In this document: positions 1-64,000 of the stretch, in pieces
Position numbering within the stretch: position 1 is the stretch's first letter
Layout of the letters: each line of letters begins with the position of its first letter
Source: a virus
Length of the DNA: 64,000 nt
Strand: one strand, 5' to 3'
IMG/VR virus record: IMGVR_UViG_3300036826_000588
Coordinates: 25,828 to 89,827 of that record
Made by a program: the position numbers and the translations under genes
Notes under the pieces: model-generated
What the model was told of the DNA's origin: nothing
Databases searched by the model: none
What the model saw: the letters and a program-made list of their open reading frames with translations, nothing else

Positions 1-2
1 GG

Positions 3-404
3 GAGCGGCGCGGCGGCTGGACGCGGTACGAGCTGTGCCTGGGCGGCCACGTGCACCGGCACTCGCCGCGGTGCAGCAGCCTCCACCCGACCAGCGCCAC
101 CGTCATCCTGGCCGAGCTGACGGACCTCACGGAGCGCCGGGTGGTGGAGCTGAAGGGCTTCGCCGCGTGCACGATCTGCTTCCCCTGGGCGCCCACGGTT
201 CCGGCCTTCCAGGCCGGCCAGAAGGCCAGCGAAGAGGCCGAGGCAGCCAAGCAGGCCGGCCGCTGCCCCGGAAGCGGCAAGTGGTTCCAGAACCCCACCC
301 GCCGGCTGTACCTCCCCTGCCCGGACTGCGGGACGCTGATGAGGCCCACCCCCACCGGAGCGGTTCGGGCGCACAACAAGCCGAAGGCGAAGGCGGCGAA
401 GTAG
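3..404 (+). CDS. hypothetical Cys-rich phage protein (5'-truncated by window edge)
   Basis: Frame open from window start; CxxC motifs (CTIC, CPDC). Confidence 0.6.
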   Translation, partial: ERRGGWTRYELCLGGHVHRHSPRCSSLHPTSATVILAELTDLTERRVVELKGFAACTICFPWAPTVPAFQAGQKASEEAEAAKQAGRCPGSGKWFQNPTRRLYLPCPDCGTLMRPTPTGAVRAHNKPKAKAAK

Positions 405-449
405 CCGCCCCCGCCCGGCGCCCCGGTTGCCAAAAGGCGGCCGGGGCGC

Positions 450-478
450 TTGCGTTTTCAGGGACCAGCGGCTACAAT
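450..478 (+). promoter_or_regulatory. sigma70-type promoter for a leaderless mRNA
   Basis: TTGCGT-N17-TACAAT, with ATG 6 nt downstream at 485. Confidence 0.7.
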
Positions 479-484
479 TCGAAT

Positions 485-1325
485 ATGAACGCTGCCGCTA
501 TGAAGCCGGTCCGGAAGCACAACTGCGAGGCTGAGACGAACCTCGTGCAGATCAGCGTCGAGTGGGCCGAGGACGGGCGCCACGTGCTCATCACGACCTG
601 GGGTTGCCGCAAGTGCCGGCGCACCTGGACGACCGAGTACGACCCGGAGAAGGTCGAGCAGGAGCGCCTGGAGCGGCTTCGCGCCGACGTGGCCAAGACC
701 GCCGCGCAGATGGCCGAGGAGCGGCGCTTGGAGCTGGAGGGAGTGGTATGAAGACGTACGAGCGGACGTTCCCGGCCACCCAGGAGCGCGACTGTTGGGT
801 GGCGGAGCAGCGGCAGGACGGTGGGCTGCTGGCCGGTTCTCGGGCGATGGAGGCGCCGGGCTGCTGCCGGCTTCGCGGCCGCCGGCAGGCCGGCATCTGC
901 CTCGACACCGTGACCCTGTTCCTGGCGAACGCGGATCCGGTACCGGCGGGCTTCCGGGAAGTGGGCCAGTGACCGCCTACGCGCCCGAGCTGACCGACTC
1001 CGGCTGGGAGGTGGAGCTGATCCCTTCGGACGGCTACCTCCACACCGGCATCCGCAACCTCGGCGCCGCGAAGCGCTACCTGCGTCGGAAGTTCAATCGC
1101 GGCATCCTGGAGCCGCTCCAGCGGCGTCTTGGGGCCCGTTTCTACGTCACGGCGCGGCAGGGTCCGAAATCGGCCTTCCTACTGGGTCCTTACGCCAGCC
1201 ACATGATCGCGCTGATGAACGTTTCTCGCGCCGAGTCCCTTCTCCGCGAGCGCTACCCGCTGGAGCTGGTGGCCGTCGGCACGGCCAGCGCGCCAGAGAG
1301 CCGCAAGACCGTCTTCGGCCGGTAG
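485..1325 (+). other. three overlapping small hypothetical CDS (485-751, 748-972, 969-1325)
   Basis: ATGA/GTGA-coupled starts and stops; protein-like composition. Confidence 0.6.
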
Positions 1326-1334
1326 CGGGCCGCC

Positions 1335-1535
1335 AGGGGTGGGCCAGAGCGGCCCATCCCTGGGAAGGGGGCCAGAGAAGGGGGCCGCCAGAAGGGGCCT
1401 TTCCAGAGGCCCACCCAGAGAGGGGGCCTTCTACAGGCGCCTCTACAGAGGGGCGCTCTACAGGTGGGGCCAGGGAGAGGCGCTCTCTACGGGCCCTGGA
1501 GGGCAGAGGCGGCCAGAGAGGGCGCCTGTAGGGTG
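1335..1535 (+). repeat. purine-rich imperfect tandem repeat region
   Basis: Recurring GGCCAGAGA(G/A)GGG and CTCTACAG/TTCTACAG units; no credible ORF. Confidence 0.6.
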
Positions 1536-1755
1536 AGGGCGAGCAGTACGTGCTGCACAGTCGACGCGCGCCGTGCTGCGCGCCTCTGCGGGCCGCGCGG
1601 GCACGCAAGCGACAGGCCGGCTGGGGCAAGCGCATTTTCAGGCGTTCCCCCCGAGCGGCCGCCCCGCATATATATGGCCAAATCGGCCGTACCCCTCCCC
1701 CCATATTTTTGTTCGTCCAATCTGGTCATCCAGGAGAGCCTCCCCGTAGCTCAAA

Positions 1756-2604
1756 ATGCGGGTCCATTTCAGCCAAATGAGACCAGCAAAATTTGGCGGG
1801 AAATTTTCAGGCAAAACCCCTTCCTGGAACACCGTTGCTGCGGTGGAACGCGTGCCGAGCGGAGTATCGAAGGGCCAGAGAGGCCGGCCTGGACAGGTGC
1901 CGTGGAGGCGCGACAGAGCGATCATGGCGCGGATCAAGCTGGTGATGCGCCCGAGCGTCCTGAACCAGCCGGTGCCGATCGTCGCGCAGATGGTGAACGC
2001 GTGGTTGGAGGAGCGCGGCCAGGCGCAGGTTGACGAGCGGACGATCCGGCGCGATATCGACCGCGCGTTGGAGCTCCACCAGGAGCGAATCGTCGGTGGG
2101 GCGGAGTGGTACCGCGCGCAGTTCCAGGCCCTCTACGCCGACGTGTGGATGTCGATCGACGCGACGCCGCGCGGCAAGGATCGGGCCCCGCTGTACGCCG
2201 ATGCGATCCGGGTCCTGGAGGACATGGCGCGGATCGACGGCGTGTGGAACGCGGCGGCCGCGGGCGAGCTATCGGCACCGATGGTGGATGGCGACCTGGT
2301 GGACGCGCAGAGCCTGTACGAGCAGGGGCAGATCGGCGAGGAGGAGCTGCGCGCCTATCTTCTGGTCCTGCACCGCGAGACGGGCGGCATCGGAGCGCCG
2401 CGGCCCGCGGGCGGCGACGGAGAGGTTATCGACGCCGAGGCCACCGAGGTGCCGGTGCACTCGCGGCCGCGACCGAGCGCACTGCCGGCGGCGCGAAACG
2501 GGCACGGACCGAAGGCCAGTGCGATCCCCGGTGTGGGCCCGATGGGCGACGAGCTGCAACTCGACCTGGACGTGATCGAGTGGGCTCCGGACGACGACGA
2601 GTGA
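1756..2604 (+). CDS. putative terminase small subunit (HTH)
   Basis: HTH-like VDERTIRRDIDRA, helical body, acidic tail; lies upstream of TerL; start uncertain. Confidence 0.5.
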   Translation: MRVHFSQMRPAKFGGKFSGKTPSWNTVAAVERVPSGVSKGQRGRPGQVPWRRDRAIMARIKLVMRPSVLNQPVPIVAQMVNAWLEERGQAQVDERTIRRDIDRALELHQERIVGGAEWYRAQFQALYADVWMSIDATPRGKDRAPLYADAIRVLEDMARIDGVWNAAAAGELSAPMVDGDLVDAQSLYEQGQIGEEELRAYLLVLHRETGGIGAPRPAGGDGEVIDAEATEVPVHSRPRPSALPAARNGHGPKASAIPGVGPMGDELQLDLDVIEWAPDDDE

Positions 2605-2623
2605 ACTGGATTGGAGAGAAGGC

Positions 2624-5386
2624 ATGGCGAACGTAGACCCCGGTGGGCCGGGAACGTTGATGCACGGCGACTTGGTAGCGACACGCTTCGGGCTGCTGTG
2701 GGTGGACAGGACCCTGGAGGCTCCTGACGGCCAGGTGGTGGGCTACGTCGGCCTGGAGCTGCCCGGCATCGTGCGCGAGATCCACGAGGTGCAGTTCGAG
2801 ACGGCCGACGTGGCGTGCCTCTACCGGCCCACCTGGAGGCGCCAGTGATCGACCCGATCATGCAGCGCCGTTGCGAGGTCTTCATGGCGGCCGCCGGGCC
2901 GGCGTGCCCGAATCGGGCCACGCACGAGGCGCTCGGCACCGCGTACTGCTGCGACCACTTCAACCACGACTGGCCCGAACAGCGGCTCATCAACGGTCGC
3001 GAGTGCGAGTTCGAGCGGGTCGAGGTGCCGGTCATGGCGCCAGAGCCGCGGTGGCGCTGGCAACGGAAGCCCGAGGAGCCGGCCCGGGCGGGCCAGGCGG
3101 ATAGCGAACGTATGTTCGTCTCGGCCCGTGAACAGCGCGACACAGCGCTCGGAGCTGAGCCGTCATGACGCCGGAGCTGCAAGAGGTGTGTGACCGCTTC
3201 GAGCGACTGGGCTGGGCGTTCGTGTGGGCGCTCTCGGAGCACTGGCGGAGCGGCTCCAACTCGCTCTACCGCCTCCGCGACTTGGCGCGTGCGCAGGTGC
3301 TGGCGCCGCCGACCGAGGCCGAGGAGTCGGAGGGTTGAGCGGCTTCCTGCGTGGTGTCTGCGCCCGAGTGGCGCACGAGGTGCAGTACACGATCTGCATG
3401 GCTTTCGACCACAACCCGGCGTCTCCAGCGTCAGTGGTGTCGAAATGCAAGCGATGCGGCGAGCGAGTCGCTCGACAGCCCGGGGGCAGATGGTGGTGAA
3501 GAACCTGGAGCAGTGGTGCGACCTCCACTGGACCGTGGTGCGTCAGTCGATCGAGACCGGCGTGGAACCCATCAACGGCCTGATGGCTTCCGCGAAGCTG
3601 ATGCAGGAGTGGTTCGACCGGAAGGCGGTCGAGCTCGGCGACGAACTGCCTCGCCCGGGCATGCCCGGCGGCGCCGCCGCGATGAACGCCATGATCGCCG
3701 AGGACTCCCCGATCTGCTGCTACATCGGAGACGCGGCCATGGGTCGCATCTTCAGGGAGTCGGTGCTGCCGCCGGAGTACCGCCACCTGCCGGTCCGAGA
3801 GGGCCACGCCATGCACGTGCGCGACTCCAACGTCGAGAGCGCCGAAGAGGAGCGGTTCCGGCGCCTCTACGCCGCTCGATTCCGCATCACCGGTGAGGGT
3901 CCCGAATCGACCGTGCACGCACCGTGCCCGATGTGCGCATTCGACAGCTTCATGGTCTACCCGATCGCAGGCGTGGACCAGATGTTCAACCGCGACGTCA
4001 CGTGCGCCGGGTGCCGCCGCACGCTGCGCCTGGCGACGGCCGATGACGGCGGGGAGCTCGTGGTGGAGCTGGTGCAGGTGGACGGACCGGCGCCGCCGCC
4101 TTGGATGCCGGCGCCGCCGCGCAGGGTCGGTCGGTGACCGACGAGGCCGAGGCGCGAGCTGCGCGCGAGCTGCTCATGTCCACGCTGCCCTGGTGGTGGC
4201 TGCCTGGCCGCCGGCACCGCTTCATGATGCACGTTGACCGGTTCGCCATCGCGTACGCCCACTGGCGCGAGACGGCGCGAGAAGAGGCGAGGCAGCCACC
4301 GCCCAACCCACCCATCGAGCACTGGTCGCATCTGTGACCGAGTTCGCTGTCTTGGTCGCGATGATCGAGCACCTGCACCTCACCGCGGAGGATGAGCGGC
4401 ACGAGTGCATCGGTTGGCAGGAAGGCCAGGCGTGCTGCCTTGATCGCGTGAGAACGAGTCCGGAGTTCGCAGCCGCGAAGGCGGCGCTGGAGGCATCGTG
4501 ATCGAGCGAGCCATCATCCACGTGGCCGGGCCAGCGCAGCCCGGGTACCAGGAGTGCCGGCGCTGTGGCTACATCTTCCACGACTACCGCGACGGCAACG
4601 TGGCCAAGCTGGCCGACGACCCCCACGACCCGATGGAGTCCTGCTGGCCGGAAGGTGAGGAGGTGCTCGTCATTGGACATCCGCTCGGCGGCCGCTACAT
4701 GGCGCGGGTGAGCGGTCTCCGACCGGACCGCGAAACGAGTGACGAGGTGCCCTGTGGCTGAATCTGAGATGCGCACCCTGCGGTACGAGCAGCTCGTTCT
4801 GCTCGACAACCAGAACCGGCTGTGGTTCGAGGTGGCGGAGTACGAGGCCGGCGTGCGGTATGCGCGGCGCTGCGTCTTCGACGAGCTGGAGGCCGAGGGC
4901 GTGCTGGACCTGAAGCTGTTCCTCGGCCTGGCCGAAGAGAAGGTGGCCGCGCTCCAGGTGCTGGTGGAGGAGGCCGCCGCGCAGCGGCGCGCAGCGACTG
5001 CCGTGGAGGCGTAAGTGGTCGAAGAGAAGGTGGTCGAGGAGAAGGCCGGCTGGAGCGCGACGCTGAACGACCCGGTTGGTGTGGCCCTCCGGGCGCGAGA
5101 GGAAGTCTGGGCCCGGATGCCGTGGTGGTGGCGGCTGCGCAAGGTGACGTTCATGCAGGCGGTCGAGGTGTACGTGCAGAAGGTGCTGCGCGCCTACGCC
5201 CATGGCGCGATCGAGGGCTGGCCGCCGGGCCCGGACGGCCAGCCGACCATGGACACCGGACTGCTGCCGCGCTACCGAAGGCGCGTCATCCAGCCACGCC
5301 TGCGGGTGCCCGACCGACCAGCCGAGGTGGCTCCGCCGCGGCGGCCTGCGCCCGGGACGCCGCCCAGGGCTCCCGGGCAGCCGTAG
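2624..5386 (+). other. run of small overlapping hypothetical phage CDS, several with CxxC zinc motifs
   Basis: Coupled ORFs such as 2624-2848, 3493-4137, 4498-4761 and 5015-5386. Confidence 0.6.
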
Positions 5387-5723
5387 TAGGATGACGATGC
5401 TTCGTGCGGGAACGGTGACAAGAGCCCCCGGGCTCTGCCGGCTGGAAGAGGGCAACCGAACGCACGCATCCGCAAGGGTGGATCTGGCCGGGTAGCCGTT
5501 CCCCTCCTCGCGCCTCTGGGGGAGGGCCCGGCCGGGCAGTAGTTCGGGGCGCCGCTCCGCGGGCGCTGCGTCGCGCTCACCTCACCAGCTTCGCCTGCGT
5601 CCGTTCCTACTGCCAGGGCCAGGGCCTGAGCGTCTCTCCCTGGACGCATCTTCGCTATACCTTTCCAGACGTCACAAGCTCCCTGAATGACGCCGGCCGG
5701 GGCAAATTCGCTTCGTCTCGAAG

Positions 5724-6572
5724 GTGGGAGGCGTGGGTCAGGCTGCCCAGTTCGCGACACATCGACCGGAATACTGGGCGGACAAGGCTGCGCGGGCCTC
5801 TCGATCGTTCTACGAGTTCTTTGTTTTCGTGAGGGGCTACCTTCCGGCGGACCACCACATGGTCATCATCGAGCGGTTGCTGTACGGCGGCCGCCTGGAG
5901 TTGATCCTCGGCTGGCCCGACGCCGCGAAGTCGACAATCGGGATCGCGTGGCTGGAATGGATGCTGGGACGCGACCCGAACCTGCGGGTCCTGGTCGCGT
6001 CCGAAGTGGCGACCGGCGTAGCGACCACGATCGTATCGGACGTCGCCGGCACGATCGAGACGAACGAGCGCTACATCATGGCGTTCGGCGAGCTGAAGGA
6101 CCCGACCGGCCGCCAGCCGTGGTCCACACGCGAAATCTTCATCCGTCCGCTCGTCACCGCCGCCACCGCGCGCGGCATGAAGATGCCCGTCACGCCGAAG
6201 GCGCCGTTCCCGTGGCTGCCTCCGCGGGGACGCGACAGCCGGCGCACCGGCCGCCACGCCACCGTGAAGGCGGTGAGCCCGCAGACCGGCTACGCGGGCG
6301 CGCGCTGCGAGATCATCATCTGCGACGACCTCGTGTCCGACCGCGTGAGCCGGTCGCAGAAGCTGACGGATCAGGTGTTCGCCAGTACGCATCAGAAGCT
6401 CCTCGGCCGTATGACCCCCCACCCCTTGAACAAAATGGTCATCTTCGGCCAGCACTACGGGCCTCGCGACTTCTACACCCTCCTGCGGCGCGTAGGCGTC
6501 GTGGTCTACGACAACAACCCGGACATGGAGGGGTTGCACGCCCTGGAGCGTGACAACCGGGAGGCGGCCTGA
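5724..6572 (+). CDS. terminase large subunit, N-terminal ATPase domain (stand-alone gene)
   Basis: Deviant Walker A LILGWPDAAKST, Walker B GARCEIIICDD, coupling-motif region VIFGQHYGPRDFY, then a stop. Confidence 0.85.
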   Translation: MGGVGQAAQFATHRPEYWADKAARASRSFYEFFVFVRGYLPADHHMVIIERLLYGGRLELILGWPDAAKSTIGIAWLEWMLGRDPNLRVLVASEVATGVATTIVSDVAGTIETNERYIMAFGELKDPTGRQPWSTREIFIRPLVTAATARGMKMPVTPKAPFPWLPPRGRDSRRTGRHATVKAVSPQTGYAGARCEIIICDDLVSDRVSRSQKLTDQVFASTHQKLLGRMTPHPLNKMVIFGQHYGPRDFYTLLRRVGVVVYDNNPDMEGLHALERDNREAA

Positions 6573-8418
6573 GTGGATATCTCACCGACCGAACTTCCAC
6601 CCGGGAGCGTCATCTGGAGGTGGAACATGCGGTACCCCGGCGTGGTGGAATGGGGCTACCCCGGAACGGCATTGCACAGCTTCCAGTGCGCGGCCTGCTA
6701 CCAGGCATGCGCGACGGCAGCGGCGCCGGTGGTACCCATGTCCATGCCTCCGCGAACGGAGCCGCCGCCGGGTGCATGCTGCTCTACGTGCGGCGGCCTG
6801 ATCCGCTCGCGGGGCTCCGGGTGACGCCACCTCTCGCTACCGGTCGGACACGTCCCAGCCACCTGTGTCCCCGTCCTTACCGCTGGGCCGACCCTTCGCC
6901 GCGAAGAGGATATCGCGAGTTCGAATCGTGCTGTTGACGGAAGCGCAGGCGGTTGGGCGCCAGGGATTCCACGGTTGCGGCATCGGGGCAGGCCCCAACT
7001 GCTGCGCGTTCCTGGTGGTCGGCGCAGACGGATTGGAGTGTGCTCGGCTGAGCGAAGTGGACGCGGAGATCCGCGGACGGGTGCTCGCCGGCTTGTTCAC
7101 CGCGCGCCGAATGCCCGATCGGCCCTTTCCGGCCTGTCAGGCAGAGGGGTGGGACTGATCTAGAAGGAGGCTGTCGTGATCGAGGGTTGGCGAGTTCAGC
7201 GCATCGAGTTCATGCACTGGCAGCGCGAGCACGGATGGACCGTGCGCGACGTCCTTTGCCGGCTGGGACTCCACTGGCCGCGGCGCTGGGAGCGCTCCGC
7301 CGAGGGTGACAGGGCTGGTATCGAGGAGCTCCTGTGCGAGGCGTGTCGCTACCGACTCGACATCCGGCCGGCGGCGCTGGCGCTTCCGGAGCGCCAGTGG
7401 ACTTCGCTGGCTGCCATTTCAGAGCTGAATCGGAGGGAAGAAGAGGCGCGTGAACCATCGAATCAGGCGAGCTGAGCGCTACGTCGCCCAGTCTGCCGCT
7501 GAGGAGCCGGAGAGGCCGGTTCCGCCGACCGTGCGCGCCTTCTTCGCGACGCCGAACATGCTGCCGCCGGCCGGGGTGTACGGCGCCGAAGACCTGGAGG
7601 GCCGGCCAGGCGTGCTGTGCTCCAGCGTCCAGGTGGAGACCATGCGCACCGTGTACGACGTGTCGTGCCCGGGGTGCGGTCGCGCGTTCGCGCTCGATCC
7701 CGACACGCAGCCGATCACCGGCAACCCGGGAGAGGGATACGCGACCGAGCTGTCGTGCGCCGTCGAGATCCGCTTCCGCGCGTGTTGTGGCTGGCACGGC
7801 CGGCTGGAGCGCGGGGTGTGGATCCCGTTCGGCCGGCAGGGGCAAGACACCCCCGCTGGTTAACGTCGTGGACGGTGTGAGAGTGGCCCGTACGCCCCGA
7901 AGCGGGGCTCCCCGATGAGCATGGTCCCCCTGGCCGGCCTCGTGGCCGACATGGCCGAGGAGAGTGTCCCCAGGGTGCCCGTAGCGTCGCTCGATCGTCC
8001 CCTGGCCGCGACCATGGACGATGGGCGCCACGTGTGGATCACGGCCATCCTGGAGCGCACCGCCGTCTACACCGACCAGTTGCAACTTCCCCTCGACAAT
8101 GCCGTACGTCAGCTCGCTGGGTTCCGTCGCTTCGTGGTCGAGTCCTCGGGGCTCAAGACCACGGAGCGGCGGGACCAGCAGCAGCAGCGTCGAGCCGCCT
8201 ACAACGGCCGCGAGGCCAGCAAGAAGGGCACCAAGAGTCAGCGACTCCAGCGTGCCGCGGACGCCGCGGCGCGCGAGATGGAGCGGCTCCAGCGCATGAT
8301 CGACAGCGATCCCAAGAACGCCAACATCGGCGCCGAGCTGGCCCAGCTCAAACAGCAGATGGCCGAGCTGACGGCCATCGCGGCGGCGCCGGTCCGCAGG
8401 ACAGCCGGCGCCGCGTAG
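6573..8418 (+). other. small hypothetical CDS between the two terminase halves (plus strand)
   Basis: 6573-6824, 7176-7475, 7450-7863, 7915-8418 and others; Cys-rich or coiled-coil. Confidence 0.55.
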
Positions 8419-8435
8419 GGGCCCGGAGTGGGCTC

Positions 8436-10793
8436 CTACAACGGCTCCATCGTGTCGCCGAAGCACGGGAACAGCGACACCTGCTCCCCGTCGTCCAGCC
8501 GGATCTCCCAGCACTCCTCGATCCCCAGCCACGCCAGCTCGAACACGCCCTCGCCCTTCAGCTCGGAGACGAGCTTGGCCGGCCCGGGATGACGGTGGAA
8601 GCGAACGCGCTGGCCGTACACGGCCGGGATCGGGGGTACTGTCCCTTGACGCTCACTCGGAGTGGTCGTGATCGGCGGCCGCGTCGTCAGCGTGCAGCGC
8701 GGCATGCTCGCGCAACAGCCGGTCCACGGGCACCTGCTCGAATTGGGTGACGCCGTGGCTCAGGCGAAGGTGCGTGCGGAGCGCTTCGCGGAACCGCTCA
8801 CGGTAGGGGGTGTCGACCACGTTGAGCGGCAAGGGTAGCCGGCCCTCCGAATCGCCGGGTCTCAGTCGCACCCCTCCTCCTGGTGCTCCAGGAGGCAATC
8901 CGGGTGGAAGGGGCAGCCACAACTCTCGCAGTCGTTCGACTCAGCCGGGTCGATCAGGTGCGAGCAGTGCTCGCAGATGGCCCACTGGTCCTCGTTCTCG
9001 TCGTCAGGCATGGCGCTCCTCGGCCTTGATGGCGGCCTCCTCGGCGCAGTAGCATTCCCACACGGGTGCGACCAGCGGGCCGCCGTGCTGATCGACGAGC
9101 GGTTCGCCCGCATTGGCGTTCACCATGATCCGCTCGTCCCAGCCGCAAAGCGCGCACAGGAAGAACGGTCCGAAGCCTGGCCCCTCGAACCAGACCGCGG
9201 TGGTCCCGCCGCAACGCGGACACTGGCCGCCATCGACGCAGGAGCACGGGTCGGAGCTGGGTGGTTCGTGGTAGCTGCCGCCGTAGAGGATGACGCCGCT
9301 GGATCCGCACTTCTGGCAGTACCGTGGCCACTTCGCCACCCACGCTTCCAGCGCGGCCCTGTCCGCGATGCATCGTGGGTCGTGCTCCACCTCGCTCGCG
9401 ACCTTGTCGATCGCCGCCTGCTGATCCAGCAGGAACGCGAGGACGCCGCGCTCAGGATCATTCACGTCAACGAACTCCATCGGCGACCTCCTTCCGTTCA
9501 GCCAGGAACCGCACGAGCAGCTCCTTCATGACCCCCAGTCGGATGCTGCCGCAGGAAGCGTAGCCCGGGCGCCGGCACTCAGGCCGACAGGCGCCGTCAG
9601 CGTCCACGAGATGCCAGCGATCCTGGAACACTGTCTTCGACCACGGGTACGTGATGTGCTCGCCACTCCTCAACGTGCGGTGGCCCGTGAACTGCTTCTC
9701 GTACCAGCCGCCTCGCTTCGCAAGCAGCACGTCCTCTGGTCCACCGCGCAGCCTCCAGGAGGCTGGCAGCGAACCGCGCGTGAATCTTGGCTGATCGATT
9801 GCGGTGGCGTTCATGACTCCATTGTAGCCGCTGGCGCCGCCTTGCGAGCGGCTCTCTCGGCCTTGAGCCGATTCAGATCCTCGACCGCCCAGCCCCGGCC
9901 GACGTAGATCCGGCACTTGCGCAGCGTGGTCAGCGTCACGATCGGCAGCCTGTAGGAGAAGTCGCGCACGCTGGCGCGGTGGTAGACGCCCCAAGGTGTC
10001 CCCGGCTCCTCGAAGCGCTCGAAGTACCACTCACCGTCCAGCGTCTCGGCGCCCCACGTCTCCACGCGCCCGGAATGGAAGGTCGGAAAGCGGCGGGTCA
10101 CACGGATCGGGACGAGGTTGGGATCCGGCGCCCGTCGGGAGGCGGCCATCTACGCCACCTCCCGAGCGAACTCCGGGGCCGGTGCAGCGTCCGGGTCGTC
10201 CACGCATTCCAGGCAGACCGTCAACGGCATCTCGGGATCCACGTCCCAAGCGGCCAGTTCGATCGGCAGCTCGCGCAGGCAGCAGACGCAGGTGAACTTG
10301 CCAGGCTCAGCGGTCGGAACCGCGGCTGCGCAAGAATCGAGGGAAATCGGGCAGTTCATACCCGAATCGTAGACGCACGAACCCTACAAAGGCAACATCG
10401 ATTGTGTCAGCTTTGGCTCGTGCGCAGTGCAGGTGCCGCCCTGGGCGTGCGCCCACCGCTCGACGTTTGAGATCGGCTGTCCGACGAACTTACGCATGAT
10501 CGGAGCGGCCTCGACGACCATGCCCCCAAGCACGATCACCCCGCAGTTGACGTACCCGTGCCGGCCGCGCGCGGGGAGCTCGACCGTGTAGATCGTCTCT
10601 CCGCGCAGCGGCAACGTCACCAGCCCCGGGTGGCGCGGCGTGCTGCCCGTCGCACCTCGTAGCCGGCCAGGTAGCCTGGCCCGCGACTGACGGCCCGGGC
10701 GAAGAAGAACAGGTGCACCAGCTCCCACAGCAGGCTGCGGCGGCGGCGCACCTGACGACGAGGGGTTCGGCGTCTCGTGGTGGCTCTGTTCAT
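8436..10793 (-). other. small hypothetical CDS between the two terminase halves (minus strand, leaderless promoters)
   Basis: 9004-9480, 9467-9814, 9811-10149, 10150-10359 and others; TACAAT/TACGAT-N6-ATG at 9814, 10359 and 10793. Confidence 0.6.
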
Positions 10794-10855
10794 ACGAGAA
10801 TCGTAGGCGCGCGGCGCCCTTTGGGCAACGTCGTGTTCGACGCTCCCATGGAGGG

Positions 10856-11827
10856 GTGACGGATTTCACCCCGGCCCGGCGCACCCGGACGCCAACCGAC
10901 CAGGAGAAGCAGGGCCGGCCGTGGAACGTCACCATCCTGCGCGCCATCAGACCGGACGGAACGCTCACCTGGCCTGACCACAACCAGATCACCGACTACC
11001 AGGAGATTTGGGAGTCCGGTGGCAGCGCGTACTTCAACACGGTTTGGATGCAGGACCCTTCCGGCCTGGCCGGCGAGGTGTTCCGACCCGAGTGGTACTT
11101 GTACTACCAGCACCCGAAGTACAGTGAAGACCGCCCCAGTGCCACGCGCCCTGGCCAGCTCGTGACAGTTACTGCCACCGACCTCTTGGCCGAGGGCGAG
11201 ATCCACGCGATCATTCCCGACTTGCGCGAGATGTTCTCGCTCATGGCGTGCGACCTGGCGATCAAGCAGTCGGACACCGCCGACTGGTATGCCCACGTGA
11301 ACGCCTACGCCTCGCGCCAGGGAGAGCTGTTCATCGAGGACGTGTACCGCGGCCGCCACAACGAGACCGAGATGGTGGAGCAGATCCTGCTGGCAGCGGG
11401 GAAGTACAAGGCGAAGGCGATTGGCATCGAGAGCGTGGCCTTCCAGAGCCTGGTGTTCAGGATGGTGGCTCGCCGAAGCCAACGTCACTTCGTGGAGCTC
11501 GACCCCGCGAACCGCGACAAGGTGTTGCGTGCGCGGCCGCTCGCGGCAAGGTACCAGATGGGCAAGGTCTTCCACCTGTACGGCGCGCGTTGGCGGAAGG
11601 CGTTCGAGTACGAGCTTCAGGAGTTCCCAGGCGGGAAGTGGGATGACCAGACGGACGCGGCCGCCTACGTCCATGAGCTGGCCGTCCGGTTCCACCCGGA
11701 CACCTGGCGCGAGGTGATGGCCATGCAGTCCGAGATGCGCCGCCGCCGGCACCTGGACGACGTCGTGGTCAGCGGCTCCAAGCTCGCCAATGTCACCATC
11801 CCCCGCGGGCCCGGGCTGAGCGGGTAG
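10856..11827 (+). CDS. terminase large subunit, C-terminal RNase H-like nuclease domain (stand-alone gene)
   Basis: LTWPD...QDP...FRPEW, MACDLA (first catalytic Asp), IGIESVAFQ, DKVLRA, FPGGKWDDQTDA; own GGAGG RBS. Confidence 0.9.
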   Translation: MTDFTPARRTRTPTDQEKQGRPWNVTILRAIRPDGTLTWPDHNQITDYQEIWESGGSAYFNTVWMQDPSGLAGEVFRPEWYLYYQHPKYSEDRPSATRPGQLVTVTATDLLAEGEIHAIIPDLREMFSLMACDLAIKQSDTADWYAHVNAYASRQGELFIEDVYRGRHNETEMVEQILLAAGKYKAKAIGIESVAFQSLVFRMVARRSQRHFVELDPANRDKVLRARPLAARYQMGKVFHLYGARWRKAFEYELQEFPGGKWDDQTDAAAYVHELAVRFHPDTWREVMAMQSEMRRRRHLDDVVVSGSKLANVTIPRGPGLSG

Positions 11828-11882
11828 CCGCTTCCGGACGCGCCCGGACGGGCAACTTCCGGGCACCTCCAAGGTGAGCTGG

Positions 11883-12047
11883 ATGCTGACCTATCCCGAG
11901 CTGCTCCAGACCTTGAGCACGGTCTCTGGCTTCCTCGGGGCGGGCTGCGCCGTGTATGCGACCTTCCTGGCCCATCGCGTCCACGGGACCGTGCAAGAGC
12001 TGCACGAGACGATCAAGGACCAGCGCCCCTCGGAGGGAACCGCCTGA
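11883..12047 (+). CDS. small single-TM membrane protein
   Basis: 54-aa ORF with a hydrophobic segment; TGATG-coupled to the portal gene. Confidence 0.45.
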   Translation: MLTYPELLQTLSTVSGFLGAGCAVYATFLAHRVHGTVQELHETIKDQRPSEGTA

Positions 12048-13870
12048 TGGCGCCCAAGAAGAAGTCTCTCGACGCAACGATGGCTGCGAAGCCGAACTTC
12101 CAGGAACTGGGCGTCTCGGGCACCAAGCTGTTCGCTGGCCTCATCAGCGAAGAGACGGTGCCCCAGCTTCAGGGGTTCCAGGCATACAAGAGCTACCAGG
12201 GCATGAGGCTCGATGCCACCGGTAGCGCGCTCCTCAAGGCGATCGAGCTTCCCATCCGTGCTTCGCGCTGGTTCGTGAACCCTGCGAGCGACGACCCGAA
12301 CGACATCAACATCGCCGACTTCGTGCACGACGTTTGCTGGACCTTTGGCTCCCAGTCGATGGACGACATCATGCGACTCGCCTTTGGGTGTCTCGCGTTC
12401 GGCTTCTCGACTCTGGAGATCATCTGGTCGGTCATTGACGAAGGGCCTTGGAAGGGCAAGGTCGGCTGGGATCGTTTGGCCTGGAGAAGTCAGGCCACCA
12501 AGTGGCGCTGGGAGATGGACTACGTCAACGGCAAGCGCCAGCTCGTCGGACTGGTGCAGTTGGCTCCGCCGTACTACCAGCAAGTACAGATTCCTCGCAA
12601 CAAGCTGATGCTTTGGGTGAACGATCTGGAAGGCGACAACTACGACGGTATCTCGTGCCTTCGCAGCGCCTGGAAGGATTACTACATCCGAGATCAGCTC
12701 TACCGAATCAGAGCGATCGGTCTGGAGCGCGGGTACATGGGTATTCCGGTCGCCACTGTGCCCGACGAGTTCAGTGACGAGTACGCCGGCATCGCGCGCC
12801 AGATCGTGGAGACGGTCCGGGCGGACGAGCAGGTGGGAGTGGTTCACCCGGCCAGCATGGACTTCCGTATCGAACGCTGGGAGCTGAACGGCCCGGCGAT
12901 GAACGAGGCCATTCACTACCACAACCGCCAGATGCTGGTCTGCCAGCTCGCGCAGTTCCTGGAACTGGGGTCCAAGAACGTCGGTTCGTTTGCGCTGTCA
13001 AGCGATCAGTCAGACCTCTTTCAGATGGCGATCAATGCCAAGGCGAACTACTTCGCCGAAGTGATGAACCTCCACCCTGGCATCCCGCAGTTGATCGGCT
13101 TCAACTTCCCCAACGTCACAGCGCAGAACCTGCCGCGCTTGCAGCATGGCGACATTGGGCAGCGGTCGCTGGACCGGCTGGGTCGCACGCTCATGGCTCT
13201 CGGCCAGTGGGGATTCCTGACGCCTGACAATGCGACGGAGGACCGGCTGCGCCAGATGCTGGACCTTCCCGAGCGCGAAGAGGCAATCACGAACCGCGCG
13301 CTGTACGACCTGATGCAGGAGATCGCACCCTCGGACGTTCAGCACGGACGCCTGCACACCATCGATCGGGTCGAGAGTCCGCTGGAGGTGGCCGCCGACA
13401 CCGCGAAGACGAAGCGTATGCAGGCGCTGAAGGCGCCAGCGCCCTCAGCCGCCAGCGCGCCGAAGGGAAGCGGCTCGCCGGAACAGCGCAACGCCAGCAC
13501 CCAGGACATGTCGGAGTACCACGCGAAGTTCGCCGAGAACCGAGCCCGGCTTGCCGAGCTCGTCGTACGCCGGCCGTGGACACGGCCGCAGGGTCGCCCG
13601 ACGGAGAACCAGCGGATGGCGATGCGCGCGACGGAGGCGATGGTCGAAGCACTCGACGAGTTCAAGAGCGCCGGTCAGCAACGCCCGGTACGGCCGAGCG
13701 TGTGGCACGCGATGCACCGGCGGCCGTACGAGGTCCGCTCGCACGGCGACGCGGTCCGCCTGGAGCCCGGGCGGCCGCGCACCGTGTTCACGCGGCAGAT
13801 GGGCCTGGCGCGCAACCACCGCGAGCCGCTTCGAGCGATCCTGCGGCCGCGCGCGACGGCGCCGGCATGA
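12047..13870 (+). CDS. portal protein (DUF935/Mu gp29-like)
   Basis: Follows TerL; FGFSTLEIIW, GISCLRSAWKDY, ERGYMGIPV, GSFALS motifs. Confidence 0.88.
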   Translation: MAPKKKSLDATMAAKPNFQELGVSGTKLFAGLISEETVPQLQGFQAYKSYQGMRLDATGSALLKAIELPIRASRWFVNPASDDPNDINIADFVHDVCWTFGSQSMDDIMRLAFGCLAFGFSTLEIIWSVIDEGPWKGKVGWDRLAWRSQATKWRWEMDYVNGKRQLVGLVQLAPPYYQQVQIPRNKLMLWVNDLEGDNYDGISCLRSAWKDYYIRDQLYRIRAIGLERGYMGIPVATVPDEFSDEYAGIARQIVETVRADEQVGVVHPASMDFRIERWELNGPAMNEAIHYHNRQMLVCQLAQFLELGSKNVGSFALSSDQSDLFQMAINAKANYFAEVMNLHPGIPQLIGFNFPNVTAQNLPRLQHGDIGQRSLDRLGRTLMALGQWGFLTPDNATEDRLRQMLDLPEREEAITNRALYDLMQEIAPSDVQHGRLHTIDRVESPLEVAADTAKTKRMQALKAPAPSAASAPKGSGSPEQRNASTQDMSEYHAKFAENRARLAELVVRRPWTRPQGRPTENQRMAMRATEAMVEALDEFKSAGQQRPVRPSVWHAMHRRPYEVRSHGDAVRLEPGRPRTVFTRQMGLARNHREPLRAILRPRATAPA

Positions 13871-14066
13871 CGAGGGAGTTCCAGCACGTGGCGCCTGCGG
13901 AGCCGGCGCCGGAGCGCGAGGTGCTCTACACGTGGGATGCGCTGATCGAGCACTCCGTGCTGGAGGCCGAGGTCATCGGATGAGGGACGGTCGCTACCCC
14001 CCTACGACTGTGTTCGGCTGCCATCCCTCACGGCGAGGAACCGCCCCTCGTGAGGCAGAGTAGCCG

Positions 14067-16052
14067 ATGGACGCCGCCGTCATCAACCCGGCAGCGCGAG
14101 CGATCTGGCGTCGCGAGGACTGGCAGCGCATGGCCGCACTCCACCTTGTGCACCATGGCGGCCACGCAGTACGCGCCGCGGCGCGCATCCTGCGCCTGCC
14201 CAAGAGCACCATCCACGACTGGGTCCGCCAGGGACCGGCCAGCATCCGGGACGAGCGGCTGAGGGCCATCGCCCAGCGGATCATCGATCGCAATCCCCTG
14301 ACCGCCTCCGAGGAGAGCTTCGTCGCCGAGGTGCTCGCACGCGCCGAGCATGGGGAGCAGCAGCCCAACCTCCTCAGCGAGGCCGAGAGCGCCGGCTGCG
14401 GCTGCTGCGACGGCTGCCACGACGCCTGCTCGGGTGAGTGCTGCGACGGCTGCCAGCAGGCGCAACCCACCGGCGTCATGGTGGCGTTCTTCCTGCCGGC
14501 GGATGTCGCCCAGCAACTCGCCATGGACCGCGAGGCCGACCCCACCGCCATGCCGCCGGAGGAGCTGCACGTCACGCTCGCGTTCCTCGGCCAGGCGGCC
14601 GAGCTGGCCGACCCGGGCCGGCTGTGCCGGGTGGTGGCGGGCTTCGCCGCTGTCGCGCCGCCGGTGATGTGCGCGATCTCCGGCGCCGGCCGCTTCGCGG
14701 TGGGGGACCGGGTCGTCTACGCGTCGGTAGACGCGCCCCAGTTGCCGGCGTGGCGCCAGCGCCTGGTCGAGCACCTGGCCCTGGGCGGCTACCCACCATC
14801 GACGCGGCATGGCTTCACGCCGCACGTGACGTTGTGCAATCCGGACGGGCCCGTGACGCTCGACGTCCGGCCGATCGAGTTCGCCGCGACCACACTGACG
14901 GTCGCCATCGCGGGCGCGCGGTACGACTTCCCGCTGGAGGGCGAGAGCGCAACGTTCGCTGAACCGAAGCCTGACACGCCGCCGGCCCGTCCGGATCCGG
15001 ACTCCGCGGCGGCCGGGCAGGATCTCCTCGATGGCCTGGAGCAGGCGCTGAAGGCAGCGAAGCGCGTTGCGCAGAACCACAAGCCGGTGGAGGGGCCAGG
15101 CGAGCCAGGCGACGCCGAGGAGCACACGCGCGCAGAGACCGCAGACGACGAGCTGGACGAGATCCAGGAGCATCCGCCGACGCAGATCATGGACCGCCTC
15201 GCGCTGGAGGCGTGGCACCGCTACATCACCGCGCTGGCGAACGACTCCCCCCACAGCCGTGCCATCTACGTCGCGCGGAAGATCGACCCGGACTTCTTCG
15301 TGACGGACGAGCAGGGCCGGAAGCTCATCCACGCGTTGGGGAAGGGCGACGAACCGGTGATCTTCGGCTGGGCGCCAGGGAACGTGAAGCCGCCGCCGCA
15401 CGTCACTTCGGTCTTCGACCAGTTCGAGGGATCCGCGCAGCAGGAGCGCGAGCTGGCCAGCTACCTCTTCGACCTGGCCAAGGAGTCCTACCTGGAGGGC
15501 GTGAACGCCCAGCTCCTCGTGCTGGGGTTGTCGCTGGAGGCGGCCGTCACGGACCCGACCGTGCTGAGCGAGCTGGGCCAGGCGACGGCCTCGATCGCCC
15601 AGGGGATCATCAACAGCTACAACCGCGCGTTGGCGGCCGAGGTCTACTCCGCCTGGATCGAGCAGCGCAGCACGCTGGGCCGCCAGTCATCGCTCCGAAC
15701 GCTCTGGGAAGACGTCAATCGCTGGGCCGAGGCGCGCGCGCACGAGCGGGCGGGGATGATCTCCGCCACCGAGTACGGCCGCTGGTTCAACCGCGGCGTC
15801 CTCGACTTCCTCTCGCACAACGAGGAGCTGCTGGGCAGCGATGCGACCGTGTACGTCACGCCTGACGAGTGCCTGTGCTCGCTCTGCGCGACCGTCGTCG
15901 CCGGCAGCCCCTACACGCTGGCGGAAGCACAGCAGCTTGGCCTGCCGCTCCATCCGAACTGCGTGCACTTCGCCGAGCTCTCGATGTCACCGGTAGCCGA
16001 CCTCGCGGTGGACGTCCTCTGGACGGCTCAGCTCGCCGACGTCGCAGCGTGA
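14067..16052 (+). CDS. MuF-like head morphogenesis protein with N-terminal HTH, Cys-rich segment and internal 2H phosphoesterase
   Basis: Two HxT motifs (LHVTLAFLG, FTPHVTL); C-terminal ISATE...CSLC...PLHPNCVH; follows the portal. Confidence 0.8.
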   Translation: MDAAVINPAARAIWRREDWQRMAALHLVHHGGHAVRAAARILRLPKSTIHDWVRQGPASIRDERLRAIAQRIIDRNPLTASEESFVAEVLARAEHGEQQPNLLSEAESAGCGCCDGCHDACSGECCDGCQQAQPTGVMVAFFLPADVAQQLAMDREADPTAMPPEELHVTLAFLGQAAELADPGRLCRVVAGFAAVAPPVMCAISGAGRFAVGDRVVYASVDAPQLPAWRQRLVEHLALGGYPPSTRHGFTPHVTLCNPDGPVTLDVRPIEFAATTLTVAIAGARYDFPLEGESATFAEPKPDTPPARPDPDSAAAGQDLLDGLEQALKAAKRVAQNHKPVEGPGEPGDAEEHTRAETADDELDEIQEHPPTQIMDRLALEAWHRYITALANDSPHSRAIYVARKIDPDFFVTDEQGRKLIHALGKGDEPVIFGWAPGNVKPPPHVTSVFDQFEGSAQQERELASYLFDLAKESYLEGVNAQLLVLGLSLEAAVTDPTVLSELGQATASIAQGIINSYNRALAAEVYSAWIEQRSTLGRQSSLRTLWEDVNRWAEARAHERAGMISATEYGRWFNRGVLDFLSHNEELLGSDATVYVTPDECLCSLCATVVAGSPYTLAEAQQLGLPLHPNCVHFAELSMSPVADLAVDVLWTAQLADVAA

Positions 16053-16220
16053 CTTGACCGAACCCCTGGTAGTTCGTTACGGTGGTCTCGCGGGGTTCGA
16101 GGCTCCGGGGGGGCTCGGGCAAAACCGGAGGGGACACCCTGGCTGATGAGCGGCTCAGCTTTGGAGTACCCAGGCCGTGACGCTGAGGGGTTAGCCGCGC
16201 CACAACCCCCAGCCCCGCTT

Positions 16221-16868
16221 TTACAAACCCCACCAGCGCACGTGGTCGCGGATCCAGAGGTAGGCGTGGCGCTTGCTTTCCCAGGCGCCGCGGATGTACT
16301 CCCACCCCACCACGCCAAGCACGGCGAAGACCAGGAAGGCGACGATCGTGCCGGCCAAGCTGGCTTCCTGCCGAGGGAAGAGATGGATGAGCTGGGGCCC
16401 CTCGGAGGCTGGAGTCGACCCCGAAGCAGCCGGCCCCTCGTTCGCGGCGCCCGAGCCCATCGTGGAGACGTTCTGCATCGTCAGCGATGGCGTCGAAGAT
16501 GGTGACGGAGAAGGCGAGGGCGCGGCGACGGCCGCCGCAGATGGAGGCGTCGGGAGCGCCAAGGGAGACGGAGTCGACTTGTGGCCAGACCCCGGCGTCG
16601 CCACCCCCAGGAGTTGAGTGCAATAGGCGAGCAGGGCTCTCTTGCGCTGCCCCTTCTCCGTGTTGGGGTCGCCAAGGAGTGCAGGATTGGCGGCGATCTC
16701 GGCGAGGAAGATCCGACACCACGCCCTTCCTGGCAGCGGCTGTGGCGTGGGGCTGGCCGACGGAGCGGCGGCGGAGGCCGGCGATGGCGTTGGAGTAGGA
16801 CCAGGAGTAGCGGCGATGAGCAACGGGGCCGCCACGAACAGCACGAGAACCATGAACGCGTGCACCAT
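16221..16868 (-). CDS. Pro/Ser-rich membrane or secreted protein
   Basis: Signal-like N-terminus, PTPS linkers, C-terminal TM segment. Confidence 0.6.
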   Translation of the reverse strand: MVHAFMVLVLFVAAPLLIAATPGPTPTPSPASAAAPSASPTPQPLPGRAWCRIFLAEIAANPALLGDPNTEKGQRKRALLAYCTQLLGVATPGSGHKSTPSPLALPTPPSAAAVAAPSPSPSPSSTPSLTMQNVSTMGSGAANEGPAASGSTPASEGPQLIHLFPRQEASLAGTIVAFLVFAVLGVVGWEYIRGAWESKRHAYLWIRDHVRWWGL

Positions 16869-17084
16869 TTTGGGGGGATCCTTCGGGATGGCAGGGTTGG
16901 CGCCGGCACGGGGGGTGCCGGGGTGGCCGGAGGGTACCGGCGTACTTCCAACGAGTGGAAGGGGGAAAGTACCTGCCTTTGTACCTGAATCGGGTCAGAC
17001 GAAGGAGGGGTTGGCCAGGAGCCCGAGAGAGGGGAAGGTCGGGGTAGACCGGGGGTTGGGCTCCTGGCCCAGGAGGAAGGACTG

Positions 17085-17699
17085 TCAGTTGGGGACCGGG
17101 TCTGCCTTGACCACCTGCCGGTGCGTGTACTGCGTCCCGTCCCACTTGCCGGTGCAGGTGATCAGGTACAGCTCCGCGGGCCCGCTCGTGCTGAACAGCT
17201 CGGGCAGGTTGGTGCCGGCCACGACGGACTTCGAGCTTGCAACCCGGTAGGAGAAGGTCAGGCCGTCCACGGTCATGACCTTGACGGTGGCGCCCACGAC
17301 GAGGCTGGAGAGCTTCCAGAAGACCGCCGGAGCGTCCTTGCCGTTCACCGGCCAGTCGAGGTGGCCGTCGAACGTGACGGCGCCGCTCGGATTACCCGGG
17401 GAGGCCCCGAGTGCGTACCAGCCTACGTTGACTGGTTTGGACGGCACGGCCATTTCGAGCGCCGCGGCGGCGCCCTTCGGGCGTGGGGACGCGAGCACTA
17501 CACCGAGCGCCTCCACGTCTGCGTTGACCCCGATTGAGTCGATCACCAGCCGCTGTGGCTGATGATCGACCGCGGGGGTGAGAGTTGCAGTTGGAGCGGC
17601 AGTCGGCGCGATCGGAGCGACCTTGGGCGTCCCAGCGGCCGCTTGTCCGCCACAGGCACCCAGGGCCAGGGCGGTCAGCAGCGCGACGACTCGCTTCAC
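17085..17699 (-). CDS. class F sortase (lipoprotein)
   Basis: Lipobox LGAC; VGWY, FDGHLD (His), LYLITCTG (Cys), THRQVV (Arg). Confidence 0.9.
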   Translation of the reverse strand: MKRVVALLTALALGACGGQAAAGTPKVAPIAPTAAPTATLTPAVDHQPQRLVIDSIGVNADVEALGVVLASPRPKGAAAALEMAVPSKPVNVGWYALGASPGNPSGAVTFDGHLDWPVNGKDAPAVFWKLSSLVVGATVKVMTVDGLTFSYRVASSKSVVAGTNLPELFSTSGPAELYLITCTGKWDGTQYTHRQVVKADPVPN

Positions 17700-17703
17700 G
17701 GCT

Positions 17704-18516
17704 CTACGCCTGGCGGCCCGTGTCGGGCAGCCCGACCGAGGTGCTGGTCAGGACTGGGGTCGGAGTGGGCTCCGGAGTAGGCGTGCCGCTCGGCGTGGCC
17801 GTCGGCGTCGGGGTAGCCGCCACCTTGGGGGTCTCGGTCGCGCAGGCGTGCGCGAGCTTGATGGGCTTGCTGAGGTACTCGGTGAGCTTCAGGTGGGCCG
17901 GCACCGCAGGGACCCCAGGAATGGCAGGATGGCCCTGCGGGCCAGGGACCGCCGGCACGGCGGGGACCGCCGGCACTTCCGGCACGAAGTCCAGCCTGGG
18001 CAGTACGACCGTGGCGTCGGCGCAGTTCTCGTGCGCCGTGGTGCCGTTCACGATCTCGTTGACGAGCAGCTTCTCGCTCTCCCCGGCCTTCAGTGTTCCG
18101 ACGCTCCAGGCGCCGGTGCCGAGGCTGAAGGTGCCCTTCGTGGGGAAGGCGCCGCTGAAGAGGAGGTCCGCACCCAGGGAGGGCAGGACGTCGGCGACGG
18201 TGACGTTGGGCACGTCAAGCACCTTGCTCGGGTTGGAGACGGTGACCGTCCACTGGATCGTGTCCCCCACGGCGGGAGTGGCGTTGGAGACGGTCTTCTT
18301 GAGGTCGAGCACCTTGCACGCCGCCAACTGGTCTCCCAGCTTGGCGAGCTGCGCGGCCTCCAGGTCCGCGGGCGAGATGGCCGCTACGGTCTGGGCGTCG
18401 ACGACCCGACACAGCGTCGGGAGATCGTTCGTCGCCGTTGCGGCTGCCGGCGTGGCCCCCATGGCGAGGACCAGCGAAGCAGCGGCCGCGGAGGCGCTGA
18501 GAAGTCGTCGAATCAC
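17704..18516 (-). CDS. DUF11/Ig-like surface protein with C-terminal LPDTG
   Basis: Signal peptide; KTVSNATPAVGDTIQWTVTVSN...VADVLP; PT linker; LPDTGRQA then stop. Confidence 0.8.
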   Translation of the reverse strand: MIRRLLSASAAAASLVLAMGATPAAATATNDLPTLCRVVDAQTVAAISPADLEAAQLAKLGDQLAACKVLDLKKTVSNATPAVGDTIQWTVTVSNPSKVLDVPNVTVADVLPSLGADLLFSGAFPTKGTFSLGTGAWSVGTLKAGESEKLLVNEIVNGTTAHENCADATVVLPRLDFVPEVPAVPAVPAVPGPQGHPAIPGVPAVPAHLKLTEYLSKPIKLAHACATETPKVAATPTPTATPSGTPTPEPTPTPVLTSTSVGLPDTGRQA

Positions 18517-19289
18517 GGAGATGGGAACCTCCTGACGTAGTGCCGCAGCTCGGCGGCCGCCGGCCGAGCGAACGACGTTGGCGAGAGGGTGGCGGCACAT
18601 GGTCTACCCCACAGGAAAGCCCTGCTGTCGTCACAACGCGGCCGAAGCCGAAAGGGGTACGTCCTGGACGACAAATCTTCACTCCGGCTTCGCAGGGAAG
18701 GCTTGGAAGGAAGGCGGCCGGCCGGCTCGGCTGGGAGAGACCGACCACCTTCCGGAGGGAGGGAGGGCATGTGTATACGGCCAGGTACCGGAAGGCACCT
18801 GACGATTGTCAGTTTCCCAACTCCCGGGAGACTGCGGATGCCTCCCGGGAACCGGGCAACCATGTTCAGGCGGAAGGTGCTGTTGAGCTTCCAAACCTTC
18901 CAGACGCTCCTTCTCGGGGATCTGGTCGGTGTTCCGAGAGAAAGATTTGCCCGACCAGGGTCCCATCTGGTATGGTCGCCGCCGCCTGGCCTGTTTGGGA
19001 GTGGGAGCGGACGAGCGAAAGGATGGAGAAGCAACGACTGGCGCCGCGGGGGAAACGCCGCAGGAGGTTGCACCACTGGCGGACCGGGGCGGACCGGAGG
19101 GGGACTCCTCTCGGGCCCGCTGATGTATGGCTACTGACTGTCACGCGCGCGCGAAACGTGTGTGCGATAGCACATCACCTTTGGAAAAGCAGCCCTCGAC
19201 ATTCCTTGACTCGTTCAGTTAATCTCCCGTTTGCAACTTTTACGCAACAGAGCAAGGGGCCCTCGGGAGGGCTGACGGGAGGTGGCCGT

Positions 19290-19838
19290 GTGGTGAACGG
19301 CGAGGATTCGGCGTACGTTCAACGAACTCAGTTTGATGCCCTCTACACGTCCAACAGGACGCGGGTTTACCGGACGGTCCGCGGCATCGTGCTGGATCCG
19401 ACGGCCGCAGAGGATCTGACTCAGGAGACCTTCGAGCGGACGTTCCGCTGGATGCTGTCTCACGAGTCGACCGATGTCAACGCCCTCCTTCATCGGGTCG
19501 CGGTCAACACCTCGATCTCCCACCTTCGTCGCCAGCGCCTCACCCGCCTGCTACCCTTCAAGCTGGGCCCGATCGGCAATGCTTCTTCTGGACTTGAGCA
19601 GGTTGAAGCGCGTGACTTGGCAACGCAGGCGCTGGCAGCTCTCACGCCCAAGCTGAGGGTTGTCGTGATCCTTCACTTCTATAGCGACATGACTCGGGAT
19701 GAGATCGCCGCCACCCTGGGCATTCCGCCGAACACCGTGGCGTCGCGGATGGCCGCAGCGGTCAAGACGATGCGCCGGGTGATGGGTGGTGGCGCGGGCC
19801 CTACATGCCAGAAGGGGGCGGAAGGCAATGCGGGTTAG
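19290..19838 (+). CDS. ECF-family RNA polymerase sigma factor
   Basis: AEDLTQETF, LHRVAVN (region 2); MTRDEIAATLGIPPNTVASR (region 4). Confidence 0.9.
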   Translation: MVNGEDSAYVQRTQFDALYTSNRTRVYRTVRGIVLDPTAAEDLTQETFERTFRWMLSHESTDVNALLHRVAVNTSISHLRRQRLTRLLPFKLGPIGNASSGLEQVEARDLATQALAALTPKLRVVVILHFYSDMTRDEIAATLGIPPNTVASRMAAAVKTMRRVMGGGAGPTCQKGAEGNAG

Positions 19839-20583
19839 TAGTCGTGCCGATACGGAGCTCGGTCAAGAGTTCCCCGAAGCGGAGATCCTCCGGCGGCGGA
19901 TTGCGAGCTGGCAGCCGACAGAGCGGCTGCCGCTCTACTGGTTGCGTGTACTACCGGATCCTCCATCGCGGAGAAGCCGGAGGCTGCGTACGGTGCTGGT
20001 CGTCGCGGTTGTGGCTGGCGCGCTCGTGCTGACCCTCTCGACCGTCGGCAGCTCCAACAGGATGAACCTGTGGAGTTCGATGCAAAACGCCGCCAACGAG
20101 GCGATGAAGCAGCTCGTACCGCCGAGCCCGGTCTCCTCGCCGCTGCCGTCCGACCGGCCGGTCGGGAGCGTGCAGTCGCCGCCGAGCCAGGCCGCCGCTC
20201 CAGCTCCGACGGCGGAGGCGGTCGCGGCGAATCCGCCGGCCCCGGCGGCGAGCGCGAGTGCCCCGAGCAGCCACGGTGGCGGCGGCACGGCTGCGCCCGG
20301 CCCCGTCAACGTCACGGTCACCTCCGTCCCTGCTGGCACGAAGGACCAGGGCGTTTCGGTCGGCGCGCCGCCGCAGGGCGTCATGACCGGCTCGGTCAGC
20401 GAGGGGCCCATCTACGCGGGCGGAACGATCTACCAGAACGGTGTGACCGGCTGCCTGGGTGTGATCGACCAGACCACCGAGACGATCGTCTGCGGCACGG
20501 TGGCGCTGCCGGTCGACGTTCCGCTGCCCACCCTGCCGGCGCCGAAGGTGCCCGACGCAACGAAGGTGACGTCTGCTCCGTGA
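19828..20583 (+). CDS. putative membrane anti-sigma factor
   Basis: Overlaps the sigma gene; single TM followed by a Pro-rich extracytoplasmic part. Confidence 0.5.
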   Translation: MRVSSRADTELGQEFPEAEILRRRIASWQPTERLPLYWLRVLPDPPSRRSRRLRTVLVVAVVAGALVLTLSTVGSSNRMNLWSSMQNAANEAMKQLVPPSPVSSPLPSDRPVGSVQSPPSQAAAPAPTAEAVAANPPAPAASASAPSSHGGGGTAAPGPVNVTVTSVPAGTKDQGVSVGAPPQGVMTGSVSEGPIYAGGTIYQNGVTGCLGVIDQTTETIVCGTVALPVDVPLPTLPAPKVPDATKVTSAP

Positions 20584-20707
20584 AGCGGCTCCTGCGGATG
20601 GGGGGAGGCTTCGGCCTGGGATTCGTCATGGGGCTCCCGGCCGGCGCCATCATCGGCTTCGCCGTCTTCCTGGGCCTGATGTGCGCCCCCTACTCGGGCT
20701 GTCGCGC

Positions 20708-21247
20708 ATGGTGACGCGCGCGCCCGCGGGCCTGCGCTGGCTCGCCACCGCTCTCGCTCTGGCCGCCTGCGCGGCACTCGTCGGTTGCTCTGGCGTGGCT
20801 ACTACCGCGAAGCGCGGTAGCGAGGTCGCCACGGCCACGCCGACTCCGGCGCCCAAGCCGCCGACCACCGAACAGATTCAGGCGGCGTTCAAGACGGCTG
20901 GCCTGCCCATCGATGGCTACACCGTGTTCACGGTGGAGAACGACGACAACCACCTCCTCGGCCGTCCGAACCAGTACGTGGCCAAGATGTCCTGGCACGA
21001 CTCCCGTCTTCGGGCGCCGCTGCACCCGGGCGACCTCACGGTCGAGGACGGCGGTTCCATCGAAATCTTCGCGGCCGCCGCCGACCGAGCGCCGCGAGAG
21101 AAGTACGTCCATGCCACCACCAGCGCCGTAAGCGCCTTCGCCGAGTACGAATACGACGTCGGCGAGTTCGCGTTCCTGCGCTTGACCCACTTTCTGACCC
21201 CCGACCAGGCTGCGGCGTACAAGGCAGCTCTCGCCGGGACCGCATAG
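20708..21247 (+). CDS. putative lipoprotein
   Basis: Lipobox LVGC; DDNHLLGRPNQYVAK. Confidence 0.65.
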   Translation: MVTRAPAGLRWLATALALAACAALVGCSGVATTAKRGSEVATATPTPAPKPPTTEQIQAAFKTAGLPIDGYTVFTVENDDNHLLGRPNQYVAKMSWHDSRLRAPLHPGDLTVEDGGSIEIFAAAADRAPREKYVHATTSAVSAFAEYEYDVGEFAFLRLTHFLTPDQAAAYKAALAGTA

Positions 21248-21300
21248 GCACCTGCCCGGGTCGCTTCGCGCGCGCGAGGCGGTAGCGTTGAAATTGGGTG

Positions 21301-21329
21301 TTGACCTCCGCTCCACCGTGGTGTATGGT
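21301..21329 (+). promoter_or_regulatory. sigma70 promoter heading the tRNA array
   Basis: TTGACC-N17-TATGGT. Confidence 0.7.
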
Positions 21330-21605
21330 CAAAGCGTCGTGAGGACACAACCCTTCTTCGTCAACCAGCAGCCGTGCATCGCCCGTGTGGGCGATCCCAT
21401 GGCACCCTGGCATGCCGTCGAAGGCCAGGCCCTCGGGACGAAGGAGGTAGGAGCGGGTAGGTAGAGCTCCGAAGCTCCGGAACCCGCTCCCGAAGGGCCT
21501 GGCAGGACGCCAGGCCCTTCGTCGTTGTAGGGGCGCGGAGTCGCCCCGATCGTCCGGCTGAACTTTGTCATCCGAATAGAGCGAAGAACACCAACGGTGG
21601 CGGCT

Positions 21606-21678
21606 GCTCGTGGGGCCCGCTGGCGTGGGCGCCTGCCTGTCGAGCAGGAACAGGACGGTTCGATTCCGTTCACGAGCG
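21606..21678 (+). tRNA. tRNA-Asp(GTC), atypical, with extended acceptor stem
   Basis: GCTCGTG/CACGAGC; CCTGC-CTGTCGA-GCAGG; TTCGATT T-loop; G at position 8. Confidence 0.7.
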
Positions 21679-21965
21679 CCGCCACCTCTTTTCAGCCATG
21701 CCGCATCGGGCTGTACCGTTCTCGGCAATGGCTGACCAGAGTGAGCAGCAGACAGGAACGTTGGCCGCGCGCGTCGACGTGATGCTCGTGAGCACCGAGA
21801 AGGATGGGCCGCAAGGGTTGCGGACCTTCGTTTCGGTTCGGAGGACAGACTTCCTCCTGGAGATCGCGGAGGCGCTCCACACTGCGGCGGAGGCGATGGA
21901 AGACCACGCAACAGCGGGCTCTCCATCGCCTCCGCGACAGACGAACGACTGACGGACGGTTCGGT

Positions 21966-22039
21966 TGGGGGGTGGCCAAGTTGGTAAGGCGCCGGGCCCT
22001 GAACTCGGAGACGCGGAGGTTCAAGTCCTCCTCCCCCAG
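21966..22039 (+). tRNA. tRNA-Gln(CTG)
   Basis: Cloverleaf; anticodon loop CCCTGAA. Confidence 0.88.
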
Positions 22040-22056
22040 CCGAGCCGATCCGACAC

Positions 22057-22145
22057 TCCAGGGATGCTGTGACGGTATTGGCGGCCGGGCTTTGAACTCG
22101 GTGGGGCGAGAGCCCTCGGGGGTTCGACTCCCTCCCCTGGAACCA
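22057..22145 (+). tRNA. tRNA with TTG (Gln) anticodon and long variable arm
   Basis: TCCAGGG/CCCTGGA-A-CCA; CCGGG-CTTTGAA-CTCGG; V-arm GGGC-GAGA-GCCC. Confidence 0.75.
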
Positions 22146-22493
22146 GCAGCTACCATGGATCCATGACGAAGCCACTGCTATGACGGCCCCGGACTGGCCG
22201 AGGCCGATCCACAGGAGGCTTTGCCGTGTACCGCATGACCCTCTTCCTCCCGCCTTGGGCCGTCAGCACCGATGACCAGGCGATGGAAGTCTGCGATCAG
22301 ATCGCCACGCTGTGCGACCAGCTCCTGGGCCGCCCCAGCTCGGGCGAGTCGAAGCTCACGTACGTCCTGACCAGCGAGGTCGACGAAGACGAAGATGACG
22401 ACGACGCCCAGGACCGGTGGATGCAGGAGAACCTGTTCCACCCGCGCGTGCGCGGCGTCATCATCCCGCGTCCGGTCGGCGAACTTCAGTAGT

Positions 22494-22569
22494 GCGGGCG
22501 TAGCTCAGTTGGCAGAGCGCGGGCTTGCCAAGTCCGAGGCCGCGGGTTCGAGGCCCGCCGCTCGCTCCA
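22494..22569 (+). tRNA. tRNA-Gly(GCC)
   Basis: Canonical cloverleaf, encoded CCA. Confidence 0.93.
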
Positions 22570-22574
22570 CCCGA

Positions 22575-22649
22575 GGGCTCGTAGCCGAGTCTGGTCAGGC
22601 ACCGGTCTGCAAAACCGGTACGACGCCAGTTCAAATCTGGCCGAGCCCT
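22575..22649 (+). tRNA. tRNA-Cys(GCA)
   Basis: CCGGT-CTGCAAA-ACCGG; U73. Confidence 0.9.
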
Positions 22650-22996
22650 CCGGTGGAACCCTCTCGTCAGAGCGGCTGGATGACCAGGCGCGACGGTTTG
22701 CCGCTGGCCTCCAGGGCCGCGTTGACGAACGAGATCGCGTCGATGATGGCCATCGTGATGTCTTCCGGATCGTAGCCATGGAGGACGCTGGCGCTTCCAG
22801 CGCTGCTCTCGATGTCCTTGGCGCTCACGATGACGACGGCGCGCACGTCGGCGGCCTCCGGGCCGAGCTCCACGAGCACCTGTCTCATGTGATCGGCGAT
22901 GCGGCTCAGTCGGTTCGGCGGTTCGAACGCCTTCCAGGCGCCGGGCGTCAGGCCGTCAGGCACGATGAACTCGGTCATGTGACCAGTATCGACCAC

Positions 22997-23073
22997 GCCG
23001 AGGTAGCTCAGATGGTAAGAGCGCTCGCCTGAAAAGCGAGAGGCCGCTGGCCCGAACCCAGCTCTCGGCGCCA
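22997..23073 (+). tRNA. tRNA-Phe(GAA)
   Basis: Cloverleaf with CCA; atypical T-loop CCCGAAC. Confidence 0.85.
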
Positions 23074-23296
23074 CCTTCCCCGGTGGATCGGGTTTGCAGC
23101 TCCGCTGACGACGGATGGGACGATCGTCTGCCGGCGGCAACGTCGGCACCCGCGAACGCGGCATAGCCGATCGCCCTGGTCAGGCGTCGAGCTCGCCCGA
23201 TCCCCGGGGAAGGTGGTAGGATTGCAGCGTACGCCCCCGGTCCGCCTCTCACGGAAGCCGCCGGGGGCATGGCTTCTCCCTCCAGCGCTTCGCCGT

Positions 23297-23372
23297 GCCC
23301 GGGTAGCTCAGATGGGAGAGCGCCTGTGTCACATACAGGAGGCCACTGGTTCGAGGCCAGTCCTGGGCACCA
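23297..23372 (+). tRNA. tRNA-Val(CAC)
   Basis: CCTGT-GTCACAT-ACAGG; CCA. Confidence 0.9.
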
Positions 23373-23475
23373 ATCCCTTCCGCATCTTCGCTGGGAGGAG
23401 CCGGACAGTAGTCGCTGACGAGCGGTGAAGGTGCCGACGAGCCGCCAGCTCGCTCCCTCCAGCGGCGATGCGTAC

Positions 23476-23550
23476 GCCCGAGTAGCTCAACGGTAGAGCG
23501 CCAGCATGACACGCTGGAGGCAGGAGGGTCGGCACCTCCCTTGGGCACCA
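23476..23550 (+). tRNA. tRNA-Val(GAC)
   Basis: CCAGC-ATGACAC-GCTGG; atypical T-loop; CCA. Confidence 0.85.
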
Positions 23551-23554
23551 ACAC

Positions 23555-23640
23555 TGGCAGGTGGCCGAGAGGTAAGGCGCCCGGCTGTTAACCGGAGACC
23601 ACCGAGAGGTGCGCGGGTTCAAGTCCTGCCCTGCCAGCCA
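23555..23640 (+). tRNA. tRNA-Asn(GTT) with long variable arm
   Basis: CCGG-CTGTTAA-CCGG; V-arm CACC-GAGA-GGTG; G73-CCA. Confidence 0.85.
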
Positions 23641-23668
23641 ATCCCTACAACCACGTTGAGCTGCTGAT

Positions 23669-23744
23669 CGGGCGGTGGCGCAGTAGGCAGCGCGCTTGGC
23701 TGGGGGCCAAGAGGTCGTCGGTTCGAGACCGACTCGCCCGACCA
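23669..23744 (+). tRNA. tRNA-Pro(GGG)
   Basis: Cloverleaf, C1-G72, CCA. Confidence 0.92.
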
Positions 23745-23810
23745 GCAGCTCAACATCGGGGTCGAGCGGCGCCCTGACGGGGGTCGCTCGGCGCCGGCCC
23801 TTCACAACAT

Positions 23811-23888
23811 CGCGCGGCAGAGCAGTCAGGAGTGCTCGCTTGCCCCGGACGCAAGAGATCGGTGGTTCGAGTCCACCTCGCGCGACCA
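23811..23888 (+). tRNA. tRNA-Pro(CGG)
   Basis: CTTGC-CCCGGAC-GCAAG; CCA. Confidence 0.85.
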
Positions 23889-24273
23889 GCAACTTTCCTC
23901 CGCAGACCCTGGACGATCGGCGGTCCGTTTGAGTACCATGCTCGCTGGCATGCGAATGGCAGCGTGGGCGTGGGTGGGTTGTGGCATTGGTGCGTTCTTG
24001 GCGGGTGTGGGCGTGGGCATGGTGCTCGGGTACTACGGCTTCATCCACGGCTGGTTCTGGATGCCACTCCCGCCGCCTGTGATGTAGGAATACACCCTCT
24101 CTGAGGCCGCCTGTGCGTGCGCAGGCGGCCTCGCTGAGCCTGAGCATTGAGTAAGCTGAGGTCGCTGGTCGAGTTCGTCATCGCGCTGTTGGTCATGTGC
24201 GCGATCGTCGTTCTGGTTGTCCTGGTGGCTTCCTACTTCGGCGGCTTCCCAGCGTCGTAGCCTCCGGTCCTGT

Positions 24274-24346
24274 CGGGCGGTAGCGTAGCGGTCAACGCGC
24301 GCGGTTTGGAACCGCGAGGTCCGGTGTTCGACTCACCGTCGCCCGA
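24274..24346 (+). tRNA. tRNA-Pro(TGG)
   Basis: CGCGG-TTTGGAA-CCGCG. Confidence 0.85.
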
Positions 24347-24554
24347 CAGGCTCGCGGGGCAACCGAACAGGCCCGGTACTCCGGAGCCATGATCTCCAGA
24401 TTCCTCTTCGGGCTCGCGGCGCTGGCCTTCCTGCTGGCGCTCGCTCACGTCACCCTCGGCACGCTCGATCTGCTGCCGCTGGGGCTGTTCCTTCTCGCGC
24501 TGGGGCTGCTGGCCGCAGACGTGCCGTGGCCGACCTGGCGCCGGCCGTGAACGC

Positions 24555-24630
24555 AGGGGTGTAGCTCAGCCGGCAGAGCGCTCGTCTCCAAAACGAGTGG
24601 TCGAGGGTTCGATTCCTTCCGCCCCTGCCA
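24555..24630 (+). tRNA. tRNA-Trp(CCA)
   Basis: CTCGT-CTCCAAA-ACGAG; CCA. Confidence 0.93.
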
Positions 24631-24653
24631 ACTTCCGTCGATCGCTCGATGAT

Positions 24654-24729
24654 GGGGACGTAGCTCACCAGGGAGAGCACCTGTTTCGCAATCAGGAGGC
24701 AGAGGGTTCGAGTCCCTCCGTCTCCACCA
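24654..24729 (+). tRNA. tRNA-Ala(CGC)
   Basis: G3-U70; anticodon loop TTCGCAA; CCA. Confidence 0.92.
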
Positions 24730-24771
24730 TCGGGTTATCCGTCGCTCACGCTCATTGTCGCCATGCTTCAT

Positions 24772-24847
24772 GGCCCGTTCGCCAAGTGGTCAAGGCGCGG
24801 GACTTTCAATCCCGTATACGCGGGTTCGAGCCCCGCACGGGCTACCA
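24772..24847 (+). tRNA. tRNA-Glu(TTC)
   Basis: CGGGA-CTTTCAA-TCCCG; CCA. Confidence 0.92.
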
Positions 24848-25075
24848 TTCGATTCGCGAACTCGACGGGAGGGGCGGCCCACGAGGCCGTCCACCCCTCG
24901 ACAGGGCAACTACGCCATCGATGGAACCTTGCCGACGGAATGAGGTACCGCGGCACAATCACCCTCACGCTGCCGGTCGTGGCCGACCTGGCACCCGAGG
25001 TGAGCTTGAACCTCGTGGTCGGGCCGGTGCGCACGCGGCACCTCCAGCAAACCGCTTTGCAAGGAGAGCCGCGCG

Positions 25076-25414
25076 ATGGCGACGACAGTTCAGCTCACCG
25101 ACGTCCAGGAAGTCCGGCTGTCGATCAGCCCGAAGGACAGCCAGGGGAACCTGGCGTCGGTTGACGGTGTCCCGACCTGGGAGTCGAGCGACGAGTCGGT
25201 CCTGACCGTCGCGGCCGTCTCCGACGACGGCCTGATGGCGGATGCCGTGACGGTCGGCCCGCTGGGAACCGCGACCGTGACGGTCACCGCCGACGCGGAC
25301 CTGGGCGACGGCGTCACCACGCTGAGCGACACGGTGGACATCACCGTCGTGGCGAGCCAGGCGTCCGCCCTGAACGTGGCGGTGGGCACGCCGACCGAGC
25401 GCCCGGCGGCGTAG
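25076..25414 (+). CDS. Ig-like (Big_2-type) domain protein
   Basis: VPTWESSDESVLTV...GTATVTVTA; beta-strand-rich. Confidence 0.7.
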   Translation: MATTVQLTDVQEVRLSISPKDSQGNLASVDGVPTWESSDESVLTVAAVSDDGLMADAVTVGPLGTATVTVTADADLGDGVTTLSDTVDITVVASQASALNVAVGTPTERPAA

Positions 25415-25514
25415 CGTCCATTCGGACCTGAAGACGGCAGTACCGGGCGTCCGGCCCGGGAAGGTGAAGTGCCGTCCGACGGCGGGGCACGGTGCCCCGC
25501 CGTCGCTTACTTGC

Positions 25515-25585
25515 TGCGGAGCCAGGCGGCCGCGGGGCCTCATAAGCCCTGCCGGGCTCGGTTCGACTTCCGGCCTCCGCAACCA
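25515..25585 (+). tRNA. tRNA-Met(CAT)-like gene with reduced D-arm
   Basis: TGCGGAG/CTCCGCA-A-CCA; GGGGC-CTCATAA-GCCCT; only about 12 nt between acceptor and anticodon stems. Confidence 0.65.
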
Positions 25586-25605
25586 CTTCGACTCCAACCA
25601 AGCGT

Positions 25606-25684
25606 GCCGCGTTGGGCCAGTCTGGTTCAAGCCACCACTCCCTCAAAGTGGAGATCGCGGGTTCAAATCCCGCCCGCGGCACCA
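25606..25684 (+). tRNA. tRNA-Glu(CTC)
   Basis: CCACT-CCCTCAA-AGTGG; CCA. Confidence 0.85.
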
Positions 25685-26048
25685 ACCTCAACATCGAACG
25701 AGCGATCCACGCGGTTACCCTTCAACACGAGAAGACCAGCACTCGCTCCGGGAAACCACTTCCCTGTCGGCCAGTCTTCTCCGCTGGCGGCCGGCAGGAC
25801 ACGGATCGCTCAGCCAGCAGAGTACGCGAGGAGGTGGACGACGTGCCCGGGTAGTTATGTCGAAACGACCGAACTACCTTGGAACCTTCCTCTCCGACAT
25901 GAAGGAAGCACGTCGCTACTCGTGCGACTGGCGCAGCGCACCAGACAAGGCCGCCGCGCACCGCAAGTTCCGACGCCTGGCACGCCAGCTCCTACTCCAT
26001 CGCCAGGAGCCGCCAACGCGACTGGGCATGGGCTGGTACTGGTGAGGG

Positions 26049-26904
26049 TCAGCGGCGGAAGAGGACCCAGGCGAGGGCCGCCGCCAGGAAGATCACCAGC
26101 GCCGCCAGTACGCCGATGGTGACGTACAGGCCGTTGAGGTAGCGGCCAATGCCGCGCCCGAGGTCTTGCACGAGGGGAGCGTAATCGAACGTCAGCCGGG
26201 GTGGCCGTGGCCGAGAGGAGAGGCGCCACGCTGTGACCGTGGTATACGCGGGATCGTCGACCCGCCGGTCACCCCAGCGACGTTCAGGACTCACCGTCGT
26301 CCCCGTCGCCGTCCTCGTCATCGTAGACGGGCCGGTGTGGGTCGCGCAGGCGGAAGAGGATCTCCTGGGCCCTGAACAACGTGTCCATCATCGGCACGAT
26401 GCGCTGCCTGACCTTCAGGCTCTCGTACTCCTCGCGAGACGGGACGCTGTCCAGGAGCTGGTTCGCGCGCTCGCGCAGCGTGCCCGGCATGCGATCCACG
26501 CCCTGGAGGTTCAGGTCTTCGAGCTGGAAGAGTAGGTCGTCGATCCCGTGGATAACGCGGTCGAGCTGGTCCTTGCGCCACTTGCGGCGGATCTCCTCCA
26601 CGTGGAGACGTTCGATGTCGCGGTTGGCTTCCTGGATCATCATGGCCTACCGGAGATAGACGCTGCGGCATGTTGCCGCGGTCGGTCAGTCGTCGGTCGG
26701 CCTGAACGTCCAGATGTGCCCTTTGGTGCACCTCGCGATCCACTGGAGGGGGTCGTCGGTGATGTAGTCGCTGTCCAAGTTCACTTGGCCCGCGGCCACG
26801 CAATCCGGACAGAACGCCTTCGCGGCAGGGATGTCGCGACCGGCGATGGTGACGCTGGTGATCTCGCGGGTCTCCCCGCGGTTCGCAGCCATTCGGAAGA
26901 TCAT
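26049..26904 (-). other. three small hypothetical CDS (26049-26321 TM, 26284-26643 coiled-coil, 26686-26904 zinc ribbon)
   Basis: Protein-like ORFs antisense within the tRNA array. Confidence 0.55.
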
Positions 26905-26915
26905 ACTCTCGACGT

Positions 26916-26992
26916 GCGCGGGTAGCTCAGCCTGGCAGAGCAGCGAGCTGATATCTCGAAGATCGGAGGTTCAAGTCCTCCCCTGCGCACCA
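26916..26992 (+). tRNA. tRNA-Ile(GAT)
   Basis: CGAG-CTGATAT-CTCG; CCA. Confidence 0.9.
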
Positions 26993-27020
26993 ACTTGAAG
27001 TACCATCCCCGCTCTCACTT

Positions 27021-27094
27021 CCGGCGGTAGCTCAGGAGAGTAGAGCGGTTCCTTTATAAGGTTCAGGTCGCGGGTTCGAGGCCCGTCCGCCGGC
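27021..27094 (+). tRNA. tRNA-Ile(TAT), weak anticodon stem
   Basis: CCGGCGG/CCGCCGG; loop TTTATAA; two U-U mismatches in the anticodon stem; no encoded CCA. Confidence 0.65.
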
Positions 27095-27304
27095 TGAGAG
27101 CTGGGGGGTGGGTGGCCATGTAGCTCGCCCGCAGGGGACCATCCATCCGTGGGTTGGGAGGCCAGGCGGATCATCTCAGCCGGTCCACCGACGCGGCCAC
27201 CACCCCGCAGCCGCAGCGAAGTGTGGCAAACTGCGCCGTCCTTTGGTATAGGGCACGTGATCCGCCTTTGGGACATACGCCCGCCGCTTGGAATTCCCGA
27301 TCGT

Positions 27305-27380
27305 GCGCCCGTAGCTCACCGGATAGAGCGCCTCCCTGCGAAGGAGGAGGCAGCAGGTTCGATTCCTGCCTGGCGCACCA
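27305..27380 (+). tRNA. tRNA-Arg(GCG)
   Basis: CCTCC-CTGCGAA-GGAGG; A20; CCA. Confidence 0.9.
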
Positions 27381-27564
27381 TCTCTCTTCACATAATTGGT
27401 GGTCGTGCGTCGTACCGCTTCGCTACCTTCCCGGCCCGGTATGGCACAGTTCCTTGCAGGGCTCGCGATTGGTTTGATCGTCGGCGCGTGCGGCGGCGTG
27501 TTCGTCATGGCTGCTCTCGTCAGCAGCGCTCGTTCGGACCGGCCTGGATAGGTCGGCCCCTCAC

Positions 27565-27640
27565 GCCCTTGTAGCTCAGTGGTAGAGCAGCCGCCTTGTA
27601 AGCGGAAGGTCGGGGGTTCGATTCCGCCCCAGGGGCTCCA
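27565..27640 (+). tRNA. tRNA-Thr(TGT)
   Basis: CCGC-CTTGTAA-GCGG; CCA. Confidence 0.9.
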
Positions 27641-27834
27641 TCTGCAAGTTTTGGCCGTCTCACCTCCCCTATATAGGTAGGAGGTGATTCCAGGATGGCC
27701 CACCCGAAGTGCTGCGTTTGCGATCGACCGGCGGATCGGATCGACGAGGAGTATGGCGAGGCGTTCTGCCGCCGGTGCTGGGACAGCTACCCGCCAGAAG
27801 AACAAGGCCCATACCGCCTCATCGATCCTGACGA

Positions 27835-27911
27835 GGGCCTGTAGCTCAGCGGATCAGAGCGCCACGGTTCGAACGTGATGGTCGCGGGTTCGAGTCCTGC
27901 CAGGCCCTCCA
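27835..27911 (+). tRNA. tRNA-Arg(TCG)
   Basis: CACG-GTTCGAA-CGTG; CCA. Confidence 0.88.
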
Positions 27912-27974
27912 CTCATACCCTCACAAGCCTTGTCACTGGCGCGTTTCTGACAATGTGGCTTATAGTGGCCCTTC

Positions 27975-28361
27975 ATGGCAACGAGAACACGGCGGAGAAC
28001 GGCGGGCGCCGGTGAGAGCATCGCGGCTCAGATCCAGCAACTCGTGAAGGAGCGCGACGACCTCAAGGTCGAGAACGCGAACCTCAAGGCTCACTTGGAG
28101 GCGATCAGCTCAGCGCTGAGGCACGTGGGCGCCCAGGCAACGGGTGGTCGCGGGCGCGGGCGCAGCTCCGGGCTGGCAGCGGCTGCCCCGGTCTCCGAGA
28201 AGCGCAAGCGCCGGCCGATCACCGACCCGGAGGTGCTCGCGCGGCGTCATGCAGCACTCGCGAAGGCGCGGGCCGCGCGTGCAGAGCGCCTGGCGGCAGC
28301 TCGCGCAGCCGCACAGGGAGAGACGGCGGCGCCGGCCGAGCCCGCGGTGGTCGAGGCGTAG
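27975..28361 (+). CDS. basic coiled-coil protein (possible nucleoid-associated protein)
   Basis: N-terminal coiled coil, Arg/Ala-rich C-terminus; TATAGT box just upstream of the ATG. Confidence 0.6.
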   Translation: MATRTRRRTAGAGESIAAQIQQLVKERDDLKVENANLKAHLEAISSALRHVGAQATGGRGRGRSSGLAAAAPVSEKRKRRPITDPEVLARRHAALAKARAARAERLAAARAAAQGETAAPAEPAVVEA

Positions 28362-28388
28362 AGCGCAACGCGTGCAGGACAGGTTGAC

Positions 28389-28464
28389 GCCCCCGTAGCT
28401 CAGAGGACAGAGCAGGGAGCTTCTACCTCCAAGGCCGGGCGTTCGAGTCGTCCCGGGGGCACCA
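28389..28464 (+). tRNA. tRNA-Arg(TCT)
   Basis: GGAG-CTTCTAC-CTCC; CCA. Confidence 0.88.
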
Positions 28465-28983
28465 CCTGACTGCTACACTCCCTTCGTGAGCGGGGGACCC
28501 GGAAAGCTGCTCTCCAAGCCGCCGAAGACAGGCTGGGGGTCGTGGCTGCTGACGGCGGCGATCATCGCCGGGGCGATCGTGGCCGAAAGCCTCTTCCGTC
28601 CCCAGACAAACTCGATCATCCGCGTATGGACAGACATCGCGGGCCGACCCAGCGTTGAAGTCACCGAAAGCGAGCGTGACCATCGTGTCTGAGCCCGCCG
28701 CAGTCCCCGCAGCAGTGCCGACCGTTCAGGTTCAGGTGGGGCTGCACTTCAAGCTGGTCTTCATCGTCCTGACGCTGATGGTCGCGTTCCTCTTTCTGGC
28801 CGCCGGCTTCCTGGCCCTGTTTGGGAACCGCTGGGGTGGAGATCCGGGGGCCATTTCGTCCGTCACCAGCGCGCTGATGGAGGCGGAGAAGTACCTCGTT
28901 GGCGGACTCGTCGGCATGGTGGGCGGGAAGGCCGTCCACTAAGCCCCCAGGCGGCGTGCGGCCCGAATACAATGGGCCGCGGC

Positions 28984-29700
28984 ATGAGCAACGACCTCCC
29001 TCAACTGTCTCCTGATGGCAAGTGGCGCTGGGATGGCCAGCGGTGGGTTCCCAACGAGAGCGCTCCGCCAGGCGGGGCGACGAACAGCATGACGCCGCCC
29101 GTTGCGCCGGCCAGACGCAGTCGCCGCTGGCCCTGGTTCGTCGCCGTGGCTGCGGTGCTGTTCGTCGGAGTCTGCACCACCGCGGTCGCGAACTCGGGTG
29201 GCAGCGGACGCAAGGCTGCTGGCGTGTCGGCCACCCAGGCGCCGGCAGCGCCGACCCAGGCGCCCACGGCAAGGACTGCCCAGCCCGCTGCTCCGGCTCG
29301 CGACGGGTCCTGCTCGCCGCAGCCCTGCGCCAACGACAACTACGGCTGGATCGTCAACGTCAGCAGCTTCAAGTACGACGCGCCCAGCGGCAACGAGTTC
29401 GAGAAGCCCGAGGTCGGCAACGTGTACGTCACCCTCGCGGTGACCTTCACCAACAAGCTCGGCAGTGAGCAGCACGCGAACCCGCTCAACTTCGTCCTGC
29501 TGGACGGGGCCGGGGTCAAGCATACGGTCACGTTCACCGACGCCTGCCCCATCTGGGACGCCGTCAATCTCACGCCTGGCGCGTCGTTCGGACCGAAGTG
29601 CCTGGCGTTCGAGGCGACCGCGGGCAAGCCGGGCGGCCTGACGCTGGTCTGGACGCCGTCACTGCTCGGCGGCGGCGACTACGACATCAAGCTGAGCTAG
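28984..29700 (+). CDS. DUF4352-like membrane-anchored Ig-fold protein
   Basis: SPDGKWRWDGQRW N-terminal motif, TM segment, EKPEVGNVYVTLAVTFTN. Confidence 0.7.
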   Translation: MSNDLPQLSPDGKWRWDGQRWVPNESAPPGGATNSMTPPVAPARRSRRWPWFVAVAAVLFVGVCTTAVANSGGSGRKAAGVSATQAPAAPTQAPTARTAQPAAPARDGSCSPQPCANDNYGWIVNVSSFKYDAPSGNEFEKPEVGNVYVTLAVTFTNKLGSEQHANPLNFVLLDGAGVKHTVTFTDACPIWDAVNLTPGASFGPKCLAFEATAGKPGGLTLVWTPSLLGGGDYDIKLS

Positions 29701-29739
29701 CGCGCGACCCGAGGCGCGAGTACATCGATCCGTGAACGT

Positions 29740-29814
29740 GCGTCCGTAACTCAGCGGCAGAGTGGCGGCCTCTTAAGCCGAGCTGCGTGGGTTCGAGTCC
29801 CACCGGACGCACCA
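29740..29814 (+). tRNA. tRNA-Lys(CTT)
   Basis: CGGC-CTCTTAA-GCCG; CCA. Confidence 0.92.
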
Positions 29815-30113
29815 TCTTCAACTCGAATCCGACACCCCAGGCGGCGGCCCTGGTAGGCTCGCGGCGACGGGCGGTGGATGGCCTCCGATCTCCCTGGAGG
29901 TCTGCAAGATGCAGAACATCATCGTCGGTCGCTATGAACCCACCGAGGGCCTGCTGCGCCCTGACGGCACCGTCGAGCGCGTGTGGGACGGGTGGATCGA
30001 GCCGGCGGACCGATCATGGATCGCCTTCGTTCGGACGGCGGACCACCTGCCGGAGGTCTACCTGAACCGCGACCCGGAGACGGGAGCTGTCATCGAGTAG
30101 GTCCCCCGGGCGT

Positions 30114-30188
30114 GCCGGTGTGGCATAGGTGGCTGTGCAGTTGCCTTTTAAGCTCCAGACGCGGGTTCGACTCCTGCCGCCGGCACCA
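30114..30188 (+). tRNA. tRNA-Lys(TTT), weak anticodon stem
   Basis: GCCGGTG/CGCCGGC-A-CCA; loop CTTTTAA. Confidence 0.75.
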
Positions 30189-30421
30189 CCGCTTGCATCA
30201 CGCAGGCCATCTCCTCCATGGACATGGACGCCTGTTGGAGCGCTTTGAGGAACGGCCGCAAGTCCACCATCAGCCGGGCTGAATGGTCATGGCCGGCCAT
30301 TCGGAGCCAGGCCGCCCGATCGAGGCCGTGGAGCTCCGCAAGCCGTTGCTGTTCCTGCTGTTCGTGACGCGCGCGATCGGCGGCGGCGGCGGTGGCCATC
30401 TTGCTCTGGAACGTCACGTAC

Positions 30422-30499
30422 GCCTCCGTAGCTCAGCGGACAGAGCGCCGGCATCCGAAGCCGGGTCCGTCGCAGGTTCGATTCCTGCCGGAGGTACCA
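30422..30499 (+). tRNA. tRNA-Arg(CCG)
   Basis: CCGGC-ATCCGAA-GCCGG; CCA. Confidence 0.9.
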
Positions 30500-30935
30500 T
30501 CCCGCCCACCTACTGGCTGGGCGCGCTCTCCCGCTTCAGCTTCAGGTACGCCTCTCGCCACTGGTCGACGAGGCTGCCCGCCCTCGCCGCCTGGACGCGA
30601 GCGATCGCTGCGTTGTGCCAGGCGACGACGGTCCAGTGGACCACTGCCCACCCGATGATCGAGAGCGCGAACCAGAACATGGCCAAGCCGAAGACGAACC
30701 AGTCATGCTTGACGGCGGCCGCAACGGCACCACTGCCGTTGATGCTGGCAGCCAGGAAGAGGATCCAGCTCAAGATCGTCTGCGCCCGCCGGGCACGGGC
30801 CCACAGGTCAGCAAAGTCCGACTGCGAAGCTCGGACTTGGTCGGCATCGTCAGAGGAGAGGGGGAGGGAGTCAGCCATGGCTCCGCGGCACAATACAGGG
30901 TGGGGACCCGATCGCGCTACCTTTCAGATCATCGT

Positions 30936-31011
30936 GGCCCCGTAGCTCAGGGGATAGAGCGGCAGCGTCCTAAGCTGCGCGCCGGGGGTTCAAGTCCTCC
31001 CGGGGCCACCA
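30936..31011 (+). tRNA. tRNA-Arg(CCT)
   Basis: GCAGC-GTCCTAA-GCTGC; CCA. Confidence 0.92.
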
Positions 31012-31264
31012 TCTTCTCTTCGGTACTATCCCCGACATGACGGCCGAACTGGAAACCGAGCTGGAGCCGGACCTGGAGCCGGCGGTGTGCCTGACAGAAC
31101 ACATCGCCCACCTGATCCGGCGCACGGAGCGCAAGGCCGTGTGCGGGGCCTCGCCAGTCCTGCGTCTCTCCTCGATGGAGGATTGGCAGACCGCCTGGCG
31201 CGAACAGGCGAACACCTGGGACATCTGCCCTGGCTGCGCGGCCGGAGCAGTCGACGAGCTGAAC

Positions 31265-31340
31265 GCGGGCGTGGTGTAGACGGCAAGCACGGCGGTCTTC
31301 CAAATCGTCGGCACGGGTTCGAAGCCCGTCGCCCGCTCCA
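31265..31340 (+). tRNA. tRNA-Gly(TCC)
   Basis: GCGGT-CTTCCAA-ATCGT; U73-CCA. Confidence 0.88.
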
Positions 31341-31455
31341 ACCTCTTCGCCTATTCGGATCCGAGACGCCCGACAGGCGCGTGATACCCTTCGAGACCTC
31401 CTGGATGGAGGCGCCGGGGTGTCATGCAGCGCCCCGGCGCCGCGGTTTCCCCAGG

Positions 31456-31878
31456 TCAGGACGCCGCGGCGAGCACGTCCTCCTTGGAGTAGCCCATCAG
31501 CTCGGCGGCCGTGAGCAGGAGGTTCTTCCACTCCAGCTCCAGCTCCAGCTCCTGTTCGCCCCAGCCACCGGCTGCGCGCTTGAGGGTCTCGATCAGCACC
31601 TTCGCCACCGGCAGGAACATCGCCGGCTGGACGCCGTAGCGGCGGTGCCGTTCCCCGAGTGCGCAGAGGTGCGTCTTCAGGTACTCCGGGTCCTCCAGGT
31701 GGAGCATCAGCTCGGCCATCTTCTCGCCGAACATCCGGACCTGGCCGTCCATGTTCCGCGGGAAGATGCGGCGCAACTCCGGGCACTCCTGGAACAGCGA
31801 CTCGTAGAAGTGCTGGACCAGCCGGCCGTCGCGGTTGACCGCTTCCTCGAACGACGTCCGCAGCAGTTGTACGTTCAC
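31456..31878 (-). CDS. single-domain globin (flavohemoglobin-type globin fold)
   Basis: LLRTSF...HFYESLFQECPELRRIF...LGERHRRYGV (proximal His); GGAGGG RBS; frame stays open upstream to 32184. Confidence 0.85.
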   Translation of the reverse strand: MNVQLLRTSFEEAVNRDGRLVQHFYESLFQECPELRRIFPRNMDGQVRMFGEKMAELMLHLEDPEYLKTHLCALGERHRRYGVQPAMFLPVAKVLIETLKRAAGGWGEQELELELEWKNLLLTAAELMGYSKEDVLAAAS

Positions 31879-32261
31879 GTCCCCTCCCGGTGAGCGGGGG
31901 TACGCCGTCCAGGGCTGCGGGCCACGCTCCACGCGCGCGACGCCAAGGGCTTCCCGGAGCTGCCAGTGCGCACTCCCAGCGCTGGCAGCCTCACCGGCGA
32001 AGACGAACTCCGCGCCCTGGTCATGCAGCGCCTGCATGACCTCGACGGCCTCGGCGCGCCCGCCCTGGCAAACGGTGGCCCACCAGCGAGGACCGATCCT
32101 CATGCAGACGTACGTCAAGCGCTGCCAGGCGGGTAAGAGGTCAAGCTCCTGACGCCTTTCGCCCAGCCGTTGAAGCCAGCGCACGCCGACTACCCCCTCT
32201 CGCTCACGATCGGGGGATTGAAGCGCAGTCGAGACCGCTGTGTCAAGTTTCCGACACTGGC

Positions 32262-32290
32262 TTGACGAATGGGCAGAAGTGCGCTATGGT
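32262..32290 (+). promoter_or_regulatory. second tRNA-operon promoter
   Basis: TTGACG-N17-TATGGT, the same -10 as at 21324. Confidence 0.65.
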
Positions 32291-32380
32291 GACGATACCG
32301 TGTTCAGGTTGTATCTCTACTTGCTACTTAGTCGGTCATCCCTGTAGCCCGCAAGGGCCTCTCGGGGATGCCGCTGTAGT

Positions 32381-32469
32381 GGGTGGTGAACATCGGACCG
32401 GCTCGGTGCTCCGTCTCGAAAACGGATGAGGCTGCAAGGCCAGGGGTTCAACTCCTCCGCCACCCGCCA
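32381..32469 (+). tRNA. tRNA-Ser(CGA) with 8/4 fold and Sec-like 6-bp D-stem
   Basis: GGGTGGTG/CGCCACCC (8 bp), GGGG/CCTC (4-bp T-stem), CATCGG/TCGGTG D-stem, long V-arm, G73-CCA. Confidence 0.8.
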
Positions 32470-32510
32470 ACTGACTTCGCTTGCGTTCGTCGTGTTCATT
32501 CACAAGACGT

Positions 32511-32597
32511 CGGCGGGTGGCGGAATCTGGCAGACGCACCGGGTTCAGACCCCGGGCCGGAAGGCACCTGCGGGTTCGACTCCCGCCCCGCCGACCA
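32511..32597 (+). tRNA. tRNA-Leu(CAG)
   Basis: CCGGG-TTCAGAC-CCCGG; V-arm; A73-CCA. Confidence 0.88.
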
Positions 32598-32608
32598 ATA
32601 CCTCTCTC

Positions 32609-32694
32609 GTCGGAGTGGCGGAACGGTAGACGCGCCGGGTCGAGAGCCCGGTGGGCACCAGCCCGTGGAGGTTCAACTCCTCTCTCCGACACCA
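32609..32694 (+). tRNA. tRNA-Leu(GAG)
   Basis: CCGGG-TCGAGAG-CCCGG; V-arm; CCA. Confidence 0.9.
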
Positions 32695-32695
32695 T

Positions 32696-32780
32696 GCGTG
32701 GGCTCGACTATGTGGCGAAGACAACGGGCTGTAAACCCGCCGTGAAAGCTGTGGTGGTTCGACTCCGCCCCCACGCACCA
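32696..32780 (+). tRNA. tRNA-Tyr(GTA), irregular D-arm
   Basis: CGGG-CTGTAAA-CCCG; V-arm; A73-CCA. Confidence 0.8.
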
Positions 32781-32822
32781 ACACCCATCGCAACCGCGGC
32801 AATTTGCCGTAGAATCGGTGGC

Positions 32823-33074
32823 ATGACGAGAGCGATTCCCGAAGATGGCGAGGCCGAAGAGGCAGAGCAGGTGAAACACACGCTCCAGTTGCCGCTGAAG
32901 CTCTGGGAGGCATTCGGGCGGCGTGCGCGCCGGAGCGGCATTTCCAAAGCGGAAGCGCTGCGCAGAGCGGTATGGGTCTTCAACTTCCTGGCCGACAGAA
33001 TCGATGACGGCTCCGAGATCATCATTCGTGACAAGGATGGCAAGGAGCAGCGCCTGGTCATCTCGCCCTACTGA
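32823..33074 (+). CDS. ribbon-helix-helix (CopG-like) DNA-binding protein
   Basis: TLQLPLKLWEAF...GISKAEALRRAV; TAGAAT box just upstream of the ATG. Confidence 0.75.
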   Translation: MTRAIPEDGEAEEAEQVKHTLQLPLKLWEAFGRRARRSGISKAEALRRAVWVFNFLADRIDDGSEIIIRDKDGKEQRLVISPY

Positions 33075-33079
33075 TCGAC

Positions 33080-33157
33080 GCCGTCTTACCCCACGCTGGC
33101 AGAGGGCGCCGGCTCAAACCCGGTTCAGGGCGGGTTCGACTCCCGCAGACGGCACCA
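33080..33157 (+). tRNA. tRNA-Leu(CAA) with short variable loop
   Basis: GCCGG-CTCAAAC-CCGGT; 5-nt V-loop; A73-CCA. Confidence 0.8.
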
Positions 33158-33159
33158 AC

Positions 33160-33252
33160 GGAGCGGTGGCCGAGTGGCAAGGCAACGGTCTGCTACACCG
33201 TCGAGGGGGCCCGTAGAGGGTTCCTGCGCGAGTTCGATCCTCGCCCGCTCCG
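33160..33252 (+). tRNA. tRNA-Ser(GCT)
   Basis: ACGGT-CTGCTAC-ACCGT; long V-arm; G73. Confidence 0.9.
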
Positions 33253-33743
33253 CTCTCCCCCTGAGCGTCCGATGCCGGACAGTAGAACGCTCTGGAGAAG
33301 GGCACGCTGGCAGGACACCGCATGTGGACAGCCATCAGCACCGCACCCGATACGGTCTCAGGCGCTGCCGCCCTGCTCGGCGGAGTGCTCGGGATGGTTG
33401 CCTGGAGCCTGGAGCTCCCGTTGGAGCCGGTCGCAGCGGTCGCCGGCCTCGTGACGCATGTCGTGGCCTGCCGGCTGGGTCATGCTGGCCCGGCCGGCCA
33501 AGCTCTCCATGCCGCCTGTGAAGCATGGCATGCTGGATGGCACGCGGTGGCCAGGCTGGCCATCGCGTGACGGTCTCCCTCAAAAAGGTCGAGCCCAAGC
33601 GCGGACGCCAGGGCTCGAACCAGGGGGGGAGGGATGTCGGATAGAGGGGGGACGGCTGGTCGGCCACCGGCGCCGGGCATGGACCGGGCCCGCAACCAAC
33701 CTGCCGGCGTCAAGTGTAGTGCGTCGGGCTATCTTGACGCCAC

Positions 33744-34232
33744 ATGAGCAAGGCTGCGCTTCGGCGTCTGTACGACGAGCTTCCGACCATCGAGTGCCAG
33801 GGCCTGTGCCAGGACTCCTGCGGGCCGATCGGGATGTCTGATGAGGAGTACACGCTGATCTGCCGTCACCTCGGTCGGCCGATCCCCGACGCCGGGAAGG
33901 CTGACCAGGGCGTGCGTATCTGGCCGCCGCTGCCGGACCTGACGTGCCCGCTCCTGGGCGCGAACGGGCGGTGCACCGTCTATGCTCTGCGGCCGCTGAT
34001 CTGCCGCCTCTGGGGCGTCGTGGAGTCCATGCCGTGCCCGCACGGCTGCCAGCCCACGCCGCGGTACCTGACCAACCGGGAGGGGTTCGTGCTGCTCCAG
34101 CGCGCCGACGGGATGACCGCGGCGGAGGCCGAGGCGTTCATCGGCTACGGCGAGCACCGCGGGTTCCTGGGGGCTGTCGAGGAGCTCTATGGGCTGGCGC
34201 GGACGCCCATCATCCGGCCCCGCTCTGGATGA
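33744..34232 (+). CDS. YkgJ-family Cys-cluster (Fe-S/Zn) protein
   Basis: CQGLCQDSC...CPLL...CTVYALRPLICR. Confidence 0.85.
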   Translation: MSKAALRRLYDELPTIECQGLCQDSCGPIGMSDEEYTLICRHLGRPIPDAGKADQGVRIWPPLPDLTCPLLGANGRCTVYALRPLICRLWGVVESMPCPHGCQPTPRYLTNREGFVLLQRADGMTAAEAEAFIGYGEHRGFLGAVEELYGLARTPIIRPRSG

Positions 34233-34574
34233 GCTGCATCTGCCCCTTCAGTTCGCGCAGGCGGGCCCGGCGGCCGGCCGCCGTCAGGCGGTGGCGGATC
34301 CCCGAGCGCTCCAGGTAGCGGGCTTCGAGGTTGGGGCGGTACTCGGCGACCGCCTCCACCCAACCGGGCAGGGGATCGCCCCTACCCTCCTTGGCGCAGG
34401 CGAAGCACCAGGCCAGCGGCGGCTGCCCCTGAACACGGCGCTTCGCATTCAGGCTTCGGAGCAGGACTTCCCCGCCCATCGCGCCCGGCTCGGGCGCGAC
34501 CGTCATGTGCTCGAACGTGGAGAAGGGATTGACCCGGGTGTCGTGGACCGGACAGGTGTACTGGGCGACGTGGC

Positions 34575-35576
34575 TCATACCGTGCGGCGGGGGCGGTACT
34601 CGGGGGACCGGCTGATGGTCTGGGCGGCCCGCGGCCGCTTCGGCTGCTCGAAGCGCGGCAGGACGTCGGCCGGCGGCAGGCCGGTGCAGTAGTCCTCGCG
34701 CAACAGCGCGGCGACCTTGCCCCACGCGGCGCGCGCGGTGTAGGTGTTGACGCTGACGACGCCGGCCATGGCAGCCGTCACCAGCTCGTCCGGGTCCTGC
34801 TCGTGGAGGAAGGCGGCCAGGTCTTCTCGGTCGAACCCGTGCTCGCGGTAGACGTGGACGAAGGCGCCGATGCCCAGCAGGACGTTGACCTTGTGGGCGG
34901 CAGTGCGCCGCTCGCGCGCCTCCAACTGCGCGTCCGTGTACGTGGCCTTCCCGGTCGGCGCCGGCCACGCCCGGTTGATGAGCCAGAGTGTCTCGTCGAG
35001 GACGTCCTCGCCCCACGCGAGCAGGTGTTCGAGCACCTGGACGCACGAGATCACCTCCGCCGAGGAGTGGGTGGCTACCTTCAGGTGGTGCCGGCTCAGG
35101 ATGTTGCGGATGGCGAGCGCCGCCGGGTCGCGCGAGATCAGCGACGCCTGGTAGCGATGGACGACGTGGACGGCGAGCCGACCACGGCCGTTGAGCTCCT
35201 TGAAGAGGTACGCCTCCTCGGCGACGCTGAGACCCTGGTGACCGAAGACCCAGATGCCGGGCACGACGCTGCCCTCCAGCTCGCCCGTCTCCACCAGCTC
35301 GTTGTGCAGCAGGGCAGCGGCCTGCCGCGTCGCGCCGTCGAACAGCCAGTACTTGCCGTCGCGGCGGAGGCTGCCGAACAACCCCTGACCGAGGATCTGG
35401 TTCCAGTTCCGCGCCATCGGCTCGATCCGACTCCGGCGTTGCCGGTCCTCCGGCTGGTAGGCACGGTCGACCTGGAACTCCTTGGGATGCACCCACTCCG
35501 GTTTCCCGGACTGCATAAGCATCGCCTGGAGATCGTTTGGACTCTCGGTGGTGATGGGGGCGGCCGCTAAAGCCAT
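34575..35576 (-). CDS. ParB/Srx-like (DUF6551-type) protein
   Basis: VDRAYQ...YWLFDGATRQAA...EEAYLFKELN. Confidence 0.75.
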   Translation of the reverse strand: MALAAAPITTESPNDLQAMLMQSGKPEWVHPKEFQVDRAYQPEDRQRRSRIEPMARNWNQILGQGLFGSLRRDGKYWLFDGATRQAAALLHNELVETGELEGSVVPGIWVFGHQGLSVAEEAYLFKELNGRGRLAVHVVHRYQASLISRDPAALAIRNILSRHHLKVATHSSAEVISCVQVLEHLLAWGEDVLDETLWLINRAWPAPTGKATYTDAQLEARERRTAAHKVNVLLGIGAFVHVYREHGFDREDLAAFLHEQDPDELVTAAMAGVVSVNTYTARAAWGKVAALLREDYCTGLPPADVLPRFEQPKRPRAAQTISRSPEYRPRRTV

Positions 35577-35708
35577 GCGAGGTCCCTCCTCGGACGTGGA
35601 TGTGGTGGCTGACGCACGGCCGGGCACGGGCCGGGCCGGACGGTTTTCGGCGCGTATGCTAACTCGGCGCTCGCGTTTTGGTGCCCTGGTGTCGTAATAT
35701 TCCCGCCC

Positions 35709-35847
35709 GGACGGGCCGAACGGGGGGCCGTTAACGCTGATTGGTACAGCACCTCCCTCACAAGGAGTTCCACTCGGTTCGAATCCGGGGAACAGCCCGG
35801 CGCAAGCCGGGAAAACCGGTCGCCCAAAACCGTATGTCCGTCCGCCA
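35709..35847 (+). ncRNA. Y RNA candidate (Ro60-associated, with tRNA-like domain)
   Basis: Terminal stem GGACGGGC/GTCCGTCC, GCCGAACG motif, internal D-, anticodon- and T-like arms, 3' GCCA; 65 nt upstream of Ro60. Confidence 0.8.
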
Positions 35848-35912
35848 ACCCTCCGTCGACCAGGGGTTGGCGTCTTCGCGCATGGTGGGCATTTCGTGGG
35901 AGAAGGAAGTAG

Positions 35913-37697
35913 ATGCAGCGGTACACCGGCATGTTGTCGCGCACCCCTCAGCAGGCCCCGATTCCGGGCGTGCCTGGAATGGTGCCGAACCGTGCCGGTG
36001 GCTGGGGCTTCGAGGTCAGCGACCGCGTCCTGGCCGAGCGTTTCATCCTCCTCGGGACGGTCCACGGCTCGTACTACGCAGAGCCCGAGCAGCTCACAGG
36101 CCGGGCAATCGACGCGATCGACCGGCTGCTGGAGAGCGGCGACGGCGAGTGGCTGGTGCAGAAGATCGTCGAGATCAGCACCCTTGGCCGCGCGCCCAAG
36201 CAGGACCCTGGCATCCTCGCCCTCGCCCTGGCGCTGAAGACCGCCCCTGACCGGCGTACGCGCCGCCTGGCGGCCGACGCGGCTCCGCGCGTGTGTCGGA
36301 CCGTCTCCACCGCTTCGGACCTGGCTGACGCTCTCAAGGGCCTCGGGCCGGCGCCGGCGGCCGAAGGCCACAATCGCGAGAAGCCGGCCATCCGGTCGCG
36401 TGCCCAGCGACGCGCCATCGCAGGCTGCTTCGAGGCGTGGGCCCGCGATCCAGCACGGCTGGCCTACCAGCTCATCAAGTACGGGCGGGCCGCCGACAAC
36501 CGGCGCCGGGGGCCGGACGGTTCCCAGGGAGCCATCTGGCGCGCTGTCGACCTGGCGCGGCTGTCGCACTTCCGTGCCTCCAATCCAGAGGTCGACGCGC
36601 TGATGTCGTGGCTGCACGGCCGGAAGGTGGCCAACCTGCCCGCGCAAGTGCGGGCCTACGAAGAGGTGCAGCGCGTGGCGGCCGTGCCGGGGCAGCTCAG
36701 CGAGCACTTTGCTGGCGAGAAGTTCGCCACGGAAGCGCGCGCCAAGGCTACAGAGCGCATCGCCGAGCTCGTGCGCGAGCACCGGCTGCCCTGGGAGTGC
36801 GTCCCAAGCGAGTTCGTGAACCTGCCGAGCGTCCAGCGGGCCCTCTTCGAGGACATGCCCCTGCACACGATGATCCGTCAGCTCGGCCGGCTGACGGCGG
36901 GCGGTCTCTTCGACGCGCCTTCGAGCGTCCAGATGGCCGTCGACCGGCTCCGCGACGTCGAGCGGATCCGGAAGGCGCGCGTGCACCCGATGGCCGCCTA
37001 CCTGGCCGCCATGATCTACGGCAGCGGCCACGGACTGAAGGGCAAGGGCTCATGGCGGCCGGTCCCGGAGATCAAGGACGCCCTCATGGCGGCCTTCCTG
37101 GGTTCCTTCCGCAGTCTGAATGCCAGCGGCAGGCAGATCGTCGTCGGCGTCGACTGCTCCGGCTCGATGGTGCAGCACGACGTGCTCGGCATCCCGGGCT
37201 TCTCGGCACAGGAGGCCGCCTTCATCATGGCGTGGGCCACGGCACGCGTCGAACCGCGGGCCCGCGTGGTGGCCTTCGGCGAGCAGGCCGAGGAGATCGA
37301 GCTGCGCGACGTGCAAACGCTGGACGAGCTGCGGCGCCGGGCGCGCATGGTACGGATACGCCACAACAGGGGTACTGACTGCTCGCTGCCGATCCTCTAC
37401 GCCCTGGAGCGCCCAAACTGGGGCGAAGTGGATGCGTTCGTGATCTACACGGACGAGGAGACCTGGTACAGCCCGACGATCCACCCGATCGAGGCGTTGT
37501 GGCAGTACCGGGCCCGCTGGGAGCGGCGGACGCGGCTCGTCTCCGCCGCGCTCGTGGCCAACCACTACAGCCTCGTGAACACGGCGCCGGACCGCGGCGA
37601 GTCCGTTCAGGACGATGCCGGCGTGCTCGCGGTGACGGGCTTCGACTCGGCCGCGCCAGCGATCATCGCCGACTTCGTGCGCTCAGGGGACGGATAG
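35913..37697 (+). CDS. rsr: Ro60/TROVE domain RNA-binding protein with vWA domain
   Basis: NRAGGWGF...ERFILLGT..GSYYA, LIKY, RQLGRLT, VGVDCSGSM (MIDAS), GTDCSLP, YTDEETW, GFDSAAP. Confidence 0.93.
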   Translation: MQRYTGMLSRTPQQAPIPGVPGMVPNRAGGWGFEVSDRVLAERFILLGTVHGSYYAEPEQLTGRAIDAIDRLLESGDGEWLVQKIVEISTLGRAPKQDPGILALALALKTAPDRRTRRLAADAAPRVCRTVSTASDLADALKGLGPAPAAEGHNREKPAIRSRAQRRAIAGCFEAWARDPARLAYQLIKYGRAADNRRRGPDGSQGAIWRAVDLARLSHFRASNPEVDALMSWLHGRKVANLPAQVRAYEEVQRVAAVPGQLSEHFAGEKFATEARAKATERIAELVREHRLPWECVPSEFVNLPSVQRALFEDMPLHTMIRQLGRLTAGGLFDAPSSVQMAVDRLRDVERIRKARVHPMAAYLAAMIYGSGHGLKGKGSWRPVPEIKDALMAAFLGSFRSLNASGRQIVVGVDCSGSMVQHDVLGIPGFSAQEAAFIMAWATARVEPRARVVAFGEQAEEIELRDVQTLDELRRRARMVRIRHNRGTDCSLPILYALERPNWGEVDAFVIYTDEETWYSPTIHPIEALWQYRARWERRTRLVSAALVANHYSLVNTAPDRGESVQDDAGVLAVTGFDSAAPAIIADFVRSGDG

Positions 37698-37872
37698 GCG
37701 CTCGGATGGGAGCCAGGCTGGAGCTTGCGCTGGCCGCGATCGGCACGGTCACGGTCCTGCTCGTCGTCATCGTAGGAGGCGTCCTCACGTTCTGCGTGCT
37801 CCGCGACCGCCTGGCGTACGGCCAATGGTGGTGGGATGAAGCCGTTGACGGGCTGGAGAGCGGCCAGTAGGG

Positions 37873-38247
37873 ATGAGCCTGCGAGACCCTCTCACGCCTA
37901 CCGGCGAGCCTAAGCTGCTGCTGTCCATCCAGACGCGCAGCATCGAGACTGCGCGCCGCTTCTGGTCGGAAGCGGACGAGCGCGACGTCGGCGACCTGAA
38001 GCTGTACTGGAACTGGCGCAGCAAGAAGGAGGTCGCCGCCGCCAAGGCAGCGTTCGAGGCGGCGCACGCCGCTGGCATCCGCTTCTTCAGGCTTCTCAAG
38101 GGAGACGACCTGGAGGGAGAGCTGATCGAGAACTGGGACCAGGCCCTCGGCGCACCGGTGCGTCCCGGCCAGCCGGCGGTGGATCCGGCTCAGATGGCGT
38201 CGGCCGGCGGCCGCGTACAGGGCATCCCGCGCGTCAGCGGCGGATGA
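37873..38247 (+). CDS. hypothetical protein ending in di-glycine
   Basis: GDLKLYW...EVAAAKAAF...IPRVSGG then stop. Confidence 0.65.
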   Translation: MSLRDPLTPTGEPKLLLSIQTRSIETARRFWSEADERDVGDLKLYWNWRSKKEVAAAKAAFEAAHAAGIRFFRLLKGDDLEGELIENWDQALGAPVRPGQPAVDPAQMASAGGRVQGIPRVSGG

Positions 38248-38512
38248 GTTCGCCCGCGCGCAAGCAGGGCCGGCCGCAGCGATCTAAGCGTGCCGGTCGA
38301 CCGCGGGCCTTCCCGACGATGCCCGGTGAAGTGCTCCGGGCACCAATGCCGGATGGTTCATATCTGGTGGCCTGCGACACGACGTGCCCGGAGTGCGGGA
38401 GCCATGACTGCGACCTGAGCCATCCCCTGCCGGAAGTGAAGTGTTGGGACTGCGGGACGATCTACGAGCCATTCGGTGAGGAAGGTCGCCGGATGACGTT
38501 CGAGCCGGCGCC

Positions 38513-39553
38513 TTGAGCTTCTACGCCTGGGAGGCGGCGCACCTGCCCGACGGCCGTCGGCCGCACCCGCACGTGCACGCCGTCTCGGTGAGCGAGCGGA
38601 CGAGCAACGACGGCAGCATTCGGCGCGGGGACCGGAACAGCAACACCTACTGCGGCATGTGGATTGGTCAGCGCACGGACGAGATCCGGTACCGCGACGG
38701 CTACCGAATCCACTCGCACCTCCAGCTCCACCGGGCAGCCGACATCGCCTGGCTGGAGCGTTGCCGGCGCTGTGTCGCGGCGGTCGAGCGCGGCCGCCAC
38801 TACCCCTACATCGAGGTGCGCCCGCAAGTCGAGTGGATCGATGACATGCCTCTGTTCCCGGGCGAGCCGGTGAAGCTGGACGTGCCCTGCGCGGCGCCCT
38901 GGCCGGTGTATTACCGCTACCGCGTCGAAGGAGCGCGCTTCTGGGTACCGGACGCCTCGTGGTTGGAGGCGGAGCCCCTGGAGGGTGAGCCATCGCCAGT
39001 CCGCGCGGCCGCCGCCACGATGTGCGCCGTCGGCATCGCGTTGTCGGCGGCGCCTGAGAGCGTTCCCCAGTGGCAGCGGGACGCGGACGCCTCGATCGAG
39101 TGGCACCGGCCGCGCCGGCTCGAACGGACGGCCGAGGAGCTGGAGTACGCGCGCCAGCGAGCGGTGCAGGAGCGACGCCGACGGGCGATGCGCGAGCAGT
39201 GGCAGGCCATCGAGCGCAACGACCCGGAGGTGCTGCTGGCGAACGCCACCGCGCTGCACCTGCTGGAGGACGTGGTGGGCAAGGAGCTGGTAGAGCAGCT
39301 CGCCCGAGAGGGTCACCTGGACATCGAAAGCCGGATCTTCCGCGACCGCGGTTACCGGATCCGGCCGTGGAAGCGCGTCGGCGCGCTGGAGCGCGGTTCG
39401 GACGGTGCCTGGCGGGAGCTGAACCGCTCGTGGTGCTTCCACCCGGACGACCTGTACCCGATGGCCGACGAGGTACTGACCGTCTACCTGTCGCTGCGCT
39501 TTGACGAGGTGGCCACCTTGAGGGTCGCCAACCTGCATCGCGAGGCAGCGTAG
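38513..39553 (+). CDS. hypothetical protein
   Basis: 346-aa ORF with C-terminal GYRIR...WCFHP...DE...AN. Confidence 0.65.
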   Translation: MSFYAWEAAHLPDGRRPHPHVHAVSVSERTSNDGSIRRGDRNSNTYCGMWIGQRTDEIRYRDGYRIHSHLQLHRAADIAWLERCRRCVAAVERGRHYPYIEVRPQVEWIDDMPLFPGEPVKLDVPCAAPWPVYYRYRVEGARFWVPDASWLEAEPLEGEPSPVRAAAATMCAVGIALSAAPESVPQWQRDADASIEWHRPRRLERTAEELEYARQRAVQERRRRAMREQWQAIERNDPEVLLANATALHLLEDVVGKELVEQLAREGHLDIESRIFRDRGYRIRPWKRVGALERGSDGAWRELNRSWCFHPDDLYPMADEVLTVYLSLRFDEVATLRVANLHREAA

Positions 39554-39815
39554 AAGCACGTTTGCTCAGCCCCAGAGTGAGGTACACTTCTGGTGCGGTT
39601 CCTGGGGCGAGAGCCCGCAAGGCGGGATACGGAGCAAGCCCCCGAATCCCCCGCTTCTGTTTCACTTTTCCAGGACTCGACATGGAGAGCCCCGAATGGG
39701 GAAGCCCAGCCGAGGTGCGCGAGAGCCTCTCGTCGCTTTACCTGAAGGGGTGGTGGCAGTTCATCAGGGACCAGACGGGGAACCGGGAGGAGGCCAGCCC
39801 TCCTCCCGGTTCATC

Positions 39816-40535
39816 TCAGACCGCCGCCGCGGTCCGAACCCTACTCCTGCCCCCCAAGGCTGTGCGCGCTCCCTCTGGCGCCGCCGGCAGGCGTAGGACG
39901 AACGTGCTGCCGCTCCCCGGAGCGCTCTCCGCCAGCAGCAACTCCCCGTCGTTCATCGCCGCGACCTCGCGGCCGAGGGCGAGGCCCAGCCCCAAACCCG
40001 CTTCGTGGGTATCTGGGCCCCGCCGGAAAGGAAGGAAGACTTCGTCCTGGAACTCCGGTGCGATGCCGATGCCGCAGTCCGTGACCGCGAGCTCCACCGG
40101 ATCGTCGGCGCTGACCGAGATGCAGACCTCCGGACGCCCTTCGCTGTAGTTGATCGCGTTCCGCACGAGGTTGACCAGCACCCACCCGATCTGCTCGCGG
40201 TCGCCGAGAACCAGTACCGGCGAGCTTGGCGCCACCCGCAGCACGGCTGCCGGTGGCGCCTCGCAACGGCGGAGAGATTCGTGGGCGAGTTCGACGATGT
40301 CGAAGATGGTCGGGCACTGCGTCAGGTGGCCGTTCGCCACCCTGGCCGACACGAGGATGTCCTCGACCATCCGATCGGCCTCTCGGGTCTTGGTCAGGAT
40401 CGTGTGGAGTACGTCCGTCTGGAGCGAGCCGTGGATCTCGCCGCGGAGCAGCAGCTCAGCGTACCCGGCGATCACGGTGAGGGGGCCGCGGAGTTCGTGT
40501 GCGACCCGTCCGAGGGCTTGTTCGCTAGGTGTCAT
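39816..40535 (-). CDS. histidine kinase (HisKA + HATPase, no sensor domain)
   Basis: AHELRGPL, NLVRNAINY, DCGIGI, GLGLGL. Confidence 0.9.
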   Translation of the reverse strand: MTPSEQALGRVAHELRGPLTVIAGYAELLLRGEIHGSLQTDVLHTILTKTREADRMVEDILVSARVANGHLTQCPTIFDIVELAHESLRRCEAPPAAVLRVAPSSPVLVLGDREQIGWVLVNLVRNAINYSEGRPEVCISVSADDPVELAVTDCGIGIAPEFQDEVFLPFRRGPDTHEAGLGLGLALGREVAAMNDGELLLAESAPGSGSTFVLRLPAAPEGARTALGGRSRVRTAAAV

Positions 40536-40792
40536 CGGTCACTAGCGACCGAAACGATGCGCACCTCGCGCGCGCCTGCTGGTGTGCGGAAGCGTACGTT
40601 CTCGCCCGCCTGGTGATCCATCAGCGCACGGGCGAGGGGTGACTTCTCGCTGAGGTAGCCACGCAGCGGAGCCGCTTCAGGCGGTGCGACGATGGTGTAA
40701 CGCTCCTCCTCGGTTTCTCCAATGCCCATCACTACGACGGTGGATCCCGAGGTGATGACCTCCCTGTCTTCTACTACGGCGGTTCCGCTCAT
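40532..40792 (-). CDS. GreA/GreB C-terminal domain protein
   Basis: YTIVAPPEA...LSEKSPLARALM...TPAG. Confidence 0.8.
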   Translation of the reverse strand: MSGTAVVEDREVITSGSTVVVMGIGETEEERYTIVAPPEAAPLRGYLSEKSPLARALMDHQAGENVRFRTPAGAREVRIVSVASDR

Positions 40793-41116
40793 CGATACCT
40801 CGCAAGGGGCCCTTCGTAGCCGCTGGAACTCGGCCACGTGCCCGCCATGCGATATGTGCTGTTGCGCCGCCGCGAGCGACAGCCGCTTCGCATCACCCTT
40901 CGAGGTGCGCGAACCCGCTCTTGCTCCTGGTCCCAGCAAGCAGCGCGTCAGCAGGGTTCAATCGTTACGACCCTGTTGCGGAAAGGCAAGGCCACCTGGC
41001 AGGCCAAGTTCGAGGCCAGATTGCACCGCGCGCACGGATCAGCGGTTCGGGTTACACTGCTCTACGCCGTTCGTGGGTAGGGAAAGGGCCTTTAATCAAA
41101 GACCCTGGAGACGAAC

Positions 41117-42463
41117 ATGGGTGCGGCCTGGAATGGTTGGATCTCTGATAGACGGAAGGAGTTGGGGCTCTCCTGCGGGGAGTTTGCCGAGCTGTTGCGG
41201 CGCCATGGTGCCACTCATGGAGTGGACGCGCGACAGGTCGGTCGGTGGGGGCGTGGCGAGATCGAGCCCGGCCCGACCAACAGAGCAGCCCTGAGAGCTG
41301 CTCTGGGACAACCGCCCTGGGAGGCCGTGACGGAAGTCCCGAAATCTTCGGACACACAAGCGGATATCCGCTGTGGTTTACTCACCGCCGTGGAACGACG
41401 CGACTTTCTGGCGGCGTGTGCCGCTGCGGGGTTGGGGTTGCCAGCAGACCAGCTACATAGGCTGCTGGGGTCGGTAGCAAGGGAATCGGCCGTTCACGCG
41501 GCCGAGACGGAACTCTCCAACGTGGGACCGGTGGCGCTGGAGCAGCTCCGCGAGGACGTGAGTCGACTGGCTCACGCGTACGTCGCGGGACCCCCACAGC
41601 CTCTCATCGCTGAGATGATCCTCACGCTGGACGAGGTGAAACGGCGGCTGAAAGGCCACCAGTGGCCGGCGCAGACCGCCGACCTGTACCTGCTCGTCGG
41701 GCAGCTTCAGTGCCTCTTGGCCAACGCCAGCCTCGACTTCGGCGACCTCGGCTCGGCGGCCACCCAGGCACGTTCGGCTTGGGCATACGGCGAGGTGATC
41801 GGCCACGATGGCCTCCGGGCCTTCGCCCGGGGGATGGAGTCCATGATCGCCCGCTGGGCCGGCCGGCCGGCGGAGGCGGCGGAGCTGGCCCGCTCCGGTC
41901 AGATGTACGCCTCTTCGGGCACGCCGCGCGCTCGCCTCTACGCGCTCGAAGCGCGCGCCCTGGGCAGCATGGGGGCGGCCGAAGAGGTGGCGTTAGCCAT
42001 CGCCCGGGCGGAGGAAGCTCTTGGTCTTGGACATGATGATCTACACGACGGCGTCCGCGGGGAATTTGGGCTCCCCGAGGCGCGTCTTGCCTATATAGCG
42101 GGTGGTGCGTTTACCCAAGCAGGTGACTTCCGGCGAGGAGCTGAACAGGCCGGTCGCGCCATCAATCTTTACCAGTCCGGGCCGGCGGTCGAGCGCTCGT
42201 ACGGCTGCGAGTGCCTCTCATACATCGATCGCGCGCGCGCGCACGTGGGCGATGGCGAGTTGGAGGGCGCAATCGTCGTACTCCAACCGGTCTTCCAGCT
42301 CCCGCAGACTCACCACCTGACCATCTTCGCCCACGGCATGGCCGAGCTCCAGGGGTTGTTGCGCCGTCCGGTCTACCGGAACGCCGGGCGGGCCCGCGAG
42401 CTGCTGGAGGCAATCGAGGACTTCCACGACGGCCTCCCCGCCCGGCGAGCTCTACCAGCTTGA
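41117..42463 (+). CDS. XRE-family HTH regulator with TPR-like C-terminus
   Basis: RRKELGLSCGEFA...VGRWGRGEIEP; ERRDFL; helical repeats. Confidence 0.8.
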   Translation: MGAAWNGWISDRRKELGLSCGEFAELLRRHGATHGVDARQVGRWGRGEIEPGPTNRAALRAALGQPPWEAVTEVPKSSDTQADIRCGLLTAVERRDFLAACAAAGLGLPADQLHRLLGSVARESAVHAAETELSNVGPVALEQLREDVSRLAHAYVAGPPQPLIAEMILTLDEVKRRLKGHQWPAQTADLYLLVGQLQCLLANASLDFGDLGSAATQARSAWAYGEVIGHDGLRAFARGMESMIARWAGRPAEAAELARSGQMYASSGTPRARLYALEARALGSMGAAEEVALAIARAEEALGLGHDDLHDGVRGEFGLPEARLAYIAGGAFTQAGDFRRGAEQAGRAINLYQSGPAVERSYGCECLSYIDRARAHVGDGELEGAIVVLQPVFQLPQTHHLTIFAHGMAELQGLLRRPVYRNAGRARELLEAIEDFHDGLPARRALPA

Positions 42464-42690
42464 CCCGTATCCCCGCTGCCGGAGGGCCGGGCTCCCGCGT
42501 GGGCTCGGCTCTCCCTGCCATTACTGACAGGCTTCCCTCGGGAGTGCGTGCTACAGTAGGCCCCGTCGAAGGCGTGGTGAAGGGGGCCGGGACCTGGGGT
42601 CCGGCCCCCTTGGTCGTTCCTGGAGGAACGGCGGGACACAGCAGGAGGGGCGCCGGTGCGGCCGGCGCCCCTCCTCGTCTACGGGAACGG

Positions 42691-43269
42691 TCAGAGCAGC
42701 GTTGGCTGAGACGTTGCGAGGTCGTTTGCAGGAACGGCGGGCGCCGGCATGGTCAGGGCCTGTACGAGGAAGTTCGCGACGACGGGTGCGATGCCTGCGT
42801 GAGCGTTGCCGGCGACGTTGAGGGTCTTGATGCGGTTGCGGTGCAGCCACACGGGGAACTCGATCAGCTCCACTCCGTGGGCCCACACCTCGAACGTCTC
42901 CCCGTCCCACTCGTTGCGCATGGGGTCGTACCCGGGACGGGTCAGAACGATGTCGTAGTGGGGCTTCCCGAGCTGGCGGCAGCAGCGGAGGGTGAGGCGT
43001 TCGCCCGCGCTGTCGAAGTCATACGCGAACCGCACGGTGCCGTCCGAGTGCTCGACGTTGAGCCTGGTGCGGTACTGGTATCCCCACTCAGGGGTCTCCG
43101 TGAGGCCATACAGCGCGACGAGATCCGGACGTTGGCCGTTCGCGGTACGGCCGCCGCGGGGGATGTAGCCGCCTGTCTCCAGGCCGAGCTGACGGAAGGC
43201 GCGAAGCCCACCCTCGTCAGCGCCGATCTGGCACCCCGAGATCCCCTTGCGGACGAGCAGCTCAGTCAC
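42691..43269 (-). CDS. SLOG-superfamily putative molybdenum-carrier-like protein
   Basis: ISGCQIGADEGGL, GGYIPRG, YRTRLNVEHSDGT, LNVAGN. Confidence 0.85.
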   Translation of the reverse strand: MTELLVRKGISGCQIGADEGGLRAFRQLGLETGGYIPRGGRTANGQRPDLVALYGLTETPEWGYQYRTRLNVEHSDGTVRFAYDFDSAGERLTLRCCRQLGKPHYDIVLTRPGYDPMRNEWDGETFEVWAHGVELIEFPVWLHRNRIKTLNVAGNAHAGIAPVVANFLVQALTMPAPAVPANDLATSQPTLL

Positions 43270-43555
43270 GAGGGGAGTCTTCCCAGCCCATCGGCTCCTC
43301 GGCAATGGCCGCCTCGTGCGCGGCGATTTCCCGGCCGGCGAATTCGTCGTACAGCTCCTCCATGTCCATGCCGGTCATGGCGCAGATGGCGCGCATGATG
43401 CCCTGCCGGTACTCCGTCGCGAGATCCCTCTTCACTCGGTCCTCGGCGTTTCGGACCCGTATGCGGCGGGCGCGCGCGAAGGCGTCATCCAGCAGTTCGA
43501 TCGCAGCAGGGGTGAGGGGGGCCGGCTTTGGCTTCTCGGTGGCGGCATCGTTCAT
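43262..43555 (-). CDS. hypothetical protein (leaderless)
   Basis: TACAAT-N7-ATG. Confidence 0.6.
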   Translation of the reverse strand: MNDAATEKPKPAPLTPAAIELLDDAFARARRIRVRNAEDRVKRDLATEYRQGIMRAICAMTGMDMEELYDEFAGREIAAHEAAIAEEPMGWEDSPRD

Positions 43556-43686
43556 GCCAGCTATTGTAACACTACCGCCGTTGCTGTGCAGGGGTGCGCG
43601 CGGCTCGATGCGTTTCCCCCGCTTGGCTGAGATTCACCAGCCGCGAGCCGCACGCCAGGCTATTATACCGAACAACAGTTCGGGGG

Positions 43687-43714
43687 TTGCGTTCCGCGGC
43701 GGTATCGTTATAAT
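43687..43714 (+). promoter_or_regulatory. sigma70 promoter driving the ncRNA array
   Basis: TTGCGT-N16-TATAAT in an otherwise GC-rich region. Confidence 0.75.
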
Positions 43715-44423
43715 TGGAGGCGTCGGGCGGGGCGCGGCTCCGATCGAAGGAACCTCCGCCCCGACAAGAACCTTCCAAAGTGAAGACCGACTCCCCCGGG
43801 AAGGGGAGGTGCACCGCATGGCCCTGGCGCCAACGGCAGGGTGTGAGGTAGCTGAACTGGCTATCCTTGCACCTGACAGGGGGCGGCCGTGGATAGTCGG
43901 CAAGGGACAAGCACCCCACCCCTTCCCGGGGGACCAACTTTGACTTCACCCCCGCAGCCATGCTCGGTGGAGGCGCGAGGAGGGCTTGCCCTCCTCGCCC
44001 GCCCCGAGCGGCGCGGGTGTTATATGAGGGACTGGGAGCGCCCGCAAGCCCCGTTGCGGGAGTAGAGCTGAAAGGGCAGGCCCGCTCGCGGCGCCGGTCG
44101 GTTCTCCCAGGTACAGCCTGGGCGCCTCCCGGCACTCCCTCATCGACCTCCCAGGGGAGGGGAGCCACTCGACGTGACCGACGGAAATGCGAGCGCTGCC
44201 GCAGTGCTGTGCGGCCAACAGCGAAGTGCACGCGCCGAGGTCATAGGACTGGAACGGGGGATGCACGTACTCCCTGAAGGCCAGTTCAGATCGCGGGGTG
44301 GAAGGGTCATGGGTTACGGCCGACCCTCCGCCCCCGGTCACGTCGGGGATGGCCTCCCGAGGAACCGGGGATTGGCCGCGTGGAACCCGTCCGCCACAGG
44401 GATCGGGGTAACGCGGTAGCGGT

Positions 44424-44503
44424 GGATGCAGGTGGTCGCAAGGGGAGCACGCCCCTCGCAAGGGGGAAGTGACCCGTTCGAATCGGGTCTCTGTATCCGT
44501 CCA
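44424..44503 (+). ncRNA. tRNA-like element (9-bp acceptor-like stem, 6-bp T-stem)
   Basis: GGATGCAGG/TCTGTATCC; GACCCG-TTCGAAT-CGGGTC; CTCGCAA loop; ends GTCCA. Confidence 0.6.
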
Positions 44504-44509
44504 ACCGCT

Positions 44510-44589
44510 GGGGCACAGAAGGGTTCGACGGGGCTGAACGCCGAAGTGCACGGCTCCGGAGGTCGGTTCGACACCGACGTGCTCCACCA
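44510..44589 (+). ncRNA. mini-tmRNA (tRNA-like domain only)
   Basis: GGGGCAC/GTGCTCC-A-CCA with G3-U70; stemless D-loop ending GGTTCGAC; helix 2a GGGGCTG/CGGCTCC; GGAG linker; T-arm. Confidence 0.8.
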
Positions 44590-44954
44590 ACGTGATCTCG
44601 GATCAGAGGCCGGGAAGCTGCGAAAGCCCGTGGGCGTGCTGGGCACTGGCCTGGTGAGCGGCGCCGGCCTCCGATCCGGGGGCACCCGGAACGAGAGGCG
44701 CTGGTTCCCGTAACGGCAAGAGGGCAGAGCCCGGTCAGACGTCACCGGTGACGCGCCCCACCAGCTTCGACGGCAGTCGGGAAAGAGCGTGGAGCGGCTC
44801 GGCCGGCGCCTCTCACTCAACCTTCGTACGCAAAGGGCGGGACAGCCCAAAGCGGATGGGGCCCCGGGGCCGGCAAAGTCCGGCCCCGCCTCCCGCTGGG
44901 AGCTGGTGAGTTCTGTGGCGGGCCTCGCCGGTTCCCAACGGGTGGAGAGAAAGG

Positions 44955-45000
44955 GCAGAGCCCGGGTGCACATCGGATGCGCCCGGGCTCTCTGCGTTTC
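44955..45000. terminator. strong hairpin where plus- and minus-strand transcription converge
   Basis: GAGCCCGGGTGCA-N7-TGCGCCCGGGCTC. Confidence 0.6.
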
Positions 45001-45489
45001 AAGCGCGCGCGCGGATGCTGTCCACGTACCGCGTCAGCCCAACCCACGCCACTCCGGCGTGCCGGTTCGCGTACTCGACGCCGCGGCGGGCGTCAGCGTG
45101 CTCGCGCATGCGGACCGTGGCGCCGGCCGCCCACTCCTGGTCCAGGCCACCATCAGGCCCGAGCAGCAGCTCGATGTCCTCCAGGTCCATCAGGGGCAGA
45201 CCCTGCGGGCACGCCACGGGGATCGAGCGCTTCGCATCCCAGCCGGCTTCGTAGACCGCGTGCAGCGCCGCTCGTGCGCCCGTGCAGGCAACGCAGCCGG
45301 CGGCGTGTCGCAGCCAATCCAAAGGGCCGGGCCCCGAGGATCCGAGAACGCGGAGACGTGGCCGCTCCTCCTGGTCCCCCAGAAGGGGGAGCTGACTGAA
45401 TGTCGCTGCTGCAACTGCCATCTCTGCCGCCTTGTCGTATTGGCTGTTGAGCCATACAGTACAACAAGACGGCGCATGCGGCTACTGCT

Positions 45490-46452
45490 TCAGATCGAAA
45501 CCTTGCTCGCGGCGTTGTTGTCGAACAGCCCACGGCGGATGTAGCCGCCCGCGACACGGGAGGACTTCCAGCGTCCCTGGGCCATGATCGCCGCCAGGCT
45601 GGCACCTCCAGCGTCTGCGCTGGTCGCCATGCCGGCCCGCAGGCTGTGGCCGGCGTAGTCGGCCGGATCCAGGCCGATGCGCCGGCAGCCACGCTTCACG
45701 ATGAGCGCAACCGCTTCTGGGGTCATTCGGTCTTCGCCGACGTGGTCCCACCTGCTGACCGGGTGCCAGATGGCACCTGAGTTGATGCCGGCGCCGTCGA
45801 GCCAGGCGCGCAGGGCTCGCACCGGGCACGTGGCCGCGTCCGAGCGCCGTGGTACCGCCACACGCTGGCCCAGGGCCTCCTGGTCGGTCTTGCTCCGCCC
45901 CAGGAGGATCACCAGGCCGTCCTCCAGCCACTCAACGTCCTCGACGTCCTGGCCGGCCAGCTCCGAGCGCCGGAAGCCGCCGAGCAGGCCGACGAGCAGC
46001 AGCGCTCGATCGCGGCGGCCGGCGTGCGTGTCGGTGGGGACCTCTTCCAGCAGCAGGCGGAGCTGCTTGCCGGTCAACGCCTTCTTCGGCTTGGGCGCGC
46101 CGCCCTTCTGGCGCCGGATGCCGGCCATCACCTCCTGGACCCGCCGGTCACGGGTGGGGGAGTTGTGGCCGGCCGTCTCGTGCGCCTTCGCCAGCGCCGC
46201 GAGCCGGCGGCTGATGGTCGCCGTGCTTCGTCCGAGCTGGGCCAGGTGGGTGATGTAGCCCGCCACCGTCGCCGGGGCGGCCGGAAGTGGATTGCGGCGC
46301 CGCTCGGCGCACCAGGCGATGAAGCTCTCCCAGTCGCTGGTGTATGCGCGCCGGGTGTTCCCGGCCACAGCGGCGGCCGCGTACTCGGCCATCTGGTGCG
46401 CGAGCGCGGCCGACATGGGGTGCTCGGCGCGTTGCGCCAGCTCCTCGGTCAT
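45490..46452 (-). CDS. Cre-like tyrosine recombinase
   Basis: SAM-like N-terminus; RDRALLL..FRRSEL, SKTDQ, GHSLRAG, GRW, YIR (R-K-H-R-W-Y intact). Confidence 0.9.
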   Translation of the reverse strand: MTEELAQRAEHPMSAALAHQMAEYAAAAVAGNTRRAYTSDWESFIAWCAERRRNPLPAAPATVAGYITHLAQLGRSTATISRRLAALAKAHETAGHNSPTRDRRVQEVMAGIRRQKGGAPKPKKALTGKQLRLLLEEVPTDTHAGRRDRALLLVGLLGGFRRSELAGQDVEDVEWLEDGLVILLGRSKTDQEALGQRVAVPRRSDAATCPVRALRAWLDGAGINSGAIWHPVSRWDHVGEDRMTPEAVALIVKRGCRRIGLDPADYAGHSLRAGMATSADAGGASLAAIMAQGRWKSSRVAGGYIRRGLFDNNAASKVSI

Positions 46453-49400
46453 CGCCAGTCGACCTCCACCTCGTTGCCCCCGAGACGCTCGTAGATGTCC
46501 CGAGCCCAGCCGCGGCGGTCGGAGCTGACGGCCTCGACCCACGCGATGCGGAGTTCGTCCTCGCTGAACGCTCCCCTCTCCTCCTCGCAGGCGACCATGA
46601 AGCGCGCCAGCGTCGGGATCGGGGACGGCCCGGAGCGTCCCGGTCGGCTGGACTTGGTGGCATCGCCCATGCCGCTATTGTAGCGGTATCGCTGACGCCG
46701 GGCGTCCGAAGTGGGGGGCTGGCGGGGGATAGGCGCGCCCGAAGGCACCACAGTCAGGGCAGTTGAAGCGGAAGCCCTCGACGGCGGCCGCTTTCACCTG
46801 GACGCCTGCCACCGGCGCAAGCCCGGTCACCACCAAGCCTGCGGTCACGGTGCAGTTGCGTTCGCCGCAGTTCGGGCACGGCGGAAGCGTAGCGTCGTTG
46901 TCAGCCATCAGACCCTCCCGTCGCGAACTGGTGGTGCGGGCACTTCCCGGGCCACCCGCACGTGCAGCCGCGGTAGTGGCCGTGCACGTCGGCGCTGCGC
47001 AGCTCGCCGCATTCGGCGCACGCCGTCTCGGGCAGGAACCGCAGGCTGTCATCGGCGACCTGGAGGCGGATCTCTGGCGGCGCTCCGAAGAGTTGAGCGT
47101 TCTTGGTCGTAAGCGCCCGGACCGTGACCGTGCCCGGCATCTGGAAGGCGGCGTGGGGGTCGAACATCACGCGGGCGCCGGCCGGCAGGACGCCCAGGTC
47201 ACCGCTGGTCAGGAAGATCGCAAACACTGGCGTCGCGACCGTACGCCAGTCGTCGCCTGCGGTGTCTGGCGTCATCGCGCCGCCGCCCTGGCCGCCGCGG
47301 CCGCCCGGATCAACGTTGCGTGGCGGGCCACCTCGCCGGTGGGCAGGATCATCCAGGCCGCGTAGTTGCCGAACCTGGCGGCCGATGTGGTCCACACGTG
47401 CCGGAACGCCTCGAACTGGTCCGGGCTGATCCAGCCCAGGCGATGCCACTCCTCCACCTGGGCCAGCGTAGCGTTGGCCAGGTAGTGCGCATCGCACTCC
47501 TCGCACCGGCCGAGGAAGTGGTTGGTGTCGGCGCCGGGCAGGTAGTGGGTGCTCAAGCGGTGGCTCCGGTCACGAGCAGGTCGAACGGCACCCGCGGCAG
47601 CCGGCGCAGCATCTGGCCCAGTCCGTCCACGCTGGAGGCGTTGTACCAGAAGACGCGCCGGGCCCAGCCGTTGTCGGACGAGTGGTCGAACCAGACCAGC
47701 CGGGAGCCGTCGCGGCTCTGGACCCGCATGATGCACACGCCCAGCGGCGTCTTGGCGACCACTGTGCCGCCGTCGACAGCCACGTGGGTCGCATGGTAGG
47801 CGTCTGCGCAGAGATCCTCGCGCATCAACTCGTGTTCGGGCGACTCGCCGAGCGTGATGGCAGGAACGGTCCAGCGGGCCGGCAGGGCGCTCACTGCCTC
47901 GCCTCGTACTCATCGGCCACCTGGGCGGCCAACTCGAAGAACTCCCCGGGCACCTCGTATTCCTCGGGCGGGCCGAAGGCGTTGAAGTGCTGACAAGCAT
48001 CCTCGGCCAGGTGCGTCGCATCGACCGTATGGATAATCACGTGGTCAGCGGCCACGGAGCGCATGTAGCGGAGAACGGCGTCCGGGTCGAGTGGGTTGGC
48101 AGTGGCAGCGTTCATGCTCTAATTGTAGCCGCGTGCCCCGTTCAAGGCAACAGCTCTTGGAAGCCCTTGGGTCCCAGGTGCCTCCACCGCGGCCGGCCGC
48201 CCTCGACCCACACGAGATCGAAGGTCTCGTCGTGGAGGGGCTGCCGGTAGCTCCCGCTGTCGTAGTGCTCGACCATCGCGAACTGCGTGGTGTCGAGCCG
48301 GCGCGCCACCGCGGCCCAGACGTGCTCGGCGGCGTTCGTGATGCTCATGCCCGAGTTGCTGGCCAGCTCGGTCACCAGGGCGACCTGGGCGCCGTCGCGG
48401 CCGCGGTACACGCGCAGCCGGCAGTGCGTTGGCGCCTGGCTCGGGAAGGCGTACGGCGACCGGACGTAGAGGTCGGCGTCCAGCTCCGGAGCGTCGAGAG
48501 CTGCAATCGTGCTCATGGGCAAGGTGGACTCCTTCTTCAGAGGGTGGCCGTTCATGCCCCAATTATAACTCGTGATAACGGTCATTATCACGAGTTAGTA
48601 ACGGGCCGGGGGAGGAGCCTCGGAGCAGGCCGCTGTGGCCATCTAGCCGTTACGCCCATCGGCCTATCGCGGCAGCTTGCCGTTGAGCAGCATCGATCTT
48701 TTGCTCAAACTCCCGCTGCTGGATATGCCAATGCAGGCATCGGCGCTCCGGGATAATCGCCAATTGGCACAATTCGCATTGCTGTTGATGCGCCCAATCG
48801 GCCCATTGGCGACCCCACCGCCAGAGCACGACGATCAGCCGGGCCAGCGGCGGCGCCATGAGCCGGTACGCGAGCCTTCCGACGCCCGTCATGGGAGCTG
48901 GATCTCGGAATCGATTCGGGTGTCGCGCGTGAGCAAGCTTCGGCCGAGCGGCGTGATGGTCGCTCGGTTCAGCCACAGGCGTTTGTCGAGCTCCACCAGG
49001 CCGAAGGCGAACAGCCGCGCCAGGTAGACGCGTGGTCGCAGGGGCGCCGTGCTCGCCGGCCGGATGCCGGCGACGATGTAGAGCACCTCGAAGTGCTCCA
49101 GCTCCAGGTTGGCCTCGCGCCATTCGAGCTGGCCAGGACTCTGGCCGCCGCGGCCGGGTGGCCGGCTCGTCAGGTGCCACCAGCCGCAGGCCGAGCACGG
49201 GTAGATCCCACGGACCGGTGCTCCGGAGCGCCACTTCGACATCAAGGACTGAACCGCGTAGTCCAGCGACCGCTTCACCTTCCCGGAAGCCGGGCAGACA
49301 TCGCGCGTGGCGGGATCAGCGACTGGAACCCTTGGAACCCTGCCGGAGCCGCGGCTTCCTCGCCGCCGGGCACGAGTTCGCGCGGTGACCTTGGGAGCTA

Positions 49401-50377
49401 CCGGGATTCCGTAGGTGCCGAACTGGTCGACGTGACACGCCTCGCACCAGCGGAAGCGGCCGACGAGGTCGCCGTACTGCCACCGCCAGAGATGCCAGCG
49501 GCCGCCGAGTCGGCAGAGCGTTTGGCGCCGGATCCACATCCACACGTGGTAAACGGTCAGGACCATGACAAAGTGGCTCCCTTTCGGGTGTCGGCTATGA
49601 TGTGCCGCGCATGAACATGCTGCTGACCGTCTTGGCGCCTGCGATGGCCACCTCTCTGGCCTTCGCCGTTGCACGCCTGGCGCCCGCCCTGGCCGAGCGA
49701 ATCAGCCGGCCGGCCTGTACGTGTCAGCGTCCATCGGAACCCGACCAGACCGCTTCGTAGTCGGGCCCGGAACCCAAGAAAGGCTGTGAGGAGAGTCCCA
49801 TGATCGCGCGCTGCTACCTCTTCAACGGAGACGTCCTCGACATGCTGGCGCAGGACGAGGACGACGTCCGCCGCATCGGCAGGGAGATCGCTGTGCTCCA
49901 AGCACAGCAGACCCTGGGGGCCAGCATGATCGCCCAGATGAACCAGATGGGCAAGGTGCTGCGCAACGTGCTGCCGCCCGACGACATCGAGGAGCTGCTG
50001 CACGACAAGCAAGCAGCCAACGTGCTCCAGGACATCGTGTCGGCGCCGGAACCGGCGACGGAGTACGAGTACACCAAGCCCGACGGGCTGCCTGGCGTGC
50101 TCGATCCGGCCGGCTGGGCGAGCGTGCTCTATGTCGAGGCCGAAGAGGACGAGGACGAGTAGCCTCCTCCCCATCGCGATCAGTGCCCCTCCACGGCCAC
50201 TTTGGCCAGGCAGTAGAACGTGGCGCTGAGGATGCCTACGAAGAAGACCTCCCACAGGGGCACCACGCGACCGCGGGCTTCCAGGACCAGCCAAACCGCG
50301 TCCGAGGCGAGGATCGCCAGGCACACGATGGCCGCCGAGATGCGTTGGGGCCACGTGTAGCGGCGGAGTTGCGTCAC
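46449..50377 (-). other. cluster of small hypothetical CDS (mostly minus strand, several leaderless)
   Basis: 46449-46670, 47553-47894, 47891-48115, 48142-48555 and others; one plus-strand ORF at 49800-50162. Confidence 0.55.
48566..48597. promoter_or_regulatory. lox/dif-like recombination site (13-6-13 inverted repeat)
   Basis: TAACTCGTGATAA-CGGTCA-TTATCACGAGTTA; perfect arms, asymmetric spacer. Confidence 0.7.
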
Positions 50378-51126
50378 GCCAGGTAGCGCTCCAGCGGGCG
50401 GACGTCAGCGGCCAGCGTCAGCGAGGGCACTTCGACGCCGGCCGCGCGGCCCAGGGCCTTCACGGTCCTCCAGACGTCGCCGCGCGCCATGCGTCGGCCG
50501 GTGCTGGTGACGAACAGCGGGTCGTGAAGCGCGAGCTCGCGGGAGAGCTGGGCCGCGATGACGTCGGCGCGCAGCTCCAGGTGGCGTTGTAGCACCTGGA
50601 GCGTGCCGGCGGTCAGGAGCAGCCCGCGGGCACGGCGACCGGGGACCTGGAGCGAGCCGTCAAGGGCGAGGTCCACGTTGCCGACCGACAGAGCGCCCAC
50701 CTCGGTCGCACCCAGGCTGTGGATCAGCAGGAGCCGCATCAGGGCCTCCTGCTGGACGCCTGCTGCCCGAGCAGCGCGCAGCAAGGCCCGTGCCGTCTCC
50801 ACCTGGAGGCGTGGGAGCTTCTGGCGCGTCACGGCCGGCGGCGGCCGCACGCCCTCGGTGGGGTTCCGATGGAGGAGCCCTTCCTCCTGGGCCATCCGGA
50901 AGAACGCCCGGATCGCGGCCAGCCGACGACGTACGGTGTGGCCCGACTCTCCTGATTCGTCCACCCACCGCTGCACGTCTTCGCCAGCCGCGCGCACGAC
51001 CGAGAAGCCTTGCGCGTTGCACCACTCAGCGAAGACGCCCAGGTCGCGCCTGTACGCGGTCCAGGTGGCGCCGCTCAGGTGAGTGCGTGCTGCCTCCAGG
51101 ATCCGCAGCTCCTCGGCCGAGATCAC
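50374..51126 (-). CDS. degenerate XerD-like integrase (SAM-like domain, catalytic residues missing)
   Basis: TWTAYRRDL, TVRRRLAAIRAFF, NPT; no HxxR or catalytic Tyr box. Confidence 0.7.
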   Translation of the reverse strand: MISAEELRILEAARTHLSGATWTAYRRDLGVFAEWCNAQGFSVVRAAGEDVQRWVDESGESGHTVRRRLAAIRAFFRMAQEEGLLHRNPTEGVRPPPAVTRQKLPRLQVETARALLRAARAAGVQQEALMRLLLIHSLGATEVGALSVGNVDLALDGSLQVPGRRARGLLLTAGTLQVLQRHLELRADVIAAQLSRELALHDPLFVTSTGRRMARGDVWRTVKALGRAAGVEVPSLTLAADVRPLERYLA

Positions 51127-53279
51127 GAAGCCTCCTTCAGCAGTTCGAGCAGCTCGTGGCGAGCTTCGGCCGACGTGACCTCGTCGGCGAGGCATGACCG
51201 GGCCCACTCGCGCGCCGCGTCGTTCTCCCCGGCCTTCATCAGCAGCGAGCAGGCCGAGACTGCGATGGCTCCGCGCGTTCGTGGCAGGTTGAGCGGGATG
51301 GCGTCGAATGCGGCGCGCTCCCAGCGGGCGGCGAAACGCCGCGCGGCGGCCAGCAGGCGCCGGTCCTCTGAGCCGAGGACGTCTGCCATGCCCATCCAGT
51401 ATTCGGCGCGCCGGTGCAGCGACAACGAGTCCGTGACCGGATGGTGCTCGCCACTGGCATTCGTCACCCCCTCCCTCCCTCGTGCTTCTTGTGCCACCGG
51501 TAGTGCGGCGTCGGCATCACGCGCTCGCGGTCGACGATGGCGTAGCCCCGACCGTCGATGGTCATGATGGCGAGGGGGTCCGGATCTGCGTCGAGCACCG
51601 CCAATCGCTGCTCGGCGCCGGGGGGTTGGTGCACGATGCGGATTGGTTCACCGCAATACTTGCACGACGTCACCGCGGCGGGGCAGGCGTGCTTCACGTA
51701 CTGCCCGTCTCCGTGCGCCACGAAGACAATCTCACCTCCGAAAAGGGCCATGTTGGACTGCCCGTCGTCGGCCTGGACCCCACGCTCCAGCTTTATGATC
51801 CAGCCCAGGTGTCGGCGCATTCGCTCCGCGGCGGCCGGCGAGAGCGGCGCGGTCCAGATCAGCGTGCCGCACGCGTTACAGAATTGCTCGCGGATCCCCG
51901 CCGGCAGCACGTCAGCCGTCATCGCGCACCTCATAGGAGACCAGGGCGGCCAGCACGCGCAGGCACGTCTCCGGATCGACGTCCGTGCGCTCGGCCACTC
52001 GGGCGGCCGACGCCGAGAGGAAGCCCAGGGCCTCGTCGCTCATCGTGGCGGAGCCGCCGGCCGCCAACACGATCGAGCCCACCTCGTTCTTGTCCAGCTT
52101 CAGCTTGAGCGGGTGCAGCAGCCGGGCGACGCGGTCGATGCGACCGAACCACCGAACGCCCGCGAGCACTGCGTTCTCGCGGACCTTCGACTCTCCCTTG
52201 TGGATCAGCCCCGCCTCTTGCTCCAGCTTCTTCGCGGCACTGGAGAGGTCGCCCGCCTTGTCCCAGAGGTAGTGCCAGTTGCCGTCCCTGATGGCCATCG
52301 CGCAGCGCCCCATGTAGTCGCAGACCCACAGGTACTGCTCGACCAGGCGCAGCTCGGGGGTGGTCAGCGTGGGCTCTCCGCTCATGGCAGCCTCGGGAAC
52401 GAGCCGGGCTTCACGTGCTCGCGCGAGTGCAGGAGAGCCGTCTCCACCGGGATCCAGTCCTGCCGGTAGTCGCATGCGGGACACCAGAGGTAGACCGCCT
52501 GGCGCTCCGCGTCCCAGCAGGGCAGCAGCAGGGGCCGGTGTTCGCTCTCGTTGGCGCACGTGAGCGGGTGAACCAGCGTGTCGAGCTGCCAGCGCGCGAG
52601 CGCCTCCATGAGCGTCAGGCTCTCTGCCAGCTTCTTGGGGTCCGGAGCGCTCATCGAGACGAGCTCCATGGGTAGTGCTGGCCGCGGCGGCAGAACGCCT
52701 CGCCGCCCTTCCACACGGTCGGCCAGGAGGGGTGGACGAGGCAGTCCATGCCTGTCGGTGCCGGCAGTCGCTGCCCGTTCAGGACAATGAACTGCCCGTC
52801 CTTCGACGGCGGCGTGGGTGGATCGGGTCGGTTCGTCGTCGTCATCCTCCTCCTCGCCGCTCGGCACGCTCTTCGGCCGTCAGCGGCCCAAGAACGAACG
52901 CCATGGCGTTGTGGGCCGCTCGTAGCTCCACCGCCGCCTTCTCGATCGTATCGCTCCCGCCGGCCATCGCCACCAGTACGGTCGCGATGCTGGTCTCCAG
53001 GTCGCGGCCGCGCTCCACATCGAGCGTGCCCCGGTTCTGCTCGCGCTTCAGCCAGTCGCGCATCCCGTCGAGCGCCTGTGGCATCCGCTCCAGGACGTAG
53101 GCGAGCGAGGCGACAAGGTCGTACACCTCGCTCGCGTGCTGGAGTGTGCCCAGCGAGTGGTTGACCTGACGCAGGCTCTCGCCGGCCAGGTTGGCAGCGC
53201 GGTGGGTGGTGCTGCGCCCGGCGTACCCGAGCGCGGTCCAGGGCGGCGTGTCGAGTTGCAGCCTCCGATCTTCCGTCAT
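51123..53279 (-). other. run of small hypothetical phage CDS
   Basis: Overlapping ORFs 51123-51497, 51464-51934, 51912-52385, 52842-53279 and others. Confidence 0.55.
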
Positions 53280-53797
53280 GCAGCGACTCCTTGAGGACGA
53301 GAGAGCTTCAGAAGCATCTCGTCCACCTTCTCCGGCGGCAGCGGCGTTCCGTTGCGGATGTCTCGCCTCACTTTCTCCAGGCAGCGGCCCAGGTAGTTGG
53401 TGCCGATCCACTGCTGCCCATCCCACCGGGCACCCCAGATAACGTCTGGCCGTCGTCGCCGGGTCGTGTCCTCGATCAGCGGTGCATCGCCGGTCGCGAG
53501 CAGGCAACGGGCGAGGTGCGCGTTGCCGAACTTCTTCCGCAGCAGGAGGAGCATGATCGGGACCTTCACTTGCTCCCAGTCAGGGCGGAGCTCCAGGCAG
53601 CGCCCGAGGTACTTTGCCCGACTCGGGTTGGGCGCGGCCGCGATTTCCAGGCGCTTCGCTCGATCGAACGTCTTCAGCGCCTGGAAAGGATGCTCGACCA
53701 TCGGGTACTGGATCTCGTCGATAACGAGACGCGAGGGCGAGAAGTTCGAGAGGAACAGGTAGGGCCCGTCGAACTGCGTGATGGGGAGCGTCACCAC
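53276..53797 (-). CDS. NADAR (YbiA-like) family protein
   Basis: FLSNF, VEHPFQALK, AKYLGR, RPDW, LLATGDAPLIE, WG, GTNYLG. Confidence 0.92.
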   Translation of the reverse strand: MVTLPITQFDGPYLFLSNFSPSRLVIDEIQYPMVEHPFQALKTFDRAKRLEIAAAPNPSRAKYLGRCLELRPDWEQVKVPIMLLLLRKKFGNAHLARCLLATGDAPLIEDTTRRRRPDVIWGARWDGQQWIGTNYLGRCLEKVRRDIRNGTPLPPEKVDEMLLKLSRPQGVAA

Positions 53798-54646
53798 CGC
53801 CCCTCCCTTCGGTCTCGCCTCCGACGTCCGTCCCAGCCGGCTCGTGCGGCCTCTGACCGAGAACGTCCGAGTTGCCTGTGCTGGACGATGGGCGGATCTG
53901 GCCGCTCGCGACGTTCCGTGAGTGACGAAGTGCATGTCACGCAGATCGAGAAATGGATCACGCCATGGGGACAGACGCCAGTGGCGACCTCCTCGGGTGT
54001 GCGTCGAACCCAAGGCGCGTCAGTCATCCCCAGCCTCCTCTTGCTCACTACACCAGGCGCACCAAGCCACGTGGGCGGCGGTCGGCGTCATGTAGCGCTT
54101 CACGTAGACCGGCAGGCCCGGACCTGGAAGTCGCTGCTCGCGTTCCTCGATGAGCCCCTTCCGCACCAGGGCCCGCAGCGTGGCAGGGTGGTGGCCGGCG
54201 TCCTCGTTGATGGCGATGAATCCGAGCACGTCACGCTGCCGCTCCGTCAGGGCGGCAATGTCGCGGACGGTGACCACCTGCTCAGCCACGAGGCGACCGC
54301 GCCCGCGGAGCCGGCGGCGGCTGACCCGCCAGCGCTGCCTTCAGCACCCGCACTGCGTACTGCGTGGCGCGCCTGTTTACGGCGCCATCGCCGATCCGCA
54401 GTATCGCCTCCATGGTCTCGTGCTCCTGCGCTTCGATCACCCGCTGGGCCGCCTGCATGAGATGGGGCAGGCCCAGCGGGCGGTTGCACCAGCCGGCCAT
54501 GATGTCGAGCGCGCTGCGCACCCGCTCGTCCAGCGTCTCGGGCAGCTCCGCCGTGCCCAGCTCGTCGAGCACGTCGTACACGAGAGCCAAGCCAGGGTGC
54601 GTGGGGCGGTGCCCGTCGTCGCTCATCTTCGCCTCCAGCCGATCCG

Positions 54647-55597
54647 TCACGATGTGGCCGCCCGCCGTCGCGGCGCCTCCTCGCGGAACACCTCCCAGAA
54701 GGTTCTCCGTGCGACCGGCTTCAGCTCGGGCCGTTCCCACAGGTGGTTCCCGATGCGTCGATCCGTGAACTGCAAGAGCTTTCCGTCCAGCTCGGTGGGC
54801 ACCTGCCAACCGGTGTTCTGGAGCACCCGATCGATATCCGGGGGCGTGGCGTCCTCCAGCAACTCCCGAGCGAAAGCGGCGCCTGCCTCCTTGGCCTGAA
54901 CCATGAAGGAGTCCACCTCCGTCTCGACGGTTTGCAAAAGCGCAGCCGCTTCAGGGTGACGGGCGGCGGCTGCCGCGAACGCTGCGACCATGCCAGGGTT
55001 CGGAGGCGCCTGGTGTCGGACTCGTGGCCGCTCCGCCGCACCAGCCTGCGCGAACACAACCGCTGCGGCGCGCGCAGTCGGTCGGAAATGCGCCTTCCAG
55101 AACGCCTCGGACAGCTCGCAGCGGCTGTCCGCCTGCTGGCGCAGCAGAAGGCTCTGGTTGATCCCCGGCACGCCGATCAGCGAAACACGTACGCCGTGGT
55201 CCTGCGCTTCCGCGACCCCTTCAACGAGGTCTTCGTCGCCCGCCACGAGGTGAATCTCCACGACCGCGTCGTCGCGGGCCAGAACGATCAGGTCGCGCAC
55301 GATCTGGCTGTCCACGCCCTTCTGTGCACCGCGGACCAGGCGGCCCAGGCGCAGGCGCACGCCGGGCTCGTCGGCCAGCACCTGCTGGTCATGCTCAGGC
55401 TGGCCGCTCAGGCTGGCGTCGTACCAGTACGTGCGCAACAACGGCAATGAAGTGAAGTCGGAAACCTTGGCTGTCAGCGCCTTGACGAGGCCGCTCAGGT
55501 CGGCCGAAATCAGGTGGCGGTCGGGGGCACCGGCCACGAGCTCGCCCACCGAGGCGAACACGTAGCCGGCGTCGACCAGGATGGCGCACCTATCCAT
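54647..55597 (-). CDS. NYN (LabA/DUF88 PIN-like) domain protein
   Basis: ILVDAGY, YWYD, QKGVD, LVAGDEDL, GVRV. Confidence 0.9.
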   Translation of the reverse strand: MDRCAILVDAGYVFASVGELVAGAPDRHLISADLSGLVKALTAKVSDFTSLPLLRTYWYDASLSGQPEHDQQVLADEPGVRLRLGRLVRGAQKGVDSQIVRDLIVLARDDAVVEIHLVAGDEDLVEGVAEAQDHGVRVSLIGVPGINQSLLLRQQADSRCELSEAFWKAHFRPTARAAAVVFAQAGAAERPRVRHQAPPNPGMVAAFAAAAARHPEAAALLQTVETEVDSFMVQAKEAGAAFARELLEDATPPDIDRVLQNTGWQVPTELDGKLLQFTDRRIGNHLWERPELKPVARRTFWEVFREEAPRRRAATS

Positions 55598-56814
55598 CGG
55601 TGCCCGTCAGCTCCCTCTGCCGGCGCTTCAGGTCTTCCTCATCGCGCCACAGGCCCATGATCGAGCCCCAACGCCTCTCGGCCTTGGCCAGATCGGCCAG
55701 CGTGAGTGCACCGCCCCAGTCGCCGTTCTGGACGGCAGCCAGCAGCTCATCCAGCCCCAGCGCGATCAGCCGGGATTCCTCCTCCTCGACAGCGATCGGA
55801 CGTGGTTGCGACCTCGTCGCCCGGTGCCGCACCGGGTCGGCCTGGTACTCGCCTTCCGCCAGCTCGTGCAGCTCTCGAAGCTCGGCTCCTGTGACAGGCT
55901 CGCCATCGATCGAGATCGGGTTGCCGTCGATTGACAGCCGGTCGGGGAGTCGCTCGACACTGCCGGCCAGGCCGCGAATCAGCACCTGGATGATGGCGCG
56001 CTGGCGTGCGTTGAGGCGCCTACTCGACATCTTCGCGCTCCACCAGCTCGCGCAGCCGCGCCAGCACCATGTAGGGCACCGAGATGGCCGGCCGTTCCGG
56101 CTCCATCATCGACTCGGGGTACTGGATGCCGGCGCCGTACGACACCACCTCGCGCGCGGCTCCCTCGACGAGGACCAGCCGCACCTTCGCATCCGCCTTG
56201 TCGTTCGCGTGTGGAGCGCGGTCCACCTCTTCCAACTCGTCCATCAGGTGCTGTGTGACCGTCAGCGCCTCCGCGGAGTTGACGCGGTTCCCGTCGAACT
56301 CCGCTCGACGGTCGGTCTCGTACGCCAGGCTGGCGACTTCGTGCGCCCCCCTCACGATCCGCTCCAGGTCGGCTGCCCGCCGGCCGCTACGCCGGGCGAG
56401 ATCCTCCATGCGGTCGATGACCTCTCCGTCCCGCATCTTCGATGCGAGTAGCAGATCGGCCAGTGCCTGGCAGCTCTCCTCCAGCTCCGTGAAGCGGGCG
56501 CGGATCTCGGTCGCTGCGACGTTCGCGCTGACCGGATCCTCGCGTCCTTCGAACACGAGCTCCAGGCGGCGATCCAGGTCGAAGTGCTCGCCATACCGTA
56601 GCCGGCCCTCCACACCGTTCGGGCCGTGGAAGCCGGCTGTCGCGAACGGACCGCAGCCCGGCTTGGGATGGAAGCCCGCGACACGCTCGGCCTGGATGTA
56701 CTCGTCCTGCGTGACCTCGCGCCATTTGTCGCTGGGCCCGTTGCGGAGGAAGAAGCGGTTAGCCACGAACCACCTCCAGAACGGAAGGACCGGCGGAGGC
56801 CGGTGACCTTGCGA

Positions 56815-58011
56815 TCACCGGCTACCGCCTGCGCCCGGGGCCGTCATCGGCATGATGGTGTGCCGATACACGATCGGCTGGGACTCCGGCACCAGCATTC
56901 CCGGGGCGGTCGGGCTCAGCAAGTGCAGCTCGACGTTGGCCGTGTCCATCGAGCCCAGCGCGTCCAGCAGGTAGAGCGCATTGAAGCTGATCTGCATCGG
57001 AAAGGCGGCGCCGTCGGTCTTGATGGCTACCTTGGCCTTGCTCTCGCCCAGTCCCTGGCGCTGACACGTCAGCCGCATGGAGTCCTGTTCGATCGCCACC
57101 CTCACCACGTGGGCGTCCTCACTGGTCGGCAGCACTACCTTCAGCGCCTGCTTCAGCTCGTCGGCGCTGACGGTGACCTTGAGCCACGGGTCCGTGGGAT
57201 GGGGCACCTGGGGGAAAGCCTTCGCGTAGTTCGGGAACGTGCCGTCGAGCAGCCGCGAGTTCATCTCGGTCGTAGGCGTGCGGAACGCCACGAGATTGCC
57301 CGCGCCCGCCACCAGGATCTCGACGTCGCCGCTCTCGCCCTTGAACGTGCGAGGCAGCTCGCGGATCGCCCGGAGGGGCACGATGATGCGGCAGTCGACA
57401 CCGTCGGCGTTGACGTGGAACTGGCGCTCGGCCAGTCGGTGGTTGTCCACCGCCGCCAGCGTCAGCGTGCCGCCCTGGAGGACGAACAGCGCGCCGGCTC
57501 GCGAGGGGGTGTTCTCCTTCTCGGGGATCGCCTCGTCGATCTGGCTGATGCCGTACAGGAGGTCCACCAGCGGCACCGTGACCTGATCGCGGGGCACGAT
57601 CTCCTGGCCAGGCGGGAACTCGGAGGCGATCGTGCCGATCATGCGGGTCTCGTAGTCGCCGCACGACAGCACGAGGGTCAGCATCTTGTCGTTGTCGGGG
57701 TCCTGCTCCAGAGTCAGCTCCAGCAGCTCGCTGTTCGGCAGGTTGCTGACGAAGTCCGCCAGCGGCTTCGCGAGGACGCAGACGCTGCCCTCGGTGCTGA
57801 CCACGGCCTCCACCAGCTTGCGAAGGCCGGTCTCCAGGTTGGTCGCGCGCACGTACAGCCCGTCCTCCGTGGCCTCCAGGAGGACGTTGTTCAGGGCGGC
57901 TGAGACCGCGCGCGGCGGGATGATGCGCAGAGCGGCTCCCAGCGCCGTGGAGAGCGCTCCCGGCTGCGTGGTGAGCTGCATGGTGACGATGGGGGTGTAC
58001 GTGGTCGGCAT
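56815..58011 (-). CDS. dnaN: DNA polymerase III beta sliding clamp
   Basis: ATNLE, AVDNHRLA, SRLLDGTFPNY, ISFNALYLLDAL, IMPM. Confidence 0.93.
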   Translation of the reverse strand: MPTTYTPIVTMQLTTQPGALSTALGAALRIIPPRAVSAALNNVLLEATEDGLYVRATNLETGLRKLVEAVVSTEGSVCVLAKPLADFVSNLPNSELLELTLEQDPDNDKMLTLVLSCGDYETRMIGTIASEFPPGQEIVPRDQVTVPLVDLLYGISQIDEAIPEKENTPSRAGALFVLQGGTLTLAAVDNHRLAERQFHVNADGVDCRIIVPLRAIRELPRTFKGESGDVEILVAGAGNLVAFRTPTTEMNSRLLDGTFPNYAKAFPQVPHPTDPWLKVTVSADELKQALKVVLPTSEDAHVVRVAIEQDSMRLTCQRQGLGESKAKVAIKTDGAAFPMQISFNALYLLDALGSMDTANVELHLLSPTAPGMLVPESQPIVYRHTIMPMTAPGAGGSR

Positions 58012-58014
58012 CGC

Positions 58015-58485
58015 CTAGAAGGGGATGTCGTCCGGGTCGACGTCGCGGACGCCACCGGCGAACTGCGACTCGTCGTCCGAGGCGAACCCAGCGCCAACGC
58101 CGGCCGGCTGCGGCTCGCGCTGGCCGCTCTCGCCGCCGCCGCGGCCGTCCAGGAACTGCACGTCGTTGGCGATCACCTCTGTGGTGCGCCGCTTCTGGCC
58201 GTCCTGACCCTCCCACGAGCGGGTTTGGAGTCGGCCCTCGATGTAGACGAGGGAGCCCTTCTTCAGGTACTGCGCGACGATCTCGGCCAGGTTTCGCCGG
58301 CCGATGTTCCAGGCCACGATGTTGTGGAAGTCGGTGAACTCGCGCCTCTCCCCGCCGTTCGGATCGGCCTGGTAGCGGTTGGTCGCGAGGCCGAAGCTGG
58401 TCATGGGCTGCCCGCTCGGCAAGTAGCGCATCTCCGGATCGCGCGTCAGCCTGCCGATGAGCATGACCTTGTTCAGGTTGCTCAA
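58015..58485 (-). CDS. ssb: single-stranded DNA-binding protein
   Basis: LNKVMLIGRLTRDPE, KGSLVYIEGRLQTRSW, DDIPF tail. Confidence 0.96.
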   Translation of the reverse strand: MSNLNKVMLIGRLTRDPEMRYLPSGQPMTSFGLATNRYQADPNGGERREFTDFHNIVAWNIGRRNLAEIVAQYLKKGSLVYIEGRLQTRSWEGQDGQKRRTTEVIANDVQFLDGRGGGESGQREPQPAGVGAGFASDDESQFAGGVRDVDPDDIPF

Positions 58486-59433
58486 GTGTGATCCTCCTTT
58501 GTCGCAACTACGGCTCTGGTCAAGCCTCTCAAGTGTACTACGAAAACGCCTGTTACGTACCGTTCAGGAGTGCGCCCAACAGCATCGATTCCGACGGCAA
58601 GATGGTAGCGCTCATACGAGAATCGTAGCCGCGCGTCCCGCGTCCAGCAAGCCCGCGCACATCAGCCCTGGTGAAACACGTTGCACTTGCCGCAGAAGCG
58701 GTGCCGGACGTCGTTCGCGTTCCAGCTCGCGAGACCGCATCGCGCACAGGTGATCGCAGGCAGCTCGGGAAAGATGAGGCACCCGGGCTGCCCGAGCCGC
58801 GGGAACCCGATGTCAGTGTTGGAGCCGCTGAGGCCGTGCAGCGCCAGGTAGTACCGGGCGACCACGAAGCTCTCTTCTCCTACAGTCCATGTGAGGGTCG
58901 GTCCGTGCCGGTGGACCATCTCCTCGGTGAACCGTTGCGCGTCCGGATCCCTGAAGTGCGCCCACGCTTCACCACAGGGGCAGTGCTCCAGGATGATGCC
59001 CCTCGGTCGCCCCCCGCCCGTCATCCGGCATCCTCCAGTCGCTGCGGACCCGGCCGCCGGTAGCCGTACATGTCCGGCTCGACGTCGGGCAGCGTCACGA
59101 GGGTGGACAGTTCGCCCAGCGTCTCCAGCGGCTGTCGGTAGAGCCAGGTCAGGAACGCCTCGAACAGCACGCAGACGTGGATCTGGTGTCGGTCCAGGTC
59201 CGCCTTGGCGAGGCCGCCGTGTCGGAAGCAGGCACCCTCGCCGGTCGCGAGATCCAGCACCCAAACGTGCTGCCGGCTCCAGCCACATCGGGCGACGAGC
59301 GAGCGGTCCAGGCCCTGGTCGCCGTCGAGGATGCAGCGCTGCGCCCACTCGTGCTCCTCAAAGACCCCCGCCAGGAACTTGCCGTGATTGAACCCTCCGC
59401 GGCGCTTCTGCGTAGCTTCGAATATGAACGTCT

Positions 59434-59868
59434 TCACGACTGTCGCGCCGCCATCTGAGCGAACTCCAGCGCGGCCGCCGGCTCCAGCGGGCCGCAAGCG
59501 AAGGCGCCGCTCCGCGCCAGCAGGACCAACGCCTCCACCTCGGTCAGGTAGCGTTCGGGCCGGCAGCCCCACGGGCACATCATCGTCTCGGTCACGCCCC
59601 ACAGCCGGCAGATGAGCGGCCGGAGGTCCCGGACGCTGCACAGCCCGGCGTCCGTGAGCATCGGACACCGGTCTGGGCACGTCGGGTCGCTTCGCGGCGT
59701 GTAGCCCAGTTCGGCGATGATCCGGTCGAACTCCGGGCCAGCCATCCAGATGTTCTCGCAGTAGCGCTGGCATCGCTGCTGGCACTCGATCTCGGGGACG
59801 GCGGCGTAGAGCTCCGCGAGCACCTCCGGGGTTGCGAGCTTCGGGTGGCGGCCGACGCGAATCGTCAC
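59434..59868 (-). CDS. YkgJ-family Cys-cluster protein (paralog of 33744)
   Basis: CQQRCQRYC...CPML...CSVRDLRPLICRLWG. Confidence 0.8.
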   Translation of the reverse strand: MTIRVGRHPKLATPEVLAELYAAVPEIECQQRCQRYCENIWMAGPEFDRIIAELGYTPRSDPTCPDRCPMLTDAGLCSVRDLRPLICRLWGVTETMMCPWGCRPERYLTEVEALVLLARSGAFACGPLEPAAALEFAQMAARQS

Positions 59869-60346
59869 TGCGGAACGTCCTCCTCCATGCACCGCGTAGG
59901 ATGCCATGTCGATTCGGTCGCGTGGTATGCCTGCCGGTACGCCTGGTCCCCGGCCACCTGGACTTGCTCCTGGCCGGCTCCACGGCCTACCGCTTCCTGG
60001 CGAGCGTTCCTGGAAGCGACCGCGGCGCTCTGTCGACGGGCCCTCTCTTCGCGCCGGGCAGAAACCACCATGGCGGCCTCTGCCGGCGTCATGAACTCCG
60101 CAAGGGGGCGTGCCAGAACAGCTCGGTTTGCCGTATCGGCAGCACTACTCGCCTGGCGTCGATCTCCTCCGATGGCCCTCGCCGCAGTCTTGGCTTCTCG
60201 TGCAGCTTGGCTGGCTGCTCGGGAACGTGCCTTGATAGCACCTCGGACAGCGGCCCCCGCCGCTGTCCGGCGCGGAGGGGGCGGCAGGCGCTCCTCCGCG
60301 CCGGACACGTCCAAGCACAGGCTGAGCTGGCGTTCGTTCTCGTCCA

Positions 60347-61168
60347 TCAGCTCGAACTCCGGGTTGTGGATTCCTTGCTGGCCTCGTACTCAGCCCGGAC
60401 ACGCTCCTGAATCGCCTGGAGTTCCTCGGGCTTCCAGCATCGGCGGACTTCAGGAGGGGGGCTCGGTACCGGACGGACGGACGGACGGGGAGGAGACGCT
60501 TCTAGCGCTGCGGGGATGATCGCTACGGCGCGGTGAAGGTTCGGGTCGGCCGGCGGGCCCTCCCGCTCGGCGCCTGCGGCAGCCTGCTGTGCGCGCAGGG
60601 CGGCCGCCCGAGCGCGCAACTCGGCGGCACGCTCGGCAGCTTGGTCAGCGCGGCTGAGCCGGCGACGTGGCCGACCGTTCCTCGCTCCGCCGCCGTCAGA
60701 GGCCCAACGCAGTGGGGTCACCCCCCTCAAGGGGGGTAGGGGGGGTCTCTCTGTTCCCTGACTGTTCTCTTCCTGATTGTTTGGGTCCGGCTGCTGGATA
60801 GGAGGGGTATCCGGGATCTGGATAGGGGGGTCCGGCTGCTGTATAGGTCGTGAACCGACATATCCGGCTCCCGGATAGGTCGTGGCGGCGTCTTCGGCGG
60901 GCCCCTGGGGCATCACGAGCCGGTAGGAGACGATGCCCCGGCTCCCCTCCCCCTCCGGCGCGATGAGGCCCAGATCCTTCAGTCGGCTGAGAGCGGTGAA
61001 GACGGTGCTGCGGGCGAGCCGGGTCTCCTTGGCCAGGGTCGCGGTGCTCGGGAAGGCGTGGGTGCCGTCGTCGTGGGAGTGGTGCGCCAGAGCCACGAGC
61101 ACGAAGGCGTCAGCGGTGTTCGTCACGGGGGCTTCGGTGAGTGCCCAGCGCACGGCCTGGAAGCTCAT
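60347..61168 (-). CDS. phage replication initiator (HTH_36/RepA-like)
   Basis: MSFQAVRWA...VLVALAHH...AFPSTATLAKET.L.RSTV; internal iterons. Confidence 0.85.
   Translation of the reverse strand: MSFQAVRWALTEAPVTNTADAFVLVALAHHSHDDGTHAFPSTATLAKETRLARSTVFTALSRLKDLGLIAPEGEGSRGIVSYRLVMPQGPAEDAATTYPGAGYVGSRPIQQPDPPIQIPDTPPIQQPDPNNQEENSQGTERPPLPPLRGVTPLRWASDGGGARNGRPRRRLSRADQAAERAAELRARAAALRAQQAAAGAEREGPPADPNLHRAVAIIPAALEASPPRPSVRPVPSPPPEVRRCWKPEELQAIQERVRAEYEASKESTTRSSS
60786..60879. repeat. four iteron-like direct repeats (putative origin)
   Basis: TCCGG-N5-G(G/T)ATAGG at 60786, 60810, 60831 and 60863. Confidence 0.75.
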
Positions 61169-61507
61169 CGGGTTGGCACCGTTGCCAGTGTCCCGAAGCT
61201 GATCTGTGGCGCTTCCGAACTCGAAAGGGGCTTGATTGGAGCAGGGACGTAGAGGTACACTGTGCTTGGTCGCACCGGTATTCGACTCCTTACACGACGG
61301 TTGCGACGGGGACTCGGTGCCCCGATCGGAGGGTGGTGGTACACCCTCTGGTCACTCCCGAGGCTGCCGGCCTCGCTGATTGGATCCAGCGAGGCCGGTT
61401 CCTTTGAACCGGGTTACGGGGTAGCGTACCCCTTTGCCCCGACTACCGCAACAGTATCGCTACTGGTGGGGGTAGCCCTGGGGCCGAAGCCCCAGGGCTT
61501 GCGGGGC

Positions 61508-61885
61508 TCAGGCCCCCTGCCCGCTCGCGCTGACGGGGCTCGCCGGCCTCCTGGCCCTCGGCGCACGGCCACGCCCGCGGCCGTTGCTCGACGGCTCGCC
61601 CTCGGCGCGCGGCTTCCGGGTGGCCCGCGGTCGGGCGGTGCGCCCCATGAGGGCGTCCTGGATGTCGTTCTGGGTCCGGAAGGCGGTGGTCACGGCGTCG
61701 GTCGCCTCCTGGAGCTTCGCCCGCGCCTCGGCGACGAGCCGTGCCGCGGCCTGCTCGGCCTCGGTGACGGCGAGGTCCGCGCTGCGCTTGCGGTGGATCG
61801 CCGCGTTGACCGCCTGCTGTGCCGCCTCCAGGTCGGTGAGCGACGGCCCGGCGTTCGGCGGGGTTGCCTCGATCTCTTCGGTCAT
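61508..61885 (-). CDS. coiled-coil protein with basic tail
   Basis: Helical N-terminus, Arg-rich C-terminus, GGAGG RBS. Confidence 0.55.
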   Translation of the reverse strand: MTEEIEATPPNAGPSLTDLEAAQQAVNAAIHRKRSADLAVTEAEQAAARLVAEARAKLQEATDAVTTAFRTQNDIQDALMGRTARPRATRKPRAEGEPSSNGRGRGRAPRARRPASPVSASGQGA

Positions 61886-61956
61886 GCAGAACCCTCCTGG
61901 TCGTGAAGTTGGACGGGAGAACACCCCGGGCACCCCTTGTCCGGCGCCCGGGGGTA

Positions 61957-62661
61957 TCAGCGCGGCTCGGCCGTAGCCGAAAGCTCATCGGCCCGCTGGG
62001 GCCGGTAGCGCAGCAACGCGATGTCGCCGATGGAGCGAGCCTCGACCAGCTCCATCCGGTGCAGCGCATCCTGCGGGAATGCCGTGGCGTTCACGAACCG
62101 CGGCGCGTTGGCGTCACCCACGAAGAACGGAGCGACCGCCAGTTGAATCTCGTCCGCCAGGCCGAGCGCCAGGAACTGGGTGTGAATCTGGCCGCCACCC
62201 TCGACCATGAGCCGGCGCACGCCGCGGACGCCAAGGTTGTCGAGCATGGCGGGGAAGTTCACCCGCGCGCCCAGCCCGACCACCTCGGCGAGCTCCTTGA
62301 GCCGCTCTTGCAGCATCGGCACCGCCGAGGACGGGCAGTAGACCACCTTGTGGCCGCCGTGGTGCCAGAACTTCAGGTCTGGACTCATGGCCGCGGAGGC
62401 CGTCACGGTCACCTTCAGCGGGAAGGCCGGCAGTCCGCGGGCGATTCGCGCGGCGCGCCGGTCCTCGGAGTTGACCAGCAGCCGAGGGTTGTCGCGGCGG
62501 AGCGTCGTGGCGCCGATCAGGATGGCGTCGCTCCGCGCGCGCTCCGCGTCGACGCGGTCGAAGTCGGCCTTGTTCGAGAGCAGCAGGCGCTCCGGCGAGG
62601 TGTCGTCGATGTAGCCGTCCACCGACATCGCGCAGCTCAGCACGACGTACGGCCGGCTCAC
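61957..62661 (-). CDS. RibD C-terminal reductase/DHFR-fold protein
   Basis: PYVVLSCAMSVDGYI, DAILIGATT.RRDNPRL, LMVEGG. Confidence 0.9.
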   Translation of the reverse strand: MSRPYVVLSCAMSVDGYIDDTSPERLLLSNKADFDRVDAERARSDAILIGATTLRRDNPRLLVNSEDRRAARIARGLPAFPLKVTVTASAAMSPDLKFWHHGGHKVVYCPSSAVPMLQERLKELAEVVGLGARVNFPAMLDNLGVRGVRRLMVEGGGQIHTQFLALGLADEIQLAVAPFFVGDANAPRFVNATAFPQDALHRMELVEARSIGDIALLRYRPQRADELSATAEPR

Positions 62662-63878
62662 GAAGCCACCTCGGCGATCTGGGAGTGGAACTCGCGGACC
62701 ATCGGCACAGCCCTCCAGTCGTTCAGGGCCGCGGCGAGGCGCGACAGCTCGTTGGCGATGCGTCCGGACTGCGTCTCGACAGCGATCGCCAGCGCCTGGG
62801 CTCCCACCTGCGCGGCCTGTTCGGGTTCGCGGCTGCCAGCGTGGGCGAGCGCTTCGCGTGCGAGGTAGACCCCGCGGTCGCGGCGGAACGTGGGCGGGAG
62901 ATCACGGATGGCGTCTTGGAAGAGGCCGATCCCGCGCTTGGGCACGCCCAGCCAGGTGAAGCACTGCGCGCGGTGGACGTCCACGTAGCCGGTGTCGAGC
63001 CACGGGGCCCACCGCCCGTTCGGGTCCCGGTCCATGGTCGCCAGCAGCTCCTGCGCATCGTTGAGCGTGCGTAGGCACTCGGTGTTCCGGCCGGCGAGCG
63101 CTTCCCCCTGGGCGCCGTAGGTGAGCGCCAGGGCATGGAGCGTGGATCTGGCCTGAGCGAGGTGGCGAGCGGCCGCAGCGCAGTCGATCGCCGTCATCGC
63201 GTCGCCGAGCTCGCCCGCGAGCTGGCTCTTGCGGGCGAGGACGTACGTAGCCATCTCGGTGTCGCCGACGGCGTGCGCCCACTCCAGGGCGCGATCCAGC
63301 CAGCGCTTGGCCGCCTCGGTGTCTCCAGCGTCCTGGTAGAGCCAGGACGCGAACTCGGCGAACCTTCCGCGCATCCGCAACAGCTCGACGTTGTCGGCGC
63401 CGCTCCGGCTCGCTCGCAGGTGCTGGATCAGCTCGATGTGCTGCACCACCTGCGGGATCGCGTGGTGCGGGCCGAGGAGGTTGTCCGCGTCCACGAGGAC
63501 CGCCCGGACGCGAGCGAGGTGCTCGATCGGGTTGATGTCGCGGAACTGGACCACCTTCGACCCCGCCGCCTGAACGGCCGGAAGCAGGTGCTGAACGGGA
63601 GCGAGCGCCCCCGCGGCGGCGATGGTGCCAGCGGCGCGAAGGAAGTCGCGCCGGTTCACAGGGCCACCTTCGTCGGAGACGCCCATGAGCCAGTCGCGCG
63701 TGACGCTGAGCGCCTCGGCCAGGATCGGTACGTGGCGCTCGTGGACGACGGCCGAGCCGCGGCCGCTCTCGATTCGCCTGAGCCATTCGATGGACATCCC
63801 GCAGGCGTCAGCGATGACGCGCTGGGACTTCCCGCTCTTGTCTCGTGCGAGTCGGATCCTTGCGCCGATGTGGTCCAT
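62658..63878 (-). CDS. XRE-family HTH regulator with TPR-like C-terminus
   Basis: IGARIRLAR...SQRVIA...LRRIESG; VNRRDFL. Confidence 0.85.
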   Translation of the reverse strand: MDHIGARIRLARDKSGKSQRVIADACGMSIEWLRRIESGRGSAVVHERHVPILAEALSVTRDWLMGVSDEGGPVNRRDFLRAAGTIAAAGALAPVQHLLPAVQAAGSKVVQFRDINPIEHLARVRAVLVDADNLLGPHHAIPQVVQHIELIQHLRASRSGADNVELLRMRGRFAEFASWLYQDAGDTEAAKRWLDRALEWAHAVGDTEMATYVLARKSQLAGELGDAMTAIDCAAAARHLAQARSTLHALALTYGAQGEALAGRNTECLRTLNDAQELLATMDRDPNGRWAPWLDTGYVDVHRAQCFTWLGVPKRGIGLFQDAIRDLPPTFRRDRGVYLAREALAHAGSREPEQAAQVGAQALAIAVETQSGRIANELSRLAAALNDWRAVPMVREFHSQIAEVAS

Positions 63879-63930
63879 CTACGGCAGGTGTGACTCATTC
63901 GGGGCGCAGCCTACGGGCCCATGCTCCCGA

Positions 63931-63966
63931 CGACCGGTCAAAAGTGACCGGTCGTTTGACCGGTCG
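63931..63966. promoter_or_regulatory. operator-like triple palindrome
   Basis: Three copies of GACCGGTC just upstream of the XRE gene. Confidence 0.55.
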
Positions 63967-64000
63967 GGGTGTGCGGGCCAAAAAAAACACGACCCAAGTT

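What the first reader, a model, noticed from the sequence alone, without database searches (positions are those of the whole stretch)
43687..45000. Promoter-driven 1.3-kb array of about 10 structured RNA modules with no credible protein gene
Seen: a TTGCGT-N16-TATAAT promoter, then back-to-back modules each closed by its own helix: 43722-43765; 43792-43936 (15-bp perfect stem plus CCA); 43951-44017 (rod with CUUG tetraloop); 44024-44143; 44161-44357 (13-bp stem); 44376-44415; a tRNA-like unit; the mini-tmRNA; 44592-44685; 44693-44814 (14 bp); 44837-44937; then a terminator. Non-Watson-Crick pairs are mostly G-U on the + strand, which fits selection on RNA structure. Inference: either a polycistronic operon of RNA decoys or mimics processed like tRNAs, or a new giant ornate RNA. 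GOLLD and ROOL are established phage RNAs found near tRNA clusters, and GOLLD can embed tRNAs. This is the best candidate for an undescribed system in the window.
Basis: partly seen in the sequence, partly recalled or inferred. Interest (0 to 1): 0.88.

Follow-up and report, generated by a model that had tools for sequence, protein, structure and literature searches.

The report
Phage operon of structured non-coding RNAs
A soil phage carries a 1.3-kb gene-free stretch, also present in one related phage, that looks like a single transcription unit for about a dozen folded RNAs; only one of them, a cut-down ribosome-rescue RNA, can be named.

Summary
Window 43560-44995 is non-coding and folds far better than shuffled sequence (whole-region z -6.0 on +, against -0.9 to -2.4 for three coding controls). 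It lies between a promoter with the only + strand TATAAT in 64 kb and a strong hairpin terminator. One syntenic relative was found, metagenome contig L008. It keeps the promoter, the 5' hairpin, modules B, C, E, F and J, the mini-tmRNA and the terminator. The other slots hold unrelated sequence that is again closed by long helices.

The only nameable unit is 44510-44589, a tag-less tmRNA that keeps only the tRNA-like domain. This type is known from mycobacteriophage DS6A. No other module matches any Rfam family.

My best reading is a + strand operon of stable RNAs that is cut at least around the mini-tmRNA. The function of the other modules is unknown; decoy roles are a guess.

Limits:
- There is only one relative.
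- Covariation is beyond chance in only three helices.
- There is no strand-specific RNA evidence.
- The 'tRNA-like unit' is not conserved.

Earlier AI notes of this scan report mini-tmRNAs inside small structured-RNA clusters on other phage DNA. This is a larger, high-GC case of that theme. Novelty: new variant of a known kind.

The parts
43660..43681 (+). AT-rich block just upstream of the -35, in the position of an UP element. It also holds a - strand TATAAT (43667-43662).
   Evidence: 21 of 22 bases are identical in L008. TATAAT on the - strand. The UP-element role is an inference.
43687..43714 (+). Promoter: TTGCGT, 16-nt spacer, TATAAT. The spacer and -10 form the box GGCGGTAnnGTTAyAAT.
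   Evidence: Sequence. Kept in L008 as TTGCGC-16-TATAAT. The only + strand TATAAT in the window. The same box lies in inverted orientation at 43563-43579, the promoter of the divergent gene. Not listed by the consensus scan.
43722..43765 (+). Module A: hairpin at the likely 5' end of the transcript.
   Evidence: Folds: (z -1.18; the - strand folds better). 91% identical in L008, with one U-A to C-G double change. A role in stabilising the 5' end is an inference.
43766..43791 (+). Single-stranded linker, 46% GC.
   Evidence: 25 of 26 bases are kept in L008, with one deletion. GC content.
43792..43936 (+). Module B: 14-15-bp perfect terminal helix, a 5-bp second helix and a multibranch core. The ends read U(-1) ... 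A-CCA.
   Evidence: z -4.62. The terminal helix and junction strands are identical in L008. The second helix has a U-A to C-G double change. The inner hairpin is replaced. Model R1 finds only the window and L008 copies.
43951..44017 (+). Module C: 67-nt rod hairpin with a CUUG loop.
   Evidence: z -6.17, and the same on the - strand. In L008 the base is identical and the tip is rebuilt with a GAAA loop, z -5.56.
44024..44143 (+). Module D: three-branch unit closed by an 8+7-bp helix.
   Evidence: z -2.55. It cannot be aligned with L008 (31%), whose slot holds an 86-nt unit closed by a helix of about 18 bp, z -6.10.
44161..44357 (+). Module E: 197-nt unit closed by a 13-bp helix. Its first hairpin (44178-44245) is nearly invariant.
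   Evidence: z -4.77. Closing strands are kept. The first hairpin is 96% identical in L008. The middle is replaced.
44376..44415 (+). Module F: small hairpin.
   Evidence: z -1.66. Two double changes against L008 under the consensus fold; one double change and one broken pair under the window-only fold.
44418..44509 (+). tRNA-like unit: 6-bp outer helix, 8-bp acceptor-like stem, T arm with UUCGAAU loop.
   Evidence: z -2.61. Not called by ARAGORN, by Rfam at E up to 10 or by R2 at E up to 1. Replaced in L008 by an unrelated 98-nt hairpin, z -3.42.
44510..44589 (+). Mini-tmRNA (tRNA-like domain only): 7-bp acceptor stem with G3-U70, A73-CCA, GGUUCGAC D-loop region, short capped helix 2, T arm.
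   Evidence: Rfam tmRNA model: 41.3 bits, matched end to end with 306 model positions deleted. Model R2, built from 10 other mini-tmRNAs: 58.4 bits, E 6e-12, the top hit in the window. Three double changes in L008, with G3-U70 kept.
44592..44685 (+). Module H: unit closed by a helix of about 20 bp with bulges.
   Evidence: z -3.75. It cannot be aligned with L008 (33%), whose slot holds a 122-nt unit closed by about 19 bp, z -5.11.
44693..44814 (+). Module I: unit closed by 14 bp (3 of them G-U).
   Evidence: z -1.47. Only its 3' strand is kept in L008, and the closing helix is not recovered there.
44837..44937 (+). Module J: two hairpins. The second is a 13-bp G-U-rich stem.
   Evidence: z -3.32 on +, -1.33 on -. 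Two double changes sit in a helix of 14 stacked pairs kept in both phages. L008 has an insert at the tip.
44957..44991 (.). Terminator hairpin, probably two-way. The stop codon of the - strand gene is at 44999.
   Evidence: z -5.25 on +, -5.09 on -. One G-C to A-U double change in L008. The terminator scan did not list it, because it lacks a U run.

Best explanation
A non-coding 'stable RNA operon' of a temperate-type, high-GC soil phage. A strong promoter (43687-43714) drives a + strand primary transcript of about 1.27 kb. The transcript starts with a protective hairpin (A), runs through about ten helix-closed modules and stops at a hairpin terminator (44957-44991).

The transcript is cut at least on both sides of the mini-tmRNA (44510-44589). 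Host RNase P would cut at its 5' side, and host nucleases would trim to the encoded CCA. Module B has the same U(-1) ... A-CCA ends and is probably released the same way.

The freed mini-tmRNA carries alanine identity and no tag template. The phage record encodes no SmpB, so the RNA must bind the host's SmpB and compete with host tmRNA.

The other modules are stable structured RNAs of unknown role, most likely sponges or mimics for host RNA-binding proteins. They behave as exchangeable cassettes.

Shown here: non-coding status, excess structure, conservation, the identity of the mini-tmRNA, the + strand bias. Inferred: transcription, processing, SmpB titration. Guessed: a decoy role for the other modules.
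For: 1. Non-coding:
- There is no codon-phase GC signal.
- Substitutions are even over the three phases and indels are many, while the neighbouring gene shows 20/29/54.
- The 6 longest ORFs have no Pfam hit.
- Antisense ORF translations are only 43-50% identical where the DNA is 70-83% identical.

2. Structure:
- Whole-region z is -6.0, with 0 of 40 shuffles as low; coding controls give -0.9 to -2.4.
- 6 of 12 modules have z of -3.3 or lower.

3. Selection:
- In the one relative, L008, the promoter, linker, A, B, C, the first hairpin of E and the mini-tmRNA are 79-96% identical (B 87% over its aligned columns, 73% with gaps).
- The phase holding the third codon positions of the adjacent gene differs at about 29% (54 of about 185 sites).
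- Slots D, H and the tRNA-like slot hold unrelated sequence that again folds into helix-closed units, z -6.1, -5.1 and -3.4.

4. Covariation:
- Double changes inside helices of 8 or more stacked pairs kept in both phages occur at 5 pairs in 3 helices: mini-tmRNA acceptor, J and terminator.
- A parallel-register control never exceeds 7 stacked pairs.

5. Strand:
- The + strand has the lower MFE in 10 of 12 modules.
- It holds 41 G-U pairs against 23 in the window and 39 against 27 in L008.
- L008 carries a real gene with a ribosome-binding site on the same strand inside the array; the gene has 166 homologues.

6. Mini-tmRNA:
- The type is known from phage DS6A, where a similar molecule is said to inhibit tmRNA, perhaps by titrating SmpB (passages of PMC4131195 and PMC11915505).
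- No SmpB, CCA-adding enzyme or RtcB family match was found in the 89.8-kb phage record.

7. Weak hint of RNA:
- Contigs from two soil RNA libraries lie on parts of the array.
- One 175-nt contig matches 44686-44860 exactly and bridges modules I and J.
- Such contigs show neither strand nor transcription.
Against: - There is only one relative (L008; L009 is a shorter, overlapping contig with the same match statistics). A true covariation test is therefore not possible.
- With structures taken from the window alone, 31 of 75 pairs that carry a substitution stay standard pairs and 44 do not. Slid-partner controls keep 28-51%, so there is no overall excess. The broken pairs lie mostly in replaced interiors, where the alignment is unreliable.
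- Double changes in helices of 4-7 stacked pairs are at chance level: 57 against 52 in the control.
- Fixed 150-nt windows show no excess structure over the downstream coding flank.
- Modules A and I fold slightly better on the - strand, and C and the terminator fold equally on both.
- Neither the promoter nor the terminator passes the simple consensus scans.
- The mini-tmRNA stays under Rfam's gathering score (41.3 against 47).
- No processing site, RNA end or strand has been observed.
- The closing helix of module I is not kept in L008.
- The phage record is 87% complete, so the absence of SmpB from it is not proof.
Confidence: 0.55

Rival explanations
1. One giant ornate RNA, working like GOLLD or ROOL. 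The whole 1.27-kb transcript would fold and act as a unit, with the tRNA-like unit and the mini-tmRNA sitting in a linker between a 5' and a 3' domain, as tRNAs do in some GOLLD RNAs.
For: - It lies in a phage with 34 tRNA genes.
- GOLLD and ROOL are phage RNAs often found near tRNA islands. GOLLD has a less conserved 5' region, and tRNAs sometimes lie in its linker (passages of bioRxiv 10.1101/2024.12.08.627333).
- The whole-region z is -6.0.
- A 16-nt motif is shared by module E and the mini-tmRNA, and palindromic GUGCAC sites are enriched here. These could make loop-loop contacts; that is speculation.
Against: - GOLLD, ROOL and every other large-RNA family fail to match at E up to 10.
- Whole modules (D, H, the tRNA-like slot) are replaced by unrelated sequence, and a protein gene is inserted in L008. 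A tightly packed tertiary fold would hardly tolerate this.
- No long-range pairing rises above the control. The best has 7 stacked pairs, and the control also reaches 7.
- A mini-tmRNA needs a free CCA end to act.
Confidence: 0.12
2. Only the mini-tmRNA and the terminator are functional. The rest would be fast-changing spacer in which GC-rich hairpins arise and persist without a function of their own.
For: - Covariation beyond chance is seen only in the mini-tmRNA, J and the terminator.
- Several slots are not conserved in sequence.
- The overall pair test is null.
- In other phages mini-tmRNAs mostly sit alone in short gaps, for example in L021, L014 and L024.
Against: - A, the linker, B, C and the first hairpin of E are 79-96% identical (B 87% over its aligned columns), below the roughly 29% divergence at third codon positions next door.
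- The replaced slots still hold strongly folded, helix-closed units, z -5 to -6. Neutral spacer should not.
- The region is far more structured than coding controls.
Confidence: 0.15
3. A long structured leader or regulatory RNA of an mRNA. In L008 the array would be the 5' UTR of the 114-aa gene, and the window's copy has lost that gene.
For: - L008 has a + strand gene with a ribosome-binding site between I and J, inside the same promoter-terminator frame.
- That gene belongs to a real family of 166 homologues.
Against: - The window keeps the array without the gene.
- In 29 other phage loci that carry homologues of the gene, blastn finds no similarity to the array and a sequence pattern finds no mini-tmRNA there.
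- A leader of 1.1 kb with an embedded mini-tmRNA has no precedent that I know of (recalled, not searched).
Confidence: 0.1
4. DNA-level elements rather than RNAs: nested small inverted-repeat mobile elements, recombination sites near the integrase gene, or a replication origin.
For: - Modules are bounded by long inverted repeats and are swapped as blocks.
- A tyrosine recombinase gene lies 0.5 kb downstream, at 45490-46542.
- C and the terminator fold equally on both strands.
Against: - G-U pairs and folding energy favour the + strand in both phages.
- No module recurs elsewhere in the phage record or in any fetched locus, as mobile elements would.
- There are no iterons and hardly any direct repeats.
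- The mini-tmRNA changes both strands of its stems together.
Confidence: 0.05

Closest known systems
TLD-only (tag-less) tmRNA of Mycobacterium phage DS6A (tmRNA Website; Hudson, Lau and Williams 2014, PMC4131195; PMC11915505)
   Same: Unit 44510-44589 is little more than the tmRNA tRNA-like domain. It has a G3-U70 acceptor stem, A73-CCA, the D-loop region, a capped helix 2 and a T arm, and is encoded by a phage of a high-GC host type.
   Different: - Here it is embedded, without spacers, in a 1.3-kb array of other structured units under one promoter.
- I did not compare it with the DS6A sequence itself. A blastn of the unit against the phage collection gave only chance-level matches.
- The inhibition of tmRNA (Mao et al. 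2009) is known to me only as cited in PMC4131195.
RNA C and RNA D of bacteriophage T4
   Same: They are phage small stable RNAs that are not tRNAs, are made from a stable-RNA region, and have unknown roles (one passage of PMC3014915).
   Different: - T4 has two such RNAs inside its tRNA cluster.
- Here there are about ten units in their own transcription unit, 8 kb away from the last ARAGORN tRNA call at 35727-35798.
- No sequence comparison was made.
YrlA/YrlB Y RNAs of Mycobacterium smegmatis and other bacteria and phages (Chen et al. 2014, PMC4201824)
   Same: - They are tRNA-mimicking RNAs of which two are processed from one precursor. One is cut by RNase P and given CCA (passages).
- This phage also encodes Ro60 (Pfam).
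   Different: - No Rfam Y RNA or YrlA match in the array.
- The array lies 6.0 kb from the Ro60 gene (the tRNA-like unit 6.7 kb). That is beyond the 4 kb used in that paper.
- Binding to Ro60 is untested.
GOLLD and ROOL large ornate phage RNAs
   Same: They are large, highly structured, non-coding RNAs in phages that carry many tRNAs. GOLLD can hold tRNAs in a linker.
   Different: - No match to either family.
- Modules are swapped wholesale between two close relatives.
- No conserved pseudoknots or long-range pairs could be shown.

Membership tests
tmRNA, TLD-only form (unit 44510-44589) | 7-bp acceptor stem with a G3-U70 pair, discriminator A and an encoded CCA | tested here: met
   GGGGCAC pairs with GUGCUCC and is followed by ACCA. 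L008 keeps G3-U70 while pairs 4 and 6 change on both sides.
tmRNA, TLD-only form (unit 44510-44589) | tmRNA-type D-loop region (GG-UUCGAC) and a T arm with the GGUUCGA loop | tested here: met
   Aligned to the Rfam tmRNA consensus at both ends and to R2.
tmRNA, TLD-only form (unit 44510-44589) | No mRNA-like domain: no resume codon, tag frame or pseudoknots | tested here: met
   306 of 374 Rfam model positions are deleted, and only 12 nt cap helix 2. ARAGORN calls no tmRNA.
tmRNA, TLD-only form (unit 44510-44589) | Score against family models | tested here: inconclusive
   Rfam RF00023: 41.3 bits, under the gathering score of 47, and seen only in a 221-nt search (not listed). Five other phage mini-tmRNAs score 64-67 bits. 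R2, built without the window or L008: 58.4 bits, E 6e-12. The next hit is tRNA-Ala at 42.8 bits.
tmRNA, TLD-only form (unit 44510-44589) | Charged by AlaRS and bound by SmpB | not testable with these tools
   Needs biochemistry. The phage record has no SmpB family match.
tRNA (unit 44418-44509) | Cloverleaf recognised by tRNA finders | tested here: not met
   No ARAGORN call. No Rfam tRNA match at E up to 10. No R2 match at E up to 1. Only the T arm is canonical. The unit is not conserved in L008.
YrlA / bacterial Y RNA | Match to the YrlA model and a position within 4 kb of the Ro60 gene (criteria in PMC4201824) | tested here: not met
   No such Rfam match in 43300-45300. Ro60 is at 35913-37697, 6.0 kb from the start of the array and 6.7 kb from the tRNA-like unit.
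GOLLD / ROOL / other Rfam large RNAs (6S, SRP, RNase P, OLE, HEARO) | Match to the family covariance model | tested here: not met
   cmscan of 4227 families: nothing at gathering score. At E up to 10 only chance-level hairpin matches appear. The same holds for L008 at E up to 1. That GOLLD, ROOL and OLE profiles are in Rfam is stated in the bioRxiv paper; that the other families are in the library is recalled.
Sigma-70-type promoter | -35 and -10 hexamers with a 16-18-nt spacer | tested here: inconclusive
   The -10 is perfect and the spacer is 16 nt, but the -35 matches 3 of 6, so the scan does not list it. It is conserved in L008 and is the only + strand TATAAT in the window. No start site was mapped.
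Intrinsic terminator | GC-rich hairpin followed by a U run | tested here: inconclusive
   The hairpin has z -5.25 and one double change. The tail UCUGCGUUUC has no run of 5 U, so the scan lists nothing.

The most novel reading that the evidence does not exclude
A cassette-type 'RNA decoy operon'. Each helix-closed module would be a separately released, stable RNA that soaks up a different host factor: SmpB for the mini-tmRNA, and RNases, tRNA-targeting defence nucleases or Ro60-type proteins for the others. Related phages would swap modules in and out as the host's defences change. This would be an RNA counterpart of protein anti-defence islands.
Probability: 0.15. Interest if true: 0.85.

Novelty: new variant of a known kind. 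Interest (0 to 1): 0.6.

Why it matters
Phage non-coding RNAs other than tRNAs are few, and most have no known role (T4 RNA C and D, GOLLD, ROOL). This locus puts a tag-less tmRNA, whose likely target (SmpB and ribosome rescue) is known, into one unit with about ten unknown structured RNAs. The phage also carries 34 tRNAs, Ro60 and a 2H-type RNA ligase domain. That makes it a compact, clonable 1.4-kb test case for three questions:
- Do phages make operons of RNA mimics?
- How are such RNAs cut out of a common precursor?
- Why would a phage interfere with ribosome rescue?

If the modules prove to be exchangeable decoys, it would open a class of RNA-based counter-defence.

Tried and rejected
- Known RNA families: Rfam at gathering score and at E up to 10 gave only microRNA-like hairpin noise. 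The same held for L008.
- Cultured phage relatives: blastn of the region against 50,697 phage records found none. The portal protein is at most 31% identical to any of them. The 91-nt mini-tmRNA query gave only chance-level matches.
- Relatives through the flanking proteins in IMG/VR: none. In GTDB genomes: none.
- Protein search: P0001 has two relatives, P0005 at 89% and P0007 at 74%. P0002 has none.
- DNA patterns: the strict mini-tmRNA pattern gave 5 viral stretches. The relaxed one gave 23 viral and 33 genomic stretches, many of them neighbouring tRNA pairs. None shares any other module with the window.
- A 17-mer from module E hit 3 coding sites by chance.
- In L005 an apparent 1.6-kb gap before the mini-tmRNA turned out to hold a Clp protease gene.
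- Module B model R1: no paralogue in the window or in 30 loci.
- Count of perfect inverted repeats of 11 bp or more: 2 in the region, against a mean of 0.6 and a maximum of 3 per window of the same size. Not remarkable.
- Long-range pairing 44165-44170 with 44940-44945, with one double change: 7 stacked pairs. The control also reaches 7, so it was dropped.
- RNA libraries: runs X3 and X4 leave large parts of the array without cover. That says nothing. All listed runs are soil metagenomes, and the best DNA holder may be the source sample.
- Literature: searches turned up no description of such an array. One search found no paper. The library lacks most subscription journals, and supplements were not opened.
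Full report
Setting. The window is part of an 89.8-kb IMG/VR virus record, 87% complete by CheckV. It has 68% G+C and its DNA is held by soil metagenome runs. It encodes a terminase, a portal protein and a sliding clamp, and 34 tRNA genes at 21.6-35.8 kb. It also encodes Ro60, a protein with a 2H-type (LigT-like) RNA ligase/phosphoesterase domain, a cpYpsA-family protein and a tyrosine recombinase. Its portal protein is at most 31% identical to that of any cultured phage.

The region is non-coding. Between the - strand genes 43262-43555 (P0002) and 44999-45421 (P0001), the GC content of the three codon phases differs by 0.23 or less, against 0.27-0.55 in the flanks. None of the six longest ORFs matches Pfam. 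Against the relative described below, substitutions fall evenly on the three phases (18/20/18 and 31/21/23) and gap columns are frequent (26 in 482 and 64 in 471). The block that covers P0001 shows 20/29/54. Antisense ORFs are only 43-50% identical as protein where the DNA is 70-83% identical.

The structure is real.
Six of 12 have z of -3.3 or lower.
- Those borders were picked to close helices, so I also folded the whole 1281 nt. The result is -705.4 kcal/mol against -638.3 +/- 11.2 for 40 dinucleotide shuffles, z -6.0.
- Three coding stretches of equal length give z -1.2, -0.9 and -2.4.
- The - strand gives z -5.0.
- Modules cover 1137 of 1270 nt. The linkers have 56% GC against 70% in the modules.
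- Against this, fixed 150-nt windows that cut across modules are no better than the downstream coding flank. The count of perfect inverted repeats is also unremarkable.

One relative. No relative turned up in the phage collection, in IMG/VR or in GTDB genomes. A scan of JGI metagenome contigs with an alignment of P0001 and its two relatives found L008 (15.8 kb) and the shorter L009. L008 is syntenic over window 39.3-53.3 kb at 70-84% DNA identity. The array lies at L008:9461-11160 on the - strand.

What L008 keeps:
- The promoter, as TTGCGC-16-TATAAT, and the AT-rich block before it.
- Hairpin A (91%) and the linker after it (25 of 26 bases).
- B: terminal helix and junction strands identical; 87% over aligned columns, 73% with gaps.
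- The base of C.
- The closing helix of E and its first hairpin (96%).
- F.
- The mini-tmRNA (90%).
- The 3' strand of I, J, and the terminator.

What differs in L008:
- The inner hairpin of B, the tip of C (GAAA for CUUG) and the middle of E are rebuilt.
- Slots D, H and the tRNA-like slot hold sequence that cannot be aligned (31-39%). It again forms units closed by helices of about 16-19 bp, with z -6.1, -5.1 and -3.4.
- L008 also has a 410-nt insert between I and J. It carries a + strand gene with AAGGAGG before its ATG. The protein has 166 homologues and no Pfam or PHROG family. In 29 other phage loci with homologues, blastn finds no similarity to the array and a sequence pattern finds no mini-tmRNA there.

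How strong is the comparative support? It is modest.
- Under structures predicted from the window alone, 167 pairs are unchanged in L008, 14 keep pairing through one change, 17 through two, 44 break and 9 meet gaps.
- Among pairs with any change, 41% stay paired. Slid-partner controls give 28-51%. The breaks sit mainly in the rebuilt interiors.
- I also made a search free of any predicted structure, looking for double changes inside helices kept in both phages. It gives 5 pairs in 3 helices of 8 or more stacked pairs: the mini-tmRNA acceptor stem (2), the second hairpin of J (2) and the terminator (1). A parallel-register control never exceeds 7. Helices of 4-7 pairs are at chance level, 57 against 52.
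- The double changes in A, in the second helix of B, in F and in the T stem fit the predicted folds but do not stand out statistically on their own.
- The better argument for selection is rate. The conserved blocks differ by 4-21% (B 13% over its aligned columns). The phase that holds the third codon positions of P0001 differs at about 29%.
- Even the replaced slots stay strongly folded.

Strand. The + strand has the lower energy in 10 of 12 modules; A and I favour the - strand, and C is equal. The + strand folds contain 41 G-U pairs against 23 in the window and 39 against 27 in L008. Together with the orientation of the mini-tmRNA, of the promoter and of the L008 gene, this points to + strand RNA. 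Contigs from two soil RNA libraries lie on parts of the array. One matches 44686-44860 exactly and so bridges I and J. Such contigs show neither strand nor transcription, so this is only a hint.

The one nameable unit. In a 221-nt search, 44510-44589 aligns end to end with the Rfam tmRNA model at 41.3 bits, with 306 of 374 positions deleted. It has the G3-U70 acceptor stem, A73-CCA, the GGUUCGAC region, a helix 2 capped by 12 nt and a T arm. I built model R2 from ten other tag-less tmRNAs fetched from IMG/VR and one MAG, leaving out the window and L008. It scores the window's unit at 58.4 bits and L008's at 58.7 bits. The next hit is the phage's tRNA-Ala at 42.8 bits. This form is in print for mycobacteriophage DS6A ('TLD only'). 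There a similar molecule is said to inhibit tmRNA strongly, perhaps by titrating SmpB (passages of PMC4131195; PMC11915505). The phage record holds no SmpB, CCA-adding enzyme or RtcB family match, so the RNA must use host factors.

The other units.
- None matches Rfam.
- The 'tRNA-like unit' has a canonical T arm, but ARAGORN, Rfam and R2 do not call it, and it is not conserved.
- Module B ends like a tRNA: U before the helix, then A-CCA after 14 bp. The mini-tmRNA has the same ends. This makes B a plausible RNase P substrate, which is an inference. The abstract of PMC2190699, seen in a search listing, describes RNase E cuts just after CCA and RNase P cuts in polycistronic tRNA precursors of E. 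coli.
- Model R1 of module B finds no further copy.

Comparison with what is known.
- The locus works most like a phage stable-RNA operon. T4 makes RNA C and RNA D of unknown role from its tRNA region (one passage of PMC3014915).
- M. smegmatis makes YrlA and YrlB from one precursor, with RNase P cleavage and CCA addition (PMC4201824).
- It is not a member of GOLLD or ROOL. It does share with GOLLD a phage setting rich in tRNAs and tRNA-type units in mid-molecule.
- Earlier AI notes of this scan describe mini-tmRNAs inside clusters of small structured RNAs in marine phages, and suggest that odd tRNA-like units serve as cutting marks. I did not test those notes. This locus is a larger, high-GC case of the same theme.

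Verdict. My best reading, at confidence 0.55, is a + strand operon of stable RNAs cut at least around a tag-less tmRNA that competes for host SmpB. The remaining modules are exchangeable structured RNAs of unknown function. The locus is a new variant of a known kind. It is interesting but rests on two genomes and no RNA data.

Noticed in passing
window 43563-43579 (-), 43698-43714 (+), 21278-21294 (+): A shared box GGCGGTAnnGTTAyAAT covers the spacer and -10 of both divergent promoters: the array and the leaderless-looking gene P0002. With 2 mismatches it also lies just upstream of a TTGACC-17-TATGGT promoter before the first tRNA array. There are 5 matches with up to 3 mismatches against 0.49 expected. 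L008 keeps the box at both promoters. It may be a common regulator site for the phage's stable-RNA units.
   Followed up: partly
window 44217-44232 and 44537-44552; GTGCAC at 43809, 44226, 44546, 44966: A 16-nt motif (14 of 16 identical) recurs in the invariant hairpin of module E and in the cap of the mini-tmRNA helix 2. Its 10-mer core occurs 3 times in the window against 0.07 expected. L008 keeps both copies. Four of the window's 21 palindromic GTGCAC sites lie in this 1.3 kb. This could mean a shared ligand or loop-loop contacts. It is unexplained.
   Followed up: partly
window 44018-44049: Contigs of one DNA run and one RNA-library run carry the same 7 substitutions here. By hand, C44032>G and G44035>C would turn the closing helix of module D into 12 perfect pairs with 44132-44143. 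This would be a second natural variant that keeps a closed module.
   Followed up: no
L008:9670-10014 (-): A 114-aa protein (P0008) is inserted in the relative's array. It belongs to an unnamed family of 166 metagenomic homologues, with no Pfam or PHROG match. Homologues are present in 29 IMG/VR loci, where blastn finds no similarity to the array.
   Followed up: partly
L005:1959-2732 and 2896-2977: In another high-GC phage contig, a mini-tmRNA sits 160 nt downstream of a Clp protease family gene (PF00574, 72.7 bits). Two near-identical promoter repeats lie 1.2 kb upstream of it. The pairing of a tag-less tmRNA with a Clp protease is suggestive, because tmRNA-tagged proteins are Clp substrates (established knowledge, recalled).
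   Followed up: partly
window 43596-43655: A conserved inverted repeat (GCGCGCGGCTCG / CGAGCCGCACGC) and flanking blocks lie between the two divergent promoters. L008 keeps them. The role is unknown.
   Followed up: no
window 21330-21600: The 270 nt between the tRNA-array promoter and the first tRNA (tRNA-Asp, 21606) contain several GC-rich hairpins by eye. This may be another structured leader or small RNA.
   Followed up: no
window 45474-46686 against L008: The tyrosine recombinase gene next to the array (45490-46542) has no counterpart at the same place in L008. There 2.9 kb of other sequence replaces 1.2 kb.
   Followed up: no

What the first reader, a model, noticed from the sequence alone, without database searches (positions are those of the whole stretch)
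44510..44589. 80-nt mini-tmRNA: intact tRNA-like domain with the whole mRNA-like domain deleted
Seen: GGGGCAC-AGAAGGGTTCGAC-GGGGCTG-AACGCCGAAGTGCA-CGGCTCC-GGAG-GTCGG-TTCGACA-CCGAC-GTGCTCC-A-CCA. Established: this is the tmRNA tRNA-like-domain layout, with the G3-U70/A73 alanine identity, a stemless D-loop ending UUCGAC (SmpB contact region), helix 2a and a T-arm. Here helix 2a is capped by only 14 nt, so the pseudoknots and tag ORF are absent. I know such MLD-less tmRNAs only from protist mitochondria and laboratory constructs. Inference: a phage-encoded SmpB sponge or dominant-negative tmRNA that blocks trans-translation tagging of phage proteins, or one that rescues ribosomes without a degradation tag.
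Basis: partly seen in the sequence, partly recalled or inferred. Interest (0 to 1): 0.9.

Follow-up and report, generated by a model that had tools for sequence, protein, structure and literature searches.

The report
Phage tag-less mini-tmRNA gene
This soil phage carries a real 80-base gene for only the alanine-accepting, tRNA-like end of the bacterial ribosome-rescue RNA (tmRNA); one such RNA was already described in mycobacteriophage DS6A, so this is a divergent new member of a large, mostly unannotated phage family that probably interferes with the host's rescue-and-tagging system.

Summary
Window 44510-44589 (+) is an 80-nt RNA gene with a 7-bp acceptor stem (G3:U70, A73, encoded CCA), a stemless D-loop ending GGUUCGAC, a 7-bp helix 2a capped by 14 nt, a GGAG linker and a T-arm. 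There is no tag frame and no pseudoknot.

It is not a one-off. On 99 sequences, 97.0% of pair cells are paired against 68.4% in shuffles. A covariance model built without the window scores the element 72 bits, the published 'TLD only' tmRNA of phage DS6A 60.1 bits, and the best window tRNA 35.9 bits.

Those papers already propose tmRNA inhibition, perhaps by SmpB titration. G3:U70 and A73 are kept in 66 and 67 of 68 members found without selecting for the acceptor, so charging probably matters.

ARAGORN and Rfam miss the element. A tyrosine integrase lies 900 nt downstream, but no attB was found. No RNA contig covers the element.

This scan has found the same family before on other DNA. Verdict: new member of a known kind.

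The parts
44510..44589 (+). whole TLD-only (tag-less) mini-tmRNA gene, 80 nt, CCA encoded
   Evidence: Sequence. Fold. R1 77 bits. R2, built without the window, 72 bits. Single copy in the 89.8-kb record.
44510..44516 (+). acceptor stem 5' strand GGGGCAC (G3 of the G3:U70 pair)
   Evidence: Pairs 7 of 7 with 44579-44585. Family acceptor positions 5 and 6 covary with 4-5 pair types.
44517..44529 (+). stemless D-loop analogue AGAAGGGUUCGAC
   Evidence: Sequence. D-loop length is 11-17 nt in 98 unique family members, 13 nt in 40 of them.
44530..44536 (+). helix 2a 5' strand GGGGCUG
   Evidence: Pairs with 44551-44557. The family helix is 92.3% paired, and 6 of its 7 pairs show changes on both sides.
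44537..44550 (+). 14-nt cap AACGCCGAAGUGCA in place of pseudoknots and tag frame; the fold gives a 3-bp stem with a CGAA loop
   Evidence: The cap plus helix 2a spans 16-39 nt across the family.
44551..44557 (+). helix 2a 3' strand CGGCUCC
44558..44561 (+). linker GGAG (family consensus GGAC)
   Evidence: GGAC in 81 of 98 and GGAG in 2 of 98 unique members.
44562..44578 (+). T-arm: GUCGG / UUCGACA / CCGAC
   Evidence: The family T-stem is 100% paired in A3, and 4 of its 5 pairs show changes on both sides.
44579..44585 (+). acceptor stem 3' strand GUGCUCC (U70)
44586..44589 (+). discriminator A73 and encoded CCA
   Evidence: A73 is present in 97 of 98 members found with a pattern that does not fix the acceptor.

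Best explanation
The element is a gene for a tag-less mini-tmRNA: the tRNA-like domain (TLD) of tmRNA alone. It belongs to the same family as the published 'TLD only' tmRNA of mycobacteriophage DS6A.

Shown here:
- the tmRNA-TLD layout
- family membership
- conserved alanine identity (G3:U70, A73)

Inferred mechanism, in steps:
1. The RNA is made during infection and processed like a tRNA.
2. Host AlaRS charges it with alanine.
3. It binds host SmpB, and EF-Tu when charged.
4. It competes with host tmRNA for SmpB and for stalled ribosomes.
5. It has no resume codon and no tag frame, so the ssrA degradation tag cannot be added.

The net effect would be to blunt host trans-translation. Phage proteins made from truncated or cut messages would then escape tag-directed proteolysis.
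For: Anatomy: acceptor stem with G3:U70, A73 and CCA; stemless D-loop with GGUUCGAC; helix 2a; T-arm.

All 120 of 120 hits of scan 1, the window's own copy included, have a 7-bp acceptor, although only 4 of the 7 pairs were fixed by the pattern.

Covariation on 99 sequences: 97.0% of pair cells paired against 68.4% shuffled (0 of 500 shuffles reach it); covariation score 0.730 against 0.156; slid controls at most 55.5% paired and 0.108.

Model scores with R2, built without the window: window 72 bits, DS6A 60.1, two actinobacterial genome copies 68.5 and 51.7, best window tRNA 35.9.

Alanine identity under selection: among 68 unique members new to scan 2, whose pattern does not fix the acceptor, 66 have G3:U70 and 67 have A73.

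tRNA-like gene context: 39 of 119 other loci have a tRNA within 3 kb, 26 of 119 within 150 nt, and all 152 nearby tRNAs lie on the element's strand.

Literature: PMC4131195 (passages) says a molecule similar to the DS6A TLD strongly inhibits tmRNA, perhaps by titrating SmpB. PMC11915505 (passage) says the DS6A form was shown to inhibit endogenous tmRNA in E. coli.

The phage record holds no SmpB and no full-length tmRNA.
Against: There is no direct evidence of expression, charging or SmpB binding for this element.

The primary paper behind the inhibition claim (Mao et al. 2009) is not held. I know it only through two citing papers. As cited, inhibition did not need chargeability, so a pure sponge model does not explain the conserved G3:U70.

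Rfam tmRNA models do not hit the element.

The host is unknown, so mimicry of the host's own TLD could not be checked.

The family was gathered with patterns derived from this element, and alignment A3 is fitted to the model. The counts therefore lean toward the structure.

In this window the gene lies 8.7 kb from the tRNA array and next to an integrase, which is unlike the other loci examined.
Confidence: 0.62

Rival explanations
1. Productive tag-less rescue. Ala-TLD with SmpB and EF-Tu enters stalled ribosomes and accepts the nascent chain. The peptidyl-RNA is then released or hydrolysed. Ribosomes are recycled for the phage without tagging the product, so the RNA helps rather than inhibits.
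For: G3:U70 is kept in 66 of 68 and A73 in 67 of 68 members not selected for the acceptor, which points to a need for charging. CDS-less tmRNAs persist in organelles, which the 2025 database paper reads as still useful to the cell; for the mitochondrial form it notes a co-occurring, mitochondrion-targeted SmpB (PMC11915505, passage). The phage invests heavily in translation, with 34 tRNA genes.
Against: There is no stop codon and no known release route for a peptidyl-TLD. As cited in PMC4131195 and PMC11915505, the only experiments show inhibition of tmRNA, not rescue. Nothing here separates this reading from the inhibitor reading.
Confidence: 0.2
2. The gene's 3' end serves, also or instead, as the phage attachment site (attP) for the neighbouring tyrosine integrase, as tRNA and tmRNA 3' ends do for many temperate phages.
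For: A tyrosine integrase lies at 45490-46542 (-), 900 nt downstream, with its 3' end facing the element (PF00589 6e-10, phrog_1 2.6e-20). The acceptor stem GGGGCAC/GUGCUCC equals that of the two actinobacterial tRNA-Ala(CGC) genes I cut out and read, so about 9-10 nt could be shared. PMC10865867 (passages) reports actinophage integrases that use cores as short as 8 bp, and tmRNA-overlapping attB sites.
Against: An exact 22-nt search with the 3' half over genomes of 185,579 species gave 4 hits, none in a tRNA or tmRNA. No second copy of the 3' end exists in the 89.8-kb record. Integrase adjacency is not a family trait: 0 integrase-like ORFs in 119 other loci by phmmer and HMM with this integrase. 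No integrase family appears among the 25 families shown, of 44, for 128 neighbour ORFs. An attP needs only the 3' part, yet the whole folded TLD is conserved.
Confidence: 0.1
3. A decayed, functionless remnant of a full-length phage tmRNA gene.
For: Full-length tmRNAs occur in other actinophages such as Bxz1 (PMC4131195). No expression evidence was obtained for this element.
Against: All four structural modules are intact, and the element scores 72 bits with a family model built without it. The family is diverse, with 78 clusters at 85% identity among 99 sequences, yet keeps its pairing through compensatory changes.
Confidence: 0.04
4. A D-arm-less alanine tRNA that decodes codons.
For: It has alanine identity elements and a T-arm. 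ARAGORN at 90% threshold forces a 'tRNA-Val(cac)' reading on 44518-44589.
Against: There is no 5-bp stem with a 7-nt anticodon loop. The middle arm is 7 bp plus a 14-nt cap. In the family this cap varies in length and sequence, with no conserved NGC triplet. The D-loop GGUUCGAC and the GGAC-type linker are tmRNA features (recalled). Rfam tRNA does not hit the element.
Confidence: 0.02

Closest known systems
'TLD only' (CDS-less) tmRNA of Mycobacterium phage DS6A (NC_023744 28478-28560; Hudson, Lau & Williams 2014, PMC4131195; PMC11915505)
   Same: Both are phage-borne (DS6A infects an actinobacterium, and this phage's relatives suggest one too) and about 80 nt. Both have a 7-bp acceptor with G3:U70 and A73, a stemless D-loop, a short helix 2a with a small cap, a T-arm, and no tag frame. 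The same model, built from neither, scores them 60.1 bits (DS6A) and 72 bits (window).
   Different: DS6A has GGUCGAC rather than GGUUCGAC in the D-loop, linker GCAC rather than GGAG, and no encoded CCA (it ends ACUA). It lies between gp33 and gp34 (DNA pol III beta), not beside an integrase. The window element is at most 68% identical to any family member collected.
Canonical one-piece bacterial tmRNA (Rfam RF00023)
   Same: The 5' and 3' ends share the TLD layout and alanine identity. The cap keeps a tmRNA-like AAnCC..AAGUGCA motif (the comparison with E. coli tmRNA is recalled, not computed).
   Different: The element has no resume codon, tag frame or pseudoknots, and is 80 nt against about 350-400 nt. 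RF00023 does not hit it.
CDS-less organellar tmRNAs (mitochondrial forms; about 65-bp plastid forms of Mallomonadaceae, PMC11915505)
   Same: TLD-only architecture.
   Different: Those are organellar, and the mitochondrial form is reported to co-occur with a nucleus-encoded, mitochondrion-targeted SmpB. This one is viral, and the record holds no SmpB. No sequence comparison was made here.
tRNA-Ala (the phage's own at 24654-24729; actinobacterial tRNA-Ala(CGC))
   Same: G3:U70, A73, T-arm and CCA. The acceptor stem GGGGCAC/GUGCUCC is identical to that of tRNA-Ala(CGC) in the two actinobacterial genomes I read.
   Different: The element has no D stem and no anticodon arm. tRNA-Ala scores 35.9 bits with R2 against 72 for the element.

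Membership tests
TLD-only (tag-less) tmRNA, DS6A type | 7-bp acceptor stem with G3:U70 and discriminator A73 | tested here: met
   GGGGCAC/GUGCUCC, A73, CCA. Conserved in 66 and 67 of 68 members not selected for these features.
TLD-only (tag-less) tmRNA, DS6A type | Stemless D-loop analogue with the GG(U)UUCGAC motif | tested here: met
   AGAAGGGUUCGAC at 44517-44529. Calling this motif a tmRNA/SmpB-contact feature is recalled knowledge.
TLD-only (tag-less) tmRNA, DS6A type | Helix 2a closed by a short cap, with no pseudoknots and no tag reading frame | tested here: met
   A 7-bp helix plus a 14-nt cap. The helix covaries in the family.
TLD-only (tag-less) tmRNA, DS6A type | T-arm of 5 bp with a 7-nt UUCRAnn loop, joined directly to the acceptor 3' strand | tested here: met
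   GUCGG/UUCGACA/CCGAC. 97 of 98 unique members have 5 of 5 pairs.
TLD-only (tag-less) tmRNA, DS6A type | Sequence-and-structure similarity to the published member | tested here: met
   R2, built without the window or DS6A: window 72 bits, DS6A 60.1 bits, tRNAs at most 35.9 bits.
TLD-only (tag-less) tmRNA, DS6A type | Alanylation by AlaRS, SmpB binding, inhibition of trans-translation | not testable with these tools
   Known only through citations of Mao et al. 2009 in PMC4131195 and PMC11915505. The paper itself is not held.
TLD-only (tag-less) tmRNA, DS6A type | Expressed as a discrete small RNA | tested here: inconclusive
   Contigs of two soil RNA libraries cover only the flanks, 44000-44182 and 44686-44860. 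Contigs cannot show a small RNA.
Canonical tmRNA (RF00023) | mRNA-like domain with resume codon, tag frame and pseudoknots; Rfam gathering score | tested here: not met
   Only 14 nt lie between the helix 2a strands. No RF00023 hit on the element.
tRNA-Ala without D-arm | Anticodon arm of 5 bp with a 7-nt loop carrying an NGC anticodon | tested here: not met
   Middle arm of 7 bp plus a 14-nt cap. The cap is variable in the family. No call by ARAGORN at default or by Rfam tRNA.
attP core overlapping a tRNA/tmRNA 3' end | Block of identity with the 3' end of a host tRNA or tmRNA gene (attB) | tested here: inconclusive
   22-nt exact scan of genomes of 185,579 species: 4 hits, none in a tRNA or tmRNA. 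Only the 7-nt acceptor strand plus AC is shared with actinobacterial tRNA-Ala(CGC). The host may not be represented.

The most novel reading that the evidence does not exclude
The mini-tmRNA is not a passive SmpB sponge. It is a charged decoy that enters the ribosome: Ala-TLD with SmpB and EF-Tu goes into stalled ribosomes and takes the nascent chain, ending trans-translation without a tag.

In this phage it would form part of an RNA-damage counter-defence set, alongside 34 tRNA genes, a Ro60 orthologue with a tRNA-like RNA, and a LigT-like protein. That set would keep phage proteins from being tagged when host nucleases cut phage messages.

Its gene, whose acceptor stem copies actinobacterial tRNA-Ala(CGC), may also serve as the attP of the adjacent integrase.
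Probability: 0.2. Interest if true: 0.75.

Novelty: new member of a known kind. Interest (0 to 1): 0.45.

Why it matters
Trans-translation is the main bacterial quality control for broken messages. It tags the products for destruction. A phage RNA that disables or redirects it would be a compact way to take over host translation.

The kind has been in print since DS6A. What this window adds is threefold:
- a divergent, CCA-encoding member from an uncultivated soil phage
- evidence that the family is large and keeps its alanine identity
- the fact that standard tools (ARAGORN, Rfam) do not annotate it

My five full-text searches found no paper that describes the family's breadth. This scan has met the family on many other genomes.

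Tried and rejected
Rfam and ARAGORN. No tmRNA-family call on the element at gathering score or at E<=10. RF00023 on the whole record hit only tRNAs, at 35 and 20.6 bits, below the 47-bit cut-off. ARAGORN at default gave no call. At 90% threshold it forces 'tRNA-Val(cac)' on 44518-44589, which I reject because there is no anticodon arm.

Phage collection by blastn. The 1.2-kb region gave no match. The 80-nt element gave only E 0.7 fragments.

Expression. Two soil metatranscriptome runs hold 9% of the sampled words. When laid, their contigs cover 44000-44182 and 44686-44860, not the element. Contigs cannot show a small RNA, so this says nothing either way.

attP. The exact 22-mer in genome contigs gave 4 chance hits in coding-looking DNA. 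No relatives of the integrase were found in viral contigs. No second copy of the 3' end exists in the window or record; only 11-12-mers recur, and the 12-mer at record position 1832 lies in coding-like DNA. A looser pattern over 401 Actinomycetes genomes was too unspecific: 121 genomes matched, and the backwards control also matched often. Its only use was to show tRNA-Ala(CGC) genes with the same acceptor strand.

A hidden full-length or split tmRNA upstream. The 16-nt repeat 44217-44232 / 44537-44552 is at chance level by my own rough estimate, which rests on no call. No tag-like frame appears in 44100-44510, and no ARAGORN tmRNA call down to 80% threshold; the 70% calls carry implausible tags. 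R1 with filters off finds nothing else in 43300-45600 above 10.5 bits.

Conserved protein partner. Pfam on 128 neighbour ORFs from 76 representative loci (chosen out of 119) found mixed phage genes: GP88 in 6, DUF7227 in 4, DnaB_C in 2, Clp protease in 2. Only 25 of 44 families were shown.

Neighbouring window ORFs. 43305-43943, 44789-45544 and four others further downstream gave no Pfam hit; the first two also gave no PHROG hit.

Supplements of papers are closed. Table S1 of PMC9004378 and the supplementary tables of PMC11915505 may list further phage TLD-only forms that I could not see.

Full report
THE OBSERVATION

The parts are:
- acceptor 5' strand GGGGCAC
- a 13-nt stemless D-loop analogue ending GGUUCGAC
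- a 7-bp helix, GGGGCUG with CGGCUCC, closed by 14 nt
- linker GGAG
- T-arm GUCGG/UUCGACA/CCGAC
- acceptor 3' strand GUGCUCC, which gives G3:U70
- A73 and an encoded CCA

The minimum-free-energy fold gives this layout at -37.2 kcal/mol. The z-score is -2.55 and 1 of 200 shuffles folds as well. Fourteen nucleotides cannot hold a tag frame or pseudoknots.

ARAGORN finds 34 tRNA genes at 21606-35798, all on the + strand, but no tmRNA and no call on the element. Rfam finds no tmRNA-family hit on the element at gathering score or at E<=10. RF00023 run on the whole record hits only two tRNAs, below its cut-off.

THE GENOME

The window is bases 25828-89827 of an 89.8-kb IMG/VR virus record that CheckV rates 87% complete. 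GC content is 68%.

It encodes:
- a Mu-type portal
- a terminase-like protein
- a sigma factor
- a LigT/2'-5' RNA-ligase-like protein
- a Ro60 (TROVE plus vWA) orthologue

The Ro60 protein matches 354 cultured-phage records by tblastn. Of these, 350 carry actinobacterial genus names, at roughly 31-33% identity in the rows listed. The portal is about 30% identical to Corynebacterium phage portals. Two soil metagenome runs hold a large share of the stretch, 0.97 and 0.43 of the sampled words. A soil actinophage is therefore likely, but the host is not known.

The record holds no SmpB, no full-length tmRNA, and only one copy of the element.

IT IS A FAMILY, NOT A ONE-OFF

All 120 sequences, the window's own included, have a full 7-bp acceptor stem, although the pattern fixes only four of the pairs. 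They reduce to 98 unique sequences of 68-90 nt. In these, the D-loop is 11-17 nt, the linker is GGAC in 81 of 98, and the T-stem is fully paired in 97 of 98.

I aligned 99 sequences to model R1: these 98 plus DS6A. The result:
- 97.0% of pair cells form standard pairs, against 68.4% in shuffles (0 of 500 shuffles reach it)
- the covariation score is 0.730 against 0.156
- with partners slid by 1-3 columns, at most 55.5% pair and the score is at most 0.108
- 13 of 19 pairs show changes on both sides

Caveats: the alignment is fitted to the model, and the pattern fixed GGGG/CUCC and the TTC motifs.

The set is diverse, with 78 clusters at 85% identity. The window element is at most 68% identical to any other member.

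Model R2, built from 24 sequences without the window, gave these scores:
- window element: 72 bits
- DS6A element: 60.1 bits
- two copies found in 2 of 151 sampled Actinomycetes genomes: 68.5 and 51.7 bits
- best window tRNA: 35.9 bits

ALANINE IDENTITY IS UNDER SELECTION

A second pattern fixes only the D-loop motif, the GGAC linker and the start of the T-arm.

Of its 99 unique hits, 96 have a 7-bp acceptor stem and 98 have at least 6 bp. Among those 98, 96 have G3:U70 and 97 have A73. Among the 68 that are new to this scan, 66 have G3:U70, 67 have A73, and none encodes CCA.

The window element therefore belongs to the CCA-encoding subset. That fits the phage's own tRNAs, at least two of which end in an encoded CCA (alignments).

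CONTEXT

In the other 119 loci of scan 1:
- 39 have an ARAGORN tRNA within 3 kb
- 26 have one within 150 nt
- all 152 nearby tRNAs lie on the element's strand

This fits transcription and processing together with tRNA genes. ARAGORN leaves 114 of 120 elements uncalled. It overlays the other 6 with tmRNA calls that carry odd tags.

No protein partner is conserved. Pfam on 128 neighbour ORFs from 76 representative loci gives mixed phage functions.

In this window the setting is different. The element lies 8.7 kb beyond the last tRNA-like gene. Upstream is a cpYpsA SLOG gene at 42691-43305 (-). Downstream is a tyrosine integrase at 45490-46542 (-), whose 3' end faces the element 900 nt away.

THE attP RIVAL

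Temperate phages often carry the 3' end of a tRNA or tmRNA gene as attP, and actinophages use tmRNA-overlapping attB sites (PMC10865867, passages). I tested this in four ways.
- An exact 22-nt search with the element's T-loop-to-acceptor stretch, over one genome for each of 185,579 species, gave 4 hits. All are in coding-looking DNA with no tRNA or tmRNA.
- No second copy of the 3' end exists in the record.
- A search with this integrase, by phmmer and then an HMM, found no integrase-like ORF in the 119 other loci.
- No relative of the integrase turned up in viral contigs.

What remains is a 9-10-nt identity. The acceptor stem GGGGCAC/GUGCUCC equals that of the tRNA-Ala(CGC) genes in the two sampled Actinomycetes genomes I cut out and read. 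Six other listed hits in that sample share one of these two 3' ends.

A short-core attP cannot be excluded, but nothing supports it.

WHAT IS KNOWN

Hudson, Lau and Williams 2014 (PMC4131195; passages and reference list read) list 'Mycobacterium phage DS6A (TLD only)'. They write that a similar molecule, chargeable or not, strongly inhibits tmRNA, perhaps by titrating SmpB, citing Mao et al. 2009.

The 2025 tmRNA database paper (PMC11915505; passages read) says the DS6A form was shown to inhibit endogenous tmRNA in E. coli. It also reports CDS-less plastid forms.

Mao et al. 2009 is not held.

I fetched the DS6A element, NC_023744 28478-28560, which lies between gp33 and gp34. It has the same layout, but with GGUCGAC in the D-loop, linker GCAC, and no encoded CCA.

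Five full-text searches found no paper on a wide phage distribution of such RNAs. Supplements were closed.

Earlier notes of this scan describe the same family on many other genomes. I treat them as leads, not as support.

MECHANISM

Shown here:
- the tmRNA-TLD anatomy
- family membership
- covariation
- conserved alanine identity
- tRNA-like gene context

Inferred: the RNA is processed like a tRNA and charged by AlaRS. It binds SmpB, and EF-Tu when charged. It competes with host tmRNA and, lacking a message, prevents tagging.

The published inhibition is said not to need charging. A pure sponge therefore does not explain why G3:U70 is kept. Entry into the ribosome, whether as a dead-end decoy or as tag-less rescue, is the open and interesting question.

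Contigs of RNA libraries cover only the flanks, so they say nothing about expression.

VERDICT

This is a new, divergent member of a known kind. Its function is inferred from the literature and from conservation, and was not tested here.

Noticed in passing
window 35727-35797 and 35913-37697: A Ro60 orthologue (vWA_Ro60 1e-34, TROVE 2e-14) lies 115 nt downstream of a weak tRNA-like gene. That gene scores 32.7 bits with Rfam tRNA, with non-standard pairs in the acceptor stem; ARAGORN calls it 'tRNA-Val(cac)'. It could be the tRNA-like module of a bacterial-type Y RNA (the YrlA kind; PMC4201824 seen only in the search listing).
   Followed up: partly
window 44422-44503: A degenerate tRNA-like fold ends 6 nt before the mini-tmRNA. 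It has an 8-bp outer stem and a 6-bp T-arm with loop UUCGAAU, and no encoded CCA. MFE is -37.1 kcal/mol with z = -2.55. ARAGORN calls it 'tRNA-Ala(cgc)', at 44427-44498, only at 90% threshold. Rfam tRNA does not hit it. R1 sees only its T-arm, at 7.4 bits.
   Followed up: partly
window 21606-35798: An array of 34 ARAGORN tRNA genes, all on the + strand, covering most amino acids. At least two of them (tRNA-Ala 24654-24729, tRNA-Gly 31265-31340) end in an encoded CCA.
   Followed up: no
window 14067-16052; 42691-43305 (-); 18540-19838: Three further genes: a LigT/2'-5' RNA-ligase-like domain in a 661-aa protein, a cpYpsA SLOG protein (2e-24), and a sigma-70-type factor. Together with Ro60 and the tRNA array, this gives the phage a strong RNA-metabolism flavour.
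   Followed up: no
window 44000-44182 and 44686-44860: Contigs from two soil metatranscriptome libraries cover these stretches on either side of the element, at word depths 16.4 and 4.9. I could not assign either stretch to a gene with confidence. DNA carry-over in the libraries is not excluded.
   Followed up: partly
L240 (G007) and L241 (G108): Actinobacterial tRNA-Ala(CGC) genes share the element's acceptor stem GGGGCAC/GUGCUCC. In L241 the last 15 nt of the tRNA region (TGTGCTCCACTCGTC) occur twice in tandem, which looks like an integration scar.
   Followed up: partly
loci L126-L223 (scan 2): Many family members do not encode CCA: none of the 68 new unique hits does. After A73 most still have a C, followed by variable bases. 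Position 4 of the acceptor varies in the 98 hits with a good acceptor stem (GGGG 68, GGGC 16, GGGT 7, GGGA 5), with its partner following.
   Followed up: partly
L005, L023, L039, L110, L113, L118: ARAGORN overlays these six family members with 'tmRNA' calls that carry improbable tag peptides. Some database 'phage tmRNA' annotations may therefore be mis-read mini-tmRNAs.
   Followed up: no
L228 (G058) and L229 (G038): Two of 151 sampled Actinomycetes genomes carry a family member, at 68 and 51.7 bits. Both have G3:U70 and a GUCGAC/GUCGAU D-loop like DS6A. They are presumably prophage-borne, but the three L228 ORFs I scanned gave no Pfam hit.
   Followed up: partly
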